64,000 nucleotides of DNA from Actinomycetota bacterium. Lineage in GTDB: Bacteria > Actinomycetota > Coriobacteriia > Anaerosomatales > D1FN1-002. The notes under the pieces were generated by a model that saw only the letters and a program-made list of their open reading frames with translations, did not search any database and was not told the DNA's origin. Positions 1-64,000 of the stretch are shown here, one piece after another. Each line of letters opens with the position of its first letter. Position 1 is the first letter of the stretch. The stretch is taken from the NCBI GenBank assembly GCA_037445995.1, contig JBBIJK010000006.1, positions 3,629 to 67,628 of the forward strand. Direction: 5' to 3'. The translations under genes were made by a program, and so were the position numbers.

Positions 1-61
1 CGCCGATCGCTCCTAGCAGCACGGTCGATGCCCTGATCGAGAAGATCGGAAGAGAGGCAAC

Positions 62-865
62 TTGAGAGTCGTGTCTCCAAGGACCCTTGGCGTGACCGCG
101 GGCCTTCTCGCCGGTGCGGCCTTCGTCAGCTTGTGGGGCTGGGCGGACTTCGGCGGGGAGACGCTGGGGTTGTGGGTGTCCGACGCCGGCAGCGCCCTCG
201 TCAACGCCGCCGCGGCCGCGGTGATACTCACGGTTGCGTTCGGCTACGCGCGAGGCGAGGCGGTGCGTCGGCGCTGGATGCTGGTGGGGTTGGGTGTGTC
301 GGCCTTCGCGATAGGCGACGTCATCTGGACCGTGCTGGAGGCCGGCATGGGGCTGTCGCCATGGCCCAGCCTCGCCGACATCTTCTACCTTTCTGAGTAC
401 GGGTTCCTCTTCGCGGCCATTCTTGGGGCCGGACTTGCGTACCGCTCCTTCGTCGACGTCAGGGGTCCGGTCTTGATCTCCTCGGCAGTCGGGATCGCTT
501 TGGTGTCGGTCGGGCTCGCGTCGTTCACGCGCCCCTACGTGTGGGCCGACGCCGAGCTGGGTCTGGCCGCTAAGGCGCTGGCGACCGCGTATCCCGTTCT
601 CGACGCGGCCCTGCTCGTCGTTCCCGCGGTGTTCGTCGCCCTTGTGATCCGCAATCTCGGAACGGGCCGGCTCGCATGGCCCTGGTGGGCGATGGTGCTG
701 GCTGCCATCCTGCTCGGCACGGCGGATACCGCGTACTACGCCCTGGACGCCACCGGCATCGCCATACCGGGCGCGGCATGGTCCCTGATCGACTCAGGCT
801 GGATGGGCGCGCATGCGGTGATGGCGTTCGCCGCCATGCTGGCGCGCGACGTCGAGAGGGTCTAG
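62..865 (+). CDS. integral membrane protein, function unknown
   Basis: 267-aa ORF with a TTG start about 6 nt after GGAAGAGAGG. It has high third-position GC and about 7-8 hydrophobic helices. No catalytic motif was recognised. Confidence 0.55.
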   Translation: MRVVSPRTLGVTAGLLAGAAFVSLWGWADFGGETLGLWVSDAGSALVNAAAAAVILTVAFGYARGEAVRRRWMLVGLGVSAFAIGDVIWTVLEAGMGLSPWPSLADIFYLSEYGFLFAAILGAGLAYRSFVDVRGPVLISSAVGIALVSVGLASFTRPYVWADAELGLAAKALATAYPVLDAALLVVPAVFVALVIRNLGTGRLAWPWWAMVLAAILLGTADTAYYALDATGIAIPGAAWSLIDSGWMGAHAVMAFAAMLARDVERV

Positions 866-903
866 GCCGCCGCCGTCGGGCGGGAGCGACGCGCCGGAGC
901 GGG

Positions 904-3900
904 CTATCCGCCGAGCAGGACGACTCTGACCCTGCGCGTCCCGCCGTCCGTCTCCAGGGGCACTCTGGGTTCGGGGAGGCGGACGCCGTCGAGTTCCACG
1001 TACGCGACGCCCCGGTTGACCCCTCGGGGGTTCTCCACCTCGACCTCGTAGAGGGTCCGTTCGTTGCGGTATCGCATCGAGTAGCCGCTCCAGGTCTTGG
1101 GGATGCACGGGTCGACCACCATGTGGCGTCGCCCGCCCTCGGAGACGACGTCCAGTCCCAGGAGGTGCCTCACGATCACGTGGTGATACCAGGAGGCCGA
1201 CCCGGTGTACCAGGTCCAGCCCCCCCTTCCCACGTGCGGCTCGACGGCGTAGACGTCCGCCGCCACGACGTAGGGCTCCACCTTGTACCTGTCGACGTCC
1301 TCGGGCGTGAGTGAGTGGTTCACCGGGTTGATGAGGTCGAGCAGGGAGTGAGCTTCGTCTCCGTCCCCCATCATCAGGTGTGCGAGAGCCACCCAGACGG
1401 CTGCATGGGTGTACTGGCCGCCGTTCTCGCGTACGCCGGGCACGTACCCCTTGATGTACCCGGGGTCCTGCTCCATGCGGTCGAAGGGCGGGGTCAGCAG
1501 CATGACTACCCCGTCGTCCCATCTGACCAGGCGCTGCTCCACGGCATCGAGGGCCCTCATCGCGCGCGCGGAGTCGCCCGAACCCGAGATCACCGCCCAC
1601 GCCTGAGCGATGGCGTCTATGCGGCACTCCTCGGCCGACTTGCTCCCCAGAGGGGTTCCGTCATCGAAGTACGCGCGGCGGTACCACGAGCCGTCCCAGG
1701 CTTCTCGCTCCGCCGCCGCCACGACCTTTGCCGCGAACGCCCTCCATGAGGCCGCCCGCTCGGCGTCGTCCCGCTCCTGGGCGACTGTCGCGAACCGCCC
1801 GAGGACGACATCGAGGAACCACGCCATCCAGACGCTCTCGCCTTGTCCGCCCAGTCCGACGCGGTTCATGCCGTCGTTCCAGTCACCACCGCCCATCAGC
1901 GGCAGTCCGTGGGGGCCGGTGCCCAGCGACGCTTCGATGGCGGCGACACAGTGACCGTAGACCGACGCCTGCCGCTCTGAGCAAGAGGGCTGGATGTAGG
2001 CGTCTTCCGCGCCTTCTTCCAGTGCCGGACCTTCGAGGAATGCGACGGTCTCATCCAGGACCGTCGAGTCTCCGGTCGCGCGCAGGTACTCAGCGACGAT
2101 CAGGGGCAGCCAGAGCCGGTCGTCCGTGAAGCGGGTGCGCACCCCGCGCCCGCTGACCGGCTGCCACCAGTGGAGGACGTCACCTTCGGGGAACTGCCGT
2201 CGCGAGGCTTCCACGATGTGGTCTCTCACGAGGTCGGGACGGACCGCGAGCAGCGCGAGGCAGTCCTGCAGCTGGTCTCGGAATCCAAAGGCGCCCGACG
2301 ACTGGTACGTCGCCGTTCGGCCCCAGAACCGGCAGGACAGAGCCTGGTAGAGCAGGTGCGAGTTGACCAGCGCATCCATCGCCGGGTCAGGCGTCGAGAC
2401 CTGGATGGCGTCCAGGTCCCGCTCCCAGGCGTCCTTCGCGGCATCGAGCGCGCTGGAGATCGCGCCTGGCTCGCGAAGGGAGCTGACGAGGTCCCGAGCG
2501 AGATCGAGGATCGTCGTCTGACCGAGCAGGAAGCTGACCTCCGACGTCTGACCCGGACCGATCTCAACGGGCACCATGAGCGCCCCGCAGTTGTCGTGAT
2601 AGCGCCCGGTCGTCCCGCACAGCGAGGCGGCGCGCATGGCTGCGGGAGACGCGGGGTCGCCGTTCCTCCCGAGGAACTCCGTGCGGCTGGCCGTGTATGA
2701 GTGCAGCGGCTTGTCGCATGCGAGGAAAGCGCTCCTCCCGGGGAAGTCGTCGTTGAAGTGATTGTGCGCGGTCAGCATCGCGGCCCCGGGGTCCCACCAC
2801 GTGACCACCTGCTGGTTGGCCCGGCTGCGCGACGAGCCCAGGACCCACTCGACCATGTGCGTCACGGTCAGGCGGCGGGACCGCTCCGAGAGGTTGGTGA
2901 GCCGAAGGCGCGCGATCCGGACGGGCTCATCGGGCGGGACGAACCAGGTGAGTTCGTGCGCGATGCCTCTGGTGGTGTGCTCGAACACCGAGTAACCCCG
3001 GCCATGCCTGACGACATAGGGGTCCTCGTCGCGAACGGGGAGCGGTGTGGGCGACCATAACTCCCCAGTGTCCTCGTCCCGCACGTAGGTCAGCTCGCCC
3101 GACCCGTCCGACACGGGGTCGTTGTTCCACGTGGTGATGCGGTTCTCGTGGCTGTTCTCCGCCCAGGTGGTGCCGATCCCCGCCTCGGAGACCATGGTCC
3201 CGAAACGCGGCCTTCCGATCACGTTCACCCATGGGGCCGGAGTGGTGGCGTCGCCCTCCAGCACGACCACGTACTCTCTGCGGTCCAGGTCGTAGCCGCC
3301 AAGCCCGTTGTCGAACGCCAGTTCCGGCCTGTCGAACGGCGCCTTGGGGGCCCGCCTCGCGCGATCAGGCGGATCGGCGAGGGTAGTCAGCGCGGGCGCC
3401 GGCTCCGGCCGCCTGCCGCGTTGCCCGAGCTGCATCGCGATCGTGCCGCCATCACCCTCGATGGTGGCCCGCGCGACCGACACCAGCAGGTTCAGCACGT
3501 CGGGGTGCATCTGGTCGGCCCGGCGCAGGAAGACCCCGCCGGGCTTGTCCGCCAGCTGCAGCGCGTGGCCGGTACGGACAAGGAGCTTCAGGCGCTCGTC
3601 GAGATCGTCAGCGTATCCCGTGGGGCGCGTGTTCAGGACGACCAGGTCGGCGACGAGCCCCTTGTGCCGCCAGTACTGATGCGCCAGGAGGGCCTGCCTC
3701 ACCATGGGGGCGTCCTCCAGCCGGTCGATGCGGACCAGCAGGATGGGCAGGTCGCCGGAGATGCCGAGAGACCACAGCCCGTCCATCCGAAGCCCGTTCT
3801 CCACCGGCGTCTTGACCTTGAGCGGCGAGAACGGGTCCGTCAGAAGCAGGCGAGAGGCCAGCCGCTGGAAGACGACGGCTTCTTCGGAGGTGATCCCGAG

Positions 3901-6900
3901 GTCCCGCAGCTCTACCTGGCCGGCCGTCCATGCGAGGTCAGCCGCCCTTTGAGCGGCCGTGATGGAGGCGTACTTCTCGACAAGCGCCTCCGCTTCCTCG
4001 CGGGTGTCCGCGCCCCCGGTGGCGAACACGAGTCTCGTGGTCCCGCCCGGAGGCACCCTGACGGTCCCCCTGGACGCGCAGCATGGGTCTATCACGGCGC
4101 CCAGGGTGCCCGACAGGGACCCGGGGGCCGAGGCGAGGGCGGCGGGGTCGTGCACGCTTCGAAGCCGGCCGATGAATCGAGCGCGATCGGTCTCGCATGA
4201 CCAGTCGCAGCCGGTCTCCGGCTCGCACGCCAGGACGTGGAACCCCCATGGCCGGGCCTCCTCCGAGGACCGCGGACGCCGCGAGAACAGGACGGCCCGG
4301 CTGTCGGGGAGCGCCTCGGTCTCGACGAAGAGGTTCGAGAAGGCTCTGTGAGCCTGATCGGCGCCCTGTGGGGACAGGGCGATTTCGAAGTAGGAGGTGA
4401 CCTCGAGATGGCGGGTGTCGCGGCCGTGGTTCGTGAACGCGAGCCTCCGGACCTCCACGTCGTCCTCGGGAGAGACGATCACCTCGCAGCGGGTGTCGAT
4501 GTCACCGTCGCGGCGCCAGTATTCCGCCTTGTCCTCCGAGAAGGTGGCCCGGTACTCGTCGCCGGGGACCCGGAGCGGCTGGAAGGCGGCGGACCAGCGG
4601 TCTCCGGACGCGATGTCACGGACGTAGAGGAAGGTGCCCCAGCAGTCCCGCGTGACGTCCTCCCGGTACCGGGTGACGGCGAGACCCGCGCGACGCGAGT
4701 AGCCGCCCCCGGCGTTCGTCACCATGACCGAGTAGCTGCCGTTGGACAGGAAGTGCGTCGCGGGGGTGTAGGTGCCGGTGTCGGAGTACGAGCGGCCCGC
4801 GATTGCGGGGAGCTCTCGAACGGAACCCGCGAGCCGCACCTCCTCGACGTGGGGCGTCGTCAGTTGCGCGTGGCGGGGCACGCGTTCCTGCAGCAGCAGC
4901 TCGGCCGAGCGCACCATCGGGTCGGCGTGGAAGCGCTCTCTCATCCGGTACCCGGTGACCTCGTTGGCAAGGGCGACCATGCTCATCCCCTGGTGGTGGG
5001 CGAAGTACGCTCGCACGACGGCTCTCTTGGCGCCAGCGGGGATCCGGGCCGGGGTGTAGTCGATCGACTCGTAGAAGCCGTAGCGCCCCTCGCCTCCGCG
5101 GAGCCGCAAGGCGTCAAGGTTCGCGAGCGCCGCCTCGCGGTCTATCTGAAGAGCGAGGACGCTCGCGTAGGGCGCGATGACGACGTCGTCCGACAGTCCA
5201 CGCTTGAGCCCGAGTCCGGGGACCCCGAACGCCTGATACTGGTAGGTTAGGTTGACATCCTTGGCGTTGAAGGCGGATTCCGACACGCCCCAGGGCACGC
5301 CGCGTTGTCGGCCGTACTGGATCTGCCTCGCGACCACCGACGCGTACGTCCGGTCGAGCAGCGTGTCGGGCCATGTCCTCATCACCAGGAGCGGCATCAG
5401 GTACTCGAACATGGACGCGCTCCACGAGACTAGCGCGTGACCCGAGCCGGTGTCGGTGATGGAGCGGCCCAGCCGGAACCAGTGGTCCTGCGGAACGTCG
5501 CCCTTGGCGACCGCGAGGAAGCTCGCGAGGCGGCACTCCGAGGCCAGGATGTCGTAGTACGAGCCGTCGAGCCGACCCTCCGCGGTGTTGTATCCGATCG
5601 AGAAGAGGCGCCGGCTGGGGTCGTACAGCGGCCGGAAGTCGGTGTGCTCCCACATCTCGCGCGCGATGTCGCTCTGGAGCCGCATCTCGGCCAGGACGCT
5701 CGCGCACAGGGGGCGCTTGTCCCGGACACCGGCGGCCACGGCGGCGGCCCACACCGACGCCCGGCCGCATCCATCGTCCCCTTCGGCGTCTCGCGAGGCC
5801 AGCTCGTCTAAGGCGTCGAGAGCGCCGTCGAGCCCCTCGCCCAGCCCGACGATGGAGGGCGTGTGCTCGAGCAGCGGCTCGAGGTCCTCGTAGCGAGGGC
5901 AGGAGCGGACCCTGGCGGGGATGTCGGCGATCATCTCGGCCCAGGGCGCCATCTGCGAGAGGGTGCGCCCGGGCGCGCGCAGCGACTCCGAGACCATCCT
6001 CAAAGCCTCCGCCGCGATCCCGCCGTCCGCGAGGCGGGCTGTCAGTCCGTCGAGGTCCTCCGCGACCGACTCGAGCGACTCGAGCAGCACCCACCACTCA
6101 CCCAAGGTCGCCGGGGGCGGCTCGAGGGAGACGTGGCGTCGCACCTCCTCGAGGACCGCGGCGGCCTCTGTCGCGACTGCGGACCGCTCCGGCGGCGCCA
6201 GACCCGCGAGGTCTTCCAGCGCCAGGACGACCGTGTCGGAGATGCCGTCCACGAGTTGGGGGCCGAGCAGTGGGGCCTCGGAGGCCTCGAGCAGGCCGAC
6301 GCGGAGAACGAGAAGGTGTCCGGCCAGGTTCCCCGAGTCCACTGTGGAGACGTACGCGGGGCGGAGCGGTTCGAGGGTCAGGGTGTCGTACCAGTTGTAG
6401 AAGTGCCCCTCGTGGCGTTGCAGGCCGGCCAGCGAGTTGAGCGTCAGGCGCGTCCGCTCGAACGCCTCGGGTGCGGTGATGTACCCGAGGTCGTACGCGG
6501 AGAGGTAGCTGAGCAGCTGAAGGCCCACGTTGGTCGGCGACGTGCGGTGGGCCACCTCGCCCCCGGGGTCTTCCTGGAAGTTGTCGGGCGCCAGCCAGTG
6601 GTCCCGCTGCGTGACGAAGGTGTCGAAGAACCGCCAGGTGCGCCTCGCGATTCTGCGGATCTCGGCCGCCTGACACTCGTCGGGTCCGACGGTCCTGGGA
6701 GGCGTCGGGCGCGAGACCCACCAGGCCGCCCACGGCGCTGCGGCCCAGACCGCGGCGAACGCCGCCAGCACCGGGATGCGAGCCGCATCGAGGAACGCCG
6801 CCGGGACAAGGGCGGCCACGATCGCGAGCGAGGAGGGCGCGATCCGCCGGACCGAGCCCGCGAGCGAGGAGCCCAAGCGGCGCTCGGCGTCCGCGGCGGT

Positions 6901-9669
6901 CTCCCACTCGAGCAGCCCCCGCTTCGAGACCGTCATCCGCCACAGTGCGCGGCCGATGGCGTCCACGTGCAGCTGTGCCTGGTGGGGGAGCATGGCCAGG
7001 GTGAGGAGGGCCCTGGCCGAGTCTCGGCCGAAGTCCCGCCACGCGGTCCTCGCGGAGGTCGAGAAAGAGACGGATTTGGGCGGGAACAGCACCGAATCGG
7101 CCAGCGAGAAGTACGCGGGGAAGAAGACGGTCAGGAGCATGGCCAGCGCCCAGAGCCCTCCGCCGCCGGGCAGCAGGTACCATCCCGACACGGTCAGCAG
7201 CAGGACCGAGGGGGCGAACAGGCTCCTGCGGAGGTTGTCGACGATCTTCCACCGGTGAAGGCCGGAAAGCGGGTTGGCCTCCGTCCCGCTGGCGGTGGGG
7301 ACTCGTGGGGCCAACCACGGGGCAGTCTGCCAGTCACCTCGCACCCAGCGGTGCACCCGGGCCGCCTGGGCCGCATAGGTGGCCGGGTAGTCGTCGTAGA
7401 CCTCCACGTCGGACACGAGCGCCGTCCGGAGGTAGCAGCCCTCGAGCAGGTCGTGGGAGAGGAGCTGGTTGTCGGGCATGCGGTCTTCGAACACGGCGTC
7501 GAAGACGTCGACCTCGAAGATCCCCTTGCCGGTGAAGGACCCTTCGCCGAACACGTCCTGGTAGGTGTCCGACACCGCGCCCGCGTAGGGGTCGATGCCG
7601 GTGACCCCGGAGTACAGCCATGCGAACATCGAGCGGCCTGACGACGGCAGGGACATCCCCACCCTGGGTTGGACCAAGCCGTACCCGGCGGTCACCCGTC
7701 GCGCTCCGCGCTCCAGTCTGGCGCGGTTGAGGGGGTGCGCGATCGTCGAGACGAGCTTGGCCGCGCCGTCTCGCGGCAGGATCGTGTCCGCGTCCAGCGT
7801 GATCACGAACGTGACCAGAGGCTCGAACGACGTGTCCCCTTCCACATGCGAGAAGCTCGTCCCCTGCGAGCCCCGCAGACGCCTCGTTAGTTCGACAAGC
7901 GCCCCTCGTTTGCGCTCCCACCCCATCCATAGGCCTTCGCCGCTGGCGAACCGCCTTTCTCGCAGGTACAGAAGGAACGGGGTCGTCCCGTGCTCTCGCA
8001 GGTAGCGGTCGTTCAGCTCCGCTACGCCTCTTCGGGCGGCTTCCACGACCGGCGCGTCCCCCGGGACGCTCTCCTGCGGGGCCGACCGCAAGTCGCCCAG
8101 GAGCGCGAAGCGCAAGTTGGGGTCGGGGTTGGCCAGATAGGCGCGCTCGAGGTTGTCCACCACCGACTGGGCCGCCGGGGCCGAGGACAGGAGAGCGGGC
8201 ACGACCACGAGCGTGCGGTGGGTGTCGGCGATCGGCTTCCGGAAGTCGAGCTTGGGCAGGACGCGAGGCGGCCACAGCGAGGCGGCCAGCCGGTTGACGA
8301 TGTTGAGGGACAGGTCGCTCATGGGCACGATAGCGAGCGTCATCACTGCGGCGACCACGCCCAGAGAGGCGCCGGAGGCGGCGACGAGTCCGGCCAGCAG
8401 CGCCGCGAGCGCCAGAGTGTTGCCCGCCAGGATGCCCCAGTAGATCGCGCCCCTGTGCGAGAGGGGGCCGCGATACAGGTACTCGCGTGCGTGAGGGCGG
8501 TAGCCGACCGATCGCTCCAGCGAGTACCGCCCCTTCCCGATGAGGTAGCACCCGACGTGCGCTCCCACGGTGTCGGCGGCGTCACGCCTCAGGCCGTCGA
8601 GCGACCAGCTGATGACGGCTTCGGCGAGCTCGATCTCGCTCATCGGGCAGCGGCGGGCCATGCCCTCGAGCGCGTGGCGGTAGCGGTCCCGGCTCCGGAA
8701 GTCCATATGCTGGTACACGCCGGCGGGATCCTCGGACAGGATGTGTTCGACCAGGCAGCACCGCTCGAAGAACGTCTGCCAGTCCAGCGCTTCGAGGAAG
8801 CGTATCGCGGTGATGGAGTTGGCGACCGACACCTGGTCGGCCGCCTGCTCCTGCTGCTCGGCCCGGACCATCTCCTCGAAGGTTCGCCCGGTCCTCGTGA
8901 CCCTGCGACCGAGCCACGACGTCATCTCCGCCGTGACGTCCTCGCGGCCTTGGAGACGCTGGCCCAGCCGTCGGAGGAAGACCTGCTCGGCGTGGTGCCG
9001 CCGAGCGTCCAGCCGCGCGACCGCGGCGGCCGCGTCGTCTGCGCCAGCCCGGGCGGCGACGATGAGCTCGTCGGCCGCGTCGTCCGCCGCCGACTCCTCG
9101 ATCTGGGTCATCGCGACGCGATGTGCTATGCGCCGCACGTTCTCCACCAGTCCGATGCGCAGCATTATCGGCAGAGCCCACACTTCGCCGATCGAGAGGG
9201 GCGAGCCCTCCTGGAAGCCCATCACGTAGCGGACGAGGTGCTCTTCATCGAATCTGGAGTCGGTGTGGGTGAGCAGGTAGGTGACCGCCTCGAAGACGCG
9301 CGGGAATCCGGCGAGGTCCCCCGACAGGAGGCGTGGGAGCTCGATGCTGTAGTGCGCCGGCAGGTCGCGGCGAGCCGTGCGGATCTGCGTCTCCACAAGG
9401 TAGTGGTTGTCCAGCAGCCACTCGGCCGCCGGCGAGACGGCTCGTTGCTCGCGGGCCGCGGCGGCAAGCTGATCGTTGCACCAGGCCACGTGACTGGCGG
9501 CCTCGTCCAGCAGCTTGAGCAGCGGGTTGGCCGGCGCGAGGCCCTTGACCGTCCAGGCCTGGGTTCCCGCGAGGGCCTCCGCGGCCTTTGCCGCGGCCTC
9601 CGCTGACAGGATGTTCCCTCGCATGGGCGCGGGGACGTCTCCTGTGTATGGCGAGTAGGTTCCGGCCAT
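904..9669 (-). CDS. cyclic beta-1,2-glucan synthase-like giant glycosyltransferase/phosphorylase (NdvB/ChvB/Cgs architecture)
   Basis: Uninterrupted 2921-aa ORF. The N-terminal region contains AEWLLDNHYLVETQIR. A TM-flanked GT-A domain carries ITLDADT (DxD). The middle has an alpha-barrel region (DNFQEDPGGEVAHRTSPTNVG). The C-terminus is a GH94 phosphorylase-like region. Confidence 0.85.
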   Translation of the reverse strand: MAGTYSPYTGDVPAPMRGNILSAEAAAKAAEALAGTQAWTVKGLAPANPLLKLLDEAASHVAWCNDQLAAAAREQRAVSPAAEWLLDNHYLVETQIRTARRDLPAHYSIELPRLLSGDLAGFPRVFEAVTYLLTHTDSRFDEEHLVRYVMGFQEGSPLSIGEVWALPIMLRIGLVENVRRIAHRVAMTQIEESAADDAADELIVAARAGADDAAAAVARLDARRHHAEQVFLRRLGQRLQGREDVTAEMTSWLGRRVTRTGRTFEEMVRAEQQEQAADQVSVANSITAIRFLEALDWQTFFERCCLVEHILSEDPAGVYQHMDFRSRDRYRHALEGMARRCPMSEIELAEAVISWSLDGLRRDAADTVGAHVGCYLIGKGRYSLERSVGYRPHAREYLYRGPLSHRGAIYWGILAGNTLALAALLAGLVAASGASLGVVAAVMTLAIVPMSDLSLNIVNRLAASLWPPRVLPKLDFRKPIADTHRTLVVVPALLSSAPAAQSVVDNLERAYLANPDPNLRFALLGDLRSAPQESVPGDAPVVEAARRGVAELNDRYLREHGTTPFLLYLRERRFASGEGLWMGWERKRGALVELTRRLRGSQGTSFSHVEGDTSFEPLVTFVITLDADTILPRDGAAKLVSTIAHPLNRARLERGARRVTAGYGLVQPRVGMSLPSSGRSMFAWLYSGVTGIDPYAGAVSDTYQDVFGEGSFTGKGIFEVDVFDAVFEDRMPDNQLLSHDLLEGCYLRTALVSDVEVYDDYPATYAAQAARVHRWVRGDWQTAPWLAPRVPTASGTEANPLSGLHRWKIVDNLRRSLFAPSVLLLTVSGWYLLPGGGGLWALAMLLTVFFPAYFSLADSVLFPPKSVSFSTSARTAWRDFGRDSARALLTLAMLPHQAQLHVDAIGRALWRMTVSKRGLLEWETAADAERRLGSSLAGSVRRIAPSSLAIVAALVPAAFLDAARIPVLAAFAAVWAAAPWAAWWVSRPTPPRTVGPDECQAAEIRRIARRTWRFFDTFVTQRDHWLAPDNFQEDPGGEVAHRTSPTNVGLQLLSYLSAYDLGYITAPEAFERTRLTLNSLAGLQRHEGHFYNWYDTLTLEPLRPAYVSTVDSGNLAGHLLVLRVGLLEASEAPLLGPQLVDGISDTVVLALEDLAGLAPPERSAVATEAAAVLEEVRRHVSLEPPPATLGEWWVLLESLESVAEDLDGLTARLADGGIAAEALRMVSESLRAPGRTLSQMAPWAEMIADIPARVRSCPRYEDLEPLLEHTPSIVGLGEGLDGALDALDELASRDAEGDDGCGRASVWAAAVAAGVRDKRPLCASVLAEMRLQSDIAREMWEHTDFRPLYDPSRRLFSIGYNTAEGRLDGSYYDILASECRLASFLAVAKGDVPQDHWFRLGRSITDTGSGHALVSWSASMFEYLMPLLVMRTWPDTLLDRTYASVVARQIQYGRQRGVPWGVSESAFNAKDVNLTYQYQAFGVPGLGLKRGLSDDVVIAPYASVLALQIDREAALANLDALRLRGGEGRYGFYESIDYTPARIPAGAKRAVVRAYFAHHQGMSMVALANEVTGYRMRERFHADPMVRSAELLLQERVPRHAQLTTPHVEEVRLAGSVRELPAIAGRSYSDTGTYTPATHFLSNGSYSVMVTNAGGGYSRRAGLAVTRYREDVTRDCWGTFLYVRDIASGDRWSAAFQPLRVPGDEYRATFSEDKAEYWRRDGDIDTRCEVIVSPEDDVEVRRLAFTNHGRDTRHLEVTSYFEIALSPQGADQAHRAFSNLFVETEALPDSRAVLFSRRPRSSEEARPWGFHVLACEPETGCDWSCETDRARFIGRLRSVHDPAALASAPGSLSGTLGAVIDPCCASRGTVRVPPGGTTRLVFATGGADTREEAEALVEKYASITAAQRAADLAWTAGQVELRDLGITSEEAVVFQRLASRLLLTDPFSPLKVKTPVENGLRMDGLWSLGISGDLPILLVRIDRLEDAPMVRQALLAHQYWRHKGLVADLVVLNTRPTGYADDLDERLKLLVRTGHALQLADKPGGVFLRRADQMHPDVLNLLVSVARATIEGDGGTIAMQLGQRGRRPEPAPALTTLADPPDRARRAPKAPFDRPELAFDNGLGGYDLDRREYVVVLEGDATTPAPWVNVIGRPRFGTMVSEAGIGTTWAENSHENRITTWNNDPVSDGSGELTYVRDEDTGELWSPTPLPVRDEDPYVVRHGRGYSVFEHTTRGIAHELTWFVPPDEPVRIARLRLTNLSERSRRLTVTHMVEWVLGSSRSRANQQVVTWWDPGAAMLTAHNHFNDDFPGRSAFLACDKPLHSYTASRTEFLGRNGDPASPAAMRAASLCGTTGRYHDNCGALMVPVEIGPGQTSEVSFLLGQTTILDLARDLVSSLREPGAISSALDAAKDAWERDLDAIQVSTPDPAMDALVNSHLLYQALSCRFWGRTATYQSSGAFGFRDQLQDCLALLAVRPDLVRDHIVEASRRQFPEGDVLHWWQPVSGRGVRTRFTDDRLWLPLIVAEYLRATGDSTVLDETVAFLEGPALEEGAEDAYIQPSCSERQASVYGHCVAAIEASLGTGPHGLPLMGGGDWNDGMNRVGLGGQGESVWMAWFLDVVLGRFATVAQERDDAERAASWRAFAAKVVAAAEREAWDGSWYRRAYFDDGTPLGSKSAEECRIDAIAQAWAVISGSGDSARAMRALDAVEQRLVRWDDGVVMLLTPPFDRMEQDPGYIKGYVPGVRENGGQYTHAAVWVALAHLMMGDGDEAHSLLDLINPVNHSLTPEDVDRYKVEPYVVAADVYAVEPHVGRGGWTWYTGSASWYHHVIVRHLLGLDVVSEGGRRHMVVDPCIPKTWSGYSMRYRNERTLYEVEVENPRGVNRGVAYVELDGVRLPEPRVPLETDGGTRRVRVVLLGG

Positions 9670-9846
9670 GCCGCCCGTCCGCTCGTAGCGCGACCCCGCG
9701 CCCGGAGGTCCCCCGTGCCGGGGCGCCCTCTCCCGCAGGTGCTATTCTCGCACGGTTCCCGACTCGCGCAGCCGCGCGCGGCACGGCGTTTGCGGGGCGG
9801 ATGCCTGTAGGGGCATTCTTTCCGGCTCGAGACATCGGAGGGCGAA

Positions 9847-10551
9847 GTGGCATCCAGAAGGTGGATGATCTGGGCGGCAATCGCCGTGGCCGTGGCGGGG
9901 GTGGGCTATCTCGTGTCCCGGCCCGCAGGCCCGCAAGGCGGTGTCGTCTCGGGCGATGAGCTCGCGAGCCTGTTCGCCGGTGGTGCGCGAGTCATCGACG
10001 TGAGGACCCCCATCGAGTACGAGGGTGGCCACATCCCCGGGGCCGAGAACGTCCCGGTCGACCAGCTTCCCGGGGCGGCGGGGGTCTGGGACCGCGAGGT
10101 GCCGATCGCCGTGTACTGCCTGTCGGGTGAACGCTCCGCCAACGCGGCGGGCTACCTCACGGCGCAGGGGTTCACGAGGGTCTACGACCTGGGCGGTGGC
10201 ATCGGTTCGTGGAAGGGCGATCTTGTGACCGGCGCCCAGGCGGGCGATCGCCCCGGAGCCATCGCCACCTCCGGCAGGCCCCGGATGATCGAGTTCAGCT
10301 CAGACACTTGACCCGCCTGCGTCGAGATGAAGCCTGTGGTCGACAGGCTGAAGCAGGAGTATGAGGGCAAGGTCGATTTCACCATCCACCTGGACGGCGC
10401 CGACGAGGAGGGCGAGAGGATCGCCGCGATGATCGGGGTCAGGTACGTCCCGACGTTCGTGTTCGTGAACTCTGACGGCTCCATCAAGGGGACGGACATA
10501 GGGGCGATCGGCGAGGCCAAGATGCGGCAGCGGCTCGATTCGTTGAAGTAG
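9847..10551 (+). CDS. membrane-anchored rhodanese / thioredoxin-like fusion protein; candidate selenoprotein (TGA 10309-10311 read as Sec)
   Basis: GTG start 5 nt after GGAGGG, then an N-terminal TM helix. The rhodanese domain has the active-site loop VYCLSGERS. ORFs 9847-10311 and 10327-10551 are in the same frame, separated only by a TGA. Read-through gives ...MIEFSSDT-U-PAC-VEMKPVVDRLKQEY...RYVPTFVFV..., a complete thioredoxin fold with UxxC. Confidence 0.6.
10316..10357 (+). promoter_or_regulatory. candidate bacterial SECIS hairpin
   Basis: Lower stem CCTGC (10316-10320) pairs with GCAGG (10353-10357). Upper stem AGCCTG (10331-10336) pairs with CAGGCT (10344-10349). The apical loop is UGGUCGA, and the loop lies 26-32 nt 3' of the UGA. 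Confidence 0.4.
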
Positions 10552-11019
10552 GTCGAGGTGATGTGCGCCCCGCGTGCGGGTATCCACCACATGAGGGTCG
10601 CGACCGCGGACCGCGGCGGCGGGCCCGATGTGCAACCGTCCGGCGGTCACCGGAGGTGGACCTATCAGGGTGGACTCGCAGATGAGCGAGATTTCGGCCG
10701 GGACGGCAGATGAAGGCTCCGGGTCGGCGTGAGGTTCAACGCGTCAGGTTGTTTGCGCAAAGCACTGCGTTACTGCTTCACGGGTGAATGATCGGCCCGC
10801 CACCGGAGACCGGGCATAAGCTCTTGGCAACAGCGGGTCCGCGCCCGAGAGGGCGGAAACTCACTCGGGCGGCGGACGGCTAGGATGGCCCTTTGGAGGG
10901 GCGCCTCGGGCGGTGCGAAGGCTGTCCCGGCCCATTCTCGTCTCGACATCGGTCCACCCGGGCGATGACCCACGGCGGTCTTGCCGGGCGAGGCGATGCT
11001 ATACTCGCCAGCGCGCGAC

Positions 11020-11095
11020 GGGGACGTAGCTCAGCTGGGAGAGCGCGGGCTTTGCAAGCCTGAGGTCGTCGGTTCGATCCCGATCGTCTCCACCA
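11020..11095 (+). tRNA. tRNA-Ala (anticodon UGC), CCA encoded
   Basis: 76-nt cloverleaf. The acceptor stem GGGGACG/CGTCTCC carries the G3:U70 alanine identity pair. The anticodon loop is TT-TGC-AA, the T-loop is GGTTCGATCC, and the 3' end is ACCA. Confidence 0.95.
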
Positions 11096-11099
11096 AGAC

Positions 11100-11145
11100 A
11101 ACGAGCAGGTGGCCGGCCCGTATCGGGTGCCGGCCACTTGTCGTT
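11100..11145 (+). terminator. GC-rich hairpin immediately 3' of tRNA-Ala
   Basis: GTGGCCGGC (11109-11117) pairs with GCCGGCCAC (11129-11137), with extended flanking pairing. No U-tract follows, so terminator function is uncertain. Confidence 0.35.
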
Positions 11146-11215
11146 CCGGGCGGCGATGATGGTGATCCGGTCCGCGGTGTCGTTCGAAGCCCTAGCTCGT
11201 GACGTTCCTAGGTAG

Positions 11216-11246
11216 CACATATCGCCCATGCAGTGGGCGATATGTG
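11216..11246. repeat. perfect 13-bp inverted repeat (CACATATCGCCCA / TGGGCGATATGTG), 5-nt spacer
   Basis: Read directly from the sequence. It is an AT-richer patch about 50 bp upstream of the DUF4143 ATPase start. Confidence 0.9.
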
Positions 11247-11295
11247 ATACCATGCGTGATCGAAATATCACCGGTGGTCCGAAGGGAGTGGAGCG

Positions 11296-12546
11296 GTGCT
11301 GCTGGAGCGCTGGGCCACCAAGGCTGTGCTGGATGCGCTGGAGTGGGCTCCGGTCGTGCTCGTCGAGGGGCCACGTCAAGCAGGCAAGTCCGTGCTCGTC
11401 CGAGACCTGGTGGGACAGAAGCGGCCCGCGGACTACGTGACGCTCGACGACGCGGTGGTCCTGGCCGGCGCGCGGGAGGATCCGCAGGGGTTCGTGACCT
11501 TGCTGCCGGACCCCGTGATCGTCGATGAGGTGCAACGGGCGCCGGGGATCTTTCTGCCCATCAAGCTCGTGGTGGACGCGGACCGCCGCCCGGGGCGATT
11601 CATGCTCACGGGCTCGGCGAACGTGCTCCTCATGCCGAAGGTGTCGGACTCGCTCGCGGGGCGTATGCGGATCGTGACGCTTTGGCCGCTGTCGCAGGGC
11701 GAGATCGACGGCGAGCCGCCGGGGTTCGTCGAGGCGCTGTTCGATGCCGCTCCGCTGCCGCGGGTCGAGGGGACGCTGGACCGCATCGCGCTGGCCCGGC
11801 GGATCACGAGGGGCGGATTCCCGGAGGCGGTCTCGCTCCCCGAAGGAGCCCCTCGTGACGGCTGGATGCGCGACTACGCGACCACGCTCCTGGAACGGGA
11901 CGTGCGCGACCTGGCCGCCATCGGCGACCGGGTGGTGATGCCCAGGCTGCTGCGCATCCTCGCGGCGCGCAGCGGGACCCTCCTCAACGTGTCGGACCTC
12001 AGCCGGGCCACCGGGATCGCCCGGGCCACGCTGGACCGCTACCTCGCCGTGCTGAACCGGACGTTCGTCGTGCGGCTGATCCCGGCGTGGTCGGGCGACG
12101 TGGCGCGTCGCCTGATCAAGGCGCCCAAGGTGCTCGTCGCGGACTCCGGGCTGGCGGCCCACCTCGTCGGACTGGACGCCGAACGGCTCCTCTCTGACCC
12201 GGATCGGCTGGGCCCGTTGCTCGACACGTTCGTGGGCACCGAACTCCTGAAGCAGCTCGCCACCATCGGCTCCCGAGTCGAGTTGATGCACTTCAGGGAC
12301 AGCCGCGGGAACGAGGTGGACTGGGTGCTGGAGGACGCGACCGGACGCATCGTCGGCGTCGAGGTGAAGTCGACCGCGACACCGTCGCAGCGCGACTTCA
12401 AGGGACTGCGCGCGCTTGCCGCGAGCGTGGGCGAGCGCTTCTGCCGCGGTGTGCTGTTGCACGGCGGTACCGCCTCCGTGCCGATGGGCGAGGGCATGTG
12501 GGCGTTGCCGATCGAGGCGCTTTGGCGCACGAAAGTGGGGGCATGA
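11296..12546 (+). CDS. AAA-type ATPase with C-terminal DUF4143-like domain
   Basis: 416 aa with a GTG start after GAAGGGAG. The Walker A is GPRQAGKS and the Walker B-like segment is VIVDEVQ. Overall resemblance is to the widespread ATPase/DUF4143 family. Confidence 0.8.
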   Translation: MLLERWATKAVLDALEWAPVVLVEGPRQAGKSVLVRDLVGQKRPADYVTLDDAVVLAGAREDPQGFVTLLPDPVIVDEVQRAPGIFLPIKLVVDADRRPGRFMLTGSANVLLMPKVSDSLAGRMRIVTLWPLSQGEIDGEPPGFVEALFDAAPLPRVEGTLDRIALARRITRGGFPEAVSLPEGAPRDGWMRDYATTLLERDVRDLAAIGDRVVMPRLLRILAARSGTLLNVSDLSRATGIARATLDRYLAVLNRTFVVRLIPAWSGDVARRLIKAPKVLVADSGLAAHLVGLDAERLLSDPDRLGPLLDTFVGTELLKQLATIGSRVELMHFRDSRGNEVDWVLEDATGRIVGVEVKSTATPSQRDFKGLRALAASVGERFCRGVLLHGGTASVPMGEGMWALPIEALWRTKVGA

Positions 12547-12611
12547 CTGCGGCTGCGTCGGCAGACAAGTCACGTGTGCGGCTACACGGCGCGGTCAAGA
12601 CCCCGACTCTG

Positions 12612-13130
12612 TCAGCTGCCGTCCGAGTCGGGCGGGCCTGCTCCGTCACCGGCCGCTATGGCGCGCCGCAGTTCTCGCGGGTGGCTCCTGCCGAACGCCA
12701 TCAGGTCCTCGACGTGCTCCTCGAATTGAGACGTCAGCCACTGCTGGTGGTGATCGCCGCCCACGGCTCTGGCCAGGAGCAACCGGACGATGACGTTGAC
12801 CTCCGAGCTTTCGAACAGATGGGCCAGCTCGTAGGCGTCGTCGAGATTCGCGACGCTGTCTGGGCACTCGGCGTCCAGCATCCTGTCCGTGTCCCTTACA
12901 GTCTGCTCCAGTGCGGGATCAACCGGTTCGGCGAGGGTCTCCTCGCAGATATCGGCGCCCGCCTGCGCGAGCAGCGTGAGGTGGGCGTCCTCCTCGTCCG
13001 CCATGTCGTTCCAGAATGTCGCGATCGCGGGGTGGGCCGAGAACAGCGAGGACATCTCGCGGTAGCACGAGGCGGCGCGGGACTCCCACCCCGACGCGAT
13101 CTCCAGCAACTGTCCGAGCGTCAAAGCCAT
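12612..13130 (-). CDS. ferritin-like / rubrerythrin-like four-helix protein
   Basis: Start chosen at MALTLGQLLEIAS. It has an EEDAH (ExxH) motif and a helical repeat pattern. The upstream 32 codons of the ORF are Arg-rich and were judged non-coding. Confidence 0.5.
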   Translation of the reverse strand: MALTLGQLLEIASGWESRAASCYREMSSLFSAHPAIATFWNDMADEEDAHLTLLAQAGADICEETLAEPVDPALEQTVRDTDRMLDAECPDSVANLDDAYELAHLFESSEVNVIVRLLLARAVGGDHHQQWLTSQFEEHVEDLMAFGRSHPRELRRAIAAGDGAGPPDSDGS

Positions 13131-13197
13131 GCGCCGAGTCTGCCTGACCGGGCGAGGTCCCGTCCAGCCCGGGCAGCGGGCGGTATCATCGGCTCGC

Positions 13198-13872
13198 ATG
13201 CGCAGCCCAGACCGACACGCCGTCATCCTGGCCTCCGCCTCCCCCCGCAGGCGCAGGCTGCTTCGCTGGCTCGGGATCCCTTACGAGTCCGCCGCCTTCG
13301 ACACCCCCGAGGACCTCTCCTCCCCCTTGGCGTCTGACCCGCCGGCGCTCGCTCGCGAGCTGGCGTTGGAGAAGGCGGCCGCCTGCAGGGAGGCGAGGGG
13401 GGACGCCGAGGTCGTACTGGCATTCGACACCCTTGTCGTCCTCGACGGGAGGGTTCTGGGCAAGCCCGAGGATGCCGTCGACGCGCGGCGGATGCTGCGC
13501 GAGCTCTCAGGCAGAGCGCACGAGGTGGTCACGGGGTTCGTGATCGGCTGCCCCGGGAGTGACGCGCGCGCGTGGGCGGTGAGGACGGGCGTCCAGATGA
13601 GGGATCTGTCCGATGCCGACATTACGCAGTGGATGGCCAGCGGCGAGTACATGGGTTGCGCGGGCGCCTACAACATCGAAGGCCAGGTCGCGGAGGTGGC
13701 CCTCGACGAGTGCTTCCAGAACGTGGCAGGCATACCGCTGTGTCACCTGTTCGCCGAGCTGCGCGAGCTGGACCAGGGGTGCTTGCCGGGGAGCCTTCTC
13801 TCGCCGGTCGGCGTTTGCGACGAGGCCCTGTCTCGCCGGTGCTCGCTCGGTCCGCTCGTCACCGCGACCTGA
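13198..13872 (+). CDS. maf: Maf-like nucleoside triphosphate pyrophosphatase
   Basis: Contains the Maf signature AVILASASPRRRRLL. GAYNIEG lies near the C-terminus, followed by a Cys-containing C-terminal extension. The start at 13198 is preferred to the ORF-track start at 13129. Confidence 0.85.
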   Translation: MRSPDRHAVILASASPRRRRLLRWLGIPYESAAFDTPEDLSSPLASDPPALARELALEKAAACREARGDAEVVLAFDTLVVLDGRVLGKPEDAVDARRMLRELSGRAHEVVTGFVIGCPGSDARAWAVRTGVQMRDLSDADITQWMASGEYMGCAGAYNIEGQVAEVALDECFQNVAGIPLCHLFAELRELDQGCLPGSLLSPVGVCDEALSRRCSLGPLVTAT

Positions 13873-14659
13873 CGGCCGTCAGCAGCACGCTCTCGTCGCG
13901 CTCGAGGTCGAGCGCCCGCATGGTGTGGTCGCCGTACGCTCGGATCTCGAGGAAGCCCGCGCGGCGGAGGGCGGCGTCAAGCGCCGCCAGCGGCAGGGTG
14001 GTGTGCGCGGAGCGCCGGCTCGACACGCTCCAAGACCCTTCTGCGTCGCGCTCCAACGTGACGAAGTCGAAATCCAGCGTCTCGCCGCCCGCGGGGTGGT
14101 CGATCACGCGGAGGAAGACGCGCAAGCCCCCGTCGGAGGTGTCGCGGACGACGGGGGGGATCGTGCGGATCTCGCCCTCCATCAGGCGCGCGTGGTTCAG
14201 CAGGTGCAGCACCAGCAGGCCGCCCGGACGCAGGACCGAGGCGAAGTCGGCCAGAGCGCGCTCAAGGCCGGCCTCCCCCTCGACGTGGGGCAGCGCGTTG
14301 CCGGTGCAGGTGACGGCGTCCACCGGGCCGAGGCCCGCCGCGGCCAGCTCGCCGAACCCGCCCTTGACCAGCCGCAGGCGGCCGCCGGCCGACAGGATGC
14401 GGTCCTCGGCCGCCGCGAGGTTCTGCCCGGCCTGCTCCAGCATCCCCTCGTCGGGGTCCACCGCGGCGACGTCTAGGCCCCAGCCCGCGAACACGATGGC
14501 GTGCCGTGCGCTGCCCGATCCCACGTCGATTACCGAGCGCACGCTTCGTTCCGCGAACGCCTCGGAGTAGAAGGGCGTCTCTCTGGCCAGCCGGCGTCCC
14601 CAGTCGACGAACGAGTCGTAGTCGGTGGCGTCCTGGCCGTTCCTGTCGTCGCTCGCCAT
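13859..14659 (-). CDS. class I SAM-dependent methyltransferase
   Basis: 266 aa with the SAM motif I VIDVGSGSARHA and a post-I acidic residue (AAVDPD). Its ATG overlaps the upstream gene stop (ATGA). Confidence 0.8.
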   Translation of the reverse strand: MASDDRNGQDATDYDSFVDWGRRLARETPFYSEAFAERSVRSVIDVGSGSARHAIVFAGWGLDVAAVDPDEGMLEQAGQNLAAAEDRILSAGGRLRLVKGGFGELAAAGLGPVDAVTCTGNALPHVEGEAGLERALADFASVLRPGGLLVLHLLNHARLMEGEIRTIPPVVRDTSDGGLRVFLRVIDHPAGGETLDFDFVTLERDAEGSWSVSSRRSAHTTLPLAALDAALRRAGFLEIRAYGDHTMRALDLERDESVLLTAVRSR

Positions 14660-15579
14660 CAGGTCTCCCTGTCCAGGCCGAAGACCCTCACGGCGTTGCC
14701 GCGCAGGATCAAGTCCATGTCGCGCGAGGACAGCCCCATCTCCTCGAGCGTCCGCTGCTGCATCCACCGTATCCATGTCCGGTACGGGGCTATCGTGTTG
14801 CTGTCGGTGCCGAACATGACGCGCTCGGGACCGAGCGCGGTCAGGCACCTCTCGAACACCTCGGCCAGCGTCATCTTCGGGACATGGTTGTCCAGCCAGT
14901 TGTTCGTCCCCGAGCTGTCGACGCATACGTTGGCACACTGGTAGCCGAGCCGTAACACGGCGTCCAGGTAGCCCGCGCCGAAGTGCGCCACGACGAAGGT
15001 CAACCCGGGGTGGTCCCGGGCCACCGGCGACAGGTCGACAGGGTCGGCGTAGCGCAGGTCCCCGCGCGGGTCCACCGTCACGCCGTAGTGGACGATGACG
15101 TGGGCCCCGAGCTCCTCCGCCTTGGCGAAGAACGGTCGGCAGGCGTCGTCGGACAGCCTGTAGCAGCGGTTCACCGGCAGCAGCTTCACGCCGCGAAAAC
15201 CGGCCTCCATCTCGCGCTCGAGCAGCCCCGGGGATCTGGGGTCTCTCGGGTCGAGGTTGCACAGTGCGCCGATGTGCCCGTTCGCGGCCGTCACGAAGTC
15301 CCTTGTGTACTGCGAGTCGGGCACGACCGAGACCACCAGCGCCTTGGCGACCCCCGCTTCGCGGATGCGTGCGACGTACCAGGCGGCGGCCTCCTCGGCA
15401 GAGAGGTCCGGCAGCTCCTGGCCGCGGCGTCCGAAACGCTTCTCCTCCAGGGCCTGGCGGAACCCGGGTGGTGCGTCCGGGTCGCCCTCCACGTACTCCC
15501 GGAGCAGCGGCAGCGTGAACAGGTGGACGTGAGCGTCGACGATGTCGCCCGGTCCGGTCGGTGCGGCTGGCTCCAGCAT
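14659..15579 (-). CDS. amidohydrolase-2 family metal-dependent hydrolase (TIM barrel)
   Basis: Start at MLEPAAP... The N-terminal motif is DAHVHLF, followed later by HFGAGY and other His/Asp ligand positions. The stop overlaps the downstream methyltransferase start. Confidence 0.75.
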   Translation of the reverse strand: MLEPAAPTGPGDIVDAHVHLFTLPLLREYVEGDPDAPPGFRQALEEKRFGRRGQELPDLSAEEAAAWYVARIREAGVAKALVVSVVPDSQYTRDFVTAANGHIGALCNLDPRDPRSPGLLEREMEAGFRGVKLLPVNRCYRLSDDACRPFFAKAEELGAHVIVHYGVTVDPRGDLRYADPVDLSPVARDHPGLTFVVAHFGAGYLDAVLRLGYQCANVCVDSSGTNNWLDNHVPKMTLAEVFERCLTALGPERVMFGTDSNTIAPYRTWIRWMQQRTLEEMGLSSRDMDLILRGNAVRVFGLDRET

Positions 15580-15590
15580 CGAGAGACGGC

Positions 15591-16079
15591 CTATTCGGGG
15601 GGCGCGGGAGGAGGCGGCGGTGGCGGCGGGCCGACCGAGGCAGAGTGCCCTGACGCGGGCGGGGCTTCCGGCCCCTCGGGGATGATGATGCTGGCGGCGA
15701 CGTACGCCACGAGCCCGGGCCACAGGCCGAACAGGAGCGTGAACGCCACGAAGGCCAGCCTCAGGAACGTCGGGTCGACCGAGAGGTAGAGCGCGAGCCC
15801 TCCGAACACTCCCGAAACCAGCCGCTCGCGGCGCGACCGCAGCAGCCTCGCGCCCGGTGCCGGCGCCCGGAAGCCCGGCCGCTTGGTGTAGACGATCAGG
15901 GCCACTCCCGCTATGACCAGCGCCAGCCCCCAGCCCATGCCGCGGGTCGCGTCGATCACCGCTCGCACGGGTGCGAGGAGGTCACCCAGGAGCCTCTCGA
16001 GGATGAACCACACGCCTACCGCGATGACGCCAGCCCCGACAAGGGTGAGGGCTTGGTCATGCTTGCTCTCCGCGGACAT
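15591..16079 (-). CDS. PspC domain-containing membrane protein (short)
   Basis: The PspC signature LLRSRRERLVSGVFGGLALYLSVDPTFLRLAF is present. The C-terminal tail has 8 consecutive prolines. Confidence 0.75.
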   Translation of the reverse strand: MSAESKHDQALTLVGAGVIAVGVWFILERLLGDLLAPVRAVIDATRGMGWGLALVIAGVALIVYTKRPGFRAPAPGARLLRSRRERLVSGVFGGLALYLSVDPTFLRLAFVAFTLLFGLWPGLVAYVAASIIIPEGPEAPPASGHSASVGPPPPPPPPAPPE

Positions 16080-16088
16080 CTTTCCTCC

Positions 16089-17432
16089 TTAGCGCAGCGA
16101 CACGCTGACGGCGCCGAACGCGGCCTTGATGCGGATCGACCACACGCCCTCGCCGTCCCGGCGTGCCGACTCGTACCCCGCCGTCTGCCAGCCGCCGTCC
16201 GCTTCGCGCAGGCGCGGGTCCATCGTGGCGGGAGCGAGCCCCGAGTCCGAGACCACCCGGACTTGAGCATCCGCGGGCAGAACGATCACGATGTTGGCGA
16301 ACCCGGCCTTGATCTCAGCCGAGGCCTCGTCGTAGCCCAGCGGGACGTCCCCCAGCCGGAGCGTGGCGTCCGACAGCCCCGCGTTCACAGTCACGTCAGC
16401 CACGTCGAGCTCGCTCAGGTCGGCGTCGAGGCTGGACACCCCGCTGTCGACGCGGACCTTGCGCCACAGGACCCGGTCGGAGAGCCGTACTTCGGTCATC
16501 CCGGCCGGCGCGTCGGGCCATACCCAGGTGCGGGATGATCCCGTGGCGCTGAGCCTCACCTCCGCTTCTTCGCCGCTGCGGGCGACGGAGAACTCCGGAG
16601 CGCCGTACGGCGCCACGCCCTCCGCCCAGACCAGCGGACCGCCGTCGGATATCGAGACGTCACCCGCCGCGGCGTCCAGGTCAAGGACCGCCTGCTCGAC
16701 GTCCCCTACGGCTTCCGTGAACGAGAAGTCCCCTCCCCGGGCGTCGCCGGCGAGCAAGGAACGGATCTCCTCGCCCGACCACGAGCTCCACGTCGCGAAG
16801 GCGAGGGCGCCGATCACCATCACGGACGCCGCTGCGCCCAGCCAGTCGGAACGCACGCTCTTCCCGATGATCGCCAGGCCGAGCGCGACCACAAGGAGCG
16901 GCCACAGGTAGATGAACCTCCACCAGACGTCCCATCCGACGAAGCCGGTGGTGCACCCGAGAAGGACCGCGCCGAACGCCACGGTCGACAGGCCGTCGGC
17001 CACGCGTGCGACCCCCCAGCCGTCCTTGCCGGGCGTGAAGACATGGACCGCTCCGATAAGGACTATCGCGAGCGGCCACAGCGTCCAGACAGGGGGGAGG
17101 CTGCCGAGCATCCGTCCGGCGATGATGGCGACCCCGAGCAGGATCAGGAAGACCCCGAAGGTGACCCCCGCCCCGCCATGCGTCCTTTTCGGCGCGTCGG
17201 CCCGCACTGTGCCGGGTGACGGCCTCGCATCCGTCGTTCCCGCGCCCGGAGCCTCCGGCACAACCAGGGCCATGACCAAGTAGGCGATCAATGTGACTCC
17301 GTTGCCCACGACCAGCGCCACGACGGCGAGGATTCGAACGAACGTCGGGTCAAGCCCGAAGCGACTGGCCAGCCCTCCGCACACCCCCGCGATCATGCGG
17401 TCCTCTCGGCTTCGGTACAGTCTCTCTTCCAT
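16089..17432 (-). CDS. PspC domain-containing membrane protein with C-terminal beta-rich (LiaF/toast-rack-like) domain
   Basis: The N-terminus LYRSREDRMIAGVCGGLASRFGLDPTFVRIL is a PspC domain. Several TM helices follow. The C-terminal 200 aa show a repetitive beta pattern. Confidence 0.7.
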   Translation of the reverse strand: MEERLYRSREDRMIAGVCGGLASRFGLDPTFVRILAVVALVVGNGVTLIAYLVMALVVPEAPGAGTTDARPSPGTVRADAPKRTHGGAGVTFGVFLILLGVAIIAGRMLGSLPPVWTLWPLAIVLIGAVHVFTPGKDGWGVARVADGLSTVAFGAVLLGCTTGFVGWDVWWRFIYLWPLLVVALGLAIIGKSVRSDWLGAAASVMVIGALAFATWSSWSGEEIRSLLAGDARGGDFSFTEAVGDVEQAVLDLDAAAGDVSISDGGPLVWAEGVAPYGAPEFSVARSGEEAEVRLSATGSSRTWVWPDAPAGMTEVRLSDRVLWRKVRVDSGVSSLDADLSELDVADVTVNAGLSDATLRLGDVPLGYDEASAEIKAGFANIVIVLPADAQVRVVSDSGLAPATMDPRLREADGGWQTAGYESARRDGEGVWSIRIKAAFGAVSVSLR

Positions 17433-18763
17433 CAGGCGTGCTCCTGGTCGGCCTGGTCGCCCCCGGTCTGTTCCGCGTGGCGGCTCACGAGCACGCGGGC
17501 GATGCGCCTTCGGCGCACGGCCTGCACCCGGAACTCGAAGCCTCCGTCAACGACCGTCTCGCCCGGTGCGGGGATATGTCCCAGCTTGGCCAGAAGCCAG
17601 CCGGCTAGGGTCTCGTACTCGTCAGATTCCTCTACTCCGATGCCCAGCGTGCGGTTCGCGTCCTCGACGGGGATCCTGGCGTCGACCACCCATCCGGCGT
17701 CGGTTTGGACGACGTTCCGATTGTCCGGATCGAACTCGTCGGCGATCTCGCCGACCACCTCTTCGACGATGTCCTCCATCGTGATGACCCCCGCGGTGCC
17801 ACCGTACTCGTCAACCACGACCACAAGGTGGACCCTGCTGGATTGCATCTCGGCGAGCAGTTCGTGGATGCGCTTTGTCTCCGGGACGAAGATCGGGGGC
17901 CGCATCGCCGAGGTCACGGGCCGTCCGGCGAGGCGCCCGGCGGCCGCGTCCCCGACTATGTCCTTGAGGAGGAGCACCCCCGAGACCTTGTCCGGGTCGT
18001 CGTGGAATACCGGCAGGCGAGAGAACCCCGAGGAGTCAAAGACGCGCAGAGCCTCGTCGAGCATGGCCGTGTCCTCGATCATGACCACGTCGACGCGGGG
18101 GACCATGATCTCCCTGGCGACGGTGCTTCCAAGCTCGAAGACCTCGTGGATCATTCGCTTCTCTTCTTCGAGGAGCGTCCCTTGCTCTGTCACTAGCAGC
18201 TTGATCTCCTCCTCGGTGACCCCCGGGCGGCCCACCCCCGGCTTGATCCCGAACGCAAGCCCGAGGATGTCCGTCGACCTCACCAGCAGCCAGGTGACAG
18301 GGGCGGCGACGGCGGCCAGGAGGGTCACCGGTCCGGCCGTGGCCTTCGCGACCGACTCGGCTCGCAAGAGCCCGATGCGCTTGGGCACCAGCTCCCCCAC
18401 GACGATGTTGAGGTACGCGACTGCGACAGTGACAAGCCCGATCGCAACGGCACGCGAGCCGTCGCCTGGCCAGCGGGACCCCAGTCCTTCGAGCCAGGTC
18501 GCGACGGGTTCGGCGAGCGAAACGGCTCCGACCGCGGACGCGGTGAACCCGATGAGCGTGATGCCGACCTGCACGGCGGAGAGGAGCCGCGACGGCTCCT
18601 CCAGCAGCCGCAGCGCAGCGCGAGCTCCCCGCGAGCCCCTGTCCGCGTCCGCCTTGAGCGAGGCGCGTCTGGCGCTGATCAGGGCGATCTCGGCCGCGGC
18701 GAAGCAACCGTTGAGCACGGTAAGGCCGACGATGAGTAGCGCCGCTCCCGTGTATCCTCCCAT
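17432..18763 (-). CDS. CNNM/CorC/TlyC-family transporter (DUF21 + CBS pair + CorC_HlyC)
   Basis: 443 aa from MGGYTGAALL. The DUF21 TM region includes AEIALIS...GELVPKRI. It has a CBS pair and the C-terminal transporter-associated domain. The 883-aa ORF-track version is an artefactual upstream extension. Confidence 0.9.
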   Translation of the reverse strand: MGGYTGAALLIVGLTVLNGCFAAAEIALISARRASLKADADRGSRGARAALRLLEEPSRLLSAVQVGITLIGFTASAVGAVSLAEPVATWLEGLGSRWPGDGSRAVAIGLVTVAVAYLNIVVGELVPKRIGLLRAESVAKATAGPVTLLAAVAAPVTWLLVRSTDILGLAFGIKPGVGRPGVTEEEIKLLVTEQGTLLEEEKRMIHEVFELGSTVAREIMVPRVDVVMIEDTAMLDEALRVFDSSGFSRLPVFHDDPDKVSGVLLLKDIVGDAAAGRLAGRPVTSAMRPPIFVPETKRIHELLAEMQSSRVHLVVVVDEYGGTAGVITMEDIVEEVVGEIADEFDPDNRNVVQTDAGWVVDARIPVEDANRTLGIGVEESDEYETLAGWLLAKLGHIPAPGETVVDGGFEFRVQAVRRRRIARVLVSRHAEQTGGDQADQEHA

Positions 18764-18871
18764 GTGACCTAGATTACCAGTACGTGCCCTGTCGTACCCC
18801 GGCGGTCGTGCCTCGCCCCCGGGTATCCGATACCCTTGTCGGAGTTGCGGTCGATGCGAGGGAGGATCGGC

Positions 18872-20845
18872 ATGGCCAGCGAGGAGGCCCGTCGCGAGCT
18901 TGACGGTGTCGTCCGGGGATTGGCGTCCGCCTCCAAGGCGCTGCGCCTCTATCCCCCGACCAGTCCCATCCCTCGCGAGGCCGTCGATGCCGCCGTGTCG
19001 TCCCTGAACTCCTACCTGGCCGTCGAGCCGGTGCTCGCCCTGTCGGTGGGCCGCGACGGGCTCACCTTCCGAGGGGAGGCCTTGGCGCCAGGCAGCCCGG
19101 GCGTCGCCGACATGGCGGAGGACCTTCGCGGGCACGGCGTGGCGGAGGTGGCGCTCACCCCGGGTTGCACCGCCGACGACCTTATTGGCTTCCTCTCGAT
19201 CGTCATGCGGGACCCTGACCAGACCCAGGCGGCCGGGGGCGTCGGCGCGATGCTGGCCGACGCGGGGATCGAGGCCGTCCGGGCCATGGACGTCGAGCTG
19301 ACCGTCCTGTCCGAGCAGGAGATTCCGGAGGCCGGGGACATCGACGAGTTCTTCCGGGATCTGGCCGCGGACAGGGACAAGCTGGCCGCCTGGCTCGCGG
19401 CTGTCGCGCAACGTGATCCTTCGGCGTTGGCCGATGGGCTTGCGGAGCTGGTGGCAGCGGTAGGTGATGGCGGGGCCGACGAGCTGGCTGCGACCCTGGC
19501 CGCGGCGTTCGAAGCCCAGGATGCGCTTGGCAAGGACGCGCTGTTCGGCGCCGCGATGGGCACCGGCGCCCCGCGAGACATCTCGGGTCGGGCGTTCGAG
19601 GTGCTCGCAGCGGGAGACCTCGCGTGCGCCCTGACCGGCGGGCTGTACGGCCGCAACATGCTGTCGCTGTCCAACGCGATGACCGAGCTGCCCTTCGGCG
19701 AGCGCCTCGCCTCGATAATGGAGGAGGTCCGGCGCGCGCTCCCCGAGGCCGGACGCACGGTCAGGGAGGCCGACTTCCTCGCGCACATGATGGAGGTGCG
19801 CGGCCGGGTCGAGCCCGAGCCCGCGCTGGTCGAGGCGGACCAGACGTACAGCACCGTCGCTCGGCTCGCCGAGGTGTCCGAGGACGAGATGGAGCGCGCC
19901 AGGGGCGAGATGAACTCGGCTCGAGCCTCCTCCCGGGCGGTCGGCACCATGCTCGCCCTGCTCGACGAGGAGAAGGACCACGACCTCTTCGAGCGAACGG
20001 TCCAGAGCCTGGCGGCCATGGTCCCGGTCATCGTCGAGGAGGGGGATCTGGCGCTGGCGGCCAAGGTGCTGGCGGAACTGCACGCACGCGATGCCCGATC
20101 CGAGCGCCCGTGGCCCGACCTGGACGACATGGTCAGGGCGGCTCTCGCGAGGGCGACGGGACGGAGGACGATGTCCGCGCTGCTCAAGGCGGTCACGGAA
20201 GACGAGAGCTTGGCGGCGTATGCGCGCGAGATCGCAAGGATGGGCGGGGAGGGCTCCGACGCTGCGCTGGCCGAGGAGGCCATAGCCGGCAAGGAGGAGG
20301 GGATCGCGGCTGCCGAGAGGCTGGTCGGCCGGCGTGTCGTGGACCTGCTTTCGGCCGCCGTGGCCGGAGCGCAGTGGTTCCAGCTGGCCCCGGTGGTGGC
20401 CCGGCTCGCGCGGGAGACCGACCCTAGGGCGGTCGAGGCCGTGAGGCAGCTCTCCGCGCGCTCTGACGAGCAGTCAAGACGGGAGGTCGCGCAGGGCCTC
20501 GCGGCCGCGGGTACGCCTGATGCCGTCCCCGGGTTAGTCCGGCTCGCCAAGGACCTGAGCGCCGAGGTGGCGACCGTGGCGGTGCGCGCGCTGGCCAAGG
20601 CCCGCGGGGCCGGGGCGGCCGCGCTTGGCGGGTTGCTGGCCGAGATGGACATCGACGGCCGGGACTTCGCGATCGGCAGGGAGGTCATCGGGGCATTGGC
20701 GCGCGTCGACGACGCGAGCGCCGAGGCCGCGCTTCGCGAGCTGGCCTCTCGCAGGGCGCTCATCAAGCGTGGGCACTTCGCAGAGGTGCAGGAGCTGGCC
20801 CGCCAGGCGCTCGACTACCGGGCGAAGCGGGGTGAGGACCGATGA
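18872..20845 (+). CDS. HEAT-repeat protein sharing an N-terminal domain with the adjacent HD-GYP protein
   Basis: ATG start 6 nt after GGGAGGA. The N-terminus ...ASKALRLYPPTSPIPREAVDA... is paralogous to the N-terminus of the next gene. C-terminal HEAT-like repeats are present (AVPGLVRLAKDLSAEVATVAVRALAK). Confidence 0.65.
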   Translation: MASEEARRELDGVVRGLASASKALRLYPPTSPIPREAVDAAVSSLNSYLAVEPVLALSVGRDGLTFRGEALAPGSPGVADMAEDLRGHGVAEVALTPGCTADDLIGFLSIVMRDPDQTQAAGGVGAMLADAGIEAVRAMDVELTVLSEQEIPEAGDIDEFFRDLAADRDKLAAWLAAVAQRDPSALADGLAELVAAVGDGGADELAATLAAAFEAQDALGKDALFGAAMGTGAPRDISGRAFEVLAAGDLACALTGGLYGRNMLSLSNAMTELPFGERLASIMEEVRRALPEAGRTVREADFLAHMMEVRGRVEPEPALVEADQTYSTVARLAEVSEDEMERARGEMNSARASSRAVGTMLALLDEEKDHDLFERTVQSLAAMVPVIVEEGDLALAAKVLAELHARDARSERPWPDLDDMVRAALARATGRRTMSALLKAVTEDESLAAYAREIARMGGEGSDAALAEEAIAGKEEGIAAAERLVGRRVVDLLSAAVAGAQWFQLAPVVARLARETDPRAVEAVRQLSARSDEQSRREVAQGLAAAGTPDAVPGLVRLAKDLSAEVATVAVRALAKARGAGAAALGGLLAEMDIDGRDFAIGREVIGALARVDDASAEAALRELASRRALIKRGHFAEVQELARQALDYRAKRGEDR

Positions 20846-22161
20846 TCGCGGCGGGCGCACGGATCGTCTCGGCGATGGCGCAGGCCCGCAAGGCGACACA
20901 GCTCTACCCCCCGAGCCATCCGAGCTTCGGAGAGGCGATAGACGCGCTGGTCTCCACCGTCCACGACGCGACCGCCTCCGGTCCGTTCACCCTCAACCTG
21001 CATCAGGGGCACCTCTACCATGACAGCGTTGTGCTCTCCGACGACACCCCTGGCGTGTCCGCCATGGCCGAAGTGTTCGAGGCGCGCCGGATCGAGAGCA
21101 TGTCGCTGCACCCTGGCTTTGGCGATACCGACGCGCTGGGATTGACGGAGACGCTCGGCCTCAAGCCCGGTCTCGCGCTGGACGTCGAGAAGGAGCTCGC
21201 CGCCCGAGGCGTCTCGAACGTGTCTCTGGCGTTCCTGGCTGACGAGGACGAGGAGGACCGCGAGGAGCGGGATCGTCGCCGCCAGCAGGACAGAGCGATG
21301 TACAACCAGCTTATCGGCGCGCTCAGGACCGTCCAGCAGCGGATGTCGGCCGGGGGAGCGTTGGACGTCGGTGCCGCCGGGAGTGTCGTGTCGGGCATCG
21401 CCGGGAGGCTTGGCGAGGACCAGTCGGCCATCCTCGCGCTCGCGGCGATGCGTTCGACCACTGAGGCCGACCTCTTCCACGCCAGCAACGTCATGATCTA
21501 CGCGCTGACGCTCGGGGCTTCCCTTGGGTTGCCCGAGGAGGGTCTGACGTCCTTAGGGATATCCGCGATCCTCCACGACATCGGCAAGGCCGCCTTTGAC
21601 GCCGCCGACGCGTCTCAGGCCCAGGCGATGAAGCTGCTGCACCCGTCTGTGGGAGCGCAGGTCCTGGGGCGGTTGCCCGACGAGGACAAGGCGCCGATGC
21701 TCGTCGCGTACGAGCACCACATGGGCATGGACGGCTCCGGGTTCCCGGAGCGCCCGGCTGACTACGTGCCGCATCCCTACAGCCGCATGGTCGCCATCGC
21801 GGACAGGTTCGAGAACCTCACCAAGCCGGATGCCTACGGGATGGCCCTCACTCCCGACCGGGCCGTCGCCCAGGTGTTGCGCGAATCCCGCGGGTCGCTC
21901 GATCCGCTGTTCGCGAGGTTGTTCGCCAAGGCGATGGGCGTGTTCCCCGTCGGCTGCCTCGTCCGGCTGTCGGACATGCGCGTCGGCGTGGTCTGCGGGG
22001 CCGGGAGCGACGCGCTCTCGCCGCGGGTACGCGTCCTGTTCGAGGCGGACGGTATCGAGATCGAGGAGCCCCCGGAGCTGAGACTGGATGAGGCCGGGGT
22101 CACGATCGTGGAAGTGATCGAGCCTGACTCCTTGGCCGTCGAGGTCGCCGAGCGCCTGTGA
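20842..22161 (+). CDS. HD-GYP family phosphohydrolase (variant motif HHMGMDGSGFP)
   Basis: The HD motif is ILHDIGK. HHMGMDGSGFP sits at the HHExxDGxGYP position, and IADRFENLT follows. The start overlaps the upstream stop (ATGA). Confidence 0.8.
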   Translation: MIAAGARIVSAMAQARKATQLYPPSHPSFGEAIDALVSTVHDATASGPFTLNLHQGHLYHDSVVLSDDTPGVSAMAEVFEARRIESMSLHPGFGDTDALGLTETLGLKPGLALDVEKELAARGVSNVSLAFLADEDEEDREERDRRRQQDRAMYNQLIGALRTVQQRMSAGGALDVGAAGSVVSGIAGRLGEDQSAILALAAMRSTTEADLFHASNVMIYALTLGASLGLPEEGLTSLGISAILHDIGKAAFDAADASQAQAMKLLHPSVGAQVLGRLPDEDKAPMLVAYEHHMGMDGSGFPERPADYVPHPYSRMVAIADRFENLTKPDAYGMALTPDRAVAQVLRESRGSLDPLFARLFAKAMGVFPVGCLVRLSDMRVGVVCGAGSDALSPRVRVLFEADGIEIEEPPELRLDEAGVTIVEVIEPDSLAVEVAERL

Positions 22162-22174
22162 TCGGGGTCGGGTC

Positions 22175-22504
22175 CTAGCGGCCGTTGGCGGCGGGGTGCG
22201 GGTTGACCTTCTGCAGCACGAGCGCGATGAGCGCCAGCCGCCTGCCGCGCTCCTGGCAGGCGTCGCAGAAGCGGCCGATGGATTCGCGGGTGGCCGCGTC
22301 GGGCTTGTATCGCACGAGCCCCCCCGCGTACTGGAGGATGTGCCCGTCGGTCAAGGCCTCCACCTCCACGCGCAACTCGTCGGGCTTCCTGCCAAGGCGC
22401 GTGGCAAGACCCTCGAGGTCTAGGACGGCCTCGGGGTTGCGGTGGAAGAACACGAGCAAATCCCACGTCAGCAGGGAGTTGACGTGTTCGTCCACGAATC
22501 GCAT
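22175..22504 (-). CDS. small hypothetical protein, possibly winged-helix
   Basis: Good third-position GC from about MRFVDEHVN onward. The 5' part of the 191-aa ORF has poor codon bias, so the start is uncertain and may lie up to about 22545. Confidence 0.4.
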   Translation of the reverse strand: MRFVDEHVNSLLTWDLLVFFHRNPEAVLDLEGLATRLGRKPDELRVEVEALTDGHILQYAGGLVRYKPDAATRESIGRFCDACQERGRRLALIALVLQKVNPHPAANGR

Positions 22505-22913
22505 CACCGGGGGACCGAGAACCCCCTCAAGGTCGTACACGGCGAGGCCACACTGCCTTCCATCTTGGTCACCGGCGAGGGAACAAACCAGTTTCTCCCG
22601 TAAGAGGAGTATCGGCGCTGTCAGCACAAAGAGTTTAGCCCTCGGGCCGCAAAGGGCGTCTACGCAGCTCCAGGCGGGCGCAGGGGGCACCGAGCGGCAA
22701 AATGCCGGGATGAACGGTAGTAGTGGACGGTTCTGTGTGATCACGGTCACATTCAGATCGGCGCATCAGTCCCCTCGCATCGCCGGATCACGCGCTCTCC
22801 TCGCAAGGCTGTGTTGCGCCGAAGGCCGGGGAGTAGACATACTCTGAGAGGTTTGCTGCCGAGGGAGACTGAAGCGGATCCGGCGCGTCGAGTCTCTCGA
22901 GCTGACCGCGACC

Positions 22914-23846
22914 ATGGGCAGCGGGGGTAAGGGAAGGACAGTGCATGCTCGGAATCCGGCGTCCGCGACAAGCCGTCCCGCGATGAGCGACGCAGAGGCC
23001 CCGCTGTTCCGTGTCGCCGCGGTCTGCGCCGACCTCGAGGAACCCGTCGACCGGGTGGTCTCGTTGGGGCGCGACGTCTATGAGCTCGGTGTGCGCGAGG
23101 TGGTCCTCGTGCACGTGGTGGACGCGTTCGGCGATCGGTCGCGCATCGGGCCTCCGGGCCCGGAGGCGGATCGGGCCTTCTCGGACCAGATCGCCGCTCT
23201 GGAATCGCTTGGCTTGAAGGTCCGGGTCGACGTCCCGGTCGGTCACGTTTCCTACTCCCTCGAGGATGTCTCCGATCGATTCGGGGCGGATTTGGTGGCC
23301 GTCAGCGGCCGGGGGCTGGACGCACTCGGGTCGGCTTCGGATCGTGCCGTCTCCTCGGACATCGCCCGGGTGAGCACCAGGCCGGTTCTCGCGAGCGTGG
23401 GGCGACGGCGGGAGGGCTCCATCCTGGACAGGGTGCTCTTCCCGACAGACTTCTCGGAGGCCGCGACCACCGCTCGCGGCTGTCTGGAGCAGTCGATGCG
23501 ATGGGGCTCTCGGAGCGTGCACCTTCTGCACGTCCAGGACATCGCGAGGCTCGGTACGGCTCCGGGGATCCTTCGCGAGTACGACACCACCGACACGCTT
23601 CGCCTCGAAAAGCGAAGGCAGCGCCTTCTCGACCTCGGCGCGCGGGAGGTCACGACGTCGATAGTCCACGGAGACCCTGCCGCCGAGGTCGCCATGGCGG
23701 CGGCCTCAGGGGGCTACTCGCTCGTCATGATGGGAAGCCGCGGGCGTTCGCAGACCACCGACAGGTTCCTCGGCGCTGTGAGCGCCGGGGTAGTGGCGAG
23801 GGCCGCGTGCCCGGTCCTCTTGGCGTCGCCGCGGTCCGAAGGCTGA
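22914..23846 (+). CDS. tandem universal stress protein (UspA family)
   Basis: Two USP-like halves are present. The C-terminal signature is LVMMGSRGRSQTTDRFLGAVSAGVVARAACPVLL. The start is uncertain (22914, 22941 GTG or 22983). Confidence 0.8.
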   Translation: MGSGGKGRTVHARNPASATSRPAMSDAEAPLFRVAAVCADLEEPVDRVVSLGRDVYELGVREVVLVHVVDAFGDRSRIGPPGPEADRAFSDQIAALESLGLKVRVDVPVGHVSYSLEDVSDRFGADLVAVSGRGLDALGSASDRAVSSDIARVSTRPVLASVGRRREGSILDRVLFPTDFSEAATTARGCLEQSMRWGSRSVHLLHVQDIARLGTAPGILREYDTTDTLRLEKRRQRLLDLGAREVTTSIVHGDPAAEVAMAAASGGYSLVMMGSRGRSQTTDRFLGAVSAGVVARAACPVLLASPRSEG

Positions 23847-23880
23847 GCCCGGCTACGTCCTCAGTGGTTCGCGAGGATGG

Positions 23881-24060
23881 TCAGTCCTCGACAAGTTCGG
23901 CGGCTGGGGTCACCAGATGGCACAGCCAGCACGGGCCGGGCGGGTGCCGCTCCGGGACCGGCTGTTCGGGATGCACGGGGCGCACGATCACGTGCGCCAC
24001 CGCGAGTATCACCGCCGCGAACAGTGCGATCGACGCCGCTGCTTTCAGGACCTGCCTCAT
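23881..24060 (-). CDS. 59-aa putative single-pass membrane peptide (below ORF-track cutoff)
   Basis: An ATG...TGA ORF encoding MRQVLKAAASIALFAAVILAVAHVIVRPVHPEQPVPERHPPGPCWLCHLVTPAAELVED. It has one hydrophobic helix and lies in the gap between the usp gene and the metalloprotease gene. Confidence 0.25.
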   Translation of the reverse strand: MRQVLKAAASIALFAAVILAVAHVIVRPVHPEQPVPERHPPGPCWLCHLVTPAAELVED

Positions 24061-24143
24061 CGCCCGCGCCTTTCTCGCGGCGGCACGCGTTTCGCTGGCC
24101 GCTCGATGGTGTGCTCAGACGCCCGCGTGCCGATAATACAGGG

Positions 24144-26918
24144 GTGAGATTGCCCGGACGCCACAGATCGTCGGGGAGCCGGGCCGCCTTGGTCGCGGCC
24201 ATGTTTGCGTTCGCGCTCTCGCTGCCCACCGTCGCACGCGGTCTGTCCGTGGAGATGTCGCTCGAGGACCGCGTGCTCGCCGCGCACACGGTCGTGCTCG
24301 CCGACATCGTGTCGTCGCGCGTTCGCACCGGAGGTTCGTCGCGGGGGCCTGCGATCGAGACGGTCGTGGAGCTGTCGACGATCTCGGCGTTGAAGGGCAA
24401 GCCGCCGCGCCGCATCCCGGTGGTGTTGCCAGGCGGCGCGACCGACGACCTCGTCGTCTGGTCGCCCGACACCCCCGCCTTCGTGGTCGGCCGTCGGGCG
24501 CTCGTCTTCCTCGATGCGGGCGGACGGGTGATCGGGGGCACGGACGGGCGCCTGGATGTGGCCTCCGGGATGGTCGCCGTTGAGCGGCAGTCCTGGGCGC
24601 ACGTTCGCGACCGGGTGCTCGTCGCGGCGGGCAGGCTGGAGGGCCCGGTGCTCTCGGCGCCCGCCAGCGGCGTGTCGGCCGCTTCCGTGTCGGTGGCCGG
24701 GGTCCCCGTGATATCCGGGATCACGCCCGGCAGCGCATCTGCCGGCACCCGCAGCAGGGTGACCGTCTCGGGATCGGGTTTCGGGGTGTCCAGGGGGTCG
24801 GGCAAGGTCAGTTTCTTCTACCGTGACGGCCGTGACCCCATACAGGCCGCGAGGTATGTGAGCTGGAGCGACACCGCCATCACCGTCGAGGTGCCGACGG
24901 CCACCGTCAACGGGTACCAGGCCGCGGCGGGCAGCGGGCCGGTCACGGTGACCGACTCCTCTGGCCGGACTTCGCCGGGACACGACTTCGTAGTGACTTT
25001 CGCCTTCGGGGGGGTGAAGTGGGCGGGGACCTCCATGACCTACCGCGTCGCCGCTCCGAGTGCTTCGTTCGAGACCATGGTGGACGCCGCGGCTTCGACA
25101 TGGAGCGCCGTGTCAGCTTTCCGCATGCACGACGGCGGGCCGATAGCGGCCCCGACGGCTTCCACCAACGACGTCTACTGGGACGCTTTGGCCACCGGCG
25201 ACCTCGGCCGGGCATACATCAGCTACATGCCAGGGACCGCCACCGGCACGATCGTCTCTTGCGACATCGCGCTCAACACCGCCCATCCTTGGGGTGACGG
25301 CACGGGTGACACCTTCGACGTGCAGTCAGTGGTTCTCCACGAACTCGGTCACTGGCTCAACCTGCGAGACCTGTACGGCGCGGGCGACGTCGCCGAGGTC
25401 ATGTACGGAATCGGCACGCGGGGCTCACGCAAGCGCGAGCTCCACGCCCACGATATCGCGGGCATCCGCTACATCTACGGATCCTCGGATTCGCATACGC
25501 CGACGAGCAGCGTCAGCGGCGTCCCGTCAGGCTGGACCTCGCAGACGGTCGTAGCGTCCATCTCCGCTGCCGACGACAGCTCAGGGGTGCGGCGAACCTA
25601 CTACAGGGTGGGGTCGGGACCCGCGTACATCTACTCCGGCCCCGTGTCGTTTTCGACGGACCAGGACACGACGCTCTGGTACTGGTCGGAGGACAACGCC
25701 GGGAACGTCGAAACAGCGCGTTCGGCGGCCATCCGGGTGGACAAGTCGCCACCGGTGACGTCGGCCGACGTCAGGACCTTCTACGCCGACGCCGCCACCA
25801 TCACGTTGTCCGCCGCCGACGGCGGGTCGGGGGTCGCCTCGACGGCCTGGAGGCTCAACGGGGCCGAGTGGCGGGCGGGGGCCGTCGCGGGCGCCGCCTC
25901 GCTTGGGACGCACACGCTGGAGTACCGGTCGACCGACGCCGTCGGCAACCGGGAGTCCGCCAGGACCGCCACCTTCACGGTCGTCGCCGGCCAGACGACC
26001 GATGTCGAGCGCTTGGCGGGTGCGGACAGGTACCTCACCGCGGTCAAGGTGTCGGAGAGCTCCTTCGCCACGGCGGCGGCCGTGGTGCTGGCGACGGGGC
26101 AAGGGTTTCCTGATGCCCTGGCCGCGGCGGGACTGGCCGGCGCGCTCCGGGCCCCGGTGATGCTCGCGCGCCCTGACGAGGTTCCCGCGGAGGTGGTGGC
26201 CGAGGTTCGCCGGCTCGGCGCGTCGCGAATCGTGGCCGTCGGCGGGGCTCGCGCGGTGTCTGATCGCGCGCTCGAACGGGCCGCCGCCGGAGCGGGAGTC
26301 AGATGGAGCCGCGTCTGGGGCGCGGATCGGTACGGGACGGCTGCCGCGGTCGCGGCCGAGATCGTCCGGCTGCGCGGCGCGGTGCCGGTGGTGTTCCTCG
26401 TTCGCGGCGATGGCTTCGCGGACGCCCTTGCGGCCTCACCGTACGCCTACTCCCAGCGCGCCCCGATCCTGCTGACCCGCATGGACGGTGCGCCGGAGGT
26501 CACTGTGGCTGCGGCGCGCGGCTCCGGAGCGTCCGAGGTGGTGGTTGCCGGAGGTCCCGCCGTGCTGTCCGACGCGGCGGTGACGGGGCTGGGTCTTCCC
26601 TGGACGCGGGTCCACGGCTCCAACCGGTACGCCACGGCCGTGGCGCTGACGAGGCACGCGATGTCTCGCGGGTGGACGACGCCGACCTCCGTGGGGGTCG
26701 CCACCGGCGAGCGCTTCCCCGACGCGTTGTCGGGCGGCGCGGCGATGGGGTCGGTCGGGGGGGCCTTGCTGCTCACCAGGAGCGCCCACCTGACCGAGGA
26801 GTCGTCGACGTTCCTGGTCGACTGCATGCCGGCGATCCGCTTCATACGGGTGCTGGGTGCTGAAGCGGCCGTCTCGCCACACTGCTTCGCGGTTCTCTCG
26901 GCGCTTGGCGCGCCCTAG
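24144..26918 (+). CDS. secreted cell-wall-associated metzincin metalloprotease (IPT/TIG + HExxH + Ig-like + 3x CWB2 repeats)
   Basis: The GTG start gives the signal peptide RLPGRHRSSGSRAALVAAMFAFALSLPTVARG. An IPT-like segment (PVISGITPGSASAG) follows. The zinc site is HELGHWLNLRD with an Asp third ligand as in snapalysin, plus the Met-turn VMYG. Three CWB2-like repeats are present (RLAGADRY..., RVWGADRY..., RVHGSNRY...). Confidence 0.8.
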   Translation: MRLPGRHRSSGSRAALVAAMFAFALSLPTVARGLSVEMSLEDRVLAAHTVVLADIVSSRVRTGGSSRGPAIETVVELSTISALKGKPPRRIPVVLPGGATDDLVVWSPDTPAFVVGRRALVFLDAGGRVIGGTDGRLDVASGMVAVERQSWAHVRDRVLVAAGRLEGPVLSAPASGVSAASVSVAGVPVISGITPGSASAGTRSRVTVSGSGFGVSRGSGKVSFFYRDGRDPIQAARYVSWSDTAITVEVPTATVNGYQAAAGSGPVTVTDSSGRTSPGHDFVVTFAFGGVKWAGTSMTYRVAAPSASFETMVDAAASTWSAVSAFRMHDGGPIAAPTASTNDVYWDALATGDLGRAYISYMPGTATGTIVSCDIALNTAHPWGDGTGDTFDVQSVVLHELGHWLNLRDLYGAGDVAEVMYGIGTRGSRKRELHAHDIAGIRYIYGSSDSHTPTSSVSGVPSGWTSQTVVASISAADDSSGVRRTYYRVGSGPAYIYSGPVSFSTDQDTTLWYWSEDNAGNVETARSAAIRVDKSPPVTSADVRTFYADAATITLSAADGGSGVASTAWRLNGAEWRAGAVAGAASLGTHTLEYRSTDAVGNRESARTATFTVVAGQTTDVERLAGADRYLTAVKVSESSFATAAAVVLATGQGFPDALAAAGLAGALRAPVMLARPDEVPAEVVAEVRRLGASRIVAVGGARAVSDRALERAAAGAGVRWSRVWGADRYGTAAAVAAEIVRLRGAVPVVFLVRGDGFADALAASPYAYSQRAPILLTRMDGAPEVTVAAARGSGASEVVVAGGPAVLSDAAVTGLGLPWTRVHGSNRYATAVALTRHAMSRGWTTPTSVGVATGERFPDALSGGAAMGSVGGALLLTRSAHLTEESSTFLVDCMPAIRFIRVLGAEAAVSPHCFAVLSALGAP

Positions 26919-27406
26919 CGGGACTCCTCCACGGTCAAGGTCACGCTCACGACCGCGCCCGCGCGGTGGCGCTCAACAGTCACGAGACCCTGTTCGGCTT
27001 GCCCGCCCTTGGTGAACGTGAACGATCCGCCGCCCTCGCCGAGGTCGCCGAGCAGCCCGCCGACCACGTAGCCCGCGCCCTCCAGGGCCCCCCTGTACCA
27101 GGCCAGCGCTGACGGCGCGCTCATGCCTACCTTGAGCGCGAAGGTGAACGACGAACCCTCCTCGACCTCGCCTCCCGTCCACCCAAGGAGCTCGCTTTGG
27201 GGAAGAGGGAACCCCGTCGGGAGGTCCGAGGGAAGCAGCGACCGGACCGTCGAGTCAGGGCGAGCGGAGCCGCCCGCATCGGGCGCGGCCGTTGTGGCGG
27301 CGGCGGGATCCGGCGGATTGCTCTGCAGGGTCTCCGGCGCCGCGGGTCGGCAGCCGGAGACCAGGCACAGCATCACCGTCGCGAACAGGAGCGCCCTTGT
27401 GGCCAT
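26915..27406 (-). CDS. lipoprotein, function unknown
   Basis: 163 aa with an ATG after GGGAGGGAG. The signal peptide has the lipobox LVSGC. The 316-aa ORF-track version is an upstream extension antisense to acyP. Confidence 0.6.
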   Translation of the reverse strand: MATRALLFATVMLCLVSGCRPAAPETLQSNPPDPAAATTAAPDAGGSARPDSTVRSLLPSDLPTGFPLPQSELLGWTGGEVEEGSSFTFALKVGMSAPSALAWYRGALEGAGYVVGGLLGDLGEGGGSFTFTKGGQAEQGLVTVERHRAGAVVSVTLTVEESR

Positions 27407-27479
27407 CCCCGCCGTCTCCCTCCCGCGACGAGTCTTCGGAGGGAACATACACCTTTTCAACGGCGGAGCAGGGAGGCGC

Positions 27480-27773
27480 ATGGAGGGCGGAGCGTCGGTC
27501 TCCCTCGCAAGGGCGAGGGTCTTGGTCGGCGGCGTCGTACAGGGAGTGTTCTTTCGCGCGTCGACCGTCGAGGCGGCCGAGACCATGGGCGTCTCGGGAT
27601 GGGTGCGAAACCTGTCCGACGGGCGGGTCGAGGCCGTGTTCGAGGGTCCTTGCGAGCGCGTGGAGCAGGCGGTCGCGTGGGCGCGCAACGGCCCGGCGCG
27701 GGCCGTCGTGGAGCGGTTCGAGGTCGAATGGGGTGAGCCGGAGGGGCTCAGGGGGTTCGTCGTGCGGAGGTGA
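27480..27773 (+). CDS. acyP: acylphosphatase
   Basis: 97 aa with the signatures VGGVVQGVFFR and GWVRNLSDGRVE. The RBS is GGAGCAGGGAGG. Confidence 0.9.
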   Translation: MEGGASVSLARARVLVGGVVQGVFFRASTVEAAETMGVSGWVRNLSDGRVEAVFEGPCERVEQAVAWARNGPARAVVERFEVEWGEPEGLRGFVVRR

Positions 27774-27899
27774 TGCGCCGCCCAGACCGGTCGGCGTCCA
27801 TCCCACTCTCGCAGCGCCCGCGTCGAGCGAACTTCGGGCGATGCCATGACCGCGAGTGATACCATCGGAGCCTGTCAAAGCCGACCGAGCGGAGCCGCA

Positions 27900-28574
27900 A
27901 TGGAGACCGCCGCATCTCGGCCCGCACGGCGGGACATGCGCCAGCATCGTTACCCCCTCGGCGAGGAGATCGCCAACTCCGTCACCCACGGCGTCGGAAT
28001 CGCGTTGTCCGTCGCGGCTCTCGTGCTCCTTGTGGCGTTCGCCGCAGCAAGCGGCGACGGGTTCCGCCTGGCCGGCGCGATCGTCCTCGGGGTCGCGCTG
28101 GTGCTGGAGTACTCCGCGTCCACCCTCTACCACGCGCTGTCGCACCCGCGAGCCAAGCACGTCTTCAAGATCCTCGACCACGCCGGCATCTACGTCCTGA
28201 TCGCGGGTACGTACACGCCCTTCACGCTCGTCACGCTCCGCGACTCCGGCGGTTGGTGGCTGTTCGGCGCGGTATGGGGCCTGACGGTGGTCGGCATCGC
28301 GACGGAGGCGTTCTGGGCGTACCGTCCGCGGTGGCTGTCGGTCGCTATCTACCTGGGCATGGGCTGGGCGGTCGTCTTCGCCCTCGGGCCCCTGCTCGCG
28401 GGGCTGGACCGGGCGGGGGTGGCCCTGCTCGTGGCAGGCGGGCTGTGCTACACCGTTGGCACGCCCTTCTACGTGTTCAAGCGGGTGCCGTACTTCCACA
28501 TGGTCTGGCACCTTTGGGTGATCGCGGGAAGCGCCTGTCATGTGCTTACAGTGCTGCTGTACGTCGTGAGATAG
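27900..28574 (+). CDS. hemolysin III / PAQR family membrane protein
   Basis: ATG start 5 nt after GGAG. Seven TM helices. Motifs are EEIANSVTHGVG, STLYH and HMVWHLWV. Confidence 0.9.
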   Translation: METAASRPARRDMRQHRYPLGEEIANSVTHGVGIALSVAALVLLVAFAAASGDGFRLAGAIVLGVALVLEYSASTLYHALSHPRAKHVFKILDHAGIYVLIAGTYTPFTLVTLRDSGGWWLFGAVWGLTVVGIATEAFWAYRPRWLSVAIYLGMGWAVVFALGPLLAGLDRAGVALLVAGGLCYTVGTPFYVFKRVPYFHMVWHLWVIAGSACHVLTVLLYVVR

Positions 28575-28654
28575 GCTCCTCCCGTCGCGGCCGGTTCGCG
28601 CACCCTCGCGCCGATGGCCGGGCGAAGGCCCATGCAAGCGAAGCGGAGGACGAT

Positions 28655-29803
28655 GTGGCTGCCAAGGTGGCGATCGTGCGCTGTGACGACTACGCTGAGA
28701 GCAACGTCAGCGCTGCGGTCGATCGCGGGTTCGCCCTGCTGGGGGGTCCCGAGCGGTTCGTGACCGAGCCCGGCGAGCGCATCCTTCTCAAGCCCAACCT
28801 CCTTGTCGCTTCCGCCCCGGAGTCCTGCGTCACGACGCATCCGACGGTGTTCGGAGCGGTCGCCCGCGTCCTTCGCGACGCTGGCGCCCATCTGACCTAC
28901 GGCGACTCGCCCGGCTTCGGTTCTACGGCCGGCGTGGCCCGCAAGGCGGGACTGGCGCAGATCGCCGAGGAGATGGGGATCGGGCTCGCTGACTTCAGGG
29001 AGGGTCGCGAGGTCGACAGCGAGCGAGCCAGGCTCGTTCGTACGTGGCATCTCGCGAACGGGGTGCTGGACTCCGACGGCATCGTGAACCTGCCCAAGAT
29101 GAAGACGCACGGGCTGACGCGTCTGACCGGCGCGGTGAAGAACCTGTTCGGTTGCGTGCCGGGCCTGCTCAAGGGCGAGTTCCACGCGAGGATGACCGAC
29201 GTGGACCTGTTCTCGCAGATGTTGGTGGACCTTGCCCTCACCCTGCCCGCGCGGCTGCACGTCATGGACGCGGTGGTCGCGATGGAGGGGAACGGTCCTC
29301 GCTCGGGGGACCCGAGGCCTGTTCGAGCGCTGCTCTTCTCGGAGGACCCGGTGGCGCTCGACGCCACGGCTTGCCGCCTGATGTCGCTCGACCCCCTCCT
29401 GGTGGGGACCTGCCTGCACGGGCAGGCGTTCGGCCTTGGCTCGATGGACGCCCTCGAGTACCTCGGCGACCCGCTCGAGGAGTTCGTGGTGCCGGACTTC
29501 GTGGCCAATCGCAGCCACGCGTCGACCACCGGTTCCGGTCGGGTCTCCCGGTTCATGCGGCGATGGGTGGTCCCGAAGCCGGTAATCAGGCCCGCGCTGT
29601 GCACCGCGTGCGGGACCTGCGTCCACGTCTGTCCGCTGGACCCCAAGGCGGTCGACTGGACCACCGCTGGGGGTTCGGGGGCCGGTATGCCGCCGGAACA
29701 CGACCACTCGCGGTGCACGCGGTGCTACTGCTGTCAGGAGATGTGCCCGGAGCGCGCGATAGAGATCGAGGTGCCGCTGTTGGGGCGCCTCATCCATCGC
29801 TGA
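28655..29803 (+). CDS. DUF362 domain protein with C-terminal 2x[4Fe-4S] ferredoxin domain
   Basis: GTG start 5 nt after GGAGG. The DUF362-like N-terminus is VAIVRCDDY...ILLKPNL. The Cys clusters are CTACGTCVHVCP and CTRCYCCQEMCP. Confidence 0.8.
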   Translation: MAAKVAIVRCDDYAESNVSAAVDRGFALLGGPERFVTEPGERILLKPNLLVASAPESCVTTHPTVFGAVARVLRDAGAHLTYGDSPGFGSTAGVARKAGLAQIAEEMGIGLADFREGREVDSERARLVRTWHLANGVLDSDGIVNLPKMKTHGLTRLTGAVKNLFGCVPGLLKGEFHARMTDVDLFSQMLVDLALTLPARLHVMDAVVAMEGNGPRSGDPRPVRALLFSEDPVALDATACRLMSLDPLLVGTCLHGQAFGLGSMDALEYLGDPLEEFVVPDFVANRSHASTTGSGRVSRFMRRWVVPKPVIRPALCTACGTCVHVCPLDPKAVDWTTAGGSGAGMPPEHDHSRCTRCYCCQEMCPERAIEIEVPLLGRLIHR

Positions 29804-29901
29804 GGAAGCCGCCGACCTCGGCTCTGGCCACGGATCGGTACGCCAGCGCTCGAGCCCGGAACGGTTATTGCTAGCGACCATCTCGGCGGGAGGTGTGTCG
29901 C

Positions 29902-30249
29902 ATGGCGGCTCATGGCACCCACAGGGGCGGCGCTCACCGCTGGCGACGGCGAAGGACCTCGGGGCCGCCGACCTCGGCTCTGGGCAGGTGGGCCTTCGGG
30001 CTTCTCCTCGCGTTCGCGCTGTTCGCCACGATCTTCTTGCTCGCAGTGGGCCTCGGTGCGCCCGTCGGCGGGGGCTGGACGTTCTATGTCACCGCCGGAG
30101 GTTCCGCGGCCACTGCCCTGGCGGCGGCCCTCGCAGGGGTCTTGGCGGTGTGGCTGAGCCGCGAGCGCTCGCCTATCGTCTACTTCGCGATCGCGGCGGG
30201 CCTGTTCGTCTCGCTGTTCATCGCCGTCGAGCTGCTGTTCCCGGCCTGA
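29902..30249 (+). CDS. small membrane protein, function unknown
   Basis: ATG start 8 nt after GGGAGG. A basic N-terminus is followed by three hydrophobic helices. Confidence 0.45.
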   Translation: MAAHGTHRGGAHRWRRRRTSGPPTSALGRWAFGLLLAFALFATIFLLAVGLGAPVGGGWTFYVTAGGSAATALAAALAGVLAVWLSRERSPIVYFAIAAGLFVSLFIAVELLFPA

Positions 30250-30312
30250 TCTTGGCGCGGCTCGGGAGGATCGGGCCTTCAGACAGCCACCGTAGGGTGA
30301 CCGAGCCCGGCC

Positions 30313-31494
30313 TCAGCCGCAGGCCCCCGGGGCGCAGCAGGACGAAGCCTGCCGGGAGGCGGGTGCTCGCGGTTCCGGTTCGGCCCCTGCGCCGCGGAGG
30401 ATGCACGTCGTGTCCTCGGCCATGGGATCGCCGGTCGCCTGCCACGCCTTGGTCCGACACCCCCGGCAAATCCGCGAGTACTCGCAGGAGTCCGGCGCAC
30501 AGCGCCCCTTGGCCTCCGGGCGGTCCAGTTCGAACAGCGCCCGGGTGGCTTCCATCAGCGACATCTCGCGTATGTCTCCCACGGTCCAGTCCTGCGCGAA
30601 CTGGCAGGGCATCACCCCGCCGGAAGAGTTGATGTTCATGTGGCCCTTGCCCACCGGGCATGCGCTCATGGTTCGGAGCCGTTCGAGTCCTCGCGACACG
30701 TCGATGCCGCGCTCCGTGAGGCGTTCGGCGAGGTATGGGATCACCGAGGGCAGCGCTCCGATGTCGTATTCGAGACCGTCCTCAGACGCCAGGACGTCCT
30801 CGAGGATGTCGTCGGCCAGAGCGCGCCACTCGGCGGCGGTCACGCGCGTTTCGTCCTCGCCGGCGCTGCGGCCCGAGGCGATGAGGTCGCACAGGTAGAT
30901 GAGCCCGCAGTCGAGATCCTTGGCCGTGGCGATCAGGCCGGGGAGGTGGGGCCAGGTCGACCTGCTCACGGCGGACTTGAGCGCTACGCCGACGCCGTGC
31001 TCACGCAGTGTGCGGATGGCTCGCACCACACGCTGGTGCGTCCCCCCGACGCCGACCATGCGGTCGTGGAAGTCGGCCGGGCCGTACAGCGATGTGGCGA
31101 CCCAGTCGATCCCGTGCGTCTTGAGCCGGCGCGCCACCGTCGAGTCGATCATCGTGGCGTTCGTGGACACGGTCACCCGGATGCCGTAGCCGCGCGCCGC
31201 AGCCAGAAGCTCCCAGAAGTCCGGCCTCATCAGCGGCTCTCCGCCGGTCAGGAAGAGCAGCGGCACCTGCGCTTCGCCGATCTGGCGGACCACGTCCATG
31301 GCCTGAGCGGCGGAGAGCTGGTCAGCGCGCGCGCTGCCGTCGGCCGACATGTAGCAGTGGTCGCAAAGGAGGTTGCACCGGTCGGTGATGTTCCAGATGA
31401 CCTCGCTCGGCCTGCCCAGGCGGTAAGCAGTGAGTGCCTTGTCCTCGATGTCGGCCAGCGGTCCTTTGAAGAACAGCGAGCGGATGTGCGCCAT
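30313..31494 (-). CDS. radical SAM / SPASM domain protein
   Basis: 393 aa from MAHIRS, with RBS GGAGG. The CxxxCxxC motif is NITDRCNLLCDHCY, and GGEPLMRPD is present. The C-terminal SPASM-type Cys clusters are CPVGKGH...PCQF and CAPDSCEYSRICRGCR. The tail is ...SSCCAPGACG. Confidence 0.85.
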   Translation of the reverse strand: MAHIRSLFFKGPLADIEDKALTAYRLGRPSEVIWNITDRCNLLCDHCYMSADGSARADQLSAAQAMDVVRQIGEAQVPLLFLTGGEPLMRPDFWELLAAARGYGIRVTVSTNATMIDSTVARRLKTHGIDWVATSLYGPADFHDRMVGVGGTHQRVVRAIRTLREHGVGVALKSAVSRSTWPHLPGLIATAKDLDCGLIYLCDLIASGRSAGEDETRVTAAEWRALADDILEDVLASEDGLEYDIGALPSVIPYLAERLTERGIDVSRGLERLRTMSACPVGKGHMNINSSGGVMPCQFAQDWTVGDIREMSLMEATRALFELDRPEAKGRCAPDSCEYSRICRGCRTKAWQATGDPMAEDTTCILRGAGAEPEPRAPASRQASSCCAPGACG

Positions 31495-31726
31495 GGGGAT
31501 CGCCTCCGTGCGGTGCTGGATGCGCGCCCCGTGCCGGCGAGGCGGGATGAACGACACCGAGACTAACATCTGCCGTGCCGCGAGGCCACTTCTCGCGAGG
31601 TAACAGTTGTGGCATCCAAACCGCGCCGTCCCGGCGCGGCCGCTGACGGCCACGGCGGGGTATGCACACAGCATGGAGCGGTGTGCGGCGCTCCGGAGTG
31701 CCCGGGGCGACGAAGGGGGGAATCGC

Positions 31727-32119
31727 ATGCGGACCTACGTAACAGAGGAGTTGTTCGCCACCGGACCCGATCGTGTAGGGCTTCTGGCGTCAGTGAGCGC
31801 CGCCGTGGCTGATGCCGGGGTGAACATCGTGGCCATTGCCGGCTACCAGAAGGACGGGCAGGGTGAGTTCATCGTGCTGACCGGCGATGATGACGCGGCG
31901 GAGGCCGCCCTGCTTCGCGCCGGGTTCGAGGTGGCTCGCAGGCCGGTGGCCGTCGTCGAGCTCGACGAGACCGTCGGGGCGCTGGCCGAGGTCGCGGCCC
32001 GGGCTGCCGACGCCGGGATCGACATCCACTGGGTGTTCGCGACCAGCGGTGACGGGAGGCACGCCAAGGCGGTGTTCCGCTGCGACGATGCGGCCGCGTT
32101 CGCGGACGCGGTCGGCTGA
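31727..32119 (+). CDS. ACT domain-containing protein
   Basis: 130 aa, ATG after GAAGGGGGG. It has two beta-alpha-beta-beta-alpha-beta-like halves (GLLASVSAAVADAGVNIVAIAGY; GALAEVAARAADAGIDIHWVFA). Confidence 0.65.
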   Translation: MRTYVTEELFATGPDRVGLLASVSAAVADAGVNIVAIAGYQKDGQGEFIVLTGDDDAAEAALLRAGFEVARRPVAVVELDETVGALAEVAARAADAGIDIHWVFATSGDGRHAKAVFRCDDAAAFADAVG

Positions 32120-32152
32120 GGCGCCAGGATCGCCGAGGCTCTGCCGCGGGCG

Positions 32153-33007
32153 TCAGACCGCGCGCCACCATCCGGCGTGGCCCTGGACGAAGAACTCCAG
32201 CGCTCCGCGCCCCAGCAGCTCTCCGAGGAAGCCCTTGACCGTCGTGACCGCCAGCCAGTACGACGCCGGGTTCTCGGGCAGTCCTCTCGCGGACGACACA
32301 TGGGCGATCGCCTGCTCGGTGGTGCGCGGCTCGCTCAGGCCTTCGAGCAGGATCTCCTCGATCCTCCTGATCTCCCTCAGATGGAAGTCCACGTGCCGCT
32401 CGACGTCCTCGCGCCAGATCGGCCTGCCGTGACCCGGGACCACCCACTCGCATTCGGTCCGGCGGATCCGCTCCAGGGACGCGACGACCATCCCGGGGTC
32501 GATGCAGTAGGGCAGCGGGTGGCGCTCCCATAGCTCGTCGATGTAGAGCGCGTCGCCGCTGAACAGGACGCCGTCCCTGGTGAGGAAGCCGCTGTGACCC
32601 AGGGTGTGGCCTGGGAGAGGCAGAGCGACGGCCCTGTCGTCCCTCCACTCCTCCAGATAGCCGTCCACGGCGCACGGCACCCCCTTGAACAGTCTGGTCA
32701 CGAACAGGTCGCCCGGTCTGGCCCAGGAGAACATCCCGCGGATGTTGATGTCGGGGTTCTCCACGAGGGCGGCGTCGTCGCGCGCGACGTACACCCTTGC
32801 GCCGCCTTCGCGCAGGGCGTGAGCTATCGAGAAGTGGTCGGCGTGGCCGTGGCTGATCGCCACGCTGTCGACCGAGGTCAGCGCGAAGGGCGCATCGTCG
32901 TCGCAGGTGTCGATGACCAGCCCGTCGACCCAGCCCGAGTAGGTGAGGCCCGGGACGATCCATGTGTCGCCAGCCAGTTTGGTCGCGTTGTACGGTGTGG
33001 TCGGCAT
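32153..33007 (-). CDS. MBL-fold metallo-hydrolase
   Basis: 284 aa from MPTTPYN. The HxHxDH motif is ISHGHADH, with later ligands LPGHTLGH and VPGHG. Confidence 0.8.
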   Translation of the reverse strand: MPTTPYNATKLAGDTWIVPGLTYSGWVDGLVIDTCDDDAPFALTSVDSVAISHGHADHFSIAHALREGGARVYVARDDAALVENPDINIRGMFSWARPGDLFVTRLFKGVPCAVDGYLEEWRDDRAVALPLPGHTLGHSGFLTRDGVLFSGDALYIDELWERHPLPYCIDPGMVVASLERIRRTECEWVVPGHGRPIWREDVERHVDFHLREIRRIEEILLEGLSEPRTTEQAIAHVSSARGLPENPASYWLAVTTVKGFLGELLGRGALEFFVQGHAGWWRAV

Positions 33008-33181
33008 GCGGGGAGTATCGCATCCGCGGCTCCGCGGAGCGAAGCGGCCGTCGTCGACAACAGGGGTCGGCGCGAAGCCCGCGTGCCCACCGGTCGTTTG
33101 TCGCCGTGTCCGTAGCGCGCGCCGGAAGGGAAGACTCCTCCAGATAGGAGCGGTCCCCAGGCTCTCCCGGGAGGCAACAGG

Positions 33182-34642
33182 ATGGGTCACTTCCCTCACT
33201 GCATGAGCACGCAACATCCCGACAATGCCACGGTCCCGTTCTTCGCCGACTCGCCCGTGCTGGCGGGCGAGGACGAGATCCGCGAGGCCTACTATGCCTT
33301 TTCGCATCTGGGTTGCGACGAGCAGATGTGGGACTGCGAAGGCAAGGAGATCGACACGTACGTCGTCAAGAAGCTGCTCTCCTTCTACGAACGGTACTTC
33401 CGCGAGAACACGTTGGGCGAGGATGTGCGGCTGACGCTGCGCGTACCGAACCCCACGGTGGAGAAGGCGGAAGCCAAGGTGCTCCTCGAGACGCTCGAGA
33501 GCATCCCGCGCTCGTACGACGCCGCGAAGCTGTTCTACAAGCGCGACGTCAGCCCCATCTTCGAGGTCATCTTGCCCATGACCACCTCGGCGAAGTGCGT
33601 GGACCGGATCTACCGCTACTACGCGGACTTCATCGTCGGGCGGCAGGACATGAGGTTCCGTGACGGAGACAAGACGATCGCCGAGTGGATCGGCGAGTTC
33701 TGTCCCTCCCGGATCGCCGTGATCCCCCTGTTCGAAGACCTTCCCAGCATGCTCGGCGCCGCCGACATCGTCGAGGAGTACCTCCGCGACAAGGAGGTTG
33801 ACGATCAGCGCGTCTTCCTGGCCCGGTCGGACACCGCGATGAACTACGGGCTCGTGTCAGCCGCGCTGTCCAACAAGATGGCTCTGCAGGCGCTCGATGA
33901 GCTGGCCGCACGAAGGGGGGTGCGGATGCACCCCATCCTAGGGGTGGGCTCCGCCCCGTTCCGGGGCGGGCTCAGCCCTCTGACCGCGGAGCGGGTCGGG
34001 GGCGAGTACCCGAGCGTCGTGACGTTCACGATCCAGTCGGCGTTCAAGTACGATCACCCGCCCGACTCGAGCCGCGCGGCGATAGAGCACCTCCGCGCCC
34101 GTGTCATCGGGCCGCCCACCCCGGTGGACGTCGAGCGCGCGATGCGGATCATCGAGCGCTACAGCGAGGCGTACCGGGAGCGGGTGATCGAGCTCGCACC
34201 CGCCATCACGCGCTTCGCCAAGCATGTGCCGGCCCGGCGCGCGCGCAAGCTGCATATCGGCTTGTTCGGGTATGCGCGGCAGATGGAGGGCGTGACGCTG
34301 CCTCGCGCGATCTCGTTCACGTGCGCGCTGTACTCGGCCGGGATGCCGCCTGAGCTGCTGGCGTTCGAGGCCCTGGACGACTCGGACCTCAGGTACGTTC
34401 GCGAGGTCTACCCCTCGTTCGACCTCGACGTCGCCGAGGCGTTGCGCTTCTCGGACCTGGACGGGCCGTTGTGCTCGCCCGGCCTACGGGACGCTTTGAG
34501 GCGGGCGGGCTTCGACTGGGAGCCCGACGAGGACCACCTCGACTACGTGCGCAGGCTAGGTGAGACGATGGACGAGGGGCGCGACGCCGCCGCCGGAGAC
34601 CTGCTGCTCAGCGCGGCTCTCATACGCAGGTTCTTGGGCTAG
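33182..34642 (+). CDS. ppcA: archaeal-type phosphoenolpyruvate carboxylase
   Basis: About 480 aa. The conserved N-terminus is MSTQHPDN. VIPLFE and other blocks typical of the short PepcA family are present, and the product is far shorter than bacterial Ppc. The start is 33182 or 33203. Confidence 0.8.
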   Translation: MGHFPHCMSTQHPDNATVPFFADSPVLAGEDEIREAYYAFSHLGCDEQMWDCEGKEIDTYVVKKLLSFYERYFRENTLGEDVRLTLRVPNPTVEKAEAKVLLETLESIPRSYDAAKLFYKRDVSPIFEVILPMTTSAKCVDRIYRYYADFIVGRQDMRFRDGDKTIAEWIGEFCPSRIAVIPLFEDLPSMLGAADIVEEYLRDKEVDDQRVFLARSDTAMNYGLVSAALSNKMALQALDELAARRGVRMHPILGVGSAPFRGGLSPLTAERVGGEYPSVVTFTIQSAFKYDHPPDSSRAAIEHLRARVIGPPTPVDVERAMRIIERYSEAYRERVIELAPAITRFAKHVPARRARKLHIGLFGYARQMEGVTLPRAISFTCALYSAGMPPELLAFEALDDSDLRYVREVYPSFDLDVAEALRFSDLDGPLCSPGLRDALRRAGFDWEPDEDHLDYVRRLGETMDEGRDAAAGDLLLSAALIRRFLG

Positions 34643-34677
34643 GTCTCGATCCGTCCGCGCGGCGGCTCCCCGGCTGC

Positions 34678-36645
34678 CTAGGCGACGCCGGTCGGCTCCC
34701 AGTCCTGCGGGCCGATGACGAACAGCACGTCGCCGACGCGCAGTTCCGTTGCTCCCACCGGGTTGGGCAGGGTCACGCCCCCGCGCTGAATCGCGAGGAC
34801 AGTGACGCCCTGCTCGGCGCGGAGCCCGCTCGCGGCGATCGTCCGTCCTGCGAGGGGCGAGTGTGGGCTCAGCCGGAACGTCCTGGTGCGCAGGTCGGGA
34901 AGCTCCACCCGGATCTGGTGACCCGCCACGCCCGTGGAGCCGAGGCTGCGGGCCATCTCGCGCCATCCCGCCCTCATCTCGTCGATGGCCGACACGATGT
35001 CCTCGCGAGGGACGAGGAACCTCCCGAGGACCCGGGCGAAGACCTCGATTGACACCTCGAGCTCGTCCGCGATGACCTCGTCGGCTCCGAGCGAGTGCAG
35101 AGGCTCGACCTCTTTGAGGTAGCGGCTTCGAACCACGATGAACGAGTCGGGCGCGAGCCTGCGCGAGAGCTCGACGACGCGCCGTGCGGCCGCCGGGTCG
35201 TCGATGACGACCACCACCGCCTTGGCTCTCTCGACGTTGACGTGCCGCAGGACGGCCTCCTGGGTGGCGTCGCCGTAGTGCACGTGACACCCCGCGGACC
35301 GGCCCTCGCGGACGCTCTCGGGACTGATCTCGAGGGCCGCGTAGGGAAGCTCGCTCCGGTTGGCGGCCTTGGCCACATTGCGGCCGGTCACGCCGAAGCC
35401 GACTATCACCATGTGGTTCTCGTAGGGGTGGGCGGATACGTAGCGCGCCGCGCCCACGCCGTTCCTGAGCCTCTCGGGGAACGGGAGGCGCAGCACCGCG
35501 TCCGCGATGCGGGGTCCCGCGGCGATCGCCAGAGGCGCCAGGACCATGCTCGCCACAGCCACAGCCAGGATCAGCTGGAAAGTGTCGTGGGTCAGCAGAC
35601 CTTCATGCACGCCTACTTCCGCCAGCACCAGCGAGAACTCGCCGATCTGCGAAAGCGCCACCCCGGCCAGGGCCGCTGAGCGGAGCGGGGACCCCAGCGC
35701 CAGGGCCGCTCCACCCGCCACCAGCGGCTTGACGGCCAGCAGGCCTAACGCCAGGAGGGCGATGGAACCCAGGTTCTCCATCACGAACGACAGATCCAGC
35801 AGCATGCCGATCGAGACGAAGAACAGACTCGTGAACGCGTCGCGGAAGGGCATGATCACGCCGACGGCCTGATGCGAGTACTCGGATTCGGAGATGATCA
35901 GCCCCGCGAGGAAGGCCCCCAGCGCGAGCGACAGGCCGATGCTGGAGGTGAACCCCGCGATGGCGATGCAGATGACCAGGACCCCGAGCAGGAAAGCCTC
36001 GCGGCTGCGTGTCTTCGCAATCTGGTACAGGGCCCAGGGGACCACCCACTTGTAGGACGCGTAGGCGAGTACCCCGACCGCGGCTATCCGGCCGGTCATG
36101 GCGAGCGCCTGACCCCACCCCACCTCCCCCGTATGACCGCCAGCGAGGAGAGGGACTGCGAGCATGAGTGGCACGACAGCGATGTCCTGGTAGATGAGGG
36201 TTCCCACGACCATCCGTCCGTGGGGGCTGTCCAGCTCTGCTCGCTCGCGGAGCACGGTGAGCACGATGGCGGTGCTGCTCAGGGCCACGACGAACCCGAG
36301 GAAGGCGGCTTGGCCCGAGGAGTAGCCGATCATCCGTGAGCCGATGCCGATGACCGCCGCGGTCCCGAACAGCTGGATCGTTCCTCCTATGAGGAAGGGC
36401 CTTCGCAGCTCAAGGACCCCGCGCAGCGAGAACTCCATGCCGATGACGAACAGCAGCAGGACCACGCCGATCTCGGCGAGCACCTCCACCTCTTCGGTGG
36501 CGCCCACGAGGCGAAGACCGTTCGGACCGGCCACCACCCCCGCGATCAGGAGACCGGCGATCGGCGGCAGCCGCAGCCGGTGCGACAGCACTATCGTCGC
36601 CACGGCCACCGCGAAGATGATCGCGATGTCCACGATAAGAGTCAT
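34678..36645 (-). CDS. CPA2-family cation:proton antiporter with RCK (TrkA-N/TrkA-C) domains
   Basis: 655 aa with about 12-13 TM helices in an Na+/H+ exchanger domain. The Rossmann motif is VIVGFGVTGRNVA. The C-terminal TrkA-C-like domain contains GRTIAASGLR. Confidence 0.9.
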   Translation of the reverse strand: MTLIVDIAIIFAVAVATIVLSHRLRLPPIAGLLIAGVVAGPNGLRLVGATEEVEVLAEIGVVLLLFVIGMEFSLRGVLELRRPFLIGGTIQLFGTAAVIGIGSRMIGYSSGQAAFLGFVVALSSTAIVLTVLRERAELDSPHGRMVVGTLIYQDIAVVPLMLAVPLLAGGHTGEVGWGQALAMTGRIAAVGVLAYASYKWVVPWALYQIAKTRSREAFLLGVLVICIAIAGFTSSIGLSLALGAFLAGLIISESEYSHQAVGVIMPFRDAFTSLFFVSIGMLLDLSFVMENLGSIALLALGLLAVKPLVAGGAALALGSPLRSAALAGVALSQIGEFSLVLAEVGVHEGLLTHDTFQLILAVAVASMVLAPLAIAAGPRIADAVLRLPFPERLRNGVGAARYVSAHPYENHMVIVGFGVTGRNVAKAANRSELPYAALEISPESVREGRSAGCHVHYGDATQEAVLRHVNVERAKAVVVVIDDPAAARRVVELSRRLAPDSFIVVRSRYLKEVEPLHSLGADEVIADELEVSIEVFARVLGRFLVPREDIVSAIDEMRAGWREMARSLGSTGVAGHQIRVELPDLRTRTFRLSPHSPLAGRTIAASGLRAEQGVTVLAIQRGGVTLPNPVGATELRVGDVLFVIGPQDWEPTGVA

Positions 36646-36748
36646 GGGGGCATGGTATCGGTAGGCGAGGGAGCGCGCGACCGCCCGGGTCCGATCGCGC
36701 GGCCGTTCGGCCCGCGATTCCGGTCGGCGGTGCGGTCGCGGGCGGAGG

Positions 36749-37084
36749 TCAGAAGGCCGACAGCGCCGCCTGACCTGCCCAGAGCGCCGCCATCCCGACC
36801 GCCAGCGTCAAGGCCGTGTTCTTGGTCCTGAGCGCGACTGCGGCGGCCAGCACAGCGGCGATCGTCCGAGCGGGAGCAGCCGCCCACGCGTCGCCGGACT
36901 TGACGAACAGCGAGCCGGGCACCACCAGCGCCGTCAGCGCCGCGACCGGGACGTGTCGCAGCAGCCGCTCCAGCCAGGGCGGGTGCGGCACCCGGCCGTG
37001 CGCCATGATCGGCAGGCTTCGCATGGCCCACGTCCCCACGGCGAGCGCCGCGATCAGGGACCAGAACAGCGCGCGGGGCGTCAT
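36749..37084 (-). CDS. azlD: AzlD-family branched-chain amino acid transport protein
   Basis: 111 aa with 3-4 TM helices. Its ATG overlaps the azlC stop (ATGA). Confidence 0.75.
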   Translation of the reverse strand: MTPRALFWSLIAALAVGTWAMRSLPIMAHGRVPHPPWLERLLRHVPVAALTALVVPGSLFVKSGDAWAAAPARTIAAVLAAAVALRTKNTALTLAVGMAALWAGQAALSAF

Positions 37085-37779
37085 GCCGCCTCCTCGACGG
37101 GGCGCCCGTCACGCCACGCTCCGAAAGCGATCCCGGCGATGATCGCGACGAGCAGGCCGGTCTGCATCGGGAGCGTCGGGACGAGCAGGGCCGACGCGAC
37201 CCCGGTGACGATCGCGACGGTCACGGAGGTCGTGCCTTTGAGCGTGGGCGCCAGCATCGCGAGGAACACCAGAGGCACCGCGAAGTCCAGCCCCCACGAC
37301 GGCGGCACCATCGGTCCCAACAGAGCTCCCGCGATGTTGGACACCTGCCAAGTCCCGGAAAGGGCGACCCATGCTCCGACGTAGTAGGGGATCACGTCGA
37401 CGTCCTCGCGGAAGCGCCCGCGTGTCATCGTGGTGACGTAGTTCTGGTCCACGAGCATGTGTCCCAGCACCGGGCGCAGTCTCGCAGAGGCGTGGGAGAG
37501 GACGGGCGCGATCGATGCGCTGTAGATGAACATCCGGGTGTTCACGACCAGCGCGGTCCCGAGCGCCAGCCACAGCGGCGCGCCGTCTCCGAACAGCGTC
37601 GTCGCGACGATCTGCGAGGCCCCGGCGCAGACGATGAACGACATCCCGAGCGCCTCGGGCAGCCCGAATCCCACCTGCACGACCGCGGCCCCGGCGACTA
37701 GCCCGAACGGGACGACGCCGATCAGGATCGGCGAGACGTCGCGCATCCCCTCGATCAAGCTGTGCCTTCTGCGCGACAT
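37081..37779 (-). CDS. azlC: AzlC-family branched-chain amino acid transporter
   Basis: Start at MSRRRHSLIEGM after AAGGGAGG. GASQ and other AzlC-like TM blocks are present. Confidence 0.85.
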   Translation of the reverse strand: MSRRRHSLIEGMRDVSPILIGVVPFGLVAGAAVVQVGFGLPEALGMSFIVCAGASQIVATTLFGDGAPLWLALGTALVVNTRMFIYSASIAPVLSHASARLRPVLGHMLVDQNYVTTMTRGRFREDVDVIPYYVGAWVALSGTWQVSNIAGALLGPMVPPSWGLDFAVPLVFLAMLAPTLKGTTSVTVAIVTGVASALLVPTLPMQTGLLVAIIAGIAFGAWRDGRPVEEAA

Positions 37780-37961
37780 CCCGCCTCCCTTGCGCCGCAC
37801 CGAGGTTTCGCACGGGCCGCCTGCATCCGATGCGGATGTCGGCGGACGACCGATACTAACACCCGGGTCCCCGCTTGGTGCGGCGCACTTCGCGCAGGAT
37901 CGTCGCGCGCCGCGCTACACTCGTGGGAGCGCGGCGACCTTGAAGGAGGCTTTGCTCGCGG

Positions 37962-39044
37962 GTGGCTGACGATGACTTGACCGGCTTGGAGCCCTACGGT
38001 TGGTCGGACCGTTGGCGAGCGCTGTTCGCTGAGCACTCGGCTGCGGGACTGGAGCCCGGCAGGGTGCTGCGAGAGGACCGCGGCAGCGCCGCCGTGATCA
38101 CCGGTTCCGGCATGGTCCGGGCGGGCTTGGCCGCGCGACTGGCCAGGGGCGGTCCCGGCACTCTGCGGCCGGCGGCCGGCGACTGGGTGGCGCTGTGCCA
38201 GCCGCCCGGGCACGATGAGGCCCTTATCGAGGCGGTACTGCCGCGCCGGTCGGCGTTCGAGAGGGCCGATCCCGGCGGCGCGGTCGCGGTCCAGGTTCTC
38301 GCTGCGAACATCGACACGGTGTTCATCGTGCACCCGGTGTCGGAGGCCCCGAAGTTGCGCCGCATCGAGCGCGAGCTTGCGGTGGCGTGGGAGAGTGGGG
38401 CCACCCCAGTGGTGGTGTTGACCAAGGGAGACCTTGCCGAGGACACCGCGGCGGCTCGCCTCGAGGTGGAGGCCGTCGCCATCGGCGTGGACGTGCTGGT
38501 CACCAGCGCCCAGACCGGGGACGGGATCGACCAGCTTGCGCGCTACGCAGGGCCCGGCTCCACGGTCGCCCTGATAGGGCCTTCGGGAGTGGGCAAGTCG
38601 TCGCTGGTCAACGCGCTTCTCGGCGAGGAGCGTCAGGCTGTCGGCGAGGTGCGCCAGGGGGACGGCAAGGGTCGTCACACGACCACCTCGCGCGAGCTGG
38701 TAGCACTGCCAGGAGGTGGCGTGCTCATCGACAGCCCGGGGATGCGCGCCCTGGGGGTCTGGGAGCTTGAAGAGGGTCTGCCGGCGGCCTTCCCCGACAT
38801 CGCCGGCCTCGCGCCGAGCTGTCGCTTCCGGGACTGCCGGCACCAGGGCGAGCCGGGGTGCGCGGTCGCCGAGGCGGTCGACGCCGGTGATCTGGCCGCG
38901 GGGCGTCTCGACAGCTGGCACAGACTGCTCAAGGAGGCCGCCGCCCTGGAGCGGCGGCAGGACGCCCTGAAGCGCAAGGAGGCCCGGGCGGAGTGGCGCT
39001 CGGCGATGAAGTCCCTCAAGGACCACCACAAGCGTCAGGGGTGA
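37962..39044 (+). CDS. rsgA: ribosome small-subunit-dependent GTPase A
   Basis: Circularly permuted GTPase order: LTKGDL comes before the P-loop GPSGVGKSSLVNAL and DSPGMR. The zinc knuckle is CRFRDCRHQGEPGCAV. Confidence 0.9.
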   Translation: MADDDLTGLEPYGWSDRWRALFAEHSAAGLEPGRVLREDRGSAAVITGSGMVRAGLAARLARGGPGTLRPAAGDWVALCQPPGHDEALIEAVLPRRSAFERADPGGAVAVQVLAANIDTVFIVHPVSEAPKLRRIERELAVAWESGATPVVVLTKGDLAEDTAAARLEVEAVAIGVDVLVTSAQTGDGIDQLARYAGPGSTVALIGPSGVGKSSLVNALLGEERQAVGEVRQGDGKGRHTTTSRELVALPGGGVLIDSPGMRALGVWELEEGLPAAFPDIAGLAPSCRFRDCRHQGEPGCAVAEAVDAGDLAAGRLDSWHRLLKEAAALERRQDALKRKEARAEWRSAMKSLKDHHKRQG

Positions 39045-39291
39045 GCGCGCAGTCCCTGTGGACGCTTCCGGGGACAACCCTGTGGAAACGTCCGCCGGCC
39101 GTGGCCATGCGACCGTCGGCCGAGCAGACCCCTGAACACCCTTGCGCCGCGCCGGAGATGGCGTAGAGTACGTCATGCGAGGCTCTTGAGAAACCGGATG
39201 GGCACTGCGGCAACGCAAGGTTCGTCTGGGGGCTCCGGGGCCTCGCATCTTTGTGTCCGAGACCTGTCGAGCGACATCCGGGATCCGGGTC

Positions 39292-40452
39292 TTACAGCGA
39301 GACCCGCCGCCCTCGCGCCAGATCCGCCAGCGGGTAGAACGTCCCGCGCCACACCACGCCTCGGTTGCGCCGGGCCAGCCACGTGGCCCTGACCATGCCG
39401 TAGGCCATCAGGGCGAAACCCGCTGGCCACGCCAGGGCCGGCAGCCATCGACGGGTGTTGACCCACAGCGCGGCCACCTCCGCGGCGTTGTACGCGACCA
39501 GCGCGAACGCGCCGAGCGCGCGCAGCCAGTGCCCTCCGACGGCGATCGCGGCCACAGGGCTGAGCAGGACCGCGGCCAGGAGCACGAAGGCCAAGGCCAA
39601 AACCCACGAGGGCATGATCGCGGTCGTGCTCCCGTTCTTCTCGATCCCTCGCAGGAACTGCCCTACGTCGCGGTACATCGGGACCGAGGCGTAATCCCGG
39701 CCGTCGATCATCTCGACGCTGCCGCCGGCCCGCTTGACCATGAGGCCGAGCCCCACGTCGTCGCCGGTCTCCATACGCAGTTGCTCGAAGCCCGGCGTGC
39801 TGTCGAAAACATCCCTGCGAACCAGGTTGAACGCGCCCGAGCCCATCGACATCCTGCTGCGGGGGTCTCTTACCGCGCGCGGGTCGACGAGCACGCAGAG
39901 GGCTCGCATGAAGACGGTCCAGACGCTGTCGACCATGAAGCTGCCGGTGTCGAAGGCCGGCACGAGCGCAAGCATGTCGATCCGCTCATCGACGCAGTGC
40001 GCGATGGCGCGTCGCAGAGTGCCGGGTCTCACTGTGACGTCACCGTCGGAGAAGAGCAGCCACTCCCCCGTCGCTTCCCCGGCGCCCCGGTGAAGAGCGT
40101 GGACCTTGCCGAGCCAGGCCGGGGGCAACGCTTCGATGCGGATCGCCCTGAAGCGCCGATCATCCCGGGCCGCGGCCGCCGCCCTGTCGGCGGTGGCGTC
40201 CGTCGAGCGGTCGTCCACGACGATGAGCTCGAAGTCCGGATAGTCGTCAGCCAGCCGGCTCGTGACGGCGTCGGAGATGTCGCGCTCCTCGTTGCGCGCG
40301 GCCAGGATCACGGACACCTTGGGCCAGCGGCCTGGGTCCGGCGGCTGCATCCGCGAGAGCGAGCGGAGCGACGCGAGGTGGAGGAAGAACACGAATGTCT
40401 CCGCGAGCACAAACACGCACGCCGCGGTCAGCGCTGTCTGCACGACGCCCAT
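39292..40452 (-). CDS. family 2 glycosyltransferase with C-terminal TM helices
   Basis: GT-A motifs are VSVILAARNEE, VVDDRSTD and FSDGDV. The C-terminal region is hydrophobic. Confidence 0.8.
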   Translation of the reverse strand: MGVVQTALTAACVFVLAETFVFFLHLASLRSLSRMQPPDPGRWPKVSVILAARNEERDISDAVTSRLADDYPDFELIVVDDRSTDATADRAAAAARDDRRFRAIRIEALPPAWLGKVHALHRGAGEATGEWLLFSDGDVTVRPGTLRRAIAHCVDERIDMLALVPAFDTGSFMVDSVWTVFMRALCVLVDPRAVRDPRSRMSMGSGAFNLVRRDVFDSTPGFEQLRMETGDDVGLGLMVKRAGGSVEMIDGRDYASVPMYRDVGQFLRGIEKNGSTTAIMPSWVLALAFVLLAAVLLSPVAAIAVGGHWLRALGAFALVAYNAAEVAALWVNTRRWLPALAWPAGFALMAYGMVRATWLARRNRGVVWRGTFYPLADLARGRRVSL

Positions 40453-40501
40453 GGGAGAAGTATCGCCGACGTCGCGCGCCAGCGCGAGCGCGGTCGGCGG
40501 C

Positions 40502-41776
40502 CTACAGGGTGACGGGCGGGTGCAGGTCCCTGGCTGTGAGCTCGGCCTCGTAGGGCCCCGGCTCGTCCAGGTCCCGGAGGGAGGGGAGCAGCGAGCAGCC
40601 CAGGCCCGCGACGACTATCAGGACGCCGAGGCTTGTGAACACCACCTCGGCACCGTGCGCACGAGTCAGCCATCCGACCGCGAGGTAACCGGCGGGACCT
40701 GCGGAGTAGAACACGGCCATCAGGACCCCCAAGACCCGCCCTCGCATCTGCGGGGGCGTGTGTATCTGCATCTCAAGGTTGAGCAGCGGCCCCATCGGGC
40801 CCCAGAAGAACCCGGCCATCGCAGCCAAGGCGATGAGCAGCGGGTACGCCGGCAGCGTGGACATCCCTAGGATGGATGCGGAGGCCAGCGTCAGCGCCCC
40901 GATGAAGAAGGCGCGCCGGCTCAGCCGCTTCGCGACGACGCTGTAGAGCAGGGAGCCGGCCACCCCTCCGCCGCTCATGGCCATCAGCACCACCCCCAGG
41001 CGGCCCGGCGCCTCCTGCGCCTCGAAGATGACGGGGAGCAGGACACCCTCGATCGGCATGTAGATCGCGACTATCAGCATCATCACCAGCGCCAGCGTCC
41101 GCAGGACGCGCGTGCGCCAGACGAAGGACACCCCCTGGAGGCTGCCGCGCAGCAGGCCCTCGGGCCGTTCCTCGACAGGCGGTCTTCCCATGCCCGGAGC
41201 GCGTAGCAGGGCGATCGCGGCGATGGACAGGACGAAAGCCCCCGCCGTCGCCCAGAGAGTCGCGGCGGCGCCCACCAGTGCGATAAGGCCGCCTCCCAGC
41301 GCCGGGCCGATCATGTAGGCGACGCCCCAAGACGCTTCGTGGACGCCGTTCGCGCGCTCCAGACCCAGGCCGGAAGCCCGCGCCGCCTCCGGGATCATGG
41401 ATTCGCGGGCGGTCGCCCCGGCCGGGTCGAAGAGCGCGCCGATCGCAGCGAGCACCACGATCAGTCCGAGGTCGAGACCGAGAACGCGGTCGATCACGGG
41501 GATGGCCGCGACCGATAGGGCGGACAGGACATCGGAGATGACCGAGGTGCGGCGACGGCCCAGGGAGTCGACCACCGTGCCCGAGAAGATCGCGCTGAGC
41601 AGCAGGGGCAGAGCGCTCGCCGCCCCCACCAGGCCGGCCGCCGCGGGGTCTCCCGTGCGGTCGAGCACGAGCCATGGGATCGCGACCGCCGCGACGCCGT
41701 TGCCGGCTCCGGAAGCCACCACGGCGGCTTGCAGGAGGGCGAATGGGGCCATCGAGTGTCTCTCGGACGTAGGCAT
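40502..41776 (-). CDS. MFS transporter
   Basis: 424 aa with 12 predicted TM helices. The loop motif GTVVDSLGRRR sits between TM2 and TM3. Confidence 0.85.
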   Translation of the reverse strand: MPTSERHSMAPFALLQAAVVASGAGNGVAAVAIPWLVLDRTGDPAAAGLVGAASALPLLLSAIFSGTVVDSLGRRRTSVISDVLSALSVAAIPVIDRVLGLDLGLIVVLAAIGALFDPAGATARESMIPEAARASGLGLERANGVHEASWGVAYMIGPALGGGLIALVGAAATLWATAGAFVLSIAAIALLRAPGMGRPPVEERPEGLLRGSLQGVSFVWRTRVLRTLALVMMLIVAIYMPIEGVLLPVIFEAQEAPGRLGVVLMAMSGGGVAGSLLYSVVAKRLSRRAFFIGALTLASASILGMSTLPAYPLLIALAAMAGFFWGPMGPLLNLEMQIHTPPQMRGRVLGVLMAVFYSAGPAGYLAVGWLTRAHGAEVVFTSLGVLIVVAGLGCSLLPSLRDLDEPGPYEAELTARDLHPPVTL

Positions 41777-41886
41777 ATGTGAGCATCATAGCGTCGGCCC
41801 TCAAGGGCCGCTCCGGGCGCGTCGCGTCCCGCGCGCTGCTCGGTGATAATGGAGACGCAAGTGACGCGGCTCTGTGAGGGGATCCG

Positions 41887-43224
41887 ATGATCGAACGCTA
41901 CACGCGGCCAGAGATGGGCCGCATCTGGGCACTGGAGAACAAGTTCGAGATCTGGAAGCGGATCGAGGTCCTCGCATGCGAGGCCCAGGCCGAACTCGGC
42001 ATCGTCCCGGCGGAAGACCTCGCGGTGATCTCGGAGCGCGCTGCGTTCGAGGTGGCGCGCATCGACGAGCTCGAGGCCACTCTCGATCACGACGTCATCG
42101 CGTTCCTGACCAACATGGCCGAGCACATCGACGCTGGCCTGGACGAGGGCGCACCCAAGCCGAGCCGCTGGGTTCATTACGGGATGACCTCGAGCGATCT
42201 TGGGGACACCGCGCTGTGCTACCAGATGACCCAGGCGCTCGACATCCTCATCGAAGACGTGCGGCGCATCGGCGAGGTGTGCCGCCGACGCGCTCTGGAG
42301 ACCCGCGAGATGCTGTGCGTCGGCAGGACCCATGGGATACACGCCGAGCCCATGACCATGGGGATGAAGTTCGGCCGCTGGGCTTGGGCGATGAAGCGCA
42401 GCGTCGAGCGCCTGGAGCGCACCCGGGAGGCCGTCGCCGTGGGTGCGATCTCGGGAGCCGTGGGCACCTACTCCAATGTCGACCCCTTCGTCGAGCGGTA
42501 CGTGTGCGAGAGGCTGGGCCTGGTTCCCGAACCGCTCTCCACTCAGGTGGTCCCTCGCGACCGCCACGCGCAGTTCCTGGCTGTCCTTGCCACGGTCGCC
42601 GCCACGGCGGAGGAGATCGCGACAGAGGTCCGCGCGCTTCAGAGGTCGGACACCCTTGAGGCCGAGGAGCCGTTCTCGAAGGGCCAGAAGGGTTCGTCGG
42701 CGATGCCGCACAAGCGCAACCCGGTCACGGCCGAGCGGATCTGCGGACTTGCGAGGGTGGTCAGGGCGAACGCGCAGGTCGGCTTCGAGAACGTCGCGCT
42801 CTGGCACGAGCGCGACATCTCGCACAGCTCGGCGGAGCGGGTCGTGCTGGCGGATTCGACGATCGCTCTGGACTACATGCTGGCGAAGCTCGAGCGGGTG
42901 CTGGATGGGCTCGTACTCTACCCCGAGCGGATGAGGGTGAACCTCGAGGCCACAAGGGGACTCATCTACAGCTCGCGAGTGCTGCTCGCCCTCGTCGACA
43001 CGGGCATGCTCCGTGAGGACGCGTACGCGATCGTACAGCGGAACGCGATGGCGGTCTGGGAGGACATCCAGTCCGCCCGGCCCGGTCTGGGCTTCCGCGA
43101 GCGTCTCGAGGCGGACGGCGACTGCCCGCTCTCCGGCGAGCGGCTGGAGAGCATCTTCGACCCGCGGTCGTTCCTAGCTCGTGCCGGGGTCGTGTTCGAG
43201 CGTCTGGAGGCGCTCGGGTTCTGA
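41887..43224 (+). CDS. purB: adenylosuccinate lyase
   Basis: 445 aa with the fumarate-lyase signature GSSAMPHKRNP. The N-terminus MIERYTRPEM is typical of PurB. Confidence 0.95.
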   Translation: MIERYTRPEMGRIWALENKFEIWKRIEVLACEAQAELGIVPAEDLAVISERAAFEVARIDELEATLDHDVIAFLTNMAEHIDAGLDEGAPKPSRWVHYGMTSSDLGDTALCYQMTQALDILIEDVRRIGEVCRRRALETREMLCVGRTHGIHAEPMTMGMKFGRWAWAMKRSVERLERTREAVAVGAISGAVGTYSNVDPFVERYVCERLGLVPEPLSTQVVPRDRHAQFLAVLATVAATAEEIATEVRALQRSDTLEAEEPFSKGQKGSSAMPHKRNPVTAERICGLARVVRANAQVGFENVALWHERDISHSSAERVVLADSTIALDYMLAKLERVLDGLVLYPERMRVNLEATRGLIYSSRVLLALVDTGMLREDAYAIVQRNAMAVWEDIQSARPGLGFRERLEADGDCPLSGERLESIFDPRSFLARAGVVFERLEALGF

Positions 43225-43237
43225 GCGGGTCAGCGTA

Positions 43238-43414
43238 TCAGGCTGGCTGCCACTTGCAGCGGACCGGCGAGACGATGGACCCGTCCTTCTTCAGTTCAGC
43301 CATCGCTTTGTCCACATCGGCTCGTTCCAGGCCTGTCATGGTCGCGAGCTCCCCCGCTGCGACCGGCTTGCCGGCTGCCTTCATGGCTTCAAGCACTTGC
43401 GTTCGTGTGTCCAT
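43238..43414 (-). CDS. small winged-helix-like protein
   Basis: 58 aa from MDTRTQVLEAMKAAGKPVAAGELA... after AGAAGAGGG. It resembles small wHTH proteins common in anaerobes. Function is unknown. Confidence 0.5.
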   Translation of the reverse strand: MDTRTQVLEAMKAAGKPVAAGELATMTGLERADVDKAMAELKKDGSIVSPVRCKWQPA

Positions 43415-43474
43415 GTAGCCCTCTTCTCGTTTCGAGGCGTTCAACGCTTGACGACCGGCCCATAGGGGGCGGGT

Positions 43475-44410
43475 CTAGCCCGCCGGCGCCTCCGGCTTCC
43501 CGTCCTTGAACAGCTCGGCGATGCCGCCGATGCTGCCCATGATCCCCGCCACCTCCATGGGCAGGAACACCTTGTTGGCCGCGCCGTCGGCGATCGCGGT
43601 CAGGGTCTCCAGATAGCGGACAGCGATGAGGTCGTTGGTGGGGTCGCCCTCGTGGATGGCCCCGAAGACGGACTTGATCGCCAGAGCCTCGCCCTCGGCC
43701 ACGGTCAGCTTTTGGAACTTCTCCGCCTCAGCGACCTCCTTGATGGCCGCGGCCTTGCCCTCCGCCTCCAGGATCGCGGATTGCTTGAACCCTTCGGCGC
43801 GTGTGATGGCCGCCTGCTTGTCGCCGTCGGCTTCCAGGATCTTGGCGCGACGGTCGCGCTCGGCCTTCATCTGGCGGTGCATCGCGTCGGTCACGTCGAC
43901 GGGGGGCTCGATGCGCTGAAGCTCGACGCGCACTATGCGCACGCCCCACTTGTCGGTGGCGTCGTCGAGGATCTGCCGCAGCGCGGCGTTGATCTTCTCG
44001 CGTGAGGTCAGCGACTCGTCGAGCTGCATCTCGCCGATGACGTTTCGCAGGTTGGTCTGCGCGAGCTTCGTGGCGGCCAGGTAGAAGTTCGCGACGTTGT
44101 ACATGAGCTTCACGGGGTCCGTGGCCTCGTAGTACACGACGGCGTCCACGGTCACGACGACGTTGTCCTTGGTGATGACCTCCTGCGGAGGCACGTCCAC
44201 GACGTTCTCCCGCATGTCGACGCGGGTCATCCGGTCGACCACCGGGATGATGATGTGGAGCCCCGAATCTACTGTCTTCTGGTACTTGCCCAGCCGCTCG
44301 GTCAGCCCCTTCTGGTACGGCCGCACGATCCGTATGCCAGCCACAGCCCAGAAGAACAGGACGAAAAGAAGCAGTACCCCTAGGAAGACCACCGTCGGGA
44401 ACATCGCCAC
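43475..44410 (-). CDS. SPFH/band 7 (stomatin-like) protein
   Basis: An N-terminal TM helix is followed by an SPFH domain ([18 protein letters not shown]...). The C-terminal coiled coil is Ala/Glu-rich. Confidence 0.9.
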
Positions 44411-44413
44411 CCC

Positions 44414-44884
44414 CTACTCGTCGCCGGGCGCCACGGTCTGGGCGCCCTCGTCTGCGGGGCGCACGACCAGGTGCGTCCCGTCTATCCTGACGACCACCAC
44501 CCGCGCGCCCTCCGGCACGGTTCCGAAGCCCGGCGCGTCGGCGCGCCACTCCTCGCGTTCGATGCGCACGCGACCGACGTTGGAGTCGGTATCGAGGCGC
44601 TCGATCACGACGCCGGTCTTCCCGATTAGGCGGTCGACCCCGACCTTCTCGGGGGGTTCGTGCGTGAAGCGCTCGGCGAGCTTCCGCATGGCCAGCAGTG
44701 TGGCCGCCGAGACGACGAGGAACGCCCCCCACTGCCACCCCACGCTGACTTCCAGGAGCGCCAGGACGGCCGCCACCGCTCCACCGACGCCGAACGGCAG
44801 CAGGAAGAATCCGGCGGTGAAGATCTCGGCGACCACCAAGACCGCAGCCAGCACGGCCCAGAACCAGAACCACACGTCGCTCAT
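44414..44884 (-). CDS. NfeD-family membrane protein
   Basis: 156 aa with two or three TM helices and a C-terminal OB-like domain (GRVRIEREEWRA). It lies 3 nt upstream of the SPFH gene, which is the classic nfeD-stomatin pairing. Confidence 0.85.
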   Translation of the reverse strand: MSDVWFWFWAVLAAVLVVAEIFTAGFFLLPFGVGGAVAAVLALLEVSVGWQWGAFLVVSAATLLAMRKLAERFTHEPPEKVGVDRLIGKTGVVIERLDTDSNVGRVRIEREEWRADAPGFGTVPEGARVVVVRIDGTHLVVRPADEGAQTVAPGDE

Positions 44885-44983
44885 GGCTTGCCCCCTGCCC
44901 GCGCTCCGGTCATCGGTGTCCAGCATACTACGGCTTGGGTCGTCGACCCTCTCCGCGCCCCGTCGCAGCGATATCATCTGCTT

Positions 44984-46582
44984 GTGGATACCGTCATCGT
45001 CACGTTCGAGCCCGATGGCGCGCTCGCCGGGGTCGCGCACGGAACGACCGTGCTCGAGGCGGCTCGCGCCGCCGGTGTGCGGGTCGCGGCGCCATGCGGC
45101 GGAGCCGGCTTGTGCGCCGGATGCGCCGTCCTCGTCCAAGGGCAGCTTACGCCTCCCACGCGAGACGAGCGCAGGCTGCTGAGCGCCGACCAGCTCGCGC
45201 GCGGGATGCGCCTGGCGTGCCGCGCGAGGGTGACCGGTCCTGTCGTGGTGCGGCCCTTGGGCGCGAGCGGGGCGGTCGAGACTCTCTCCGCGGCGCCTGT
45301 CACGGTGGCGGGGTACGTCGTCGACCCTCCTGGCGCGCGGGGGCTGGCGTGCACGGGGAGGGCACTCGGCGTCGCCATCGACCTCGGCACCACGACGATC
45401 GAGGCCTCCATCGTCGATCTGCGAAACGGGGACTCGGTGACCGCCGCGTCCGTGGCCAACCCGCAGGCGGCCTGGGGCGCTGACGTGATGTCTCGCGTGT
45501 CGCACGCGATGGCCGGAGGATCCGTTGCGCTGCGTGAAGCCGTAGCGGACGCTCTGAGCGCACTGCTCGCTTCGATGCTCGAAGAGGCGGGCGCACAGGC
45601 GCACGACATCTGCGAGGCCGCTCTGGCCGGAAACACAGTGATGACGCACCTTCTCCTCGGGCAGGATGTCTCGCCCCTGGCTTCGGCGCCCTACCAGGGG
45701 GCGCATCTCGAAGCCACGGTGCGGGACCTCGCGTCCGTGGGCATCCGCGGGGCAGGTGACGCGGACCTCTACGTCCTGCCTGCCGCATCGGCCTTTCTCG
45801 GCGGCGACGTGGTGGCGGGGCTTGTCGCGACGCGGTTCGAAGAGGGCGGGGGCGTCGCGCTCTTCATCGACCTCGGGACCAACGGCGAGATCGTGCTGCG
45901 GACACCGGAAGGCCTGCTGGCCACTTCGGCGGCGGCTGGCCCGGCGTTCGAGGGCGGAGCCGCCTCGTCAGGCATGCGGGCGGAGCCCGGCGCGATCTGG
46001 AGGGTTGGCTGGGACGGCGAGGAGCTGAGGCTCGACACGATCGGCGACGTGGCCCCGCGCGGGTTCTGCGGCAGCGGCCTTCTGGCGCTCGTGGCGTCGC
46101 TGCTGGACGCTGGCGTGATCGCTCCGGACGGCCGGATGTCGCCCCACGGGGCGCTGGGCGCCCGAGTCGAAGAGCGCGAGGGGCAGCTCGTCTTCCGGGT
46201 CTCGGAGGGAGTGGCGCTCACTCAGGGCGATGTCCGCGCTTTCCAGCTCGCGCTCGCCGCGGTCAGGGCAGGGGTGGAGAGGCTGTTGGCCGTGGGCGGC
46301 ATCGACGAGGATGCGGTAGGAGAGGTCGTGCTCGCGGGTGCGCTCGGGGCCGCCCTGGACGAGGCATCGCTTCAGCGCGTCGGGATGCTGCCGAGCGATT
46401 GGCGGCCAAGGGTGCGGGTGGTCGGGAACGCGGCGCACGCGGGCACGGCCGCGGCCCTGGTCAGCTCGGCCGCCAGAGCCAAAGCCGCCTCGGTCGCGAG
46501 AGTGGTGAGGACTCACGACCTTGCCATGGACCCCGGCTTCAGGGATGTGTTCATCGGTTCGATGACCTTCCCGGCGGGGTAA
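44984..46582 (+). CDS. 2Fe-2S ferredoxin / ASKHA (DUF4445, RACo-like) fusion protein
   Basis: GTG start. The plant-type ferredoxin Cys pattern is CGGAGLCAGC...LAC. The ASKHA phosphate-1 motif is AIDLGTTTI, and DLGTNGE follows. Confidence 0.8.
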   Translation: MDTVIVTFEPDGALAGVAHGTTVLEAARAAGVRVAAPCGGAGLCAGCAVLVQGQLTPPTRDERRLLSADQLARGMRLACRARVTGPVVVRPLGASGAVETLSAAPVTVAGYVVDPPGARGLACTGRALGVAIDLGTTTIEASIVDLRNGDSVTAASVANPQAAWGADVMSRVSHAMAGGSVALREAVADALSALLASMLEEAGAQAHDICEAALAGNTVMTHLLLGQDVSPLASAPYQGAHLEATVRDLASVGIRGAGDADLYVLPAASAFLGGDVVAGLVATRFEEGGGVALFIDLGTNGEIVLRTPEGLLATSAAAGPAFEGGAASSGMRAEPGAIWRVGWDGEELRLDTIGDVAPRGFCGSGLLALVASLLDAGVIAPDGRMSPHGALGARVEEREGQLVFRVSEGVALTQGDVRAFQLALAAVRAGVERLLAVGGIDEDAVGEVVLAGALGAALDEASLQRVGMLPSDWRPRVRVVGNAAHAGTAAALVSSAARAKAASVARVVRTHDLAMDPGFRDVFIGSMTFPAG

Positions 46583-46591
46583 GTAATGCCT

Positions 46592-46606
46592 TGGCACGAG
46601 GGTTGC
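46592..46606 (+). promoter_or_regulatory. sigma-54-type -24/-12 promoter match (TGGCACG-N4-TTGC)
   Basis: TGGCACGAGGGTTGC is an exact match to TGGCACG-N4-TTGC. It lies in the 83-bp gap upstream of the copper cluster, about 60 nt before the ATG at 46666. Confidence 0.3.
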
Positions 46607-46665
46607 ACCGCGTGACCAGGCGCCAGGTGACATCGGGGGTCGGATTGCTCGGGTACGCGACAAGG

Positions 46666-46989
46666 ATGCGGGATCATCTCACGCCATGGCTGGTCGTGGC
46701 GATTCTCGCCATCTCGGTGATGCCGCTGCTCCTCGCGGGAGCGTGCGACGTCGCTTGCGCCTTGGGTGCGATGCCAGCCGGCGCGTGCAGGCACGAGGGC
46801 GTGTCGCACTCGCATTCTCACAGCTCCGGCGAGCTGACAGCCATGCTCCCGCTCATCCAGCAGTTTGTCGCGGCCGTGACGGTCTTGACGCTCTTGATGG
46901 CTCTCACGGTGGCGTTCCCGCGGCCCTCTCGCGCGGTGGCTCTGGCCGCCCCGGTTGAGGCGCGCGCCGGGACCCGAATGCTCAACTGA
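46666..46989 (+). CDS. small Cys/His-rich membrane protein
   Basis: 107 aa with two hydrophobic helices flanking ACDVACALGAMPAGACRHEGVSHSHSHS. Confidence 0.45.
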   Translation: MRDHLTPWLVVAILAISVMPLLLAGACDVACALGAMPAGACRHEGVSHSHSHSSGELTAMLPLIQQFVAAVTVLTLLMALTVAFPRPSRAVALAAPVEARAGTRMLN

Positions 46990-47031
46990 CACCCCCTTCT
47001 CTTCTGGCCGCGGTCCGATAGCGGCGGCGGC

Positions 47032-47056
47032 AGCCCGGCCCTCGGGGGCCCGGGCT
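47032..47056 (+). other. GC-rich intra-cluster hairpin
   Basis: AGCCCGG...CCGGGCT outer stem with a CCC/GGG inner stem. No U-tract follows. Confidence 0.35.
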
Positions 47057-47105
47057 CAGACTCTGCGGACACCTGTCATTTCTACGTCCGCGCTGAAGAG
47101 AAGGG

Positions 47106-48416
47106 TTGGCTCTGACTGTGGAACTGTTCATCCCCGCGCTCATCGTGGGACTCGTGACGAGCGTTCATTGCGTCGCCATGTGCGGAGGGCTCGTCCTGAC
47201 CTACGCGGTCAAGGGCGACTCCAGCGGACCATGGTATCGGCGGATGCTCCCGCACGTCGCCTACCAAGGCGCGAAGATCACCAGCTACGTGACCGTCGGT
47301 CTACTGCTGGGCAGCATCGGGGCTCTGCTGGGCCTCGACGAGACGCTCGGCGGGTTTCGCGGCTACTTCACCGTGTTCGCATCGACGCTCATGATCCTGA
47401 TCGGTCTGCAGATGACCGGCTGGTTCCCCGTGCTCAACAGGCTGGCGTTTCGCCCGCCCAAGTGGCTTGCCGGCACGCTGTCGAACGCCCGCCGTAAGGC
47501 GCGCGAGGATGCATCCGCGGGCCGGGTCACCCTGACCACGCCGGTGACGTTCGGTTTGCTCACCGGCCTGATGCCCTGCGCGCCGCTGATGGCTCAGCAG
47601 GCCGCAGCCGCTGCGAGCGGCTCGCCGGTCTCCGGCGCCGTGATCATGCTCGGCTTCGGTCTCGGCACAGCGCCTCTCATGCTGGGCTTCGGGGCGGTGT
47701 CGGGCATGCTGTCGCAGCGCGTCAAGGCCGCCATGAACGTGGTGGCCGCGGTCGTGATCATCGGGTTCGGCCTCGTGCTGCTCAACCGCGGGCTCATGCT
47801 GGTCGGCTCTCCGGTCACAGCTCAGTCGATCGCGCAGAGCGTCATCGGCGCTCCGGAGGTTGTGGAGCCCTCCGCGTACACGACAGCGGCTGACGGGGTG
47901 GTCGAGATCCCGCTCGCGATCGAGAACGTCCGCTTCTCGCCGCAGGCCGTCAGCATCCCGGCCGACAGGCCCGTCCGCCTGGTCGTGGACCGCCGGGAGG
48001 ACAACGCGTGTTCCGACCAGCTGGCGGTCCCGCAGCTGGGCGTCCTGAAGGACCTGGCTCCGTTCGCCACCACGGTCGTGGAGCTGCCTCCTGCGAAGGC
48101 CGGTTCGTACACCCTGACATGCGGTATGGGGATGATGTCGGGCTCGCTTGTGGTCGGCGGGACCGCCGGCGCCAGCGGTCCGGGTCTCCCCGCCGCCGTG
48201 CTGGGCCTGGCGGCCGTGGCTGGAGCGGGATGGTGGATGACACGTGGGCGCAAGCGCGCTCGCATGGCCGCGGCCAGCCAGGGCCCGACCGTTTCCGTCG
48301 CAGCCGAGGTGCCCTCAGGCCTGTTCGGCTTGTCCCCCACCGAGATGATCCTTGCGATGGCGGCGTTCGCCGCGGCGGTGATCGCCGGGCTCGCTGCTGG
48401 CGGGATGTTCAACTGA
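47106..48416 (+). CDS. DsbD_2/TauE-like membrane protein fused to a cupredoxin-like domain
   Basis: The N-terminal TM domain has the HCVAMCGG motif and about 6 TM helices. The cupredoxin-like domain runs ...NACSDQLAV...SYTLTCGMGMMSGSLVV. Two further TM helices follow. The start is 47106 (TTG) or 47118 (GTG). Confidence 0.75.
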   Translation: MALTVELFIPALIVGLVTSVHCVAMCGGLVLTYAVKGDSSGPWYRRMLPHVAYQGAKITSYVTVGLLLGSIGALLGLDETLGGFRGYFTVFASTLMILIGLQMTGWFPVLNRLAFRPPKWLAGTLSNARRKAREDASAGRVTLTTPVTFGLLTGLMPCAPLMAQQAAAAASGSPVSGAVIMLGFGLGTAPLMLGFGAVSGMLSQRVKAAMNVVAAVVIIGFGLVLLNRGLMLVGSPVTAQSIAQSVIGAPEVVEPSAYTTAADGVVEIPLAIENVRFSPQAVSIPADRPVRLVVDRREDNACSDQLAVPQLGVLKDLAPFATTVVELPPAKAGSYTLTCGMGMMSGSLVVGGTAGASGPGLPAAVLGLAAVAGAGWWMTRGRKRARMAAASQGPTVSVAAEVPSGLFGLSPTEMILAMAAFAAAVIAGLAAGGMFN

Positions 48417-48443
48417 CACACCGATACGAGAGGAAACACTGAC

Positions 48444-48977
48444 ATGAGCAATCACACCATGGACGGCCAGAAGCGGGTGCGCTACCTGGCAGTGGTGGCG
48501 TTGGCCGGCGTGGCCTTCTTCGGAGCGTATGCGTACGCTCTGGCTGCCAGGGGCCCCGTCCCGTCGCAAGTCGGCGCGGACCCGTACGGGGCCATCTTCC
48601 CGGCCGCGGCGGGTCCTGCCGCGGGCGGAGGTGGATGCAGCAGCTGCGGCAGCTGTAGTGGTGGCAACCCCACCGGCGAGCCGATCGTAGGGACCGCCGT
48701 GGTAGAGGGTGGCGTCCAGAGGCTGACGGTCGACGTGACGAAGGGCTACTACGACCCCGACACGATCGTCCTTGTCGCCGGCGTCCCCGCCGAGATCACC
48801 TTCACCGAGTCATCCGGCTGCACCGCGCAGGTGATGAGCAAGAGCCTCGGGTTCTTCGAGGACCTCACCACCGGCCCCAAGACCGTCAAGCTTCCGGCGC
48901 TGGAGCCGGGCGAGTACGGGTACAGCTGCGGCATGGAGATGCTGTTTGGCAAGTTCGTCGTCGAGGCGGTGCAGTGA
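48444..48977 (+). CDS. membrane-anchored cupredoxin-like protein with CSSCGSC linker
   Basis: RBS GAGAGGAAA. An N-terminal TM helix is followed by a Gly/Cys-rich linker GGGGCSSCGSCSGG. The domain runs ...SSGCTAQVMS...YGYSCGMEMLFGKFVV. Confidence 0.7.
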   Translation: MSNHTMDGQKRVRYLAVVALAGVAFFGAYAYALAARGPVPSQVGADPYGAIFPAAAGPAAGGGGCSSCGSCSGGNPTGEPIVGTAVVEGGVQRLTVDVTKGYYDPDTIVLVAGVPAEITFTESSGCTAQVMSKSLGFFEDLTTGPKTVKLPALEPGEYGYSCGMEMLFGKFVVEAVQ

Positions 48978-48978
48978 G

Positions 48979-49566
48979 ATGAGCACCGCTGTCAGGGAGA
49001 TACTCCGTGTCAGCCTCGCAGGCGAGAGGTGCAGGTCGGCAGGCGAGCTCCTGATGCTCAACCTGGGGCGCATCGCTGGTGTGGATGCGGTCACCTTGGA
49101 CGACAAGGGGTCGTTGCTGGTGCTGTCCCTTCCGGGCGCCGAGGTCGCCGACCAGGTCGTGACCCGCGCGGTGGCGGCCGGGTTCGAGCCGACCGCCGTG
49201 AGGACGCTTCGCTACCCTGCCCCCGCGCATGGCCGACCGCTGACCTGCGCGGAAGCCGAGCGGCTCGGGGTGGTGGCTTCCGCCAAGGAGCCGGTCCGGG
49301 CGCGCACCGAGGCGGTGCAGCGGGTGTCGGTGGAGGTCACCGATGGATACGACCCGGACACCATCCTCGTCGAGGCAGGGATTCCGGTGGAGATCGGGTT
49401 CTCCGAAGGGCACGGCTGCCTGTCCGAGGTCGTCTTTGACGGCCTGGGTGTGAGGGCCGATCTCCGGCAAGGCGGGGCGGTCGTGAGGCTGCCCGCGCTG
49501 GACGCCGGTCACTACACGTTCAGATGCGGCATGGACATGGTCCATGGCGTCTTGATCGCTGAATAG
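48979..49566 (+). CDS. degenerate HMA-like domain fused to a cupredoxin-like domain
   Basis: The N-terminal ferredoxin-like fold has GERCRSA in place of GMTCxxC. The C-terminal domain runs ...GHGCLSEVVF...YTFRCGMDMVHGVLI. Its start lies 1 nt after the upstream stop. Confidence 0.65.
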   Translation: MSTAVREILRVSLAGERCRSAGELLMLNLGRIAGVDAVTLDDKGSLLVLSLPGAEVADQVVTRAVAAGFEPTAVRTLRYPAPAHGRPLTCAEAERLGVVASAKEPVRARTEAVQRVSVEVTDGYDPDTILVEAGIPVEIGFSEGHGCLSEVVFDGLGVRADLRQGGAVVRLPALDAGHYTFRCGMDMVHGVLIAE

Positions 49567-49575
49567 GAGAATGAC

Positions 49576-52335
49576 GTGAACACCACCACCAAGAAGGTGT
49601 ACCGCGTCGGGATCGAGGGGATGACGTGCCGATCCTGCGAGCAGTTGCTCACAGAGCACGTCCTCCAGGTGCCGGGGGTCGAGTCCGCGTCGGCGGACGC
49701 GCACACCGGCGAGCTCATCCTGTTCGCGGACAGTTCGACGCTTTCGCTGGACAGGCTCACCGCAGCCGTGGTCGCCGCCGGCTTCACTCCAGCCGGGGAG
49801 GGCATGCCCGAGGTCGAGAACCTCGGGGCGACAGCACGGATCGCCGAATCAGAGGCTGCCGCCCATCACGTGCACCGGATGGACGAGCCGGCGCTCGAGG
49901 CTGACGCTCCTGCCCTCATCGCCCCGGCGGTGCCACAAGGCGCCGCGTCCGCGGAGGCGTCGTTCGCTGTGACAGGGATGACGTGCGCAAGTTGTGTCGC
50001 GGTGATCGAGAAGACGCTGTCCAAGACGCCTGGCGTCACCTCGGCCAGGGTCAACCTCGCCACCGAGAAGCTCGCCGCCACGTTCGATCCTGCCGTCACG
50101 GACGCGGCCGCGATCGCGGCCTCCGTCAAGAAGGCCGGGTATGAGGCGCTTCCGCTCAGCGAGACCAGCGTGGCCCTCGCCGCTCCTGCTTCCGCGGTCC
50201 TCCAGCCGACCACGACTCCGGCGCCGGCCGCGCAGGCGGCCCCGGCCCCGAAGTCGGCCACGGACGTCCAGCGTGAGGCGCAGGAGCGGCACACCCGCCA
50301 TCAGACGCGGCTGTTCCTGCTCGCGCTCGTGCTGGCGGTGCCCGCGTTCCTGTTCTCGATGATCCCTCCGTTCATGGAGGTCATCCCGAAGACTGTCGCC
50401 AGCTGGCTCGCTGGCTCCGTCGGCGGCGCGTGGGACCCCTGGATGGTCAACAAGTACCTCGGCTTCATCCTCAGCACCCCGGTCCAGTTCGTCGCGGGCG
50501 CTCAGTTCTACCGCGGGTTCTGGCACGCGCTTAGGCGCCGCACCGGGAACATGGACACTCTGATCGCGATAGGCACGTCCGCCGCCTACATCTACAGCGT
50601 GGCGGCGACGTTCGTCCCGCAGCTCGCGGGTGAGCCGATCTTCTACGAGGTGGCGGCGTTGCTGATCACCTTCGTCATTCTGGGCAAGCTGCTCGAGGCC
50701 CACGCCAAGGGCAGGACGTCTGACGCGATCAAGAAGCTGATGGGGCTGGCCGCGAAGACCGCCCGAGTGGTCCGCGACGGCGTCGAGGTGGACGTGCCGG
50801 TCGAGACCGTGATGGTCGGCGACGTCGTGGTCGTGCGCCCGGGCGAGAAGGTCCCAGTGGACGGCCATGTGATCGACGGCCGATCCAGCGTCGACGAGTC
50901 CATGCTCACCGGCGAGTCGATCCCGGTGGAGAAGAACGTAGGCGACACCGTCATTGGTGCCACCATCAACAAGCTGGGGTCTTTCAGGTTCCGGGCCACC
51001 AAGGTCGGGGCGGACACCGCCCTGGCTCAGATCATCAAGCTGGTCGAGGACGCCCAAGGCTCCAAGGCGCCGGTCCAGAGGTTCGCTGATCGGATCAGTG
51101 CGGTGTTCGTGCCGGCTGTTCTGGCGGTTGCGGTCATGACGTTTCTTGTGTGGTTGTTCGCCGTACCGAACTTCGTGGACGCGGCCTTCTACGCGGACAT
51201 GACCCCGTTCGTGAAGGCGCTACTCGCCGCCACGGCGGTCGTGGTCATCGCGTGCCCGTGCGCGCTCGGGCTCGCCACGCCGACCGCGATAATGGTCGGT
51301 ACCGGGAAGGGCGCCGAGAACGGCATCCTGATCAAGGGCGGCGACTCGCTGGAGACGGCGTACAAGATCAAGGCGATCGTCTTCGACAAGACCGGGACGC
51401 TTACGTATGGCAAGCCCGTGGTCACGGAGTACGAGTCGGCCGACGGCTCTGATCCGGCGGGGTTCTTCAGGCTGGCCGCGTCGATCGAGCGCTCAAGTGA
51501 GCATCCGCTCGCCGAGGCGATCGTCGCGCGCGCAGGAGAGCTCGGGATGAGCCTTCCGCAGGTCAGCGGCTTTGCCGCGGTCCCCGGCCACGGCGTCGAG
51601 GGATCCGTCGAGTCGCGCAGGGTGGTGCTTGGCAACCGCAAGCTGATGGCCAGGGAGTCGATCGACGTCTCCGGACACGCGGCCCGGATAGAGACCCTTG
51701 AGAGAGAGGGCAAGACCGTGATGCTGGCGGCGGTCGACGGGCGCTTCGCGGGCCTGATCGCCGTGGCGGACACCCTTAAGGACAACTCGCGCGAGGCGGT
51801 GGAGCGGCTCACGAAGCTGGGCGTGCAGGTCTTCATGATCACCGGCGACAACCGCAGGACGGCAGAGGCCATCGCCGCTCAGGCCGGGATCGACCCCGAC
51901 CACGTGTTGGCTGAGGTCCTGCCCGAGCACAAGGCGGAAGAGGTCGGCAAGCTCCAGGCGCGCGGGTTCGTGACCGCGATGGTGGGCGACGGTATCAACG
52001 ACACACCGGCGCTCGCACAGGCGGACGTCGGGATCGCCATGGGTGCTGGCACCGACGTCGCCATGGAGACCGGCGGGATCGTTTTGATGAAGAACGACCT
52101 GCGCGACGTCGTGACGGCGATCGAACTCTCGAAGCGCACGATGCGCAAGATCCACCAGAACTTCTTCTGGGCGCTTGGCTACAACACGCTCGGGATACCC
52201 GTGGCGGCTCTGGGTCTCCTGCGTCCGGAGCTGGCCGGCGCGGCGATGGCGCTCTCTTCGGTCAGCGTTGTGACCAGCTCGCTGCTGCTCAGGAGATTCA
52301 AGCCCAGTCTCGCGAAGTCCACGCCACGGGCGTGA
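49576..52335 (+). CDS. copA: copper-translocating P1B-type ATPase
   Basis: 919 aa with two HMA domains ([16 protein letters not shown]). Other motifs are TGESIPV, the CPC motif [18 protein letters not shown] and [10 protein letters not shown]. Confidence 0.95.
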
Positions 52336-52355
52336 CGCCGAACGGAGGGATAGTG

Positions 52356-52826
52356 ATGAGGAAGGTGTTGAACATCGCGGCCGCGGTCTTCGCGCTGGCT
52401 GCGCTTGCCGGTGTGACACTCTTCTCCTTCGCCAACGCAGGCGAAGAGGAGGACATGATGATCGGAGTGATAGTGGCTGAGCGTAACGCGGCGCTCGAGG
52501 TCGAGGACCAGACCGCTGAGACGGGCTACCTGACGGTCGCGCGCGTCCTCGCGCCGTCCGATTCCTGGATAGCGGTCCACATGGACGAGGATGGCATGCC
52601 CGGCCCTCGCGTGGGCTTGGCCAGGGTCGAGAAGGGCGTCTCCACCGACGTCCGCGTGGAGTTGGACGATGAGGCGGAGCTCCTTCCGACGCTCATCGTG
52701 GCTTTGCACGCCGACCGCGGGGTGGCGAACAAGATCGAGTTCGACCCCAAGAGGTTCGAGCAAAGCCCCGACAAGCCCTATTTCGTGGACGGCGAGGAGC
52801 TGGCGAAGGTGGTGGCTGTCCGCTAG
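52356..52826 (+). CDS. secreted beta-sandwich protein (DUF7282-like)
   Basis: ATG start 7 nt after GGAGGG and 21 nt after the copA stop. It has a signal/anchor helix. The domain ...GYLTVARVLAPSDSWIAVHMDEDG...LIVALHADRG... resembles, from memory, a domain of haloarchaeal secreted proteins. Confidence 0.5.
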   Translation: MRKVLNIAAAVFALAALAGVTLFSFANAGEEEDMMIGVIVAERNAALEVEDQTAETGYLTVARVLAPSDSWIAVHMDEDGMPGPRVGLARVEKGVSTDVRVELDDEAELLPTLIVALHADRGVANKIEFDPKRFEQSPDKPYFVDGEELAKVVAVR

Positions 52827-52862
52827 GCCGTGCGCCCGCGGGGCTCCCGCGAGTTTCCTGAT

Positions 52863-52893
52863 GGCCCCGGGGCGTTCGCCCCGGGGCCTTTTC
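52863..52893 (+). terminator. rho-independent terminator of the copper cluster
   Basis: GGCCCCGGGGC-GTTC-GCCCCGGGGCC followed by TTTT. Confidence 0.7.
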
Positions 52894-52912
52894 GTATGGT
52901 CCGAGACAACCA

Positions 52913-52977
52913 GATTAGAGAGGGCGAAGTCATAGGATTAGAGAGGACTAACAACGGGGATGTAGTCCTTAGAGATT
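52913..52977 (+). promoter_or_regulatory. direct-repeat array GATTAGAGAGG x2 plus TTAGAGA, with embedded 7-bp inverted repeat
   Basis: Exact 11-mers lie at 52913-52923 and 52936-52946, a 23-bp period. A third TTAGAGA core lies at 52969-52975. AGGACTA (52944-52950) and TAGTCCT (52963-52969) form an inverted repeat. The patch is AT-rich and upstream of the gene at 53009. Confidence 0.4.
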
Positions 52978-53008
52978 GTCACAACGGAAGTGCGAGGAGG
53001 CGAGAACG

Positions 53009-53716
53009 ATGAGGGCGATGATGGGGCAAGTGGCCCGCACTCGAAGGTCCTCCGGTACAGGCGTCATCGCACTGTCGGTGTTCGTTGCGCTAGCCGTGGC
53101 GTTCACCTACGCGACGGTGGCCTACGCATCGGTGGTAGTGCCTCTCAAGAGTGCGCATGTTGGCGCCAGCAGCGAGACCTTCAACAACGAGACAGATGAC
53201 GGCGGCTTGTCCGCCGCGGTCGTCTGGCACTTCGTACTCAACGGTTTGGATCACGGGACCGGCCAGGGTGTCATCACGGTGAATTTCGCCGGGGCTGGCT
53301 CGGTGACCGCCAGCGGACGGGTGGTGGGTAACGGCAGCACCCAGCACTTCTACGTGGGGACCTCCGGTCACGACGTGATCGTTGGTGCCTCCGCTGCGGT
53401 GGATTCAGCGGGGTACGGTCAGCTCGTTCTCAGTCACGTTTCCTGGGACGATCTGGTGGACCCCGAGGACCCGCAGGACCCTGAGGACCCGCAGGACCCC
53501 GAGGACCCGCAGGACCCCGAGGACCCGCAGGACCCTGAGGACCCGCAGGACCCTGAGGACCCGCAGGACCCTGAGGAGCCTTTCCTTCCCTTCACCGAGG
53601 AAGACCCCGAGTACCTTCCCTTCACCGGTGTGGACAACGGAGCGTTCGCGGCAGGAGTGGCGCTGCTGCTGACCAGTGGCGGCATCATGCGGCGGTGGGC
53701 GCGACGAGTGGTCTGA
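53009..53716 (+). CDS. LPXTG-type (LPFTG) cell-wall-anchored surface protein with (DPEDPQ)6 stalk
   Basis: ATG start after GAGGAGG, then a signal peptide ending AYA. An about 120-aa N-terminal domain is followed by an acidic Pro-rich repeat. The C-terminal sorting signal is LPFTG, then a hydrophobic stretch, then RRWARR. Confidence 0.75.
53459..53575 (+). repeat. in-frame 18-bp tandem repeat (GACCCNGAGGACCCGCAG), about 6.5 copies
   Basis: Counted codon by codon. Six full DPEDPQ units span 53459-53566, followed by a partial DPE. Variation is only at synonymous third positions. Confidence 0.95.
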
Positions 53717-53738
53717 CCGGACAGACCGCACGACCCCG

Positions 53739-53768
53739 AGAGGGCCGCTTACGCGGCCCTCTTTCTTC
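53739..53768 (+). terminator. rho-independent terminator
   Basis: AGAGGGCCGC-TTAC-GCGGCCCTCT followed by TTCTTCC. Confidence 0.65.
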
Positions 53769-53842
53769 CTATAGGCTAGGGCGGGGTACAAACCCGATCG
53801 AGGCGAAGTCGCCGTGTTGCCCACACGTTTCCAGGAGGCAGG

Positions 53843-54049
53843 ATGCAGCCAACCGCGCTGACGGTCATCGCAGGCGGGGTGTTCCTCGCGCTGATGCTCA
53901 TGCTCCAGGTCGCGTCGGGGAAGCGTTGGATCCGCTTCGGCCACAGGCAGATGAGGGTGCACTCACGGACAGCCTGGGTGATCGTCGCCCTGACGGCGCT
54001 TCACGGCCTTGGTGCGCTGGCGTACCTAGGCTACATCCCGACCCCCTAG
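53843..54049 (+). CDS. small two-helix membrane protein
   Basis: 68 aa with RBS CAGGAGGCAGG before the ATG and two hydrophobic helices. Confidence 0.4.
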   Translation: MQPTALTVIAGGVFLALMLMLQVASGKRWIRFGHRQMRVHSRTAWVIVALTALHGLGALAYLGYIPTP

Positions 54050-54066
54050 CGCCCTCTCGCATCCTA

Positions 54067-54072
54067 TAGAAT
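54067..54072 (+). promoter_or_regulatory. -10-like hexamer TAGAAT upstream of purC
   Basis: An AT-rich hexamer in a GC-rich background, 83 nt before the purC start. The same octamer TAGAATGC recurs upstream of purL. Confidence 0.3.
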
Positions 54073-54154
54073 GCTCCGGAGCGGGCCGCCCGTGCGAAGA
54101 CGTTCGGACAGCCGGGTGCCCTAGGCCTTCCCGCCGACCAGAAGGACCCGACGC

Positions 54155-55039
54155 GTGTCCATCGACATCCGACCCGATGCGCAGGGCAAGGTGCGAGACC
54201 TGTACGATCTCGGCGATCGGCTGCTGCTCGTGGCCTCCGATCGCATCAGCGCCTTTGACGTGGTCCTTCCTGATGCCATCCCGTTCAAGGGCGAGTTGCT
54301 AACCAGACTCTCCCTGTTCTGGTTCGACCTGCTCGGGGACCTGCTGCCGAACCACCTTCTGTCCGCCGAAGTCTCCGACCTGCCCGACGAGTTCCAGCCT
54401 CACGCCGAGTGGCTTCGCGGCCGCTTCATGCTGGTGAGGAAGGCGAAGGTGCATCCGATCGAGTGCATCGTCCGGGGATACCTCGCGGGGTCTGGGTGGA
54501 AGGAGTACCGGGGCGCCGGGACCGTATGCGGCATCCCGCTGCCGCCCGGGCTGCGTGAGTCGGACAGGCTGTCGAAGCCGCTGTTCACCCCGTCCACCAA
54601 GGCTGCCGCAGGCGAGCGCGATGAAAACATCAGCTTCGAGCGGACCGCTGGGATCGTGGGGGATGAGCTGGCGACGAGGCTTCGCGACCTTTCGATCAGC
54701 GTGTACTCCCGGGCTCGTGAGCACGCCGCGTCCACAGGCATCATCATCGCAGATACCAAATTGGAGTTCGGCGACGTCGACGGTGAACTGACCCTGATCG
54801 ACGAGGTGCTCACGCCGGACTCCAGCCGGTTCTGGCCGGTCGACGACTACGAGCCGGGTCGAAGCCAGGCGTCATTCGACAAGCAGTACGTGCGCGACTG
54901 GCTGGAGTCCTCGGGCTGGGACAGGTCCTCGGAGCCGCCAGCGCTCCCCGCGGAGATTGTGGAGGGTACCAGCGAGCGCTACATCCAAGCTTACGAACTG
55001 ATCACGGGGGCGACGTTCGTCCCAGAGAGTGTGGTCTGA
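54155..55039 (+). CDS. purC: SAICAR synthetase (long form)
   Basis: 294 aa with GKVRDLY and LVASDRISAFDVVL, the long-type PurC pattern. Confidence 0.95.
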   Translation: MSIDIRPDAQGKVRDLYDLGDRLLLVASDRISAFDVVLPDAIPFKGELLTRLSLFWFDLLGDLLPNHLLSAEVSDLPDEFQPHAEWLRGRFMLVRKAKVHPIECIVRGYLAGSGWKEYRGAGTVCGIPLPPGLRESDRLSKPLFTPSTKAAAGERDENISFERTAGIVGDELATRLRDLSISVYSRAREHAASTGIIIADTKLEFGDVDGELTLIDEVLTPDSSRFWPVDDYEPGRSQASFDKQYVRDWLESSGWDRSSEPPALPAEIVEGTSERYIQAYELITGATFVPESVV

Positions 55040-55042
55040 GCG

Positions 55043-55453
55043 ATGGGCCGTCGTTCTCCGACACACCAGCGCTACCAGCACGGCACACCTGGGCGGACGC
55101 GCAAGAGCTCCGCTTCGCTGAAGCCCAAGCGTTCGACCTCAGGGACCGCGCCGGCCGCCCGAGGGAAGGCATCCTCGGCGTGGAGACGGGCGCGGACGCC
55201 CGATCCACCTGAGGTGCGCCGATGGCGGAGACTGTGGTGGGCGTTCATCATCACGGCGCTCGTCCCGGTGGCGTACATGTTCGTGCCGGGCTGGTTCATC
55301 GAGGGTTGGAAGGCGGATCCGGAGATCGCGCGGATCGGCCTGGCGATCGAGTTCGGAGCCTTCGCGGCTGCGATCTACATCGACCTGGTCGTCATCCGCC
55401 GGATCCGCAAGCAGGCCGCGGCGAAGGTCGCCGACGGGGGCGGTGGCCAGTGA
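55043..55453 (+). CDS. hypothetical membrane protein inside the pur operon
   Basis: It starts 3 nt after the purC stop. A basic, low-complexity N-terminus is followed by two TM helices. Codon bias is convincing only from about 55214 (alternative GTG). Confidence 0.4.
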   Translation: MGRRSPTHQRYQHGTPGRTRKSSASLKPKRSTSGTAPAARGKASSAWRRARTPDPPEVRRWRRLWWAFIITALVPVAYMFVPGWFIEGWKADPEIARIGLAIEFGAFAAAIYIDLVVIRRIRKQAAAKVADGGGGQ

Positions 55454-55740
55454 CTTCGCCGAAGCTGCCGCCCGAGGTGCGGTGGGCGCTATGGGCGTTG
55501 CGGGCGGGCTTGGCCGTCGCGCTGGTCGGGATTGTAGGGTTCCTGTTGTCCTTCGGGCAGGTCGGAGCGCCTTCGCTCGCGTCGGCCGATTACCATCCGA
55601 TGCCGACCGTCGCGCTGGCCTCGGTCGTCGCGTGGTTCGTCGGTGTGGGTGTGGCGACGGGCGCGCGGCTGCACGTTCGGGGGGTCGCCCGCAGGCACGC
55701 GAGCAGGCGCGAGGGCCTGACCGGGGAGGATGAGAACTGA
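55450..55740 (+). CDS. hypothetical membrane protein inside the pur operon
   Basis: The GTG start overlaps the upstream stop (GTGA). 96 aa with three hydrophobic helices. It ends at the purS start. Confidence 0.4.
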   Translation: MTSPKLPPEVRWALWALRAGLAVALVGIVGFLLSFGQVGAPSLASADYHPMPTVALASVVAWFVGVGVATGARLHVRGVARRHASRREGLTGEDEN

Positions 55741-55979
55741 TGGCGCGCTATGTGGTCTACGTTACCTACAAGACAGGGATCTTCGACCCGCCCGGCGCGA
55801 CGGCGCAAAGGGCGCTGGTCAACATGGGCTACTGCGAGGTCGGCGACGTCAGGATCGGCAAGTACATCACGCTGGACGTCGCGGAGGGCACGAGCGAGGA
55901 CCGGGTCCGCGCGATGTGCGAGAAGCTCCTCGCCAACCCGGTGATCGAGGACTTCCGCATCGAGAAGGCCGAGGGGTGA
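55740..55979 (+). CDS. purS: FGAM synthase subunit PurS
   Basis: 79 aa. The sequence YVVYVTYKTGIFDPPGATAQRAL...NPVIEDFRIE is typical of PurS. Confidence 0.9.
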   Translation: MARYVVYVTYKTGIFDPPGATAQRALVNMGYCEVGDVRIGKYITLDVAEGTSEDRVRAMCEKLLANPVIEDFRIEKAEG

Positions 55980-55985
55980 TCGAGG

Positions 55986-56681
55986 GTGCGCTTCGGTGTC
56001 GTCGTCTTCCCGGGCTCCAACTGCGAGCAGGATGTGGTCCACGCGGCCCGGCACCTAGGGTTCGAGGCGGACTACGTCTGGCACGGTGACACCGATCTGT
56101 CCGGCTTCGACGCAGTCGTGTTGCCTGGCGGGTTCTCCTACGGCGACTACCTGCGCTGCGGCGCGGTCGCCCGCTTCTCGCCGGTGATGGCCGAGGTTGT
56201 CAGGTTCGCGGCCAAGGGCGGGCCCGTCATCGGCATCTGCAACGGGTTCCAGATACTGTGCGAGGCACATCTCCTCCCGGGCGCGCTGCTCAGGAACCGC
56301 GGTCTGAAGTTCATCTGCCGGGAGGTATCGCTCAGGGTCGAGGACAGCGTGTGCCAGTGGGTCGACCTTCCGGCCGGGTCGGTGGTGCGCATCCCGATCA
56401 ATCACAACGAAGGCAACTTCATCTGCGACCCGGAGGTGCTGAAGAGCCTGAAGGAGGGCGGCCGCATCGTCCTCCGCTACTGCGACGAGGACGGGGTCGT
56501 CGACCTCGATGCCGCTCCCAACGGCGCCCTCGACGCGATCGCCGGCGTCTGCAACGAGACGGGCAACGTCTTTGGGTTGATGCCGCATCCGGAGCGGGCG
56601 GTGGACCCTGTCACCGGACGCACCGACGGCGCCGCATTCTTCGGAGCGATCGCAGGTCGGGTGGCGGCGCTCGCCGGGTGA
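55986..56681 (+). CDS. purQ: FGAM synthase glutaminase subunit PurQ
   Basis: VVVFPGSNCEQD and GGFSYGDYLRCGA are present. The nucleophile Cys is in GICNGFQIL, followed by MPHPER. Confidence 0.95.
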   Translation: MRFGVVVFPGSNCEQDVVHAARHLGFEADYVWHGDTDLSGFDAVVLPGGFSYGDYLRCGAVARFSPVMAEVVRFAAKGGPVIGICNGFQILCEAHLLPGALLRNRGLKFICREVSLRVEDSVCQWVDLPAGSVVRIPINHNEGNFICDPEVLKSLKEGGRIVLRYCDEDGVVDLDAAPNGALDAIAGVCNETGNVFGLMPHPERAVDPVTGRTDGAAFFGAIAGRVAALAG

Positions 56682-56737
56682 GCCGCCGGCATGCGGTCGT
56701 GGGCGCGCGAGGCGTCCACCGGAGAACGCGTGTGACC

Positions 56738-56743
56738 TAGAAT
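56738..56743 (+). promoter_or_regulatory. -10-like hexamer TAGAAT upstream of purL
   Basis: It lies in the 103-bp purQ-purL gap, 42 nt before the ATG, and shares TAGAATGC with the purC upstream region. Confidence 0.25.
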
Positions 56744-56784
56744 GCGGGGGTAGCCAGTCCCGCCGGACATTAGGAGCCTCGCGC

Positions 56785-59064
56785 ATGTCCCAGCCGCTCG
56801 AAACGCCCGCACCAGACCTATCCGAGGAGCTGGCGCCGCAGCTGGCCGTCGAGCTGGGTCTCAGGCCCGACGAGTACGCCCGAGTGGTCGAGGTCCTCGG
56901 CAGGACCCCGACCGTCACCGAGCTGTACATGTACTCCCTGATGTGGAGCGAGCACTGCAGCTACAAGCACTCGCGCAAGGCGCTGCGGATGTTCCCCAAC
57001 GACGGGCCGCACGTGCTTCAGGGGCCTGGGGAGAATGCCGGTGTGATCTCGGTCGGTGACGGGTATGCGGTCGCCTTCAAGATGGAGTCGCACAACCACC
57101 CCAGCGCGATCGAGCCCTACCAAGGGGCGGCCACGGGGGTGGGCGGGATCATCCGCGACATCTTCACCATGGGAGCCCGACCGATAGCCTCGCTGGATTC
57201 GCTTCGCTTCGGCACGCTGGACGACCCGCGGCAGCGGTATCTGTTCGAGGGCGCTGTCGCTGGCATCGGCGGTTACGGCAACTGCATCGGCGTCCCGACT
57301 GTGGGGGGTGAGGTCTACTTCGAGGAAGCATACGCGGGAAACTGCCTGATCAACGCCATGTCCATAGGGCTGCTGCGCGAGGAGAACCTCACCCGAGCGG
57401 TCGCGGCCGGCCCGGGCAATCACGTCCTCCTGATCGGTTCCACCACCGGTCGCGACGGGATCGGAGGGGCCTCGGTCCTTGCCAGCCAGGAGTTCGATGA
57501 GAAGGCCGAGGACAAGCGGCCATCCGTCCAGGTCGGCGATCCCTTCGAGGAGAAGCTGCTCATCGAGGCGTGCCTCGAGTTGCTCGACAAGGGCCTGCTG
57601 GTCGCCCTCGGGGATTGCGGGGCTGCGGGGCTGACCAGCTCGATCAGCGAGATGGCGAGCCGCGGCGAGGTGGGGGTCGACATAGACGTCACAGCGGTGC
57701 CGCAGCGCGAGGAGGGGATGCGCCCGTTCGAGGTGATGGTCTCCGAGTCTCAGGAGCGGATGGTCGCGGTCGTCACCCCCGGGAACCTCGAGGCCGCCCA
57801 TGCGGTGTGTGGCAAGTGGGGGTTGCGATCGACGGTCATCGGCCGGGTGACGGATTCCGGTCGCTTCGTGGTCCGCGAGGGCGACAGGGTCGTCGGCGAC
57901 ATGCCGGCGGCGTCCCTCGCACACGATGCGCCGGTCTACGACCCGGAGATGCGCCGTCCCGCCTACCTCGACGAGGCGCACGCGCTCGACATCGGGGCCC
58001 TCGCGCATCCGACGGACCAGGGCACGCTGGGCGAGACGCTGCTCACACTGCTCGCGAGCCCCAACATCTGCTCACGGCGCTGGATCTGGGAGCAGTACGA
58101 TCACCAAGTGCGCTTGGGGACCGTGATCCTTCCCGGTCACGACGCGGCCGTCATCAGGATCGGCGCCGGGACACGGGGGATCGCGGCGAGCGCTGACTGC
58201 AACGGCCGCTACTGCTATCTCGACCCCTACGTGGGCGCGCAGATAGCCTTCGCCGAGGCCGCGCGCAACGTGGCGTGCGCGGGCGGCAGGCCCGCCGCCA
58301 TCACCGACTGTCTGAACTTCGGCAACCCCGAGAAGCCGGAGGTCTTCTGGACCTTCCACGAGGCCGTGCGCGGGCTGGCGGACGCTTGCAGGGCGTTCGG
58401 CGTGCCGGTCATCTCGGGCAACGTGAGCTTCTACAACGAGTCGTTCGGCCAGGCGATCCACCCCACCCCGACGGTAGGCCTCGTCGGACTGGTGGACGAT
58501 GTGACCAGGGCGCCGGGCATGGCGTTCAGGGAGGCCGGCGACGTCATCGTCCTTGTCGGCGAAACCGGCGACGAGCTCGGCGGAAGCGAGTACCTCAAGG
58601 TTCTCCATGGCCTGGTAGGCGGCCGCCCGCCCTCGCTCGACCTCGAACTGGAGCGTGACGTCCAGGAGGTCGTCTTGGAGGCGATCGACGCCGGGCTCGT
58701 CCGCTCGGCGCACGACTGCTCCGAGGGCGGCATGGCCGTCGCGCTGGCGGAGTGCTGCGTCGCTGGCGGCATCGGCGCCGATGTGCACCTCGAAGGCGAG
58801 CTCCCCTCCCACGCCGCCATGTTCTCCGAGACGCAAAGCAGGGTCGTCGTGACGCTTGCCGAGAGCGACGTGGAGAGGTTCGAGCAGATGTGCGTCGGGC
58901 GCCAGGTGCCCTACGCGGTGGCCGGCACGGTCGGCGGAGACTCACTCGCCCTTTGCGGTATGTGCGAAGTGCCGCTCCCGCTTCTGTCGCGCGCGTACGA
59001 GGACACTCTCGAGCGGCTCGTGCACGGGGACCCGCCGGTCCCCGAGGAGATGCGGGCGGGGTGA
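56785..59064 (+). CDS. purL: FGAM synthase II, large subunit
   Basis: 759 aa with RBS AGGAG. Motifs are EHCSYKHS and ESHNHPSAIEPYQGAATGVGG. Confidence 0.95.
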   Translation: MSQPLETPAPDLSEELAPQLAVELGLRPDEYARVVEVLGRTPTVTELYMYSLMWSEHCSYKHSRKALRMFPNDGPHVLQGPGENAGVISVGDGYAVAFKMESHNHPSAIEPYQGAATGVGGIIRDIFTMGARPIASLDSLRFGTLDDPRQRYLFEGAVAGIGGYGNCIGVPTVGGEVYFEEAYAGNCLINAMSIGLLREENLTRAVAAGPGNHVLLIGSTTGRDGIGGASVLASQEFDEKAEDKRPSVQVGDPFEEKLLIEACLELLDKGLLVALGDCGAAGLTSSISEMASRGEVGVDIDVTAVPQREEGMRPFEVMVSESQERMVAVVTPGNLEAAHAVCGKWGLRSTVIGRVTDSGRFVVREGDRVVGDMPAASLAHDAPVYDPEMRRPAYLDEAHALDIGALAHPTDQGTLGETLLTLLASPNICSRRWIWEQYDHQVRLGTVILPGHDAAVIRIGAGTRGIAASADCNGRYCYLDPYVGAQIAFAEAARNVACAGGRPAAITDCLNFGNPEKPEVFWTFHEAVRGLADACRAFGVPVISGNVSFYNESFGQAIHPTPTVGLVGLVDDVTRAPGMAFREAGDVIVLVGETGDELGGSEYLKVLHGLVGGRPPSLDLELERDVQEVVLEAIDAGLVRSAHDCSEGGMAVALAECCVAGGIGADVHLEGELPSHAAMFSETQSRVVVTLAESDVERFEQMCVGRQVPYAVAGTVGGDSLALCGMCEVPLPLLSRAYEDTLERLVHGDPPVPEEMRAG

Positions 59065-59067
59065 GGG

Positions 59068-59697
59068 GTGATGTGGCGGCGAAGCTGGGTCGCTCCGGTC
59101 GCGGCAGCAGCCGCCCTCGCCGTCGGGACGACGCTGGTCGTCTTTGCCGTCGGCGGCTTGGCGTCGCCTGAGGGTGAGACGCCGCGGACCCCCGCTCCTC
59201 CGGGCGCCCGCGTGACGACCTCTCCGGTGACCGCGGGGCCGGGAAGCCCCGAGCCGACGGCGCCCCCGGCGGGTGGCGACTCGCCGACTGTCGTCGCCAC
59301 CGGATCGCCCTTGCCATCTCCTCCCCCGGCCGCGCGGCCGCCCGCGGCTCCGCCCGCGCCCCCTCAAGGCACCGCGAGCGACTCGACCTCCTTCACGGCC
59401 TCGCAGGTGATGGCGGCCGCTTCCGGGTTCCTTAAGGACGTCGGAGCTGGCCGGGCGGCGGCCTACCGGGCCGCCTGCACCCCCTCGTTCGCGGCCGCGA
59501 TGCAGCCGCCCCTCGCGGGTGCGGCACCGGGCGATCTTGCCTCCTTCGAGATCCTGATGGCGCTCCGGCAGGGCGGCAGGTGGGTCGCTTACGTCGGTGA
59601 ACGTTGGAGCGATGGCGAGCGTCAGTCGCGGTATGTCTTCCAGGAGACCCGCGACGGGCTGCTGGTGGACGGCGTCGAGTACGCCGACATCCCCTGA
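59068..59697 (+). CDS. hypothetical secreted/anchored Pro-rich protein inside the pur operon
   Basis: It starts 3 nt after the purL stop. An N-terminal hydrophobic helix is followed by a Pro/Ala-rich linker of about 90 aa and a C-terminal globular region of about 90 aa. Confidence 0.45.
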   Translation: MMWRRSWVAPVAAAAALAVGTTLVVFAVGGLASPEGETPRTPAPPGARVTTSPVTAGPGSPEPTAPPAGGDSPTVVATGSPLPSPPPAARPPAAPPAPPQGTASDSTSFTASQVMAAASGFLKDVGAGRAAAYRAACTPSFAAAMQPPLAGAAPGDLASFEILMALRQGGRWVAYVGERWSDGERQSRYVFQETRDGLLVDGVEYADIP

Positions 59698-59784
59698 GCG
59701 CTTCGCCCGGCGATCCTCGCGGCCACCGTCGTCACGCGCCGTGCTATCCTGCACGCGTTCATTCCTCGTCGCTCCCAGGAAGCC

Positions 59785-61227
59785 GTGACCGACAACACCG
59801 ACTGGAGCCTGTCAGATCCCCCCGAGCACCCCGAGGAGGCGTGCGGAGTCTTTGGCGTATACGCTCCCGGAGAGGATGTCGGGAAGCTCACCTACTTCGC
59901 GCTTCATGCCCTGCAGCATCGCGGGCAGGAGTCAGCCGGGATCGCAGTCGCCGACGGCCACACCCTGACGGTCACGAAGCATCTGGGGCTGGTCCCGCAC
60001 GCTTTCAAGCCCTCCGACCTCGCGAGCCTGGAGGGCCATCTCGCCATCGGGCACACGCGCTACTCGACGACCGGCTCCTCGGGCAGCTGGGAGAACGCGC
60101 AGCCGATGATCTCGGCCGTCGGCCACAACACCATCGCGCTGGCCCACAACGGCAACCTGGTCAACACCTCTGAGTTGCGAGACGGCCTCCACGGTAGGGG
60201 CGTGCGCTTCCGTTCGACGACCGACTCGGAGGTCCTGGCGACGCTGGTCGACCACTTCACGAAGCAGCACAACTCGATGAGGGCCGGGATCCGCGAGACG
60301 ATGAAGCTCGTGCGAGGCGCGTATTCGGCGGTCCTCATGTCCGAGGAGGCGCTGTACGCTTTCCGCGACCCCAACGGCATCCGCCCGCTGTCCCTGGGCC
60401 GGGTCGACGGAGTTGGCTGGGCGGTGGCCTCGGAGACCTGCGCTCTGGACCTCATCGGCGCGGAGTACCTCCGGGACGTCGCGCCCGGCGAGATAGTCAA
60501 GCTCAGCGGGTCCGGCCTCCACTCCGAGCAGGCCGTGCCCGCTGCCGATCGCTCGCTTTGCATCTTCGAGTTCATCTACTTCGCCCGCCCGGACTCGGTC
60601 CTGAACGACTGCACGCTCTACGAGGCCAGGCGCCGGATGGGCGCCGCCGTCGCCAGGAGCGCGCCTGTCGAGGCCGACATCGTCATCGGGGTCCCGGATT
60701 CCGGGGTGCCCGCCGCGGTGGGCTACGCGCAGGAGAGCGGGGTGCCTTTCGCGGAGGGGCTGGTCAAGAACCGCTACGTAGGGCGCACGTTCATCTCGCC
60801 CTCCCAGTCGCTGCGGCAGCAGGGCATCAAGCTCAAGCTCAACCCGCTGCGCAGCGTGCTCGCAGACCGCAGCGTGGTTGTGGTCGACGACTCCATCGTG
60901 CGAGGCAACACCTCCCGCAAGCTCGTCGCGCTGCTCAGGGAGGGTGGCGCGCGCGAGGTGCACATGCGGATAACCAGCCCGCCGGTGCGCTGGCCCTGCT
61001 TCTACGGCATCGACACCGACACACGGGAGCAGCTGATCGCGGCCTCGCAGTCGGTCGAGGAGGTCCGAGAGTACATCGGCGCGGACTCGCTGGCTTACCT
61101 GTCGGTCGAGGACATGCTGGCGTCCACGGGTGCCCCGGGGGCCGGGTACTGCGCGGCTTGCTTCACCGGCGAGTACCCGATCGAGATCCCCGAGAGCGTG
61201 CGAAGGGGCAAGATGGCGCTCGAATGA
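59785..61227 (+). CDS. purF: amidophosphoribosyltransferase
   Basis: The propeptide ends in ...EEACGVFGVY, giving the Ntn Cys. The PRTase motif is VVVVDDSIVRGNTS. The Fe-S Cys ligands are CFYGID and YCAACFTGEYP. Confidence 0.95.
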   Translation: MTDNTDWSLSDPPEHPEEACGVFGVYAPGEDVGKLTYFALHALQHRGQESAGIAVADGHTLTVTKHLGLVPHAFKPSDLASLEGHLAIGHTRYSTTGSSGSWENAQPMISAVGHNTIALAHNGNLVNTSELRDGLHGRGVRFRSTTDSEVLATLVDHFTKQHNSMRAGIRETMKLVRGAYSAVLMSEEALYAFRDPNGIRPLSLGRVDGVGWAVASETCALDLIGAEYLRDVAPGEIVKLSGSGLHSEQAVPAADRSLCIFEFIYFARPDSVLNDCTLYEARRRMGAAVARSAPVEADIVIGVPDSGVPAAVGYAQESGVPFAEGLVKNRYVGRTFISPSQSLRQQGIKLKLNPLRSVLADRSVVVVDDSIVRGNTSRKLVALLREGGAREVHMRITSPPVRWPCFYGIDTDTREQLIAASQSVEEVREYIGADSLAYLSVEDMLASTGAPGAGYCAACFTGEYPIEIPESVRRGKMALE

Positions 61228-61661
61228 GCGACGCGCTCCCCATGCTCGCTATCGGCCTGGAGCTTGGCGCGGCGTTCAACCCCTTCACGGCCGCGGCCGG
61301 AGCGGCCCTCGCGGCCGCCTACGTCACCTCCGACCTCCGCGCCCGAAGGACGACCGGGGCTGCGGCCCTCGCGACCGCCTGGCTGGCGGGGGACGGCCTG
61401 CGGGTGCTGGGCAGGGCCCGCGAGCTGCACGGCGGCGCCTCGCTCGCGCCCGAGTTCGCCAGCGCGCCCGCCTGGGCAGGCTGGACTGCGGTGGCGCTGT
61501 GGGTCCTTGTCGGAGTGGTCGTCGGCTACGCCGTCCCGGCCTGGGCTGGGGCGTTCGCCGGCCGCAGGACGGTGCTAGGACTCGATTGGCTGGTGGCAGG
61601 CAGCGTCGCGCTCACCGTGTCACTCGCGACCTCGGGCCTCCTGGGCTCGCTGGGCGGGTGA
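61224..61661 (+). CDS. hypothetical membrane protein inside the pur operon
   Basis: The ATG overlaps the purF stop (ATGA). 145 aa, Ala/Gly-rich, with four hydrophobic helices. Confidence 0.45.
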   Translation: MSDALPMLAIGLELGAAFNPFTAAAGAALAAAYVTSDLRARRTTGAAALATAWLAGDGLRVLGRARELHGGASLAPEFASAPAWAGWTAVALWVLVGVVVGYAVPAWAGAFAGRRTVLGLDWLVAGSVALTVSLATSGLLGSLGG

Positions 61662-61713
61662 GCCGCGGGCGGGTGGTACGATTGCCCTGCGTTCCGAGGC
61701 GAGAGGGAGACGG

Positions 61714-62772
61714 TTGACCGACCGCGAGGACAGGGGCGGGTTCACATATCGCGACGCCGGCGTCGACACCGCAGCCGGCGCTCGCGCCGTGGACGGCATC
61801 CGCGCGCTGGTGCGGTCGACCTACCGAGCCGAGGTCATCGGTGACATCGGCGGCTTCGGGGGGTTGTTCTCGGCTGCGGCCCTCAAGGAGATGGCAGAGC
61901 CGGTCCTGGTGTCGGGCGCGGACGGCGTGGGCACCAAGATCGAGATAGCGAAGATCCTTGGCCGCCACGACACGGTGGGCATCGATCTTGTGGCCATGTG
62001 CGCCAACGACGTCCTGGTCTGCGGCGCTGAGCCGCTGTTCTTCCTGGACTACGTCGCGGTCGGCAGACTCGAACCCGACCGTATGCGGAGCATCGTCGCG
62101 GGGGTGGCCGAGGGGTGCCTGCGGGCGGGATGCTCGCTTCTCGGCGGCGAGATGGCGGAGCACCCCGGGGTGATGGACCCGGACGACTACGACCTCTCGG
62201 GATTCTGCGTGGGGGCGGTCGACAGGCCTCGCATGGTGACCGGCGAGCGCATCGAGCCCGGCGATGTCATCCTCGGATTGGCTTCAAGCGGTCTGCACTC
62301 GAACGGCTTCTCTCTGGTTCGGCGTGTGCTCGTGGAGGGCCGCGAGGAGGCGCTCCTTCTGCCCCGGGTCGACCTGGGCGGGGTCTCGCTCGGCGAGACG
62401 CTGTTGACTCCCACCCGGATGTACGTCAAGCCGGTGCTCGAGCTCCTGCGCTCAGGGGCCGACGTCAGGGGCATGGCGCACATCACCGGGGGCGGGATCA
62501 CGGAGAACCTCGACCGCTGCCTTCCCCGGCACTGCGACGCTCGCGTCGTGCCGGGAGCATGGAAGCCCCCGGCGGTCTTCGGGCTCGTGGCCGAGGCGGC
62601 CGGACTGGCCGACGAGGAGATGCTCAAGACCTTCAACATGGGCGTCGGGTTCGCGGTCGTCCTGTCCGCCTCCTGCGCCGCCGACGCGGCCGCCCTGCTC
62701 CGCGAGGGCGGCGAGACGGTCTGGGAGATAGGCGAGGTCGTGGATGGGAGCGGCCGGGTCGTCTACGGCTGA
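61714..62772 (+). CDS. purM: AIR synthetase
   Basis: TTG start after GGGAGACGG. Motifs are GGFGGLF, GADGVGTKIEIA and DLVAMCANDVL. Confidence 0.95.
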   Translation: MTDREDRGGFTYRDAGVDTAAGARAVDGIRALVRSTYRAEVIGDIGGFGGLFSAAALKEMAEPVLVSGADGVGTKIEIAKILGRHDTVGIDLVAMCANDVLVCGAEPLFFLDYVAVGRLEPDRMRSIVAGVAEGCLRAGCSLLGGEMAEHPGVMDPDDYDLSGFCVGAVDRPRMVTGERIEPGDVILGLASSGLHSNGFSLVRRVLVEGREEALLLPRVDLGGVSLGETLLTPTRMYVKPVLELLRSGADVRGMAHITGGGITENLDRCLPRHCDARVVPGAWKPPAVFGLVAEAAGLADEEMLKTFNMGVGFAVVLSASCAADAAALLREGGETVWEIGEVVDGSGRVVYG

Positions 62773-62847
62773 CGTCTCTCCCGGGCGGGCGGTTGCGATA
62801 GATCAGTAACCAAACGAGCCGAGGCTCGTTCATACTCATAGGCACCT

Positions 62848-62883
62848 AAAGGGGGGGGTGGCGCGCCGCGCCACCCCCCTTTC
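62848..62883 (+). terminator. very stable GC hairpin after purM
   Basis: AAAGGGGGGGGTGGCGC-GCC-GCGCCACCCCCCTTT forms a stem of about 15 bp, followed only by TTTC. An 8-bp hairpin AACGAGCC-GA-GGCTCGTT lies at 62813-62830. Confidence 0.5.
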
Positions 62884-62912
62884 ATCGACACAGACAGGAG
62901 CGGGACCCGCAC

Positions 62913-63311
62913 ATGCCAAGGGGAATCAGGTCGACCAAGGACAGGGACGGCACGCACGTTCAGGTGGAGTGCGGCTTCCAGTCCGAGGGCGGGGCGTTCT
63001 TCCTCATGCTCCGCCGTCTCCCCCCGCTGTACGCCAAGCCGCCGGTGTGGCTTGTCCGCCTGTCGACCGACACGCTTTCGCAGCGCGCCGGCGACGGGAC
63101 CGCCACCACCTTCTACAAGGCATACTCCATCCAGGGCCTGACAGACAAGGAGAAGGAGTTCCTCTCGCAGTGCGAGCCGGGTTCCTCGGTGTTGCCGTTC
63201 TTCAATTTCAGCTATCCGAACGTCATCAAGACGCTGGGCAAGAAGTTCCGCAAGCTCGACGACTCCGAGGTGGGGGCTCTGCTCAAGCGCGAGTACGCCT
63301 TCATCCCCTGA
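62913..63311 (+). CDS. hypothetical protein (no recognisable domain) between purM and purN
   Basis: 132 aa with good third-position GC. The product is soluble-looking and Lys/Phe-containing (…FFNFSYPNVIKTLGKKFRKLDD…). Confidence 0.5.
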   Translation: MPRGIRSTKDRDGTHVQVECGFQSEGGAFFLMLRRLPPLYAKPPVWLVRLSTDTLSQRAGDGTATTFYKAYSIQGLTDKEKEFLSQCEPGSSVLPFFNFSYPNVIKTLGKKFRKLDDSEVGALLKREYAFIP

Positions 63312-63354
63312 GCCCGCGCCGACCGAGCCCGCGCCGACCGAGCCCGCGCCGACT
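63310..63354 (+). repeat. 15-bp tandem repeat GAGCCCGCGCCGACC x3
   Basis: Three consecutive copies lie at 63310-63324, 63325-63339 and 63340-63354. The last base of the third copy differs. The array starts within the stop codon of the preceding ORF. Confidence 0.95.
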
Positions 63355-63434
63355 CCTGCAGCCGCCGGGCGTGGGCTATGCTGGTCTTACTGCCCCCTGC
63401 GGTCCGGGGCAGGCTGGGTGAGGAGGCGAGGTCG

Positions 63435-64000
63435 ATGGGGTCTGACAGGCTGCGGCTGGGCGTCCTGATATCCGGTTCCGGAAGCAACCTCCAGGCGCTC
63501 ATGGACGCCTCTGCCGAAGGCCGACTCTCTGCCGAGATTGTCTGCGTGATCTCGGACAAGGAGGCGGCGTACGGCTTGGAGAGGGCCCGCAAGGCCGGCG
63601 TGCCTGCCGTGTGGGTCGATCGCGCCGCCTGCCCGACGATGCGCGAGTACGACCTGCGGATCCTCGAGGTGCTGCGCCGGCACGAGGTGGACACCGTCGT
63701 GATGGCCGGCTACATGCGGCTGTTGGGCACCGAGGTGCTCGATTCATTCCCCATGCGGGTCCTCAACATCCACCCGGCGCTGCTGCCCAGCTTCGCCGGG
63801 GCCAACGGCATCCGGGACGCCCTGGAACACGGCGTGAAGGTCACCGGCGTCACGGTCCACTTCGCCAACGAGGTCTTCGACGAGGGCCCGATCATCGCCC
63901 AGGAGGCCGTGCGTGTGGACGAGGGCGAGACGCTGGCCTCGCTCGAGGCCAAGATGCACGAGGTCGAGCACAGGCTGTACCCGCAGGCGCTCCAGTGGCT
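63435..64000 (+). CDS. purN: phosphoribosylglycinamide formyltransferase (3' end beyond window)
   Basis: ATG start after TGAGGAGG. Motifs are LISGSGSNLQAL, NIHPALLPSFAG and VTVHFANEVFDEGPII. The ORF runs off the window end. Confidence 0.9.
   Translation, partial: MGSDRLRLGVLISGSGSNLQALMDASAEGRLSAEIVCVISDKEAAYGLERARKAGVPAVWVDRAACPTMREYDLRILEVLRRHEVDTVVMAGYMRLLGTEVLDSFPMRVLNIHPALLPSFAGANGIRDALEHGVKVTGVTVHFANEVFDEGPIIAQEAVRVDEGETLASLEAKMHEVEHRLYPQALQW

Follow-up and report, generated by a model that had tools for sequence, protein, structure and literature searches.

Does the TGA at positions 10309-10311 of the window, the whole 64 kb stretch of DNA analysed here (64,000 nucleotides), end a gene, or is it read as selenocysteine (Sec) inside one? 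Gene callers split the locus into an ORF of 154 aa, which begins with a GTG and ends with this TGA (9847-10311), and an ORF of 74 aa (10327-10551), which lies in the same frame (offset 480 nt) and for which the TAG at 10549-10551 is the only next stop. Translation through the TGA gives ...GRPRMIEFSSDT-[TGA]-PAC-VEMKPVVDRLKQEYEGKVDFTIHLD...VRYVPTFVFVNSDGS... The original prediction had described two ORFs of the same frame parted by a single TGA, which holds, no other stop occurring before the TAG, and had read them as a candidate rhodanese-thioredoxin selenoprotein, a reading now strongly supported by the conservation of the TGA, by Cys-containing relatives and by a SECIS hairpin. On the evidence of the sequences, 9847-10551 is almost certainly one gene with a single Sec-containing product that uses the hairpin at 10331-10349 as its SECIS element. 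The features that define the reading frame are the following.

9837..9842 (+): Shine-Dalgarno-like GGAGGG, with the GTG start 4 nt downstream, read directly from the sequence
9847..10551 (+): predicted selenoprotein gene of 234 codons, with UGA as Sec at codon 155 and a terminal TAG
10309..10311 (+): UGA, predicted selenocysteine codon (U155), from TGA conservation, rare Cys relatives and the WCGPC alignment
10309..10320 (+): U155-P-A-C158 redox motif (U-P-[SAT]-C across the family)
10331..10349 (+): candidate bacterial SECIS hairpin, beginning 19 nt downstream of the UGA, with a stem of 7 bp and the loop GGUCG (5' arm AGCCUGU, 10331-10337; loop GGUCG, 10338-10342; 3' arm ACAGGCU, 10343-10349)

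Coding potential across the TGA

A six-frame scan of the 64 kb window returned 10309-10311 as the only clean in-frame TGA with coding-like composition on both sides, the remaining matches being antisense frames or gene ends; as the sole clean case it is more than a chance occurrence, and no further selenoprotein genes were found in the window. The coding signature continues past the TGA, with codon-position entropies of 1.09/0.92/1.35 upstream and 0.94/0.78/1.13 downstream (79 codon columns, 76 sequences), and within the redox motif the Pro bases C4 and C5 and the Cys bases T10 and G11 are invariant while third positions vary.

These data bear on the simplest alternative, that the TGA is a true stop and the locus encodes an anchored rhodanese of 154 residues together with a separately initiated thioredoxin fragment of 74 residues, or else a decaying pseudogene. 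The annotation of two ORFs by gene callers and the retention of the ATG at 10327 in most relatives are in keeping with a true stop, but the downstream entropy is typical of a translated region, and the five codons between the TGA and the ATG are kept as P-x-C-x-x with synonymous variation. Methionine is, moreover, a normal thioredoxin residue at this place (C-K-M, in the CxxC helix), and it is replaced by Val (GTC) in locus L160 and by Leu (CTG) in locus L102. The internal ATG also lacks a Shine-Dalgarno motif, no upstream motif comparable to GGAGGG having been found when the sequence was read, and the frame and spacing are held in 86 other loci, in which a second stop is absent. As originally proposed, the downstream ORF begins past the redox motif, so that a fragment starting at M161 would be without strand beta-1 and both redox residues. 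A true stop is therefore very improbable.

Conservation of the TGA codon

An assembly error, a possibility raised together with the original prediction, is excluded because the identical TGA is present in four independent assemblies of the gene, namely two NCBI MAGs and two Logan assemblies, and because relatives also have TGA at this column. Seven other genomes (Coriobacteriia or Actinomycetota MAGs) have the TGA followed in frame by P[SAT]C and then by a thioredoxin domain of 79-81 codons. The same holds for 79 of the 79 metagenome loci, which were found with thioredoxin-only peptide patterns of which the TGA column formed no part; in these an in-frame P-x-C and a thioredoxin domain of 79-81 codons always follow, and an in-frame rhodanese is found upstream wherever the contig permits. 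In the protein database, 110 clusters terminate exactly at the TGA column.

Cysteine forms of the family comprise P0005 (..YTDWCPSC..) and P0134 (..YTLVCPSC..), which have TGC at the column, and P0184, which has TGT. In phmmer alignments to solved (PDB) thioredoxins the TGA column coincides with the first Cys of WCGPC, and U155-P-A-C158 is placed against C-G-P-C; comparison with homologues thus bore out the claim that the TGA sits at the position of the N-terminal redox Cys. The TGA is retained in >95% of family members, Sec prevailing over Cys by roughly 30 to 1, and the gene belongs to a large unannotated family of uncultured Coriobacteriia-like bacteria.

The SECIS hairpin, and selenium-free read-through as an alternative

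Regarding the hairpin, pairing was found in 96.6% of cells across 79 distinct sequences, compared with 23-49% in slid controls, and two pairs covary: pair 27-37 (UA 48, CG 27, GC 1, UG 2) and pair 28-36 (GC 59, CG 18, UA 2). Double-change (compensatory) cells numbered 48, against 14.6 +/- 2.7 after shuffling, with 0 of 500 shuffles reaching the observed value. Third-codon-position entropy is 0.44 bits within the hairpin vs 0.98 outside it. The loop tetranucleotide GGUC is common to the hairpin and the SECIS element of E. coli fdhF, and in two of the three Cys forms (L169, L171) the hairpin is degraded while the peptide KPVVD is kept. No Rfam family matched at the gathering threshold, nor with E <= 10 around the hairpin.

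Genes of the Sec machinery (selA, selB, selC and selD) were not found in the 64 kb window by Pfam searches of about 40 ORFs and by ARAGORN, which detected tRNA-Ala only, and selA, selB, selD and tRNA-Sec were likewise not found in the 20-kb flanks of loci L005-L011. Matches to the AIRS domain were considered as selD and rejected, being purL and purM inside a pur operon. A tblastn search with E. coli SelA, SelB and SelD, combined with ARAGORN, over 1.7 Mb of loci located sel genes in loci of Chloroflexota and Desulfovibrio alone, which are unrelated; the Chloroflexota loci near selB or tRNA-Sec (L044, L068 and others) encode Cys-type multi-rhodanese repeat proteins and were set aside as unrelated.

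The absence of Sec machinery from the window could be taken to favour a selenium-free read-through, in which the hairpin stimulates decoding of the UGA by a near-cognate Cys- or Trp-tRNA to give a Cys or Trp protein, and the C directly after the UGA, a context in which stops are leaky, counts in the same direction. Such a read-through is nevertheless highly unlikely: one substitution, TGA to TGC, would suffice for fully efficient insertion of Cys, but the TGA is kept in >95% of the family, and the spacing, size and GGUC loop of the hairpin match those of a SelB-binding SECIS element. Relatives of the class also generally have selB and tRNA-Sec, as do most Eggerthellaceae, a family of Coriobacteriia (PMC13462651).

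Genetic code

UGA has been reassigned to Trp in a clade of Eggerthellaceae, within the class Coriobacteriia (PMC13462651), and the homologous codon of P0186 was translated as W by JGI; both would be compatible with a genome-wide genetic code 4, under which residue 155 would be Trp. The reassigned clade, however, has small genomes of 31-40% GC without UGA stops (PMC13462651), whereas the window has 69% GC and uses TGA as an ordinary stop, about 22 of its 38 supported genes ending so, including purC, purQ, purL, purF and purM, with no other gene interrupted. A gene of 2921 codons in the window is without TGA, only one in-frame TGA in coding context occurs in its 64 kb, and the DNA of the P0186 locus has both the TGA and an intact SECIS hairpin. 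Relatives, finally, have Cys at the column, which is that of the catalytic nucleophile of CxxC, and a Trp at residue 155 is extremely improbable.

Domain architecture and topology

The read-through product of the predicted selenoprotein gene has the following parts.

9862..9918 (+): transmembrane signal-anchor at the N-terminus (residues 6-24), with a predicted N-in / C-out orientation
9955..10218 (+): single rhodanese domain, residues 37-124, Pfam PF00581
10117..10137 (+): rhodanese active-site loop C91-L-S-G-E-R-S97, with Cys rather than Sec as its catalytic residue
10222..10281 (+): flexible linker rich in Gly, Ala and Pro (residues 126-145), whose length varies across the family
10282..10548 (+): thioredoxin-fold domain, residues 146-234, order b-a-b-a-b-b-a
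10450..10452 (+): thioredoxin cis-proline codon, P202 in V-P-T ('vryvPTfvf' aligns to 'irgiPTlml')

A transmembrane anchor and a rhodanese domain with an intact CLSGERS loop had been predicted for the N-terminal part, and both are present. Residues 6-24 are hydrophobic, the best 19-mer having a mean hydropathy of 2.67 (110 family clusters), and the AF2 model of the Cys homologue P0005 has an anchor helix at residues 3-25. Net charge is greater on the N-side than on the C-side of the anchor in 109 of the 110 clusters, which by the positive-inside rule indicates N-in; on this charge bias the rhodanese and thioredoxin domains are likely to face outward. Paralogous Trx(U) modules, which have either a signal peptide or a lipoprotein signal, point the same way. 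Tat export was considered and rejected, the SRRW motif of the window protein not being kept in the family.

With U replaced by C, Pfam places the rhodanese domain at residues 37-124 with 64 bits (cut-off 22.2, E = 1.9e-17), and matches in the PDB are rhodanese domains, GlpE, PspE and YgaP. The window protein matches PF00581 and has its catalytic Cys within a loop of six residues (C-x-x-G-x-R), the two marks of a single-domain rhodanese; C91, G94, R96 and S97 are invariant in the family alignment A1, and the loop variants among the 110 clusters are CATGSRS, CATGARS and CLSGERS. The linker is marked by gaps in alignment A1 and by a pLDDT that drops to 58-79 in the corresponding part of the P0005 model.

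For the C-terminal part a thioredoxin fold including the cis-Pro of VPT had been proposed, and Pfam, the alignment to solved thioredoxins, the P0005 model and Foldseek agree on it. The Pfam match (PF00085, Thioredoxin, U replaced by C) covers residues 139-229 with 37.9 bits (cut-off 23.5), and V-P202-T aligns with I-P-T of solved thioredoxins, the Pro of which is the cis-proline. The AF2 model, which is of the Cys homologue P0005 and not of the window protein, gives a b-a-b-a-b-b-a thioredoxin fold with a pLDDT of 91.4; Foldseek searches with it return classical thioredoxins at an rmsd of 1.4 A over 90 columns and a target TM-score of 0.76-0.81. The pTM of the model is 0.59, and so the meeting of the two domains is not defined by it.

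Comparison with known proteins

The closest known selenoproteins are of several kinds. Thioredoxin selenoproteins of the Treponema denticola type (PF00085, UxxC; PMC13188914, PMC9312934) share with the window protein the classical fold, Sec in place of the N-terminal attacking Cys, and a UGA-encoded Sec with a bacterial SECIS element downstream within the ORF. They are free-standing, whereas the module of the window protein is C-terminal, membrane-anchored, probably extracytoplasmic and fused to a Cys-type rhodanese, and the dipeptide of the redox motif is G-P in the Treponema denticola type but P-[SAT] in the window family. TsoB (NCBIfam NF045694; 'rhodanese form 5', PMC13188914) is likewise a membrane-associated selenoprotein with a rhodanese and a thiol-disulfide redox module, but it has about 570 residues, two Sec (motif UxxxxU) and the transmembrane core of DsbD, in contrast to one TM helix and UxxC in the window protein. 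The thioredoxin part has a weak local match to positions 472-548 of the 572 positions of the NF045694 profile; its score of 26.4 bits falls far short of the cut-off (805), which excludes the window protein from TsoB. Rhodanese selenoproteins of forms 1-4 (PF00581 / NF041203; PMC13188914) have in common with it a rhodanese domain in a bacterial selenoprotein; their Sec lies within the rhodanese (UxxS, UxxG or CxU), whereas in the window protein the Sec belongs to the fused thioredoxin and the rhodanese retains Cys.

Among Cys proteins, E. coli GlpE and PspE have the same rhodanese fold and six-residue Cys loop, PspE also being extracytoplasmic, and the discharge of their persulfide by dithiols (PMC2593051) is the chemistry proposed for the window protein; they are separate proteins with Cys only, whereas in the window protein the acceptor is covalently tethered and has Sec. 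The NCBIfam equivalogs for GlpE and PspE (NF001195, NF007627) gave 50.9 and 37 bits, which do not reach the cut-off of 102. CcmG/DsbE, ResA and TlpA also have an N-terminal anchor, a Trx fold facing outward, as is predicted for the window protein, and a W-C-P-x-C-like motif, which in E. coli CcmG is WCPTC, and need an electron supply of the CcdA/DsbD type. Compared with these, the window protein is closest to classical thioredoxins in sequence and structure, adds a rhodanese and Sec, and has no cytochrome c maturation context; no AhpC-TSA or Redoxin profile matched it in Pfam. Three Cys-type secreted metagenomic fusions (P0058, P0060 and P0185) have the same order of export signal, rhodanese and thioredoxin (W-C-x-P-C), but they are only 27-36% identical, contain Cys, have a cleavable signal peptide and are uncharacterised.

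UxxC thioredoxin-fold selenoproteins are already known as a kind and are the commonest predicted bacterial selenoproteins (PMC13188914). The rhodanese-thioredoxin(U) fusion, however, was found neither in a 2026 inventory nor in NCBIfam. More than 100 sequence clusters are at present split into an ORF called 'rhodanese' or 'phage shock protein E' and an orphan ORF of 74 residues, and recognition of the family corrects these calls, including one codon translated as Trp, and gives a little-studied and largely uncultured branch of Coriobacteriia an additional selenoprotein family.

Possible function

Taken as a whole, the reading of the locus as one gene for a selenoprotein with a membrane anchor, a rhodanese and a thioredoxin fold is very likely the best explanation. 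In such a scheme the hairpin at 10331-10349 would recruit SelB with Sec-tRNA(Sec), the UGA would be decoded as selenocysteine, and the C-terminal portion (Cys-type rhodanese, linker and minimal classical thioredoxin fold) would lie outside the membrane of a Gram-positive Coriobacteriia-like anaerobe. C91 would be loaded with sulfane sulfur by thiosulfate, by polysulfide or by a persulfide, the tethered selenolate of U155 would attack the C91 persulfide, and C158 would resolve the adduct, with release of sulfide and formation of a U155-C158 selenenylsulfide; the latter would be re-reduced by small thiols or by an electron shuttle in the membrane, of the kind of CcdA/DsbD. Rhodanese and selenothioredoxin would in this way form a self-contained sulfurtransferase:(seleno)thioredoxin couple within one protein. 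Under a shortage of selenium, translation would stop at the UGA and yield the anchored rhodanese of 154 residues. Rhodanese persulfides are discharged by dithiols to sulfide and a disulfide, PspE is a periplasmic rhodanese (PMC2593051), an interaction of GlpE with thioredoxin is on record (Ray et al. 2000, as cited in PMC2593051), and interactions of sulfurtransferases with thioredoxin have been shown (PMC4618214). The sulfane-sulfur relay itself, drawn from domain content, is put forward tentatively, as the most likely of the roles considered. With a sulfurtransferase and its proposed acceptor of the thioredoxin type naturally fused, the long-discussed rhodanese-thioredoxin couple would be testable in a single polypeptide, and the rarity of Cys forms (roughly 30 Sec to 1 Cys) provides a built-in comparison for the contribution of selenium.

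Alternatively, the Sec-thioredoxin may service the rhodanese Cys or other exported proteins, acting on sulfenic acids or mixed disulfides or in isomerisation (cf. E. coli PspE/DsbC), with no turnover of sulfane sulfur. An anchored Trx fold with C/U-P-x-C and a predicted outward orientation resembles reductases of the CcmG/ResA type, which speaks for such a role, as do the existence of Trx(U) modules without a rhodanese (L170, and a paralogue in L005) and the relevance of persulfide or oxidised forms of PspE in the oxidising periplasm (PMC2593051). Against it, all 110 clusters have an invariant rhodanese domain and catalytic Cys loop, which suggests a catalytic partner and not a passive client, and the Trx domain matches classical thioredoxins and not the TlpA, ResA or DsbA types; a servicing role appears rather unlikely, if less so than the other alternatives to the relay.

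Regarding the genes around the locus, a giant GH94 gene lies divergently on one side, and amtB-glnB or tRNA-Ala is convergent. Among the neighbour genes examined, neither a redox partner nor a gene of sulfur metabolism was found in an operon with the selenoprotein gene, and no selenium, arsenic or tellurium genes were found adjacent to it. The window also holds a copper cluster, 37 kb from the selenoprotein gene.

A role in selenium or metal(loid) chemistry at the surface would have the rhodanese form a perselenide and the Sec-thioredoxin reduce selenite or tellurite, or produce metal-precipitating sulfide. The first step of selenite reduction involves thioredoxin (PMC8538045), a function as selenium carrier has been discussed for rhodanese (PMC9369223), and metal precipitation has been considered for PspE (PMC2593051). 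The lack of adjacent selenium, arsenic or tellurium genes and the distance to the copper cluster weigh against this role, the metal hypothesis for PspE was unsupported in E. coli (PMC2593051), and we regard it as improbable.

A broader reading, to which we give little weight, is that of a near-obligately selenium-dependent enzyme of the outer membrane face in Gram-positive anaerobes, a surface persulfide/polysulfide reductase or selenium-capture device without a described equivalent, in which sulfane sulfur or selenium from outside the cell would be captured by the rhodanese and reduced by the tethered selenothioredoxin. If the protein is an outward-facing selenoenzyme, selenium availability would be relevant to the surface sulfur chemistry of Gram-positive anaerobes. 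This enzyme may be functionally linked to the divergent GH94 gene, which encodes about 2900 residues, is interpreted as cyclic-glucan-synthase-like and adjoins the selenoprotein gene in 25 of 30 loci.

Gene structure and reading frame

Two features define the start of the rhodanese-thioredoxin gene:
9837-9842, + strand, GGAGGG preceding the GTG start
9847-10311, + strand, upstream ORF with GTG start and terminal TGA at 10309-10311

The frame of this ORF is open past the TGA, without a further stop, up to the TAG at 10549-10551, and the read-through product has 234 residues. With Cys substituted for U, two Pfam domains score above their cut-offs: Rhodanese (residues 37-124, 64 bits against 22.2) and Thioredoxin (residues 139-229, 37.9 bits against 23.5). 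A six-frame scan of the window showed the TGA to be the sole clean in-frame TGA flanked by coding-like composition. The two same-frame ORFs separated by a single TGA, from which the original prediction started, are confirmed. All gene callers cut the gene in two, giving a 'rhodanese' of 154 residues and an orphan ORF of 74. Regarding a possible assembly error, the identical gene including the TGA is present in two NCBI MAG assemblies (GCA_964592805.1, GCA_037440705.1) and in two independent Logan assemblies from different sequencing runs, so such an error is excluded.

Conservation of the TGA codon

Dozens of homologues, each 150-175 residues long, came from a protein search, and all stop at one identical aligned column, just ahead of a Cys in P0005 (..YEFYTDW-C-PSC..), the one full-length relative from that search. 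A second search, seeded with a form carrying Cys in place of the TGA, gave about 65 more truncated forms and added just two close Cys forms, P0134 and P0184, the latter devoid of rhodanese; in all, 110 database clusters stop at the TGA column. At the DNA level, TGA was present in seven of seven further species, Coriobacteriia or Actinomycetota MAGs including the closed 2.67 Mb chromosome OY968780.1, with P-[SAT]-C next in frame and then 79-81 codons of thioredoxin domain. It was also present in all 79 metagenome loci examined, found by thioredoxin-domain peptide patterns only, with the TGA column left unconstrained, and the rhodanese CxxGxRS loop was in frame upstream wherever the contig was long enough. 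The column, expected to hold Cys or TGA in relatives, has Cys in P0005, P0134 and P0184 and TGA in the loci above, and it aligns on the catalytic Cys of CxxC.

Upstream of the TGA the codon-position entropies are 1.09/0.92/1.35 and beyond it 0.94/0.78/1.13, in each case ranked 3 > 1 > 2 by position as in coding sequence. There is no support for the downstream ORF being initiated separately, because Pro and Cys are kept in the five codons from the TGA to the internal ATG, where variation is synonymous, and the 'start' Met is replaced by Val in locus L160 and Leu in locus L102.

SECIS hairpin and recoding

A SECIS hairpin begins 19 nt after the UGA:
10331-10349, + strand, AGCCUGU-GGUCG-ACAGGCU

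Among 79 distinct sequences, 96.6% of the hairpin pair cells hold standard pairs, while slid-register controls pair merely to 23-49%. Pair 27-37 is U-A in 48 sequences, C-G in 27, G-C in one and U-G in two, and pair 28-36 is G-C in 59, C-G in 18 and U-A in two; doubly changed cells numbered 48 against 14.6 +/- 2.7 after shuffling (0/500 shuffles). The compensatory changes span codons, the third base of a Pro codon covarying with the first base of an Arg/Gly codon and Val/Leu with Asp/Glu across the hairpin, and third-position entropy is 0.44 bits within the hairpin versus 0.98 outside. The tetranucleotide GGUC of the loop recurs in the fdhF SECIS of E. coli, taken from the K-12 genome; no Rfam model matched the hairpin.

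Relatives with Cys or without rhodanese were as follows:
L168 (P0005), TGC, hairpin intact
L169 (P0134), TGC, stem mismatched and loop altered
L171 (P0184), 1183-1611, anchor and thioredoxin domain without rhodanese, TGT (Cys), hairpin decayed with mismatched stem and altered loop
L170 (P0186), 232-642, lipoprotein signal and thioredoxin domain without rhodanese, TGA, SECIS intact

The intact hairpin of L168 is consistent with a recent codon change. The peptide KPVVD is still present in L169 and L171 although their hairpins are broken, and therefore the RNA constraint goes when Sec goes.

Reassignment of UGA to Trp (genetic code 4) is described for some Eggerthellaceae (2026 paper, PMC13462651), and the JGI translation of P0186 has Trp at the homologous codon. 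However, this explanation fails: GC is 69% in the window versus 31-40% in the reassigned clade, TGA is the terminal stop of about 22 of 38 supported window genes and interrupts none of them, the TGA column is that of the catalytic Cys of CxxC, and at the P0186 locus the DNA reads TGA and the SECIS is intact. Most other Eggerthellaceae have tRNA-Sec and selB (PMC13462651), which shows that Sec use is common among Coriobacteriia. Recoding of the UGA as Sec is almost certain, the predicted selenoprotein being supported by the family-wide TGA column and the covarying SECIS.

Regarding the Sec machinery, selA, selB, selD and tRNA-Sec were detected neither within the 64-kb window nor in the 20-kb flanks of seven related genomes; two genes with AIRS domains belong to a pur operon, purL at 56785-59064 and purM at 61714-62772. 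Two Chloroflexota MAGs have a tRNA-Sec gene (L068, 9534-9627, - strand) and a selB gene (L044, 19059-20207, - strand) near secreted multi-rhodanese-repeat proteins (Cys-type, CASGHR), which are unrelated to this family, and the closeness may be coincidental.

Protein architecture and related selenoproteins

The predicted membrane anchor and intact rhodanese were both recovered, the former as a hydrophobic helix at residues 6-24. Net positive charge is greater on the N-side than on the C-side of the anchor in 109 of 110 family clusters, a bias predicting an N-in/C-out signal anchor, which would place both domains outside the cytoplasmic membrane. The C-x-x-G-x-R-S loop with its Cys is invariant in the rhodanese domain, whose nearest kin are GlpE and PspE-type single-domain sulfurtransferases, with scores under their equivalog cut-offs; after it comes a linker rich in Gly, Ala and Pro whose length varies. 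The thioredoxin domain has a minimal b-a-b-a-b-b-a fold, and classical thioredoxins are the best structural matches (rmsd 1.4 A over 90 columns) of the AF2 model of P0005 (pLDDT 91.4, pTM 0.59). The proposed UxxC and cis-Pro elements hold in the alignment, U155-P-A-C158 falling on C-G-P-C and V-P202-T on the cis-Pro loop.

On the Coriobacteriia chromosome OY968780.1 (L005), a second thioredoxin-fold selenoprotein gene lies 3.8 kb from the rhodanese-thioredoxin gene:
13751-14491, - strand, TGA at 14347-14345

It encodes a signal peptide (..LAPATTSA), then ..RPRMYEFSIN-[TGA]-LNC-GAIKPVVDGL.. and about 110 additional C-terminal residues without assigned fold, has a SECIS of the same type (AGCCCGU GGUCG ACGGGCU, 19 nt after the UGA), and was absent from all other loci examined. 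The export signals of these paralogous modules, lipoprotein in L170 and cleavable in L005, support the outward location.

Prokaryotic selenoprotein inventories of 2026 and 2022 (PMC13188914, PMC9312934) include thioredoxin (PF00085, UxxC), several further families with a thioredoxin fold and UxxC, and five rhodanese forms whose Sec is part of the rhodanese domain or lies in TsoB, a rhodanese/DsbD fusion with UxxxxU. Neither has an entry in which an anchored rhodanese with Cys is joined to a thioredoxin domain with Sec. No NCBIfam model reached its cut-off, 'rhoda_near_glyco' scoring far below threshold (40.7 bits versus 145). The recoding mechanism and Sec position are canonical, and the domain-and-motif scheme of the inventory authors would put the protein under 'Trx, UxxC'; it stands apart in architecture, in probably facing outward and in strongly favouring Sec over Cys.

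Proposed function

Dithiols discharge rhodanese persulfides to sulfide and a disulfide, a reaction that PspE undergoes outside the cytoplasm in E. coli (PMC2593051). Thioredoxins are interaction partners of GlpE (Ray et al. 2000, cited in PMC2593051) and of plant sulfurtransferases (PMC4618214). From these precedents we infer a plausible function, tentatively a sulfane-sulfur relay as the likeliest working of the fusion. C91 would take up sulfane sulfur, which the tethered selenolate U155 would attack; C158 would resolve the adduct to a selenenylsulfide, setting sulfide free, and a membrane thiol-disulfide shuttle would re-reduce the site. Upkeep of thiols or isomerisation of disulfides is an unlikely alternative role for the fusion, and action on selenium or metal(loid)s is rather improbable.

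Gene neighbourhood and other observations in the window

The gene appears monocistronic. It adjoins a divergent gene for a GH94 protein of 2900 residues (2921 in the window), and the two genes stay side by side in 25 of 30 related loci despite protein identity of just 40-50%. Downstream lie a convergent amtB-glnB pair or tRNA-Ala. In the window the neighbours on the two sides are:
904-9669, - strand, GH94 gene with Glycoamylase, GH94 beta-supersandwich and GH94 domains
11020-11095, + strand, tRNA-Ala(UGC), downstream in every related locus

The domain architecture of the GH94 product is interpreted as cyclic beta-1,2-glucan-synthase-like. Many relatives have amtB-glnB between the selenoprotein gene and tRNA-Ala; the window lacks the pair, and an AAA_14/DUF4143 ATPase (11296-12546, + strand) directly follows the tRNA instead.

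An apparent copper-handling cluster occupies 47106-52826 (+ strand). Its genes encode a cupredoxin domain joined to a CcdA-like (DsbD_2) membrane protein (47106-48416), another two cupredoxin-like proteins, a DUF7282 protein and a P-type ATPase with HMA domains. In principle the DsbD_2 protein could be an electron source for exported thioredoxin-like proteins; no link to the selenoprotein gene was found. The roughly 4 kb at 23846-27846 gave no ORF of clear coding composition (GC3/GC2 filter) and no Rfam match. At 44414-46582 two long opposite-strand ORFs overlap, both with Pfam support:
44414-45706, - strand, NfeD-like ORF with a domain near the C-terminus only
44660-46582, + strand, RACo-like activator with Fer2, middle and ASKHA domains

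The true NfeD gene is probably much shorter than its ORF.

Follow-up and report, generated by a model that had tools for sequence, protein, structure and literature searches.

A probable bacterial SECIS hairpin downstream of an in-frame UGA in a rhodanese-thioredoxin gene of an Actinomycetota bacterium

The stem-loop at 10331-10349 on the forward strand of the analyzed DNA (a stretch of 64,000 nucleotides, referred to here as the window) was found to be, with a probability of roughly 0.87, the bacterial SECIS element of the UGA codon at 10309-10311. The UGA, the hairpin, and the 26-nt spacing between them were conserved across orthologues, and compensatory RNA-level changes had preserved the stem. 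The earlier note on this DNA had read the hairpin as a SECIS element serving this UGA, and the reading was borne out by the conservation of the codon, the stem, the loop and the spacing together with the compensatory double changes. Binding of the loop by SelB, the presence of a selenocysteine (Sec) machinery in the host and the incorporation of selenium are predictions from the sequence comparison.

Host gene and its in-frame UGA

The TGA at 10309-10311 was in frame both with the open reading frame (ORF) 9847-10311 that it closes and with the frame continuing to the TAG at 10549-10551 (Table 1). Gene callers report two ORFs in its place, of 154 and 74 aa. The translation through the UGA had a hydrophobic anchor at the N terminus, followed by a rhodanese domain and then a thioredoxin fold; Pfam Rhodanese matched residues 37-124 with 64 bits, above the cut-off, and Pfam Thioredoxin matched residues 139-229 with 37.9 bits (cut-off 23.5). 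The UGA aligned with the Cys of the CPSC motif in P0005 and P0121. Genome-wide reassignment of TGA was rejected, because TGA ends 28 of the 45 predicted genes in the window and is the commonest ordinary stop there.

Table 1. Coordinates of the host gene, the UGA codon and the elements of the hairpin in the window
Feature	Position	Strand	Remark
Host gene	9847..10551	+	234 residues; GTG start, TAG stop 10549-51; read through UGA
Codon preceding UGA, ACU	10306..10308	+	third base under unexplained synonymous constraint
Predicted selenocysteine codon UGA	10309..10311	+	first position of U-P-A-C, residues 155-158
Lower-tier 5' half, CCUGC	10316..10320	+	present in window sequence, non-conserved
Predicted SECIS stem-loop core, AGCCUGU-GGUCG-ACAGGCU	10331-10349	+	19 nt
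Upper stem 5' arm, AGCCUGU	10331..10337	+	in MFE fold and RNAalifold consensus; 95.7% of cells paired
Apical loop GGUCG, predicted SelB contact site	10338..10342	+	26 nt 3' of UGA
Upper stem 3' arm, ACAGGCU	10343..10349	+	pair counts as for the 5' arm
Lower-tier 3' half, GCAGG	10353..10357	+	non-conserved

The window was also scanned for other selenoprotein genes. The scan for in-frame TGA codons flanked on either side by GC3 typical of coding sequence returned gene boundaries and wrong-frame matches only, which is a weak negative because its composition thresholds missed the site at 10309 as well. The scan for a TGA followed at 16-37 nt by a hairpin with a GGUC loop recovered the site at 10309, and the remaining matches were in non-coding frames or at true stops.

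Folding of the window sequence

The earlier note had proposed that the mRNA folds in two tiers immediately after the TGA. The letters and positions given there were correct (CCTGC at 10316-10320 with GCAGG at 10353-10357, and AGCCTG at 10331-10336 with CAGGCT at 10344-10349), and the minimum free energy (MFE) fold of 10309-10365, the calculation that had been suggested as a check, indeed contained both tiers at -19.3 kcal/mol for the 57 nt. The 21-nt hairpin alone folded at -11.6 kcal/mol. The upper stem, described as having 6 bp, was found to have 7 bp (10331-10337 with 10343-10349) owing to the additional U10337-A10343 pair, and formed a perfect helix without any bulge. The apical loop was located properly at 26 nt from the UGA, but it consisted of the five nucleotides GGUCG rather than the proposed seven, UGGUCGA.

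It had also been argued that such strong structure is not expected within coding sequence. This argument carried little weight for DNA of 69% G+C, as dinucleotide shuffles of the 57-mer already folded at -13.7 +/- 2.7 kcal/mol; equal stability was reached by 7 of 200 shuffles, and the z score of the native sequence was -2.04. When the peptide of the window was recoded with the codon usage of the window, 9.7% of the trials matched the stability of the 21-nt hairpin. These weak statistics placed the hairpin in the window sequence only modestly above chance, and the excess over chance comes from the comparison of orthologues, not from the window sequence alone. Both the stable shuffles and the 9.7% of equally stable recodings agree with the hairpin being a functionless consequence of encoding the conserved peptide K-P-V-V-D-R-L in G+C-rich DNA, an explanation that the codon usage of the orthologues made very improbable, as described below.

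The scan of 9600-11100 for promoters and terminators placed no feature at the hairpin, which excludes an intrinsic terminator for both strands. The Rfam search detected only tRNA-Ala at the gathering threshold and only noise (snoZ206 and msiK) in 10200-10500 at E <= 10, and therefore gave no family for the hairpin.

Orthologues and extent of the family

The first protein search retrieved dozens of rhodanese-only proteins of ~152-187 aa, each ending just before the CxxC motif. A profile of the thioredoxin part detected 723 proteins at E <= 1e-8, and among the best 120 of these, 118 were fragments of 70-76 aa (nearly all 74-75 aa) starting after the CxxC. Such fragments typically started with the Met located six codons beyond the UGA and were the downstream halves of split genes. 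The family amounted to at least 700 clusters at 90% identity. In most members the thioredoxin domain was preceded by a signal-anchor and by a PspE-like rhodanese domain carrying its own conserved active-site Cys, and stand-alone thioredoxin forms also existed. The few relatives with a source name were labelled as metagenome-assembled genomes (MAGs) of Coriobacteriia, Coriobacteriaceae or Actinobacteria. All six loci with long flanks had a giant gene resembling GH94 glucan phosphorylase next to the family gene. One pipeline had rendered the UGA as Trp. A scan with the generic rhodanese motif [GA]HI[PEA]GAxN[VI]P yielded 80 unrelated rhodanese loci (L001-L080), none of which had a rhodanese-thioredoxin CxxC/UxxC.

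The comparison at the DNA level covered 84 distinct orthologues. One of the two peptide patterns used for collecting the loci (M[KA]PVVD) overlaps the peptide of the hairpin and may have slightly enriched the peptide, not the codons. The first position of CxxC was encoded by TGA in 83 of the 84 sequences and by TGC in one. Pro at +1 and Cys at +3 after the UGA were invariant in all 84, with variation at their synonymous sites (CCC/CCG/CCA/CCT), and this invariance of the amino acids despite synonymous variation indicated that translation covers the codons from the UGA up to the next ATG.

The same invariance argues against the UGA being a true stop, at which the hairpin would aid termination and re-initiation at the AUG at 10327 to give a 154-aa rhodanese and a 74-aa fragment. 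The presence of Met at codon +6, 16 nt after the UGA, in 82 of the 84 sequences and the two separate ORFs in all public annotations are in accordance with such re-initiation. The Met was, however, also kept in the Cys forms, and CTG or GTG occupied its place in three Sec forms. The 74-aa fragment would be devoid of the CxxC and the first beta-strand, both of which are encoded upstream of the ATG, and the upstream ORFs all stopped exactly at the Cys-equivalent position. Separate translation of the two parts was thus judged to be hardly credible.

Conservation and covariation of the stem-loop

RNAalifold predicted only this hairpin in the 90-column alignment A3 (columns 36-41 with 47-52). The stem had 6-7 bp across the orthologues, and the paired fraction of its cells (Table 1) fell to 23-47% when the partners were displaced by 1-3 columns. 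Neither the observed pairing nor the covariation score was reached in any of 500 shuffles. The earlier note had pointed to compensatory changes at synonymous sites as a check on orthologues. Two stem pairs showed such changes, which involved synonymous and also non-synonymous sites. Pair 39:49 (U10335-A10345) was U-A in 52 sequences, C-G in 30 and G-C in one, and was broken in one, while pair 40:48 (G10336-C10344) was G-C in 66, C-G in 16 and G-U in one, and was likewise broken in one. Double-sided swaps were found in 31 sequences for 39:49 and 16 sequences for 40:48, and the mutual information of these two pairs (1.0 and 0.64 bit, respectively) was the highest of all the column pairs. As the orthologues are related, independent events are fewer than these cell counts suggest. 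On a neighbor-joining tree constructed with the hairpin masked, which rests on about 250 nt, at least about 14 changes were counted for 39:49 and 3-5 for 40:48, and the swaps were spread over the tree.

The spacing from the UGA to the loop was 26 nt in all 83 Sec forms without a single indel. The loop was GGTC[G/A] in 79 of the 84 sequences; the other five had TCGTG or TCGTT, which resulted in a longer stem with a GUG or GUU loop. The 19-nt element was nearly fixed among genes with only 40-55% identity in protein. The lower tier (CCUGC/GCAGG), which had been regarded as a part of the element, was rejected. It was absent from the RNAalifold consensus and had 57.9% of its cells paired across the orthologues, and the native flanks gave no better folding than chimeric ones (-10.8 and -11.0 kcal/mol, respectively, p = 0.66), swapping of the flanks being neutral.

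Selection on the codons of the stem

The stem swaps used rare codons (CCU, AGG and GGG) and forced linked replacements of Val/Asp by Leu/Glu and of Arg by Gly. The Pro codon in the stem was CCT in 52 sequences, CCC in 29 and CCG in 2, when CCT elsewhere accounted for about 6%. Similarly, Arg in the stem was encoded by AGG in 53 of 54 cases (16.5% elsewhere), Gly by GGG in 28 of 28 (19.6% elsewhere), and the second Val by GTC in 79 of 84 (43% elsewhere). The combination of CCT and AGG was observed in 52 of the 84 sequences as compared with a joint expectation of about 1%, and CCC always occurred together with GGG. The mean energy of the hairpins was -11.5 kcal/mol, compared with -6.1 kcal/mol for synonymous recodings of each sequence.

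These rare pairing codons would not be expected from the encoding of K-P-V-V-D-R-L in G+C-rich DNA. The synonymous Pro site covaried perfectly with the non-synonymous Arg/Gly site, which constraint at the protein level cannot explain, and the equally invariant VPTFVF block was free to vary, showing ordinary synonymous variation. In our view, the covariation at the synonymous site has already refuted the possibility that the hairpin is dictated by the peptide.

Orthologues with Cys in place of Sec

The orthologue with TGC (L089) possessed a complete and perfect hairpin, with its distance from the Cys codon unchanged, and its nucleotide identity to the nearest sampled Sec form was about 71%. This retention is unexpected if the hairpin has long been neutral, and it can be counted in favor of an origin from the peptide sequence alone. 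The ortholog with TGT (L175) encoded the identical peptide PVVDGL by CCG GTG GTG GAC GGT and formed no hairpin (-5.3 kcal/mol; fold z = +1.07 for the 60-nt context). The structure therefore does not follow from the peptide alone. The distant Cys fusions L172 and L174 likewise lacked the hairpin.

Retention of the hairpin by a Cys orthologue had been named beforehand as an observation that would speak against a SECIS element. It was made for L089 and not for L175. The hairpin of L089 is not a valid refutation, because Cys homologues that descend from selenoproteins are known to carry remnant SECIS-like structures (PMC1794560, Fig. 4). L089 resembles these cases and L175 differs from them in that the hairpin has already been lost; the comparison applies to the orthologues, not to the window.

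The Cys forms also bear on the proposal that the hairpin is a conserved functional RNA with some other role, such as a pause for membrane targeting or folding, or mRNA stability. The retention of all 19 nt in L089 at about 29% nucleotide divergence and the lack of a visible SelB gene in the 64-kb window are compatible with this proposal. It is opposed by the distance from the UGA, fixed at 26 nt in 83 of 83 Sec forms, by the start of the loop with GG(U), which fits the bacterial SECIS (bSECIS) consensus and E. coli fdhF, by the loss of the hairpin in L175 and its absence from the distant Cys fusions, and by the documented remnants in Cys homologues (PMC1794560). A role other than Sec insertion was considered unlikely.

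Comparison with known SECIS elements and selenoproteins

The bSECIS model (bSECISearch, Zhang and Gladyshev), in the form given in PMC13188914 (Fig. 2A), has a loop of 3-9 nt and a stem of 4-16 bp, a G at one or both of the first two loop positions (commonly GG or GU), a UGA-to-loop distance of 16-37 nt and an MFE of -7.5 kcal/mol or lower. The hairpin in the window agreed with all of these features, having a 5-nt loop, a 7-bp stem, a loop beginning with GG, a distance of 26 nt, and energies of -11.6 to -19.3 kcal/mol; 96% of the orthologues were at or below -7.5 kcal/mol. It is located in the coding region just 3' of an in-frame UGA that aligns with the Cys of homologues, and its stem was maintained by compensatory changes in the orthologous genes. 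No conflict with the model was found. For a bSECIS, the element of this family was unusually invariant, and it had no conserved lower stem.

The SECIS element of E. coli fdhF, the gene of formate dehydrogenase H, is the experimentally established prototype, in which a G and a U of the loop contact SelB. Its upper stem has a bulged U, whereas the stem in the window is a perfect helix. Both hairpins lie in frame immediately 3' of the UGA and have loops beginning with GGUC (GCA-GGUC-UGC in fdhF and UGU-GGUCG-ACA in the window). The spacing from the UGA to GGUC differs (18 nt in fdhF, 26 nt in the window), as does the codon preceding the UGA, which is GUC in fdhF and NNU or UGG in the rhodanese-thioredoxin family. 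The host proteins, a molybdopterin enzyme and a thioredoxin-fold protein, are unrelated.

Thioredoxin-fold selenoproteins with UxxC listed in PMC13188914 include Trx PF00085, thiol-disulfide isomerase-like cd02966, DsbA-like and other proteins. The present family is similar to these in having Sec, as predicted, at the N-terminal Cys position of CxxC and in the existence of Cys homologues, but differs in that most members are fused to the signal-anchor and the PspE-like rhodanese domain. The searched table passages of PMC13188914 contain five forms of rhodanese selenoproteins, namely PF00581/NF041203 with UxxS, UxxG and CxU, and TsoB, a rhodanese/DsbD fusion with UxxxxU; a rhodanese-thioredoxin fusion with UxxC is not among these five. 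All NCBIfam models scored below their cut-offs, among them those for the selenoproteins TsoB, SaoT and rhodanese_LYCAU (26.4, 20.1 and 25.5 bits against curated cut-offs of 805, 65 and 115 bits). A literature search of incomplete coverage, which does not thereby prove novelty, found no description of a rhodanese-thioredoxin fusion as a selenoprotein.

Sec machinery and predicted mode of recoding

Within the 64-kb window, searches with ARAGORN, Rfam and Pfam (40 ORFs) detected none of selA, selB, selD and tRNA-Sec. The tRNA-Sec was also not detected in 45 orthologous loci scanned for tRNAs, where, as in the window, only tRNA-Ala(UGC) was found. The AIRS-domain protein encoded at 61714-62772 is located in a pur operon and is most likely PurM rather than SelD.

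When a ribosome reaches the UGA at 10309-10311, the hairpin would be positioned just outside the mRNA entry channel. Through its C-terminal winged-helix domains, SelB would then bind G10338, G10339 and U10340 of the loop and would bring Sec-tRNA(Sec) into the A site, competing there with release factor 2. A membrane-anchored rhodanese-thioredoxin protein of 234 residues with the redox motif U-P-A-C is the expected product.

Implications for the family

A SECIS element after the UGA of a UxxC motif is expected by specialists and in itself is not surprising. A broader proposal is that the hairpin is the SECIS element of a large and perhaps undescribed UxxC family, in which RNA pairing dictates changes in the protein and U or G before the UGA serves as an extra determinant of recoding. 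We advance this proposal tentatively and would put its chances at somewhat less than even. If the SECIS interpretation is right, hundreds of database entries could be corrected by one rule, as all the public calls seen split the gene and the 74-aa piece is meaningless. The family would also be a clear natural example of a protein constrained by its RNA, with Val/Asp, Leu/Glu, Arg and Gly coupled only via base pairing. Moreover, such a uniform element (19-nt core and 26-nt spacing) from uncultured MAGs of high G+C content would help to define the recognition by SelB in this lineage.

The codon immediately before the UGA was Trp TGG in 39 sequences and ended with T in 43 of the 45 others, when T-ending codons for Thr, Ser and Ala accounted for 5-8% elsewhere in the same genes. 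This strict preference for U or G immediately 5' of the UGA hints at an additional determinant of Sec recoding that is so far undescribed.

An in-frame UGA in a rhodanese-thioredoxin gene

The ORF at 9847-10311 encoded a protein ending in ...MIEFSSDT, followed by TGA, and the same frame ran on as PACVEMKPVVDRLKQEYEG... up to TAG at 10549-10551. The read-through product of 234 residues joined a rhodanese and a thioredoxin domain, and in its redox motif, U-P-A-C, the first residue is the one encoded by the UGA. A protein search with this product detected dozens of rhodanese-only proteins of approximately 152-187 aa, all ending exactly before the CxxC position (...EFYTDW, ...FSSTS, ...FSGST and similar), along with one full-length Cys form (P0005, ...DWCPSC...). 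The profile search with the thioredoxin part gave 723 proteins at E <= 1e-8; 118 of the best 120 were fragments 70-76 aa long, almost all of them 74-75 aa, that started after CxxC, typically at the sixth codon beyond the UGA, a Met. These 118 short proteins are orphaned downstream halves of split genes; source names, carried by a few of the fragments, were Coriobacteriia, Coriobacteriaceae and Actinobacteria MAGs.

Orthologue DNA came from exact look-up (10 loci) and from a metagenome scan in which the thioredoxin-domain alignment served as query (80 loci). The 84 distinct sequences had TGA (83) or TGC (1) at this position. At the amino-acid level Pro (+1) and Cys (+3) never varied, although their synonymous sites did, so the stretch from the UGA to the next ATG is translated. 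A reassigned genetic code was excluded, since TGA was the commonest ordinary stop in the window, ending 28 of the 45 predicted genes.

This is a large family in which mis-annotation is universal. Public gene calls gave two ORFs everywhere, 9847-10311 and 10327-10551 in the window (P0001, P0136, P0122). The protein P0122, entered as full-length, was really a TGA form with a perfect hairpin, its TGA having been rendered as Trp by a JGI call in mismatch with the DNA under table 11. The rhodanese domain was absent in L141:700-1104, L162:100-950, L175:1001-1429 and L176:232-642, where a signal- or lipoprotein-like N-terminus led directly into the thioredoxin UxxC domain. L162 carried two such genes in tandem, with UGA and hairpin in each, and the hairpin of L141 was the weakest of the set, with two mismatches.

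Features of the host gene, the hairpin and the surrounding window
Feature	Position	Content	Score or background
Rhodanese domain (Pfam)	residues 37-124 of 234		64 bits, above cut-off
Thioredoxin domain (Pfam)	residues 139-229 of 234		37.9 bits, above cut-off
Stem pair U10335-A10345	columns 39:49	U-A 52, C-G 30, G-C 1, broken 1	1.0 bit
Stem pair G10336-C10344	columns 40:48	G-C 66, C-G 16, G-U 1, broken 1	0.64 bit
Pro codon	+8	CCT 52, CCC 29, CCG 2	CCT elsewhere 6%
Val codon	+10	GTC 79/84	GTC elsewhere 43%
Arg codon	+12	AGG 53/54	AGG elsewhere 16.5%
Gly codon	+12	GGG 28/28	GGG elsewhere 19.6%
Terminator-like hairpin	10433-10462 (+)	within thioredoxin domain, T-rich tail after it	
Giant gene	904-9669 (-)	GH94, glycoamylase, GH94 b-supersandwich	
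tRNA-Ala(UGC)	11020-11095 (+)		
CW_binding_2 repeat protein	23877-26918	1,013 aa	
Two gene regions	28253-34642, 44660-46582	DUF362/4Fe-4S protein, radical SAM/SPASM protein, archaeal-type PEP carboxylase (PEPcase_2), RACo-type corrinoid activator	
Gene cluster	47106-52826 (+)	DsbD_2 membrane domain fused to cupredoxin, two more cupredoxin-like proteins, P-type ATPase with two HMA domains, DUF7282 protein	
AIRS-domain protein	61714-62772		

Folding of the hairpin region

The earlier note had described the sequence of this region correctly, and the fold of 10309-10365 that it proposed to compute gave -19.3 kcal/mol with both of its tiers, an outer helix and an upper stem. The upper stem paired as claimed, but was 7 bp rather than 6 because U10337 pairs with A10343; the loop is therefore GGUCG (10338-10342), 5 nt long instead of 7, beginning 26 nt after the UGA. 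The window has 69% G+C, and dinucleotide shuffles of the hairpin region folded at -13.7 +/- 2.7 kcal/mol (z = -2.0), and 9.7% of recodings of the peptide with window codon usage gave an equally stable 21-nt hairpin. On the single window sequence the hairpin was only moderately unusual. The selenocysteine insertion sequence (SECIS) of E. coli fdhF (L177, NZ_AP018784.2 4566521-4566642), which is experimentally proven, was itself no better than its own shuffles (z = -0.08), and for this reason thermodynamic z-scores decide the case neither for nor against; as a screen for SECIS elements, folding statistics from one sequence perform poorly.

The outer helix, CCUGC (10316-10320) with GCAGG (10353-10357), paired in the window, but across the orthologues only 57.9% of cells were paired and the consensus fold lacked the helix. 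Native flanks on the two sides of the hairpin gave -10.8 kcal/mol, no better than the -11.0 for flanks mixed between sequences (p = 0.66). The outer helix was rejected as part of the element on these three grounds; sequence next to the hairpin can always pair to some extent when coding DNA is rich in G+C. The terminator-like hairpin further downstream is probably a coding by-product, because its T run corresponds to codons for T-F-V-F.

Covariation of the upper stem

Covariance across orthologues, put forward before as a further check, was found in two stem pairs that swapped on both sides, and no other column pair in the alignment reached their mutual information (1.0 and 0.64 bit). No orthologue sequence had an indel between UGA and hairpin, and RNAalifold on the 90-column alignment predicted exactly one helix, the upper stem. 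The 7-bp stem was paired in 95.7% of cells; sliding the 3' partners by 1-3 columns lowered this to 23-47%, and the observed pairing or covariation score was reached by 0 of 500 shuffles. A neighbour-joining tree of the 250 flanking nt (hairpin masked) was noisy, but it required at least about 14 state changes for 39:49 and at least 3-5 for 40:48, and the swaps clearly arose many times.

The third-highest mutual information (0.58 bit) was between columns 10 and 26 (10306 and 10322; T-A 38, A-T 28), where Gln/Lys at +4 went with Trp at -1 and Ile/Val at +4 with Thr at -1. As no adjoining pairs form a helix, this coupling is probably a lineage signature.

Constraint on RNA rather than on protein

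Codon choice in the stem was set against codon usage for each amino acid in the rest of these orthologue genes. Pro CCT paired with Arg AGG and Pro CCC with Gly GGG, so that a synonymous site covaried with a non-synonymous one. In 16 sequences Leu/Glu (CUG...GAG) replaced Val/Asp (GUG...GAC), which is the G-C to C-G stem swap visible in the protein; the coupling of RNA pairing to amino-acid change is unusually clear. The equally invariant V-P-T-F-V-F block showed ordinary synonymous variation. The mean hairpin energy of the 83 Sec forms was -11.5 kcal/mol, whereas their synonymous recodings came to -6.1. These patterns place the constraint on the RNA rather than the protein.

If the hairpin merely reflected the amino-acid sequence, as the earlier note had allowed, Cys orthologues would retain it, and here the Cys forms disagreed. 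L089 (TGC) kept the full hairpin at only ~71% nucleotide identity to the nearest sampled Sec form, whereas L175 (TGT) encoded the A-P-V-V-D-G-L peptide, common to many Sec forms, as GCG CCG GUG GUG GAC GGU CUC and had no hairpin (-5.3 kcal/mol; 60-nt context z = +1.07). L175 shows that the structure is not forced by the peptide. The hairpin was not found in two distant low-G+C Cys fusions. Its retention in L089, which has precedent in the remnant SECIS-like structures described in Cys homologues (PMC1794560), is the main point not fully accounted for by a Sec-only role. The Cys-form evidence is, overall, mixed yet informative.

Conservation of the UGA in orthologues, stem covariation and rare-codon use thus supported the original proposal, and the hairpin is very probably (roughly 0.87) a bacterial SECIS element for UGA 10309. 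This support comes from the orthologues and not just from the sequence of the window. Binding of SelB and incorporation of selenium at the UGA are predicted from the textbook SECIS mechanism established in E. coli.

The base directly 5' of the UGA (codon 10306-10308, column 12) was nearly always U or G. The preceding codon was TGG in 39 sequences and T-ending in 43 of the 45 others (ACT 25, AGT 8, TCT 7, GCT 3), whereas it is GUC in E. coli fdhF; in the rest of these genes, T-ending Thr/Ser/Ala codons made up only 5-8%. This synonymous constraint adds to the value of the finding and may be a context effect on competition between Sec and release factor. Just 3' of the stem (10349-10352, column 54), 14 of the 84 orthologues had the very rare Leu codon CTA, whose frequency in the rest of these genes was 0.7%; a clade effect or an added constraint beside the stem may be responsible.

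Comparison with known SECIS elements and selenoproteins

The fdhF SECIS sequence, verified against 5,419 E. coli genomes, reads UGA-N18-GGUC within GCA-GGUC-UGC. Both loops start with GGUC, but for the present one the distance to the UGA is 8 nt longer and the stem has no bulge. The bacterial SECIS consensus, as PMC13188914 summarises it, has a 3-9-nt loop with G in its first two positions, a 4-16-bp stem, a distance of 16-37 nt from the UGA and MFE <= -7.5 kcal/mol; the present hairpin agrees with all of these, and 96% of the orthologues passed the MFE limit. No Rfam family matched the hairpin at any threshold tried.

Thioredoxin-fold UxxC selenoproteins are a known class, and the rhodanese-thioredoxin UxxC fusion was not among the rhodanese selenoprotein forms in the table passages retrieved from the 2026 review (PMC13188914). 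No paper describing the fusion was found within an incomplete literature coverage. The host protein stayed below the cut-off of every NCBIfam model, among them TsoB, SaoT and rhodanese_LYCAU for selenoproteins; rhoda_near_glyco matched weakly (40.7 versus a 145-bit cut-off).

Gene neighbourhood

None of selA, selB, selD and tRNA-Sec was found within the 64-kb window. The AIRS-domain protein is most likely PurM, because its gene lies in a pur cluster behind a purF-like glutamine amidotransferase/phosphoribosyltransferase gene. The giant gene, divergent upstream and encoding 2,478-2,953 aa, was present in all six long-flank loci (the window, L084, L085, L087, L090 and the Cys form L089), with conserved synteny; a tRNA-Ala(UGC) was located downstream in the window and, among the orthologous loci scanned, in at least 12. 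The gene content of the two regions from 28253 and 44660 points to an anaerobe, and that of the cluster with cupredoxins suggests metal (copper?) handling.

Follow-up and report, generated by a model that had tools for sequence, protein, structure and literature searches.

Predicted outward-facing CupA-type Cu(I) domains in a copA operon of an uncultured anaerobic actinobacterium

A six-gene operon of an uncultured anaerobic actinobacterium, located on the + strand at 46612-52826 of the 64-kb window (the whole stretch of DNA analysed), encodes three products (g2, g3 and g4) that each carry a paralogous domain of about 85 amino acids with a Cys...CxMxM signature. Sequence and modelled structure identify it as the binuclear Cu(I) domain known from Streptococcus pneumoniae CupA and from the CopA metal-binding domain (MBD). 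What appears to be new is its deployment: two of the three copies are predicted to lie outside the membrane, one of them fused to an uncharacterised DsbD-like core, which suggests that copper efflux in single-membrane bacteria has an outer half not described so far. With slightly better than even confidence, we favour a reading in which the operon serves Cu(I)/Ag(I) efflux around CopA, with CupA domains on both membrane faces, the DsbD_2 core acting as a Cu(I) conduit, and the translation of g1 and g2 being coupled.

A preliminary description of this DNA reported one common domain in three consecutive products, with the motifs NACSDQL, SGCTAQV and HGCLSEV at the first Cys and TLTCGMGMM, YSCGMEML and TFRCGMDMV at the second. 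All of these motifs were found in the translations, as were HCVAMCGG, CSSCGSC and GERCRSA, and 20 columns of the alignment were invariant, among them those of both Cys and both Met residues. The HMM assignment proposed there returned Cupredoxin_1 (Pfam) in g2, g3 and g4 (E = 1.4e-14, 8e-13 and 8e-12, respectively) and DsbD_2 in g2. Moreover, a profile built from the three domains matched CupA (2MRY/4F2E; E = 2e-20) and the CopA MBD (4F2F; E = 6e-14), the top Foldseek match of the modelled g2 domain was CupA 4F2E (TMt: 0.84; rmsd: 1.5 Å), and the window domains were 35-39% identical to CupA. The preliminary description knew of no functional account of the arrangement; the domain itself is already functionally described (4F2E, 4F2F, 2MRY; PMC7558416, PMC5646241). 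Reviews confine CupA to a few streptococci (PMC7558416), whereas the CupA-domain family here comprised 4498 cluster representatives.

The four Cu ligands (C74, C111, M113 and M115) were near-invariant over about 150 orthologous domains: each was retained in 59 or 60 of the 60 fusion (DsbD_2-borne) domains, in 55 or 56 of the 56 anchored domains that were aligned, in 7 to 9 of the 9 domains of the g4 type and in all 21 domains from Bacillota. The preliminary description had staked its copper assignment on these Cys/Met positions being kept in orthologues and on co-conservation with copA. Among the 80 related loci surveyed, the latter was also observed: in 42 of the 43 Coriobacteriia loci, copA followed the DsbD_2-CupA fusion in the same orientation and at a distance of no more than 3.5 kb. 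Together, the two results support a copper cluster with three probable paralogous Cu(I) sites. A second CupA domain was present in 54/56 loci, and a DUF7282 gene (g6) in 29/37 related loci; the fusion gene was preceded by a positional equivalent of g1 in at least 35 of the 56 Coriobacteriia loci. Only 9 of the 58 related loci contained the g4 carrier, and hence the full triad, which makes the triad a minority variant rather than the conserved unit it had been taken for. The conserved cassette is the small Cys-rich protein, DsbD_2-CupA, anchored CupA, copA and DUF7282.

The six same-strand genes, their spacing (intergenic gaps of 116, 27, 1 and 9 nt) and a closing terminator were as previously described, the last being an intrinsic-terminator-like hairpin at 52863-52888 (+) with 11 G-C pairs, a 4-nt loop and a T-rich tail. 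The start formerly given for the first gene (46592) was out of frame by one base; the options are GTG at 46612 (the NCBI call in a near-identical contig), ATG at 46666 and TTG at 46591. This gene, g1 (46612-46989), encodes a small Cys/His-rich membrane protein with two predicted transmembrane (TM) segments and a loop, CDVACALGAMPAGACRHEGVSHSHSHSS, predicted to face outward. It had no Pfam or NCBIfam match, and its equivalents were Cys-rich with the C-terminal end G-x-R-[LIFMV]-x-[VILN]. A phmmer search with a set of reference sequences, which has limited sensitivity, detected neither a regulator of the CsoR, CopY, CueR, SmtB or OmpR type nor a free CopZ in the 64-kb window, in agreement with the reported lack of CsoR/CopY/MerR-type regulators and CopZ. 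Likewise, no copper-responsive operator was found within the window. In homologous loci elsewhere, CsoR or two-component regulators adjoin.

The g1-g2 spacer RNA (46994-47105, +) is predicted to be structured, with a minimum free energy of -63.4 kcal/mol (z = -4.0) that was equalled by 0 of 200 shuffles. The 5' arm of its stem, CCCUUCUCUUC (46994-47004), starts directly after the g1 stop codon and pairs with GAAGAGAAGGG (47095-47105), the Shine-Dalgarno region of g2. The same design was present in 33 of 35 related loci (median arm-arm duplex: -23.5 kcal/mol; median z: -3.3), the arms co-varied across them, and the spacer RNA had no match in Rfam. Because the stem begins right after the g1 stop codon and masks the g2 ribosome-binding site, the translation of g2 is most likely coupled to that of g1.

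The g2 gene (47106 or 47118 to 48416, +; GTG at 47118 is the likely start) encodes a six-TM DsbD_2 core (Pfam; E = 1e-44), a CupA-type domain (C...CGMGM) and two extra C-terminal TM helices, in this order, which bears out the DsbD_2 permease with HCVAMCGG proposed for the first carrier. TM1 contains HCVAMCGG and a broken TM4 contains MPC; the consensus HCxxMCG and MPC are invariant. Specifically, H17, C18, M21, C22, P153 and C154 were invariant in the aligned DsbD_2 cores and lie mid-membrane in the AF2 model (pLDDT: 82.2), in which TM4 is broken at MPC. About 900 homologues share the g2 architecture, some labelled 'UreH domain-containing' by NCBI, and the fusion was present in at least 465 species genomes, with Scatolibacter rhodanostii and Clostridium sp. 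E02 as candidate cultured carriers. Of 21 non-actinobacterial loci, 18 had a cytoplasmic Cu-type HMA domain joined to the core, the Bacillota form having the order HMA(MTCxxC), one extra TM segment, DsbD_2 and CupA. The combination of HMA and DsbD_2 (COG2836) is a predicted member of the CsoR meta-regulon in gut Firmicutes (PMC4938975).

The g3 product (48444-48977, +) starts with a single-pass anchor in N-in orientation, followed by a CSSCGSC linker and a predicted external CupA-type domain; the anchor and linker are those described for the second carrier. The g4 product (48979-49566, +) carries a CupA domain 49% identical to that of g3. Its N-terminal region resembled CopA's own HMA1 (31% identity over 72 residues; pairwise E = 3e-10), and the second HMA Cys was absent in 9 of 9 orthologues (GERCRSA); both results fit the suggested HMA-like domain with one lost Cys, but Pfam detected no HMA domain in g4. 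Because neither a TM segment nor a signal sequence was found, g4 is predicted to be soluble and cytoplasmic. copA (49576-52335, +) encodes a P1B-1 Cu(I)/Ag(I) ATPase (TIGR01511, TIGR01525) with two intact HMA domains (MTCRSC and MTCASC), a P-type ATPase core (Pfam) and the motifs CPC, YN, MxxSS and DKTGT; its best equivalog-level match was copper-exporting CopA. The last gene, g6 (52356-52826, +), encodes a membrane-anchored DUF7282 beta-sandwich (PF23951; E = 9e-17) in which W71, H75, D77, H118 and D120 are family invariants (17 homologues aligned, some with a lipobox). Its AF2 model (pLDDT: 84.6) had no solved structural relative at E < 0.01.

Topology was assigned from hydropathy, charge bias and fusion logic, and four independent sequence arguments predict that the CupA domains of g2 and g3 lie outside the membrane. 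These are the K/R-rich loops 1-2, 3-4 and 5-6 of 77 aligned DsbD_2 cores, the domain order of the Bacillota form, the RGRKRAR loop after TM7 of g2, and the joining of g3 to the C-terminus of g2 in at least seven loci, where the two CupA domains are not separated by a TM segment. This placement is further supported by the anchor flanks of 58 g3 orthologues (N flank more positive in 46, C flank in 5) and by lipobox forms among close relatives. In pneumococcal-type CupA, the positive charge followed the TM segment in 72 of 72 proteins, and the predicted outward placement of g2 and g3 is the reverse of this. The extracytoplasmic position of two of the three domains, which the preliminary description missed, is thus a predicted departure from what is known, whereas the copper hand-over along or across the membrane suggested there is consistent with CupA domains predicted on both faces.

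Under the favoured reading, g4 would most likely dock on CopA through its HMA-like module and donate or buffer Cu(I), and CopA would export Cu(I), the established function of its family. Because g4 is absent from most related loci, this cytoplasmic donor step is not general. Exported Cu(I) would be received by ligand exchange at the g2 and g3 CupA domains, the Cys-rich linkers, the g1 Cys/His loop and the DUF7282 protein, with the RBS-masking stem tying the supply of g2 to g1 translation. These outer acceptors would probably also prevent re-entry of Cu(I), a role played elsewhere by CusF/CopL-type proteins. In the least secure step, the DsbD_2 core would itself conduct Cu(I), parallel to CopA, along a path lined by thiolates and thioethers that links the cytoplasm with the outer CupA domain of the same protein. 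A metal conduit is suggested by the six invariant mid-membrane residues, by the Cu-type HMA domains fused to the core, and by the LysE-superfamily relatives, which are mostly metal-ion exporters (PMC4608589). Conversely, the characterised relatives of the core, DsbD and CcdA, move electrons rather than metals, TM4 keeps P-C-x-P, and a further Cu(I) route seems superfluous next to an ATP-driven pump.

It is possible, though in our view less likely, that within an otherwise identical system the core is a thiol-disulfide (electron) conduit like DsbD, CcdA and ScsB. Electrons from cytoplasmic thioredoxin would then keep the outer CupA Cys pair, the Cys-rich linkers and g1 reduced, and could also reduce Cu(II) to Cu(I) at the CupA site outside. 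The Pfam family is itself DsbD_2, many homologues also match PF02683 (DsbD), one TM1 Cys together with the P-C-x-P Cys in a broken TM4 reproduces the DsbD/CcdA design, and the only solved relative found for the TM core was CcdA (5VKV; E = 0.029). Salmonella ScsB, a member of the DsbD family, offers a precedent, as it maintains CueP's Cys ligands in the reduced state and thereby aids copper tolerance. In addition, an FtrD-like Cys4 protein (PF10080) adjoins the fusion in Bacillota loci, and CupA reduces Cu(II) in vitro via C74 and C111, the source re-reducing them being stated as unknown (PMC5646241). However, the invariant His, Met and second TM1 Cys are metal ligands that thiol exchange would not need, and the fused HMA domains would have no role. 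Moreover, none of the recurrent neighbours in related loci was a thioredoxin-fold partner, and the carriers are mostly strict anaerobes, in which outer thiols need little protection.

Copper supply seems unlikely, whether CopA acted as a CcoI/CopA2-like exporter with the outer CupA domains as cuproenzyme chaperones or DsbD_2-CupA imported copper. Membrane-tethered outer chaperones (Sco, PCuAC) do typify cuproenzyme assembly, the Cupredoxin_1 relatives FtrB and EfeO work in uptake, and UreH, from which the NCBI name of DsbD_2 derives, is a nickel-enzyme accessory. Nevertheless, the ATPase layout is CopA1-like (two or three HMA domains) with copper-exporting CopA as the best equivalog, no cuproenzyme gene recurred in the 80 loci, regulators, where present, are of the CsoR or two-component kinds typical of resistance, and the LysE-superfamily relatives are mainly exporters (PMC4608589). 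Still less credible is a system for another thiophilic metal (Hg, Cd, Zn or Au) or a set of cupredoxin-like electron-transfer proteins unrelated to metal trafficking. The HMA-TM-Cys architecture is similar to the MerP/MerT relay, Cys-rich sites accept many soft metals, and PF13473 includes redox cupredoxins such as nitrosocyanin; yet the ATPase bears the Cu(I)/Ag(I) signature (CPC, YN, MxxSS) and matches TIGR01511, merA and merR were absent from the loci, and the ligands are exactly those of the CupA Cu(I) cluster rather than type-1 His2-Cys-Met.

Among known systems, S. pneumoniae CupA shares the fold, the four Cu(I) ligands (Cys, Cys-x-Met-x-Met), a membrane tether and a gene adjoining copA. 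However, its anchor is N-out with a cytoplasmic domain, whereas the anchored and DsbD_2-borne copies here are predicted to face outward and the one copy predicted in the cytoplasm is joined to an HMA-like module. Furthermore, the pneumococcal system has a CopA with a cupredoxin-like MBD and CopY, whereas here CopA has classical HMA domains and no CopY was found. In the mercury relay MerP-MerT-NmerA, an outer metal-binding domain, TM-helix Cys residues and a cytoplasmic HMA domain act in series by thiol ligand exchange. This serial arrangement is similar, but the TM part is non-homologous, the outer domain has an HMA rather than a cupredoxin fold, and the direction here is probably outward with Cu(I) as the metal. 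CusF (E. coli), CopL/YdhK (S. aureus and B. subtilis) and CopC are Met/Cys-rich outer proteins that are encoded with an exporter and bind exported Cu(I), the role proposed here for the outer acceptors; they share neither fold nor family with the CupA domain, and none is fused to a DsbD-like core. To our knowledge, no member of the LysE superfamily carries Cu(I), and the Cys3-His-Met site is confined to the g2-type DsbD_2 subgroup. The metal exporters RcnA/NicO, MntP and CadD, together with UreH-like proteins, belong to the same six-TM 3+3 superfamily as the core (PMC4608589). DsbD, CcdA and ScsB share with g2 the six-TM 3+3 core with both termini outside (PMC4608589), the TM1 Cys, the P-C-x-P Cys in a broken TM4 and a link to copper tolerance. 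Here, TM1 reads H-C-x-x-M-C-G with additional His, Met and Cys residues, a Cu(I)-binding cupredoxin takes the place of the thioredoxin fold as external partner, many g2 relatives bear the cytoplasmic HMA domain, and the similarity to the solved CcdA is marginal. The iron systems FtrABCD and EfeUOB share the Pfam cupredoxin family (FtrB and an EfeO domain) and, through FtrD, a resemblance to the neighbour of the Bacillota fusions, but their ligand sets differ, and the locus here is associated with copA instead of an FTR1 permease or P19.

The copper gene set consists of six plus-strand genes at 46.6-52.9 kb of the window (window G+C, 69%), delimited from the ORFs in the window and from the annotation of an NCBI contig with 99% identity (GCA_964592805.1, locus L081). 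These are g1 (46612-46989, start uncertain), encoding a small Cys/His-rich membrane protein without a Pfam match; the fusion gene g2 (47106 or 47118 to 48416), matching Pfam DsbD_2 (1e-44) and Cupredoxin_1 (1.4e-14); g3 (48444-48977), an anchored protein, and g4 (48979-49566), an HMA/CupA hybrid, both matching Cupredoxin_1; copA (49576-52335), with two HMA domains and a P-type ATPase core; and g6 (52356-52826), a DUF7282 protein. Intergenic gaps of 116, 27, 1 and 9 nt were found, and a terminator-like hairpin with 11 G-C pairs and a T-rich tail lies on the same strand at 52863-52888. The ORFs, Pfam matches, gaps and terminal hairpin thus confirmed the six-gene, same-strand copper cluster with three paralogous domains of the preliminary description, and every Cys/Met motif quoted there was found in the translations. 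The reported absence of a CsoR/CopY regulator also held: none was found in the window in a search of limited sensitivity with CsoR, CopY, CueR, SmtB and OmpR sequences as queries. Among related loci, CsoR was present in 4 and OmpR-type two-component systems in 19. NCBIfam gave no assignment for g1, g2, g3, g4 or g6, Rfam gave no match in 46000-53500, and a sigma-70 scan found no promoter. The idea that g2 and g3 are one frameshifted gene was rejected, since g2 has two extra transmembrane (TM) helices of its own and g3 its own anchor.

The copA product carries the complete P1B-1 motif set, namely CPC in the sixth helix (TM4), YN in the helix after it, MxxSS in the final one and the phosphorylation site DKTGT. 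Its N-terminal HMA domains retain MxCxxC as read in the translation, including MTCASC, and it scored 618 bits against TIGR01511 (cut-off, 397). Export of Cu(I) is the established function of this family.

When aligned, the domains of g2, g3 and g4 have 20 columns without variation, among them both Cys and both Met residues; they matched PF13473 at E-values from 1e-14 to 8e-12. A profile built from the three matched the CupA protein of Streptococcus pneumoniae (2MRY/4F2E) at E 2e-20, placing the first Cys on CupA Cys74 and the C-G-M-x-M motif on Cys111-Gly-Met113-x-Met115. Cys74, Cys111, Met113 and Met115 are the ligands of the bis-thiolate high-affinity S1 site and the Met-rich S2 site, which together hold a binuclear Cu(I) cluster (PMC5646241; PMC7558416). 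All four ligands (C...CxMxM) are present in each window domain. Moreover, the AlphaFold model of g2 (pLDDT 82.2) superposed on 4F2E with a TM-score of 0.84 and an rmsd of 1.5 A over 90 columns (Foldseek). Pairwise identity to CupA was 35-39%, compared with 49% between the g3 and g4 domains and 29-34% between the g2 domain and those two. Therefore, the three are CupA-type binuclear Cu(I) domains, each predicted from its residues to bind two Cu(I) ions. The earlier remark that no functional description is known was wrong for the domain itself, because it is the CupA domain; the expectation that its Cys/Met positions are conserved in orthologues was borne out. The four ligands were retained in 59-60/60 domains of the fusion, in 55-56/56 aligned domains of the anchored type and in 7-9/9 of the g4 type, as well as in 21/21 Bacillota domains, where the motif reads CWMGM. 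They are essentially invariant over about 150 orthologous domains.

Short Cys clusters flank the outer CupA domains, including CSSCGSC in the window (48630-48660), CACC in the linkers of fused forms (L033/L045/L052/L054) and tails reading GGGGCCG(F) at the C terminus of the Bacillota and Acidobacteriota proteins (L075:8027-8659, L079:6623-8449). These clusters are probably extra Cu(I) capture sites.

About 900 scored homologues carry the fusion of DsbD_2 and Cupredoxin_1, the majority from uncultured Coriobacteriia or Anaerosomatales and currently labeled 'sulfite exporter TauE/SafE' or 'UreH domain-containing'. When one genome per species was scanned, relatives were confirmed in at least 465 of the 600 candidate stretches examined. 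For neighbourhood analysis, 80 loci were kept, and their stop-to-stop ORFs were searched with the domains of the window. In Coriobacteriia-type loci, copA lay downstream on the same strand within 3.5 kb in 42/43, in agreement with the proposed co-conservation; this adjacency recalls the pneumococcal operon copY-cupA-copA, although no CopY homologue was found in the window. These loci also contained a second CupA domain (54/56), DUF7282 (29/37), a small Cys-rich protein gene 5' of the fusion (at least 35/56) and a small HMA gene (11/43), and the g4 type was limited to 9 loci. Among 21 loci of Bacillota, Treponema and Acidobacteriota, 18 had an HMA domain at the N terminus of the fusion, and 14 contained copA.

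The CupA-type profile matched 4498 proteins among 1.84 billion cluster representatives at E <= 1e-3 and 1181 at <= 1e-10. According to a 2020 review, CupA is confined to a few streptococci (PMC7558416). Two proteins of 744-1017 aa, matched through an N-terminal domain (among proteins P0243, P0244 and P0252), are probably CopA with cupredoxin-type metal-binding domains (MBDs), as in pneumococcus. A lipoprotein-like protein of 1166 aa was also matched; it has nine cupredoxin-like repeats without CxMxM.

Several features bear on which side of the membrane the CupA domains lie. Across 77 aligned DsbD_2 cores, the K/R-rich loops were TM1-2, TM3-4 and TM5-6, which puts the N terminus outside together with the C-terminal CupA domain, across the membrane from these loops. 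The Bacillota forms consist of an HMA domain (MTCxxC), one extra TM helix, DsbD_2 and CupA; with the HMA domain cytoplasmic, the single extra helix forces an N-out/C-out core. In g2 of the window, two further helices, TM7 and TM8, come after the CupA domain with the loop TRGRKRAR between them, and this loop fits the positive-inside rule only if the domain is outside. Additionally, at least seven loci encode g2 and g3 as one protein (DsbD_2-CupA-linker-CupA) whose CACC-containing linker has no hydrophobic segment between the CupA domains, so both lie on the same face. The anchor of g3 itself has more K/R on its N flank in 46/58 orthologues and on its C flank in 5, and some N-terminal tails contain 9-16 Lys/Arg. 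The pneumococcal protein, whose N-terminus reads MLNSIVTIICIALIAFILFWFFKKPEKSGQK, has the reverse bias: in 72/72 full-length relatives with a TM segment the charge follows the helix (N-flank bias, 0/72), indicating an N-out protein with a cytoplasmic domain, in agreement with the literature. Lipobox-bearing CupA-like proteins were also among the closest cluster representatives. Taken together, the CupA domains of g2 and g3 are predicted to lie outside the membrane. Hence, whereas pneumococcal CupA combines an N-terminal anchor with a cytoplasmic domain, the g3 anchor has the opposite charge bias, the g2 domain follows TM6 of an N-out/C-out core, and g4 has no anchor at all. The pumps differ as well: pneumococcal CopA has a cupredoxin-like N-terminal MBD, whereas that of the window carries a pair of HMA domains of the ferredoxin-like type and lacks PF13473.

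The g4 protein has neither a TM segment nor a signal sequence and is predicted to be cytoplasmic. It had been described as HMA-like with its second Cys lost. Homology to CopA supports this, as the N-terminal 72 residues were 31% identical to HMA1 (E 3e-10), and the metal motif, CxxA in the window, reads C[RQ]S[AVTIS] in 9/9 orthologues, i.e. with one Cys. The module does not, however, have an intact CxxC, and Pfam HMA stayed below threshold.

The g1 products are a fast-evolving set of small proteins encoded at the same position 5' of the fusion gene, and g1 matched no known family, Pfam and NCBIfam included. They share an N-terminal TM segment, a Cys-rich outer segment (Cys/His-rich in the window) and the C-terminal end G-x-R-[LIFMV]-x-[VILN], which is GTRMLN in the window. 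A longer form of this motif, P-P-x-D-P-[LR]-G-V-R-L-x-[IV], was also seen; examples of the g1 type are L043:6487-6930, L028:3526-3924 and L001:1026-1562. The protein encoded by g6 is a beta-sandwich, either membrane-anchored or a lipoprotein, in which W71, H75, D77, H118 and D120 are invariant. Its model (pLDDT 84.6) had no solved structural relative below E 0.01; the placement of His75, Asp77, His118 and Asp120 at the ends of two strands suggests a metal site. DUF7282 often occurs 3' of copA as 2-4 tandem repeats or as several genes.

The 116-nt spacer between g1 and g2 is predicted to fold at -63.4 kcal/mol (z = -4.0; 0/200 shuffles as stable). Its closing stem pairs 46994-47004 with 47095-47105 on the plus strand; the 5' arm begins 4 nt past the g1 stop, and the 3' arm is the purine-rich ribosome-binding region of g2. 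The same design was found in 33/35 related loci (spacers among L001-L058), where the 5' arm starts 0-4 nt past the small-gene stop (e.g. ACUCCUCGUG) and 0-8 nt separate the end of the 3' arm, CACGAGGAGU, from the start of the fusion gene. RNAalifold predicted no pairs on a MAFFT alignment of 19 spacers, because the 5' arm had been placed in two registers, and was replaced by a comparison of duplex energies with shuffles in each locus and by counts of anchored pairs. Across the 35 loci, the arm duplex had a median energy of -23.5 kcal/mol and a median z of -3.3 against shuffled arms, and in 16/35 no shuffled pair matched the real duplex. Moreover, the stem flanks co-vary, with A-U 13, U-A 3, G-U 2 and G-C 1 at one position and C-G 9, U-A 3, U-G 2 and A-U 1 at another, and pairing reached 0.74 in the true register compared with 0.38-0.66 in shifted ones. 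The inner hairpins are variable, and no Rfam family matched the stem. Probably, the stem masks the Shine-Dalgarno sequence of g2 until it is freed by ribosomes terminating on the small gene, so that translation of g2 is coupled to that of g1, which argues that both products work together.

The DsbD_2 core of g2 may conduct metal or electrons. Among 58-77 sequences from several phyla (432-aa numbering), the invariant residues were S15, H17, C18, M21, C22 and G23 in TM1, G150, P153, C154, P156 and L157 in TM4, and F-G-L-G-T-x-P-L-M in TM5; in the g2 model, the TM1 motif sits halfway along helix 4-30, and TM4 has a break at 150-154. The Pfam match, the model helices, the charge profile and the Bacillota forms with HMA and extra TM helix all indicate that g2 shares the six-TM, 3+3 core of DsbD/CcdA with both termini outside. 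DsbD/CcdA proteins have one essential Cys in each of TM1 and TM4, in P-C-x-x-P-like motifs; TM4 of g2 has M-P-C-x-P-L, and TM1 has H-C-x-x-M-C-G, with two Cys and no Pro. On one of two readings, the residues added in TM1 (His, Met and a second Cys) are ligands for a soft metal. Most other families of the LysE superfamily, to which the DsbD family is assigned, are metal-ion exporters (PMC4608589), and HMA-bearing forms of the core were predicted in the CsoR copper regulon of gut Firmicutes (PMC4938975). A Cu(I) conduit is favoured because HMA domains are fused on the cytoplasmic side, because His and Met are available as ligands and because the hosts are anaerobic.

Conduction of electrons to the outer CupA domain is a strong rival to the Cu(I) conduit. 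The presence of a single Cys in each repeat and of a P-C-x-P motif is reminiscent of CcdA and DsbD, and such a core would answer the question, raised explicitly in the literature, of how the CupA cysteines regain electrons once they have reduced Cu(II) (PMC5646241). DsbD/CcdA proteins pass electrons from thioredoxin to a thiol-oxidoreductase on the outer side; no thioredoxin-fold gene was recurrent in the 80 loci. Solved CcdA (5VKV) aligned with the whole-fusion sequence profile only marginally (E 0.029) and out of register, so this alignment does not equate the Cys residues with the catalytic ones. Returning to Cu(I) conduction, the DsbD_2-CupA protein may be a new class of Cu(I) transporter in the DsbD/LysE superfamily, in which a mid-membrane Cys3-His-Met site hands Cu(I) by ligand exchange to the covalently joined outer CupA domain, and so takes part, with CopA and the CupA/HMA hybrid of the cytoplasm, in a transmembrane relay from CupA to CupA; we advance this tentatively, at somewhat below an even chance. 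If the core instead carries electrons, it would be the missing reductant of CupA-type sites. Transporter or reductant alike, it would fill the place of a copper-efflux partner on the outer face of single-membrane bacteria.

Building on the established identity of the Cu(I) domains, their conserved ligands, the synteny with copA and the pump function of the CopA family, the following scheme can be proposed. The g4 protein probably docks on CopA via its HMA-like module and donates or buffers Cu(I). CopA exports Cu(I), which the outer CupA domains, the Cys-rich linkers, g1 and the DUF7282 protein would take over by ligand exchange. Meanwhile, the DsbD_2 core might pass Cu(I), or alternatively electrons, to its own outer CupA domain.

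Reviews present CupA as a singular, streptococcus-restricted, cytoplasm-facing chaperone (PMC7558416, PMC9470648). Contrary to this picture, the CupA-type Cu(I) site is widespread in anaerobic Actinomycetota and Bacillota, and in the present lineage it is fused to a DsbD-like core, nearly always encoded with copA and predicted to be mostly extracellular. The preliminary interpretation was accordingly supported as to the copper cluster, the conserved ligands and the copA synteny, but not as to novelty, as the domain was already described. The literature search returned no paper joining CupA, cupredoxin and DsbD, or TauE, cupredoxin and CopA; outward CupA display, the DsbD_2 fusion with a Cys3-His-Met site, the HMA/CupA hybrid and the coupled small gene were found nowhere described in the searchable literature. 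The system bears on two questions, namely which acceptor takes Cu(I) on the monoderm outer face after release from CopA, and how the CupA cysteines are re-reduced or, alternatively, whether a thiol-lined secondary Cu(I) transporter exists. Cultured carriers and simple domain constructs are available for approaching both. In addition, hundreds of genes named 'sulfite exporter TauE/SafE family protein' could receive a new label.

Other genes were observed around the cassette. In 11 loci (L027, L030, L032, L035, L036, L040, L042, L044, L046, L055 and L057; mostly at about 5.2-6.5 kb), the cassette is directly preceded on the same strand by a gene for methionine sulfoxide reductase B (SelR, E 2.5e-51), which may be relevant to repair of Met-rich Cu sites or be mere synteny. 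In the Bacillota loci (L060-L080), the HMA-DsbD_2-CupA gene is followed by genes for an FtrD-like Cys4 membrane protein (PF10080, E 7e-27) and an unassigned lipoprotein (examples: L080:8103-8657, L068:4796-5500 and L080:11633-13795); an OmpR-type two-component system is also found there, and L069 and L075 have CsoR between the fusion and copA. A gene for a RACo-like corrinoid reductive activase (Fer2 and RACo domains) occupies 44984-46582 of the window on the same strand, 30-83 nt 5' of g1; it was rejected as a system member, since other loci do not conserve it beside the cassette. The NfeD and Band_7 genes on the opposite strand (43475-44884, -) are likewise not conserved there. Just past the terminator, 52976-53716 encodes a secreted protein without a Pfam match; it contains nine repeats of the PEDPQD type, and its LPFTG sortase motif precedes a TM segment and a basic tail. 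This product is a cell-wall-anchored surface protein, indicating a monoderm host.
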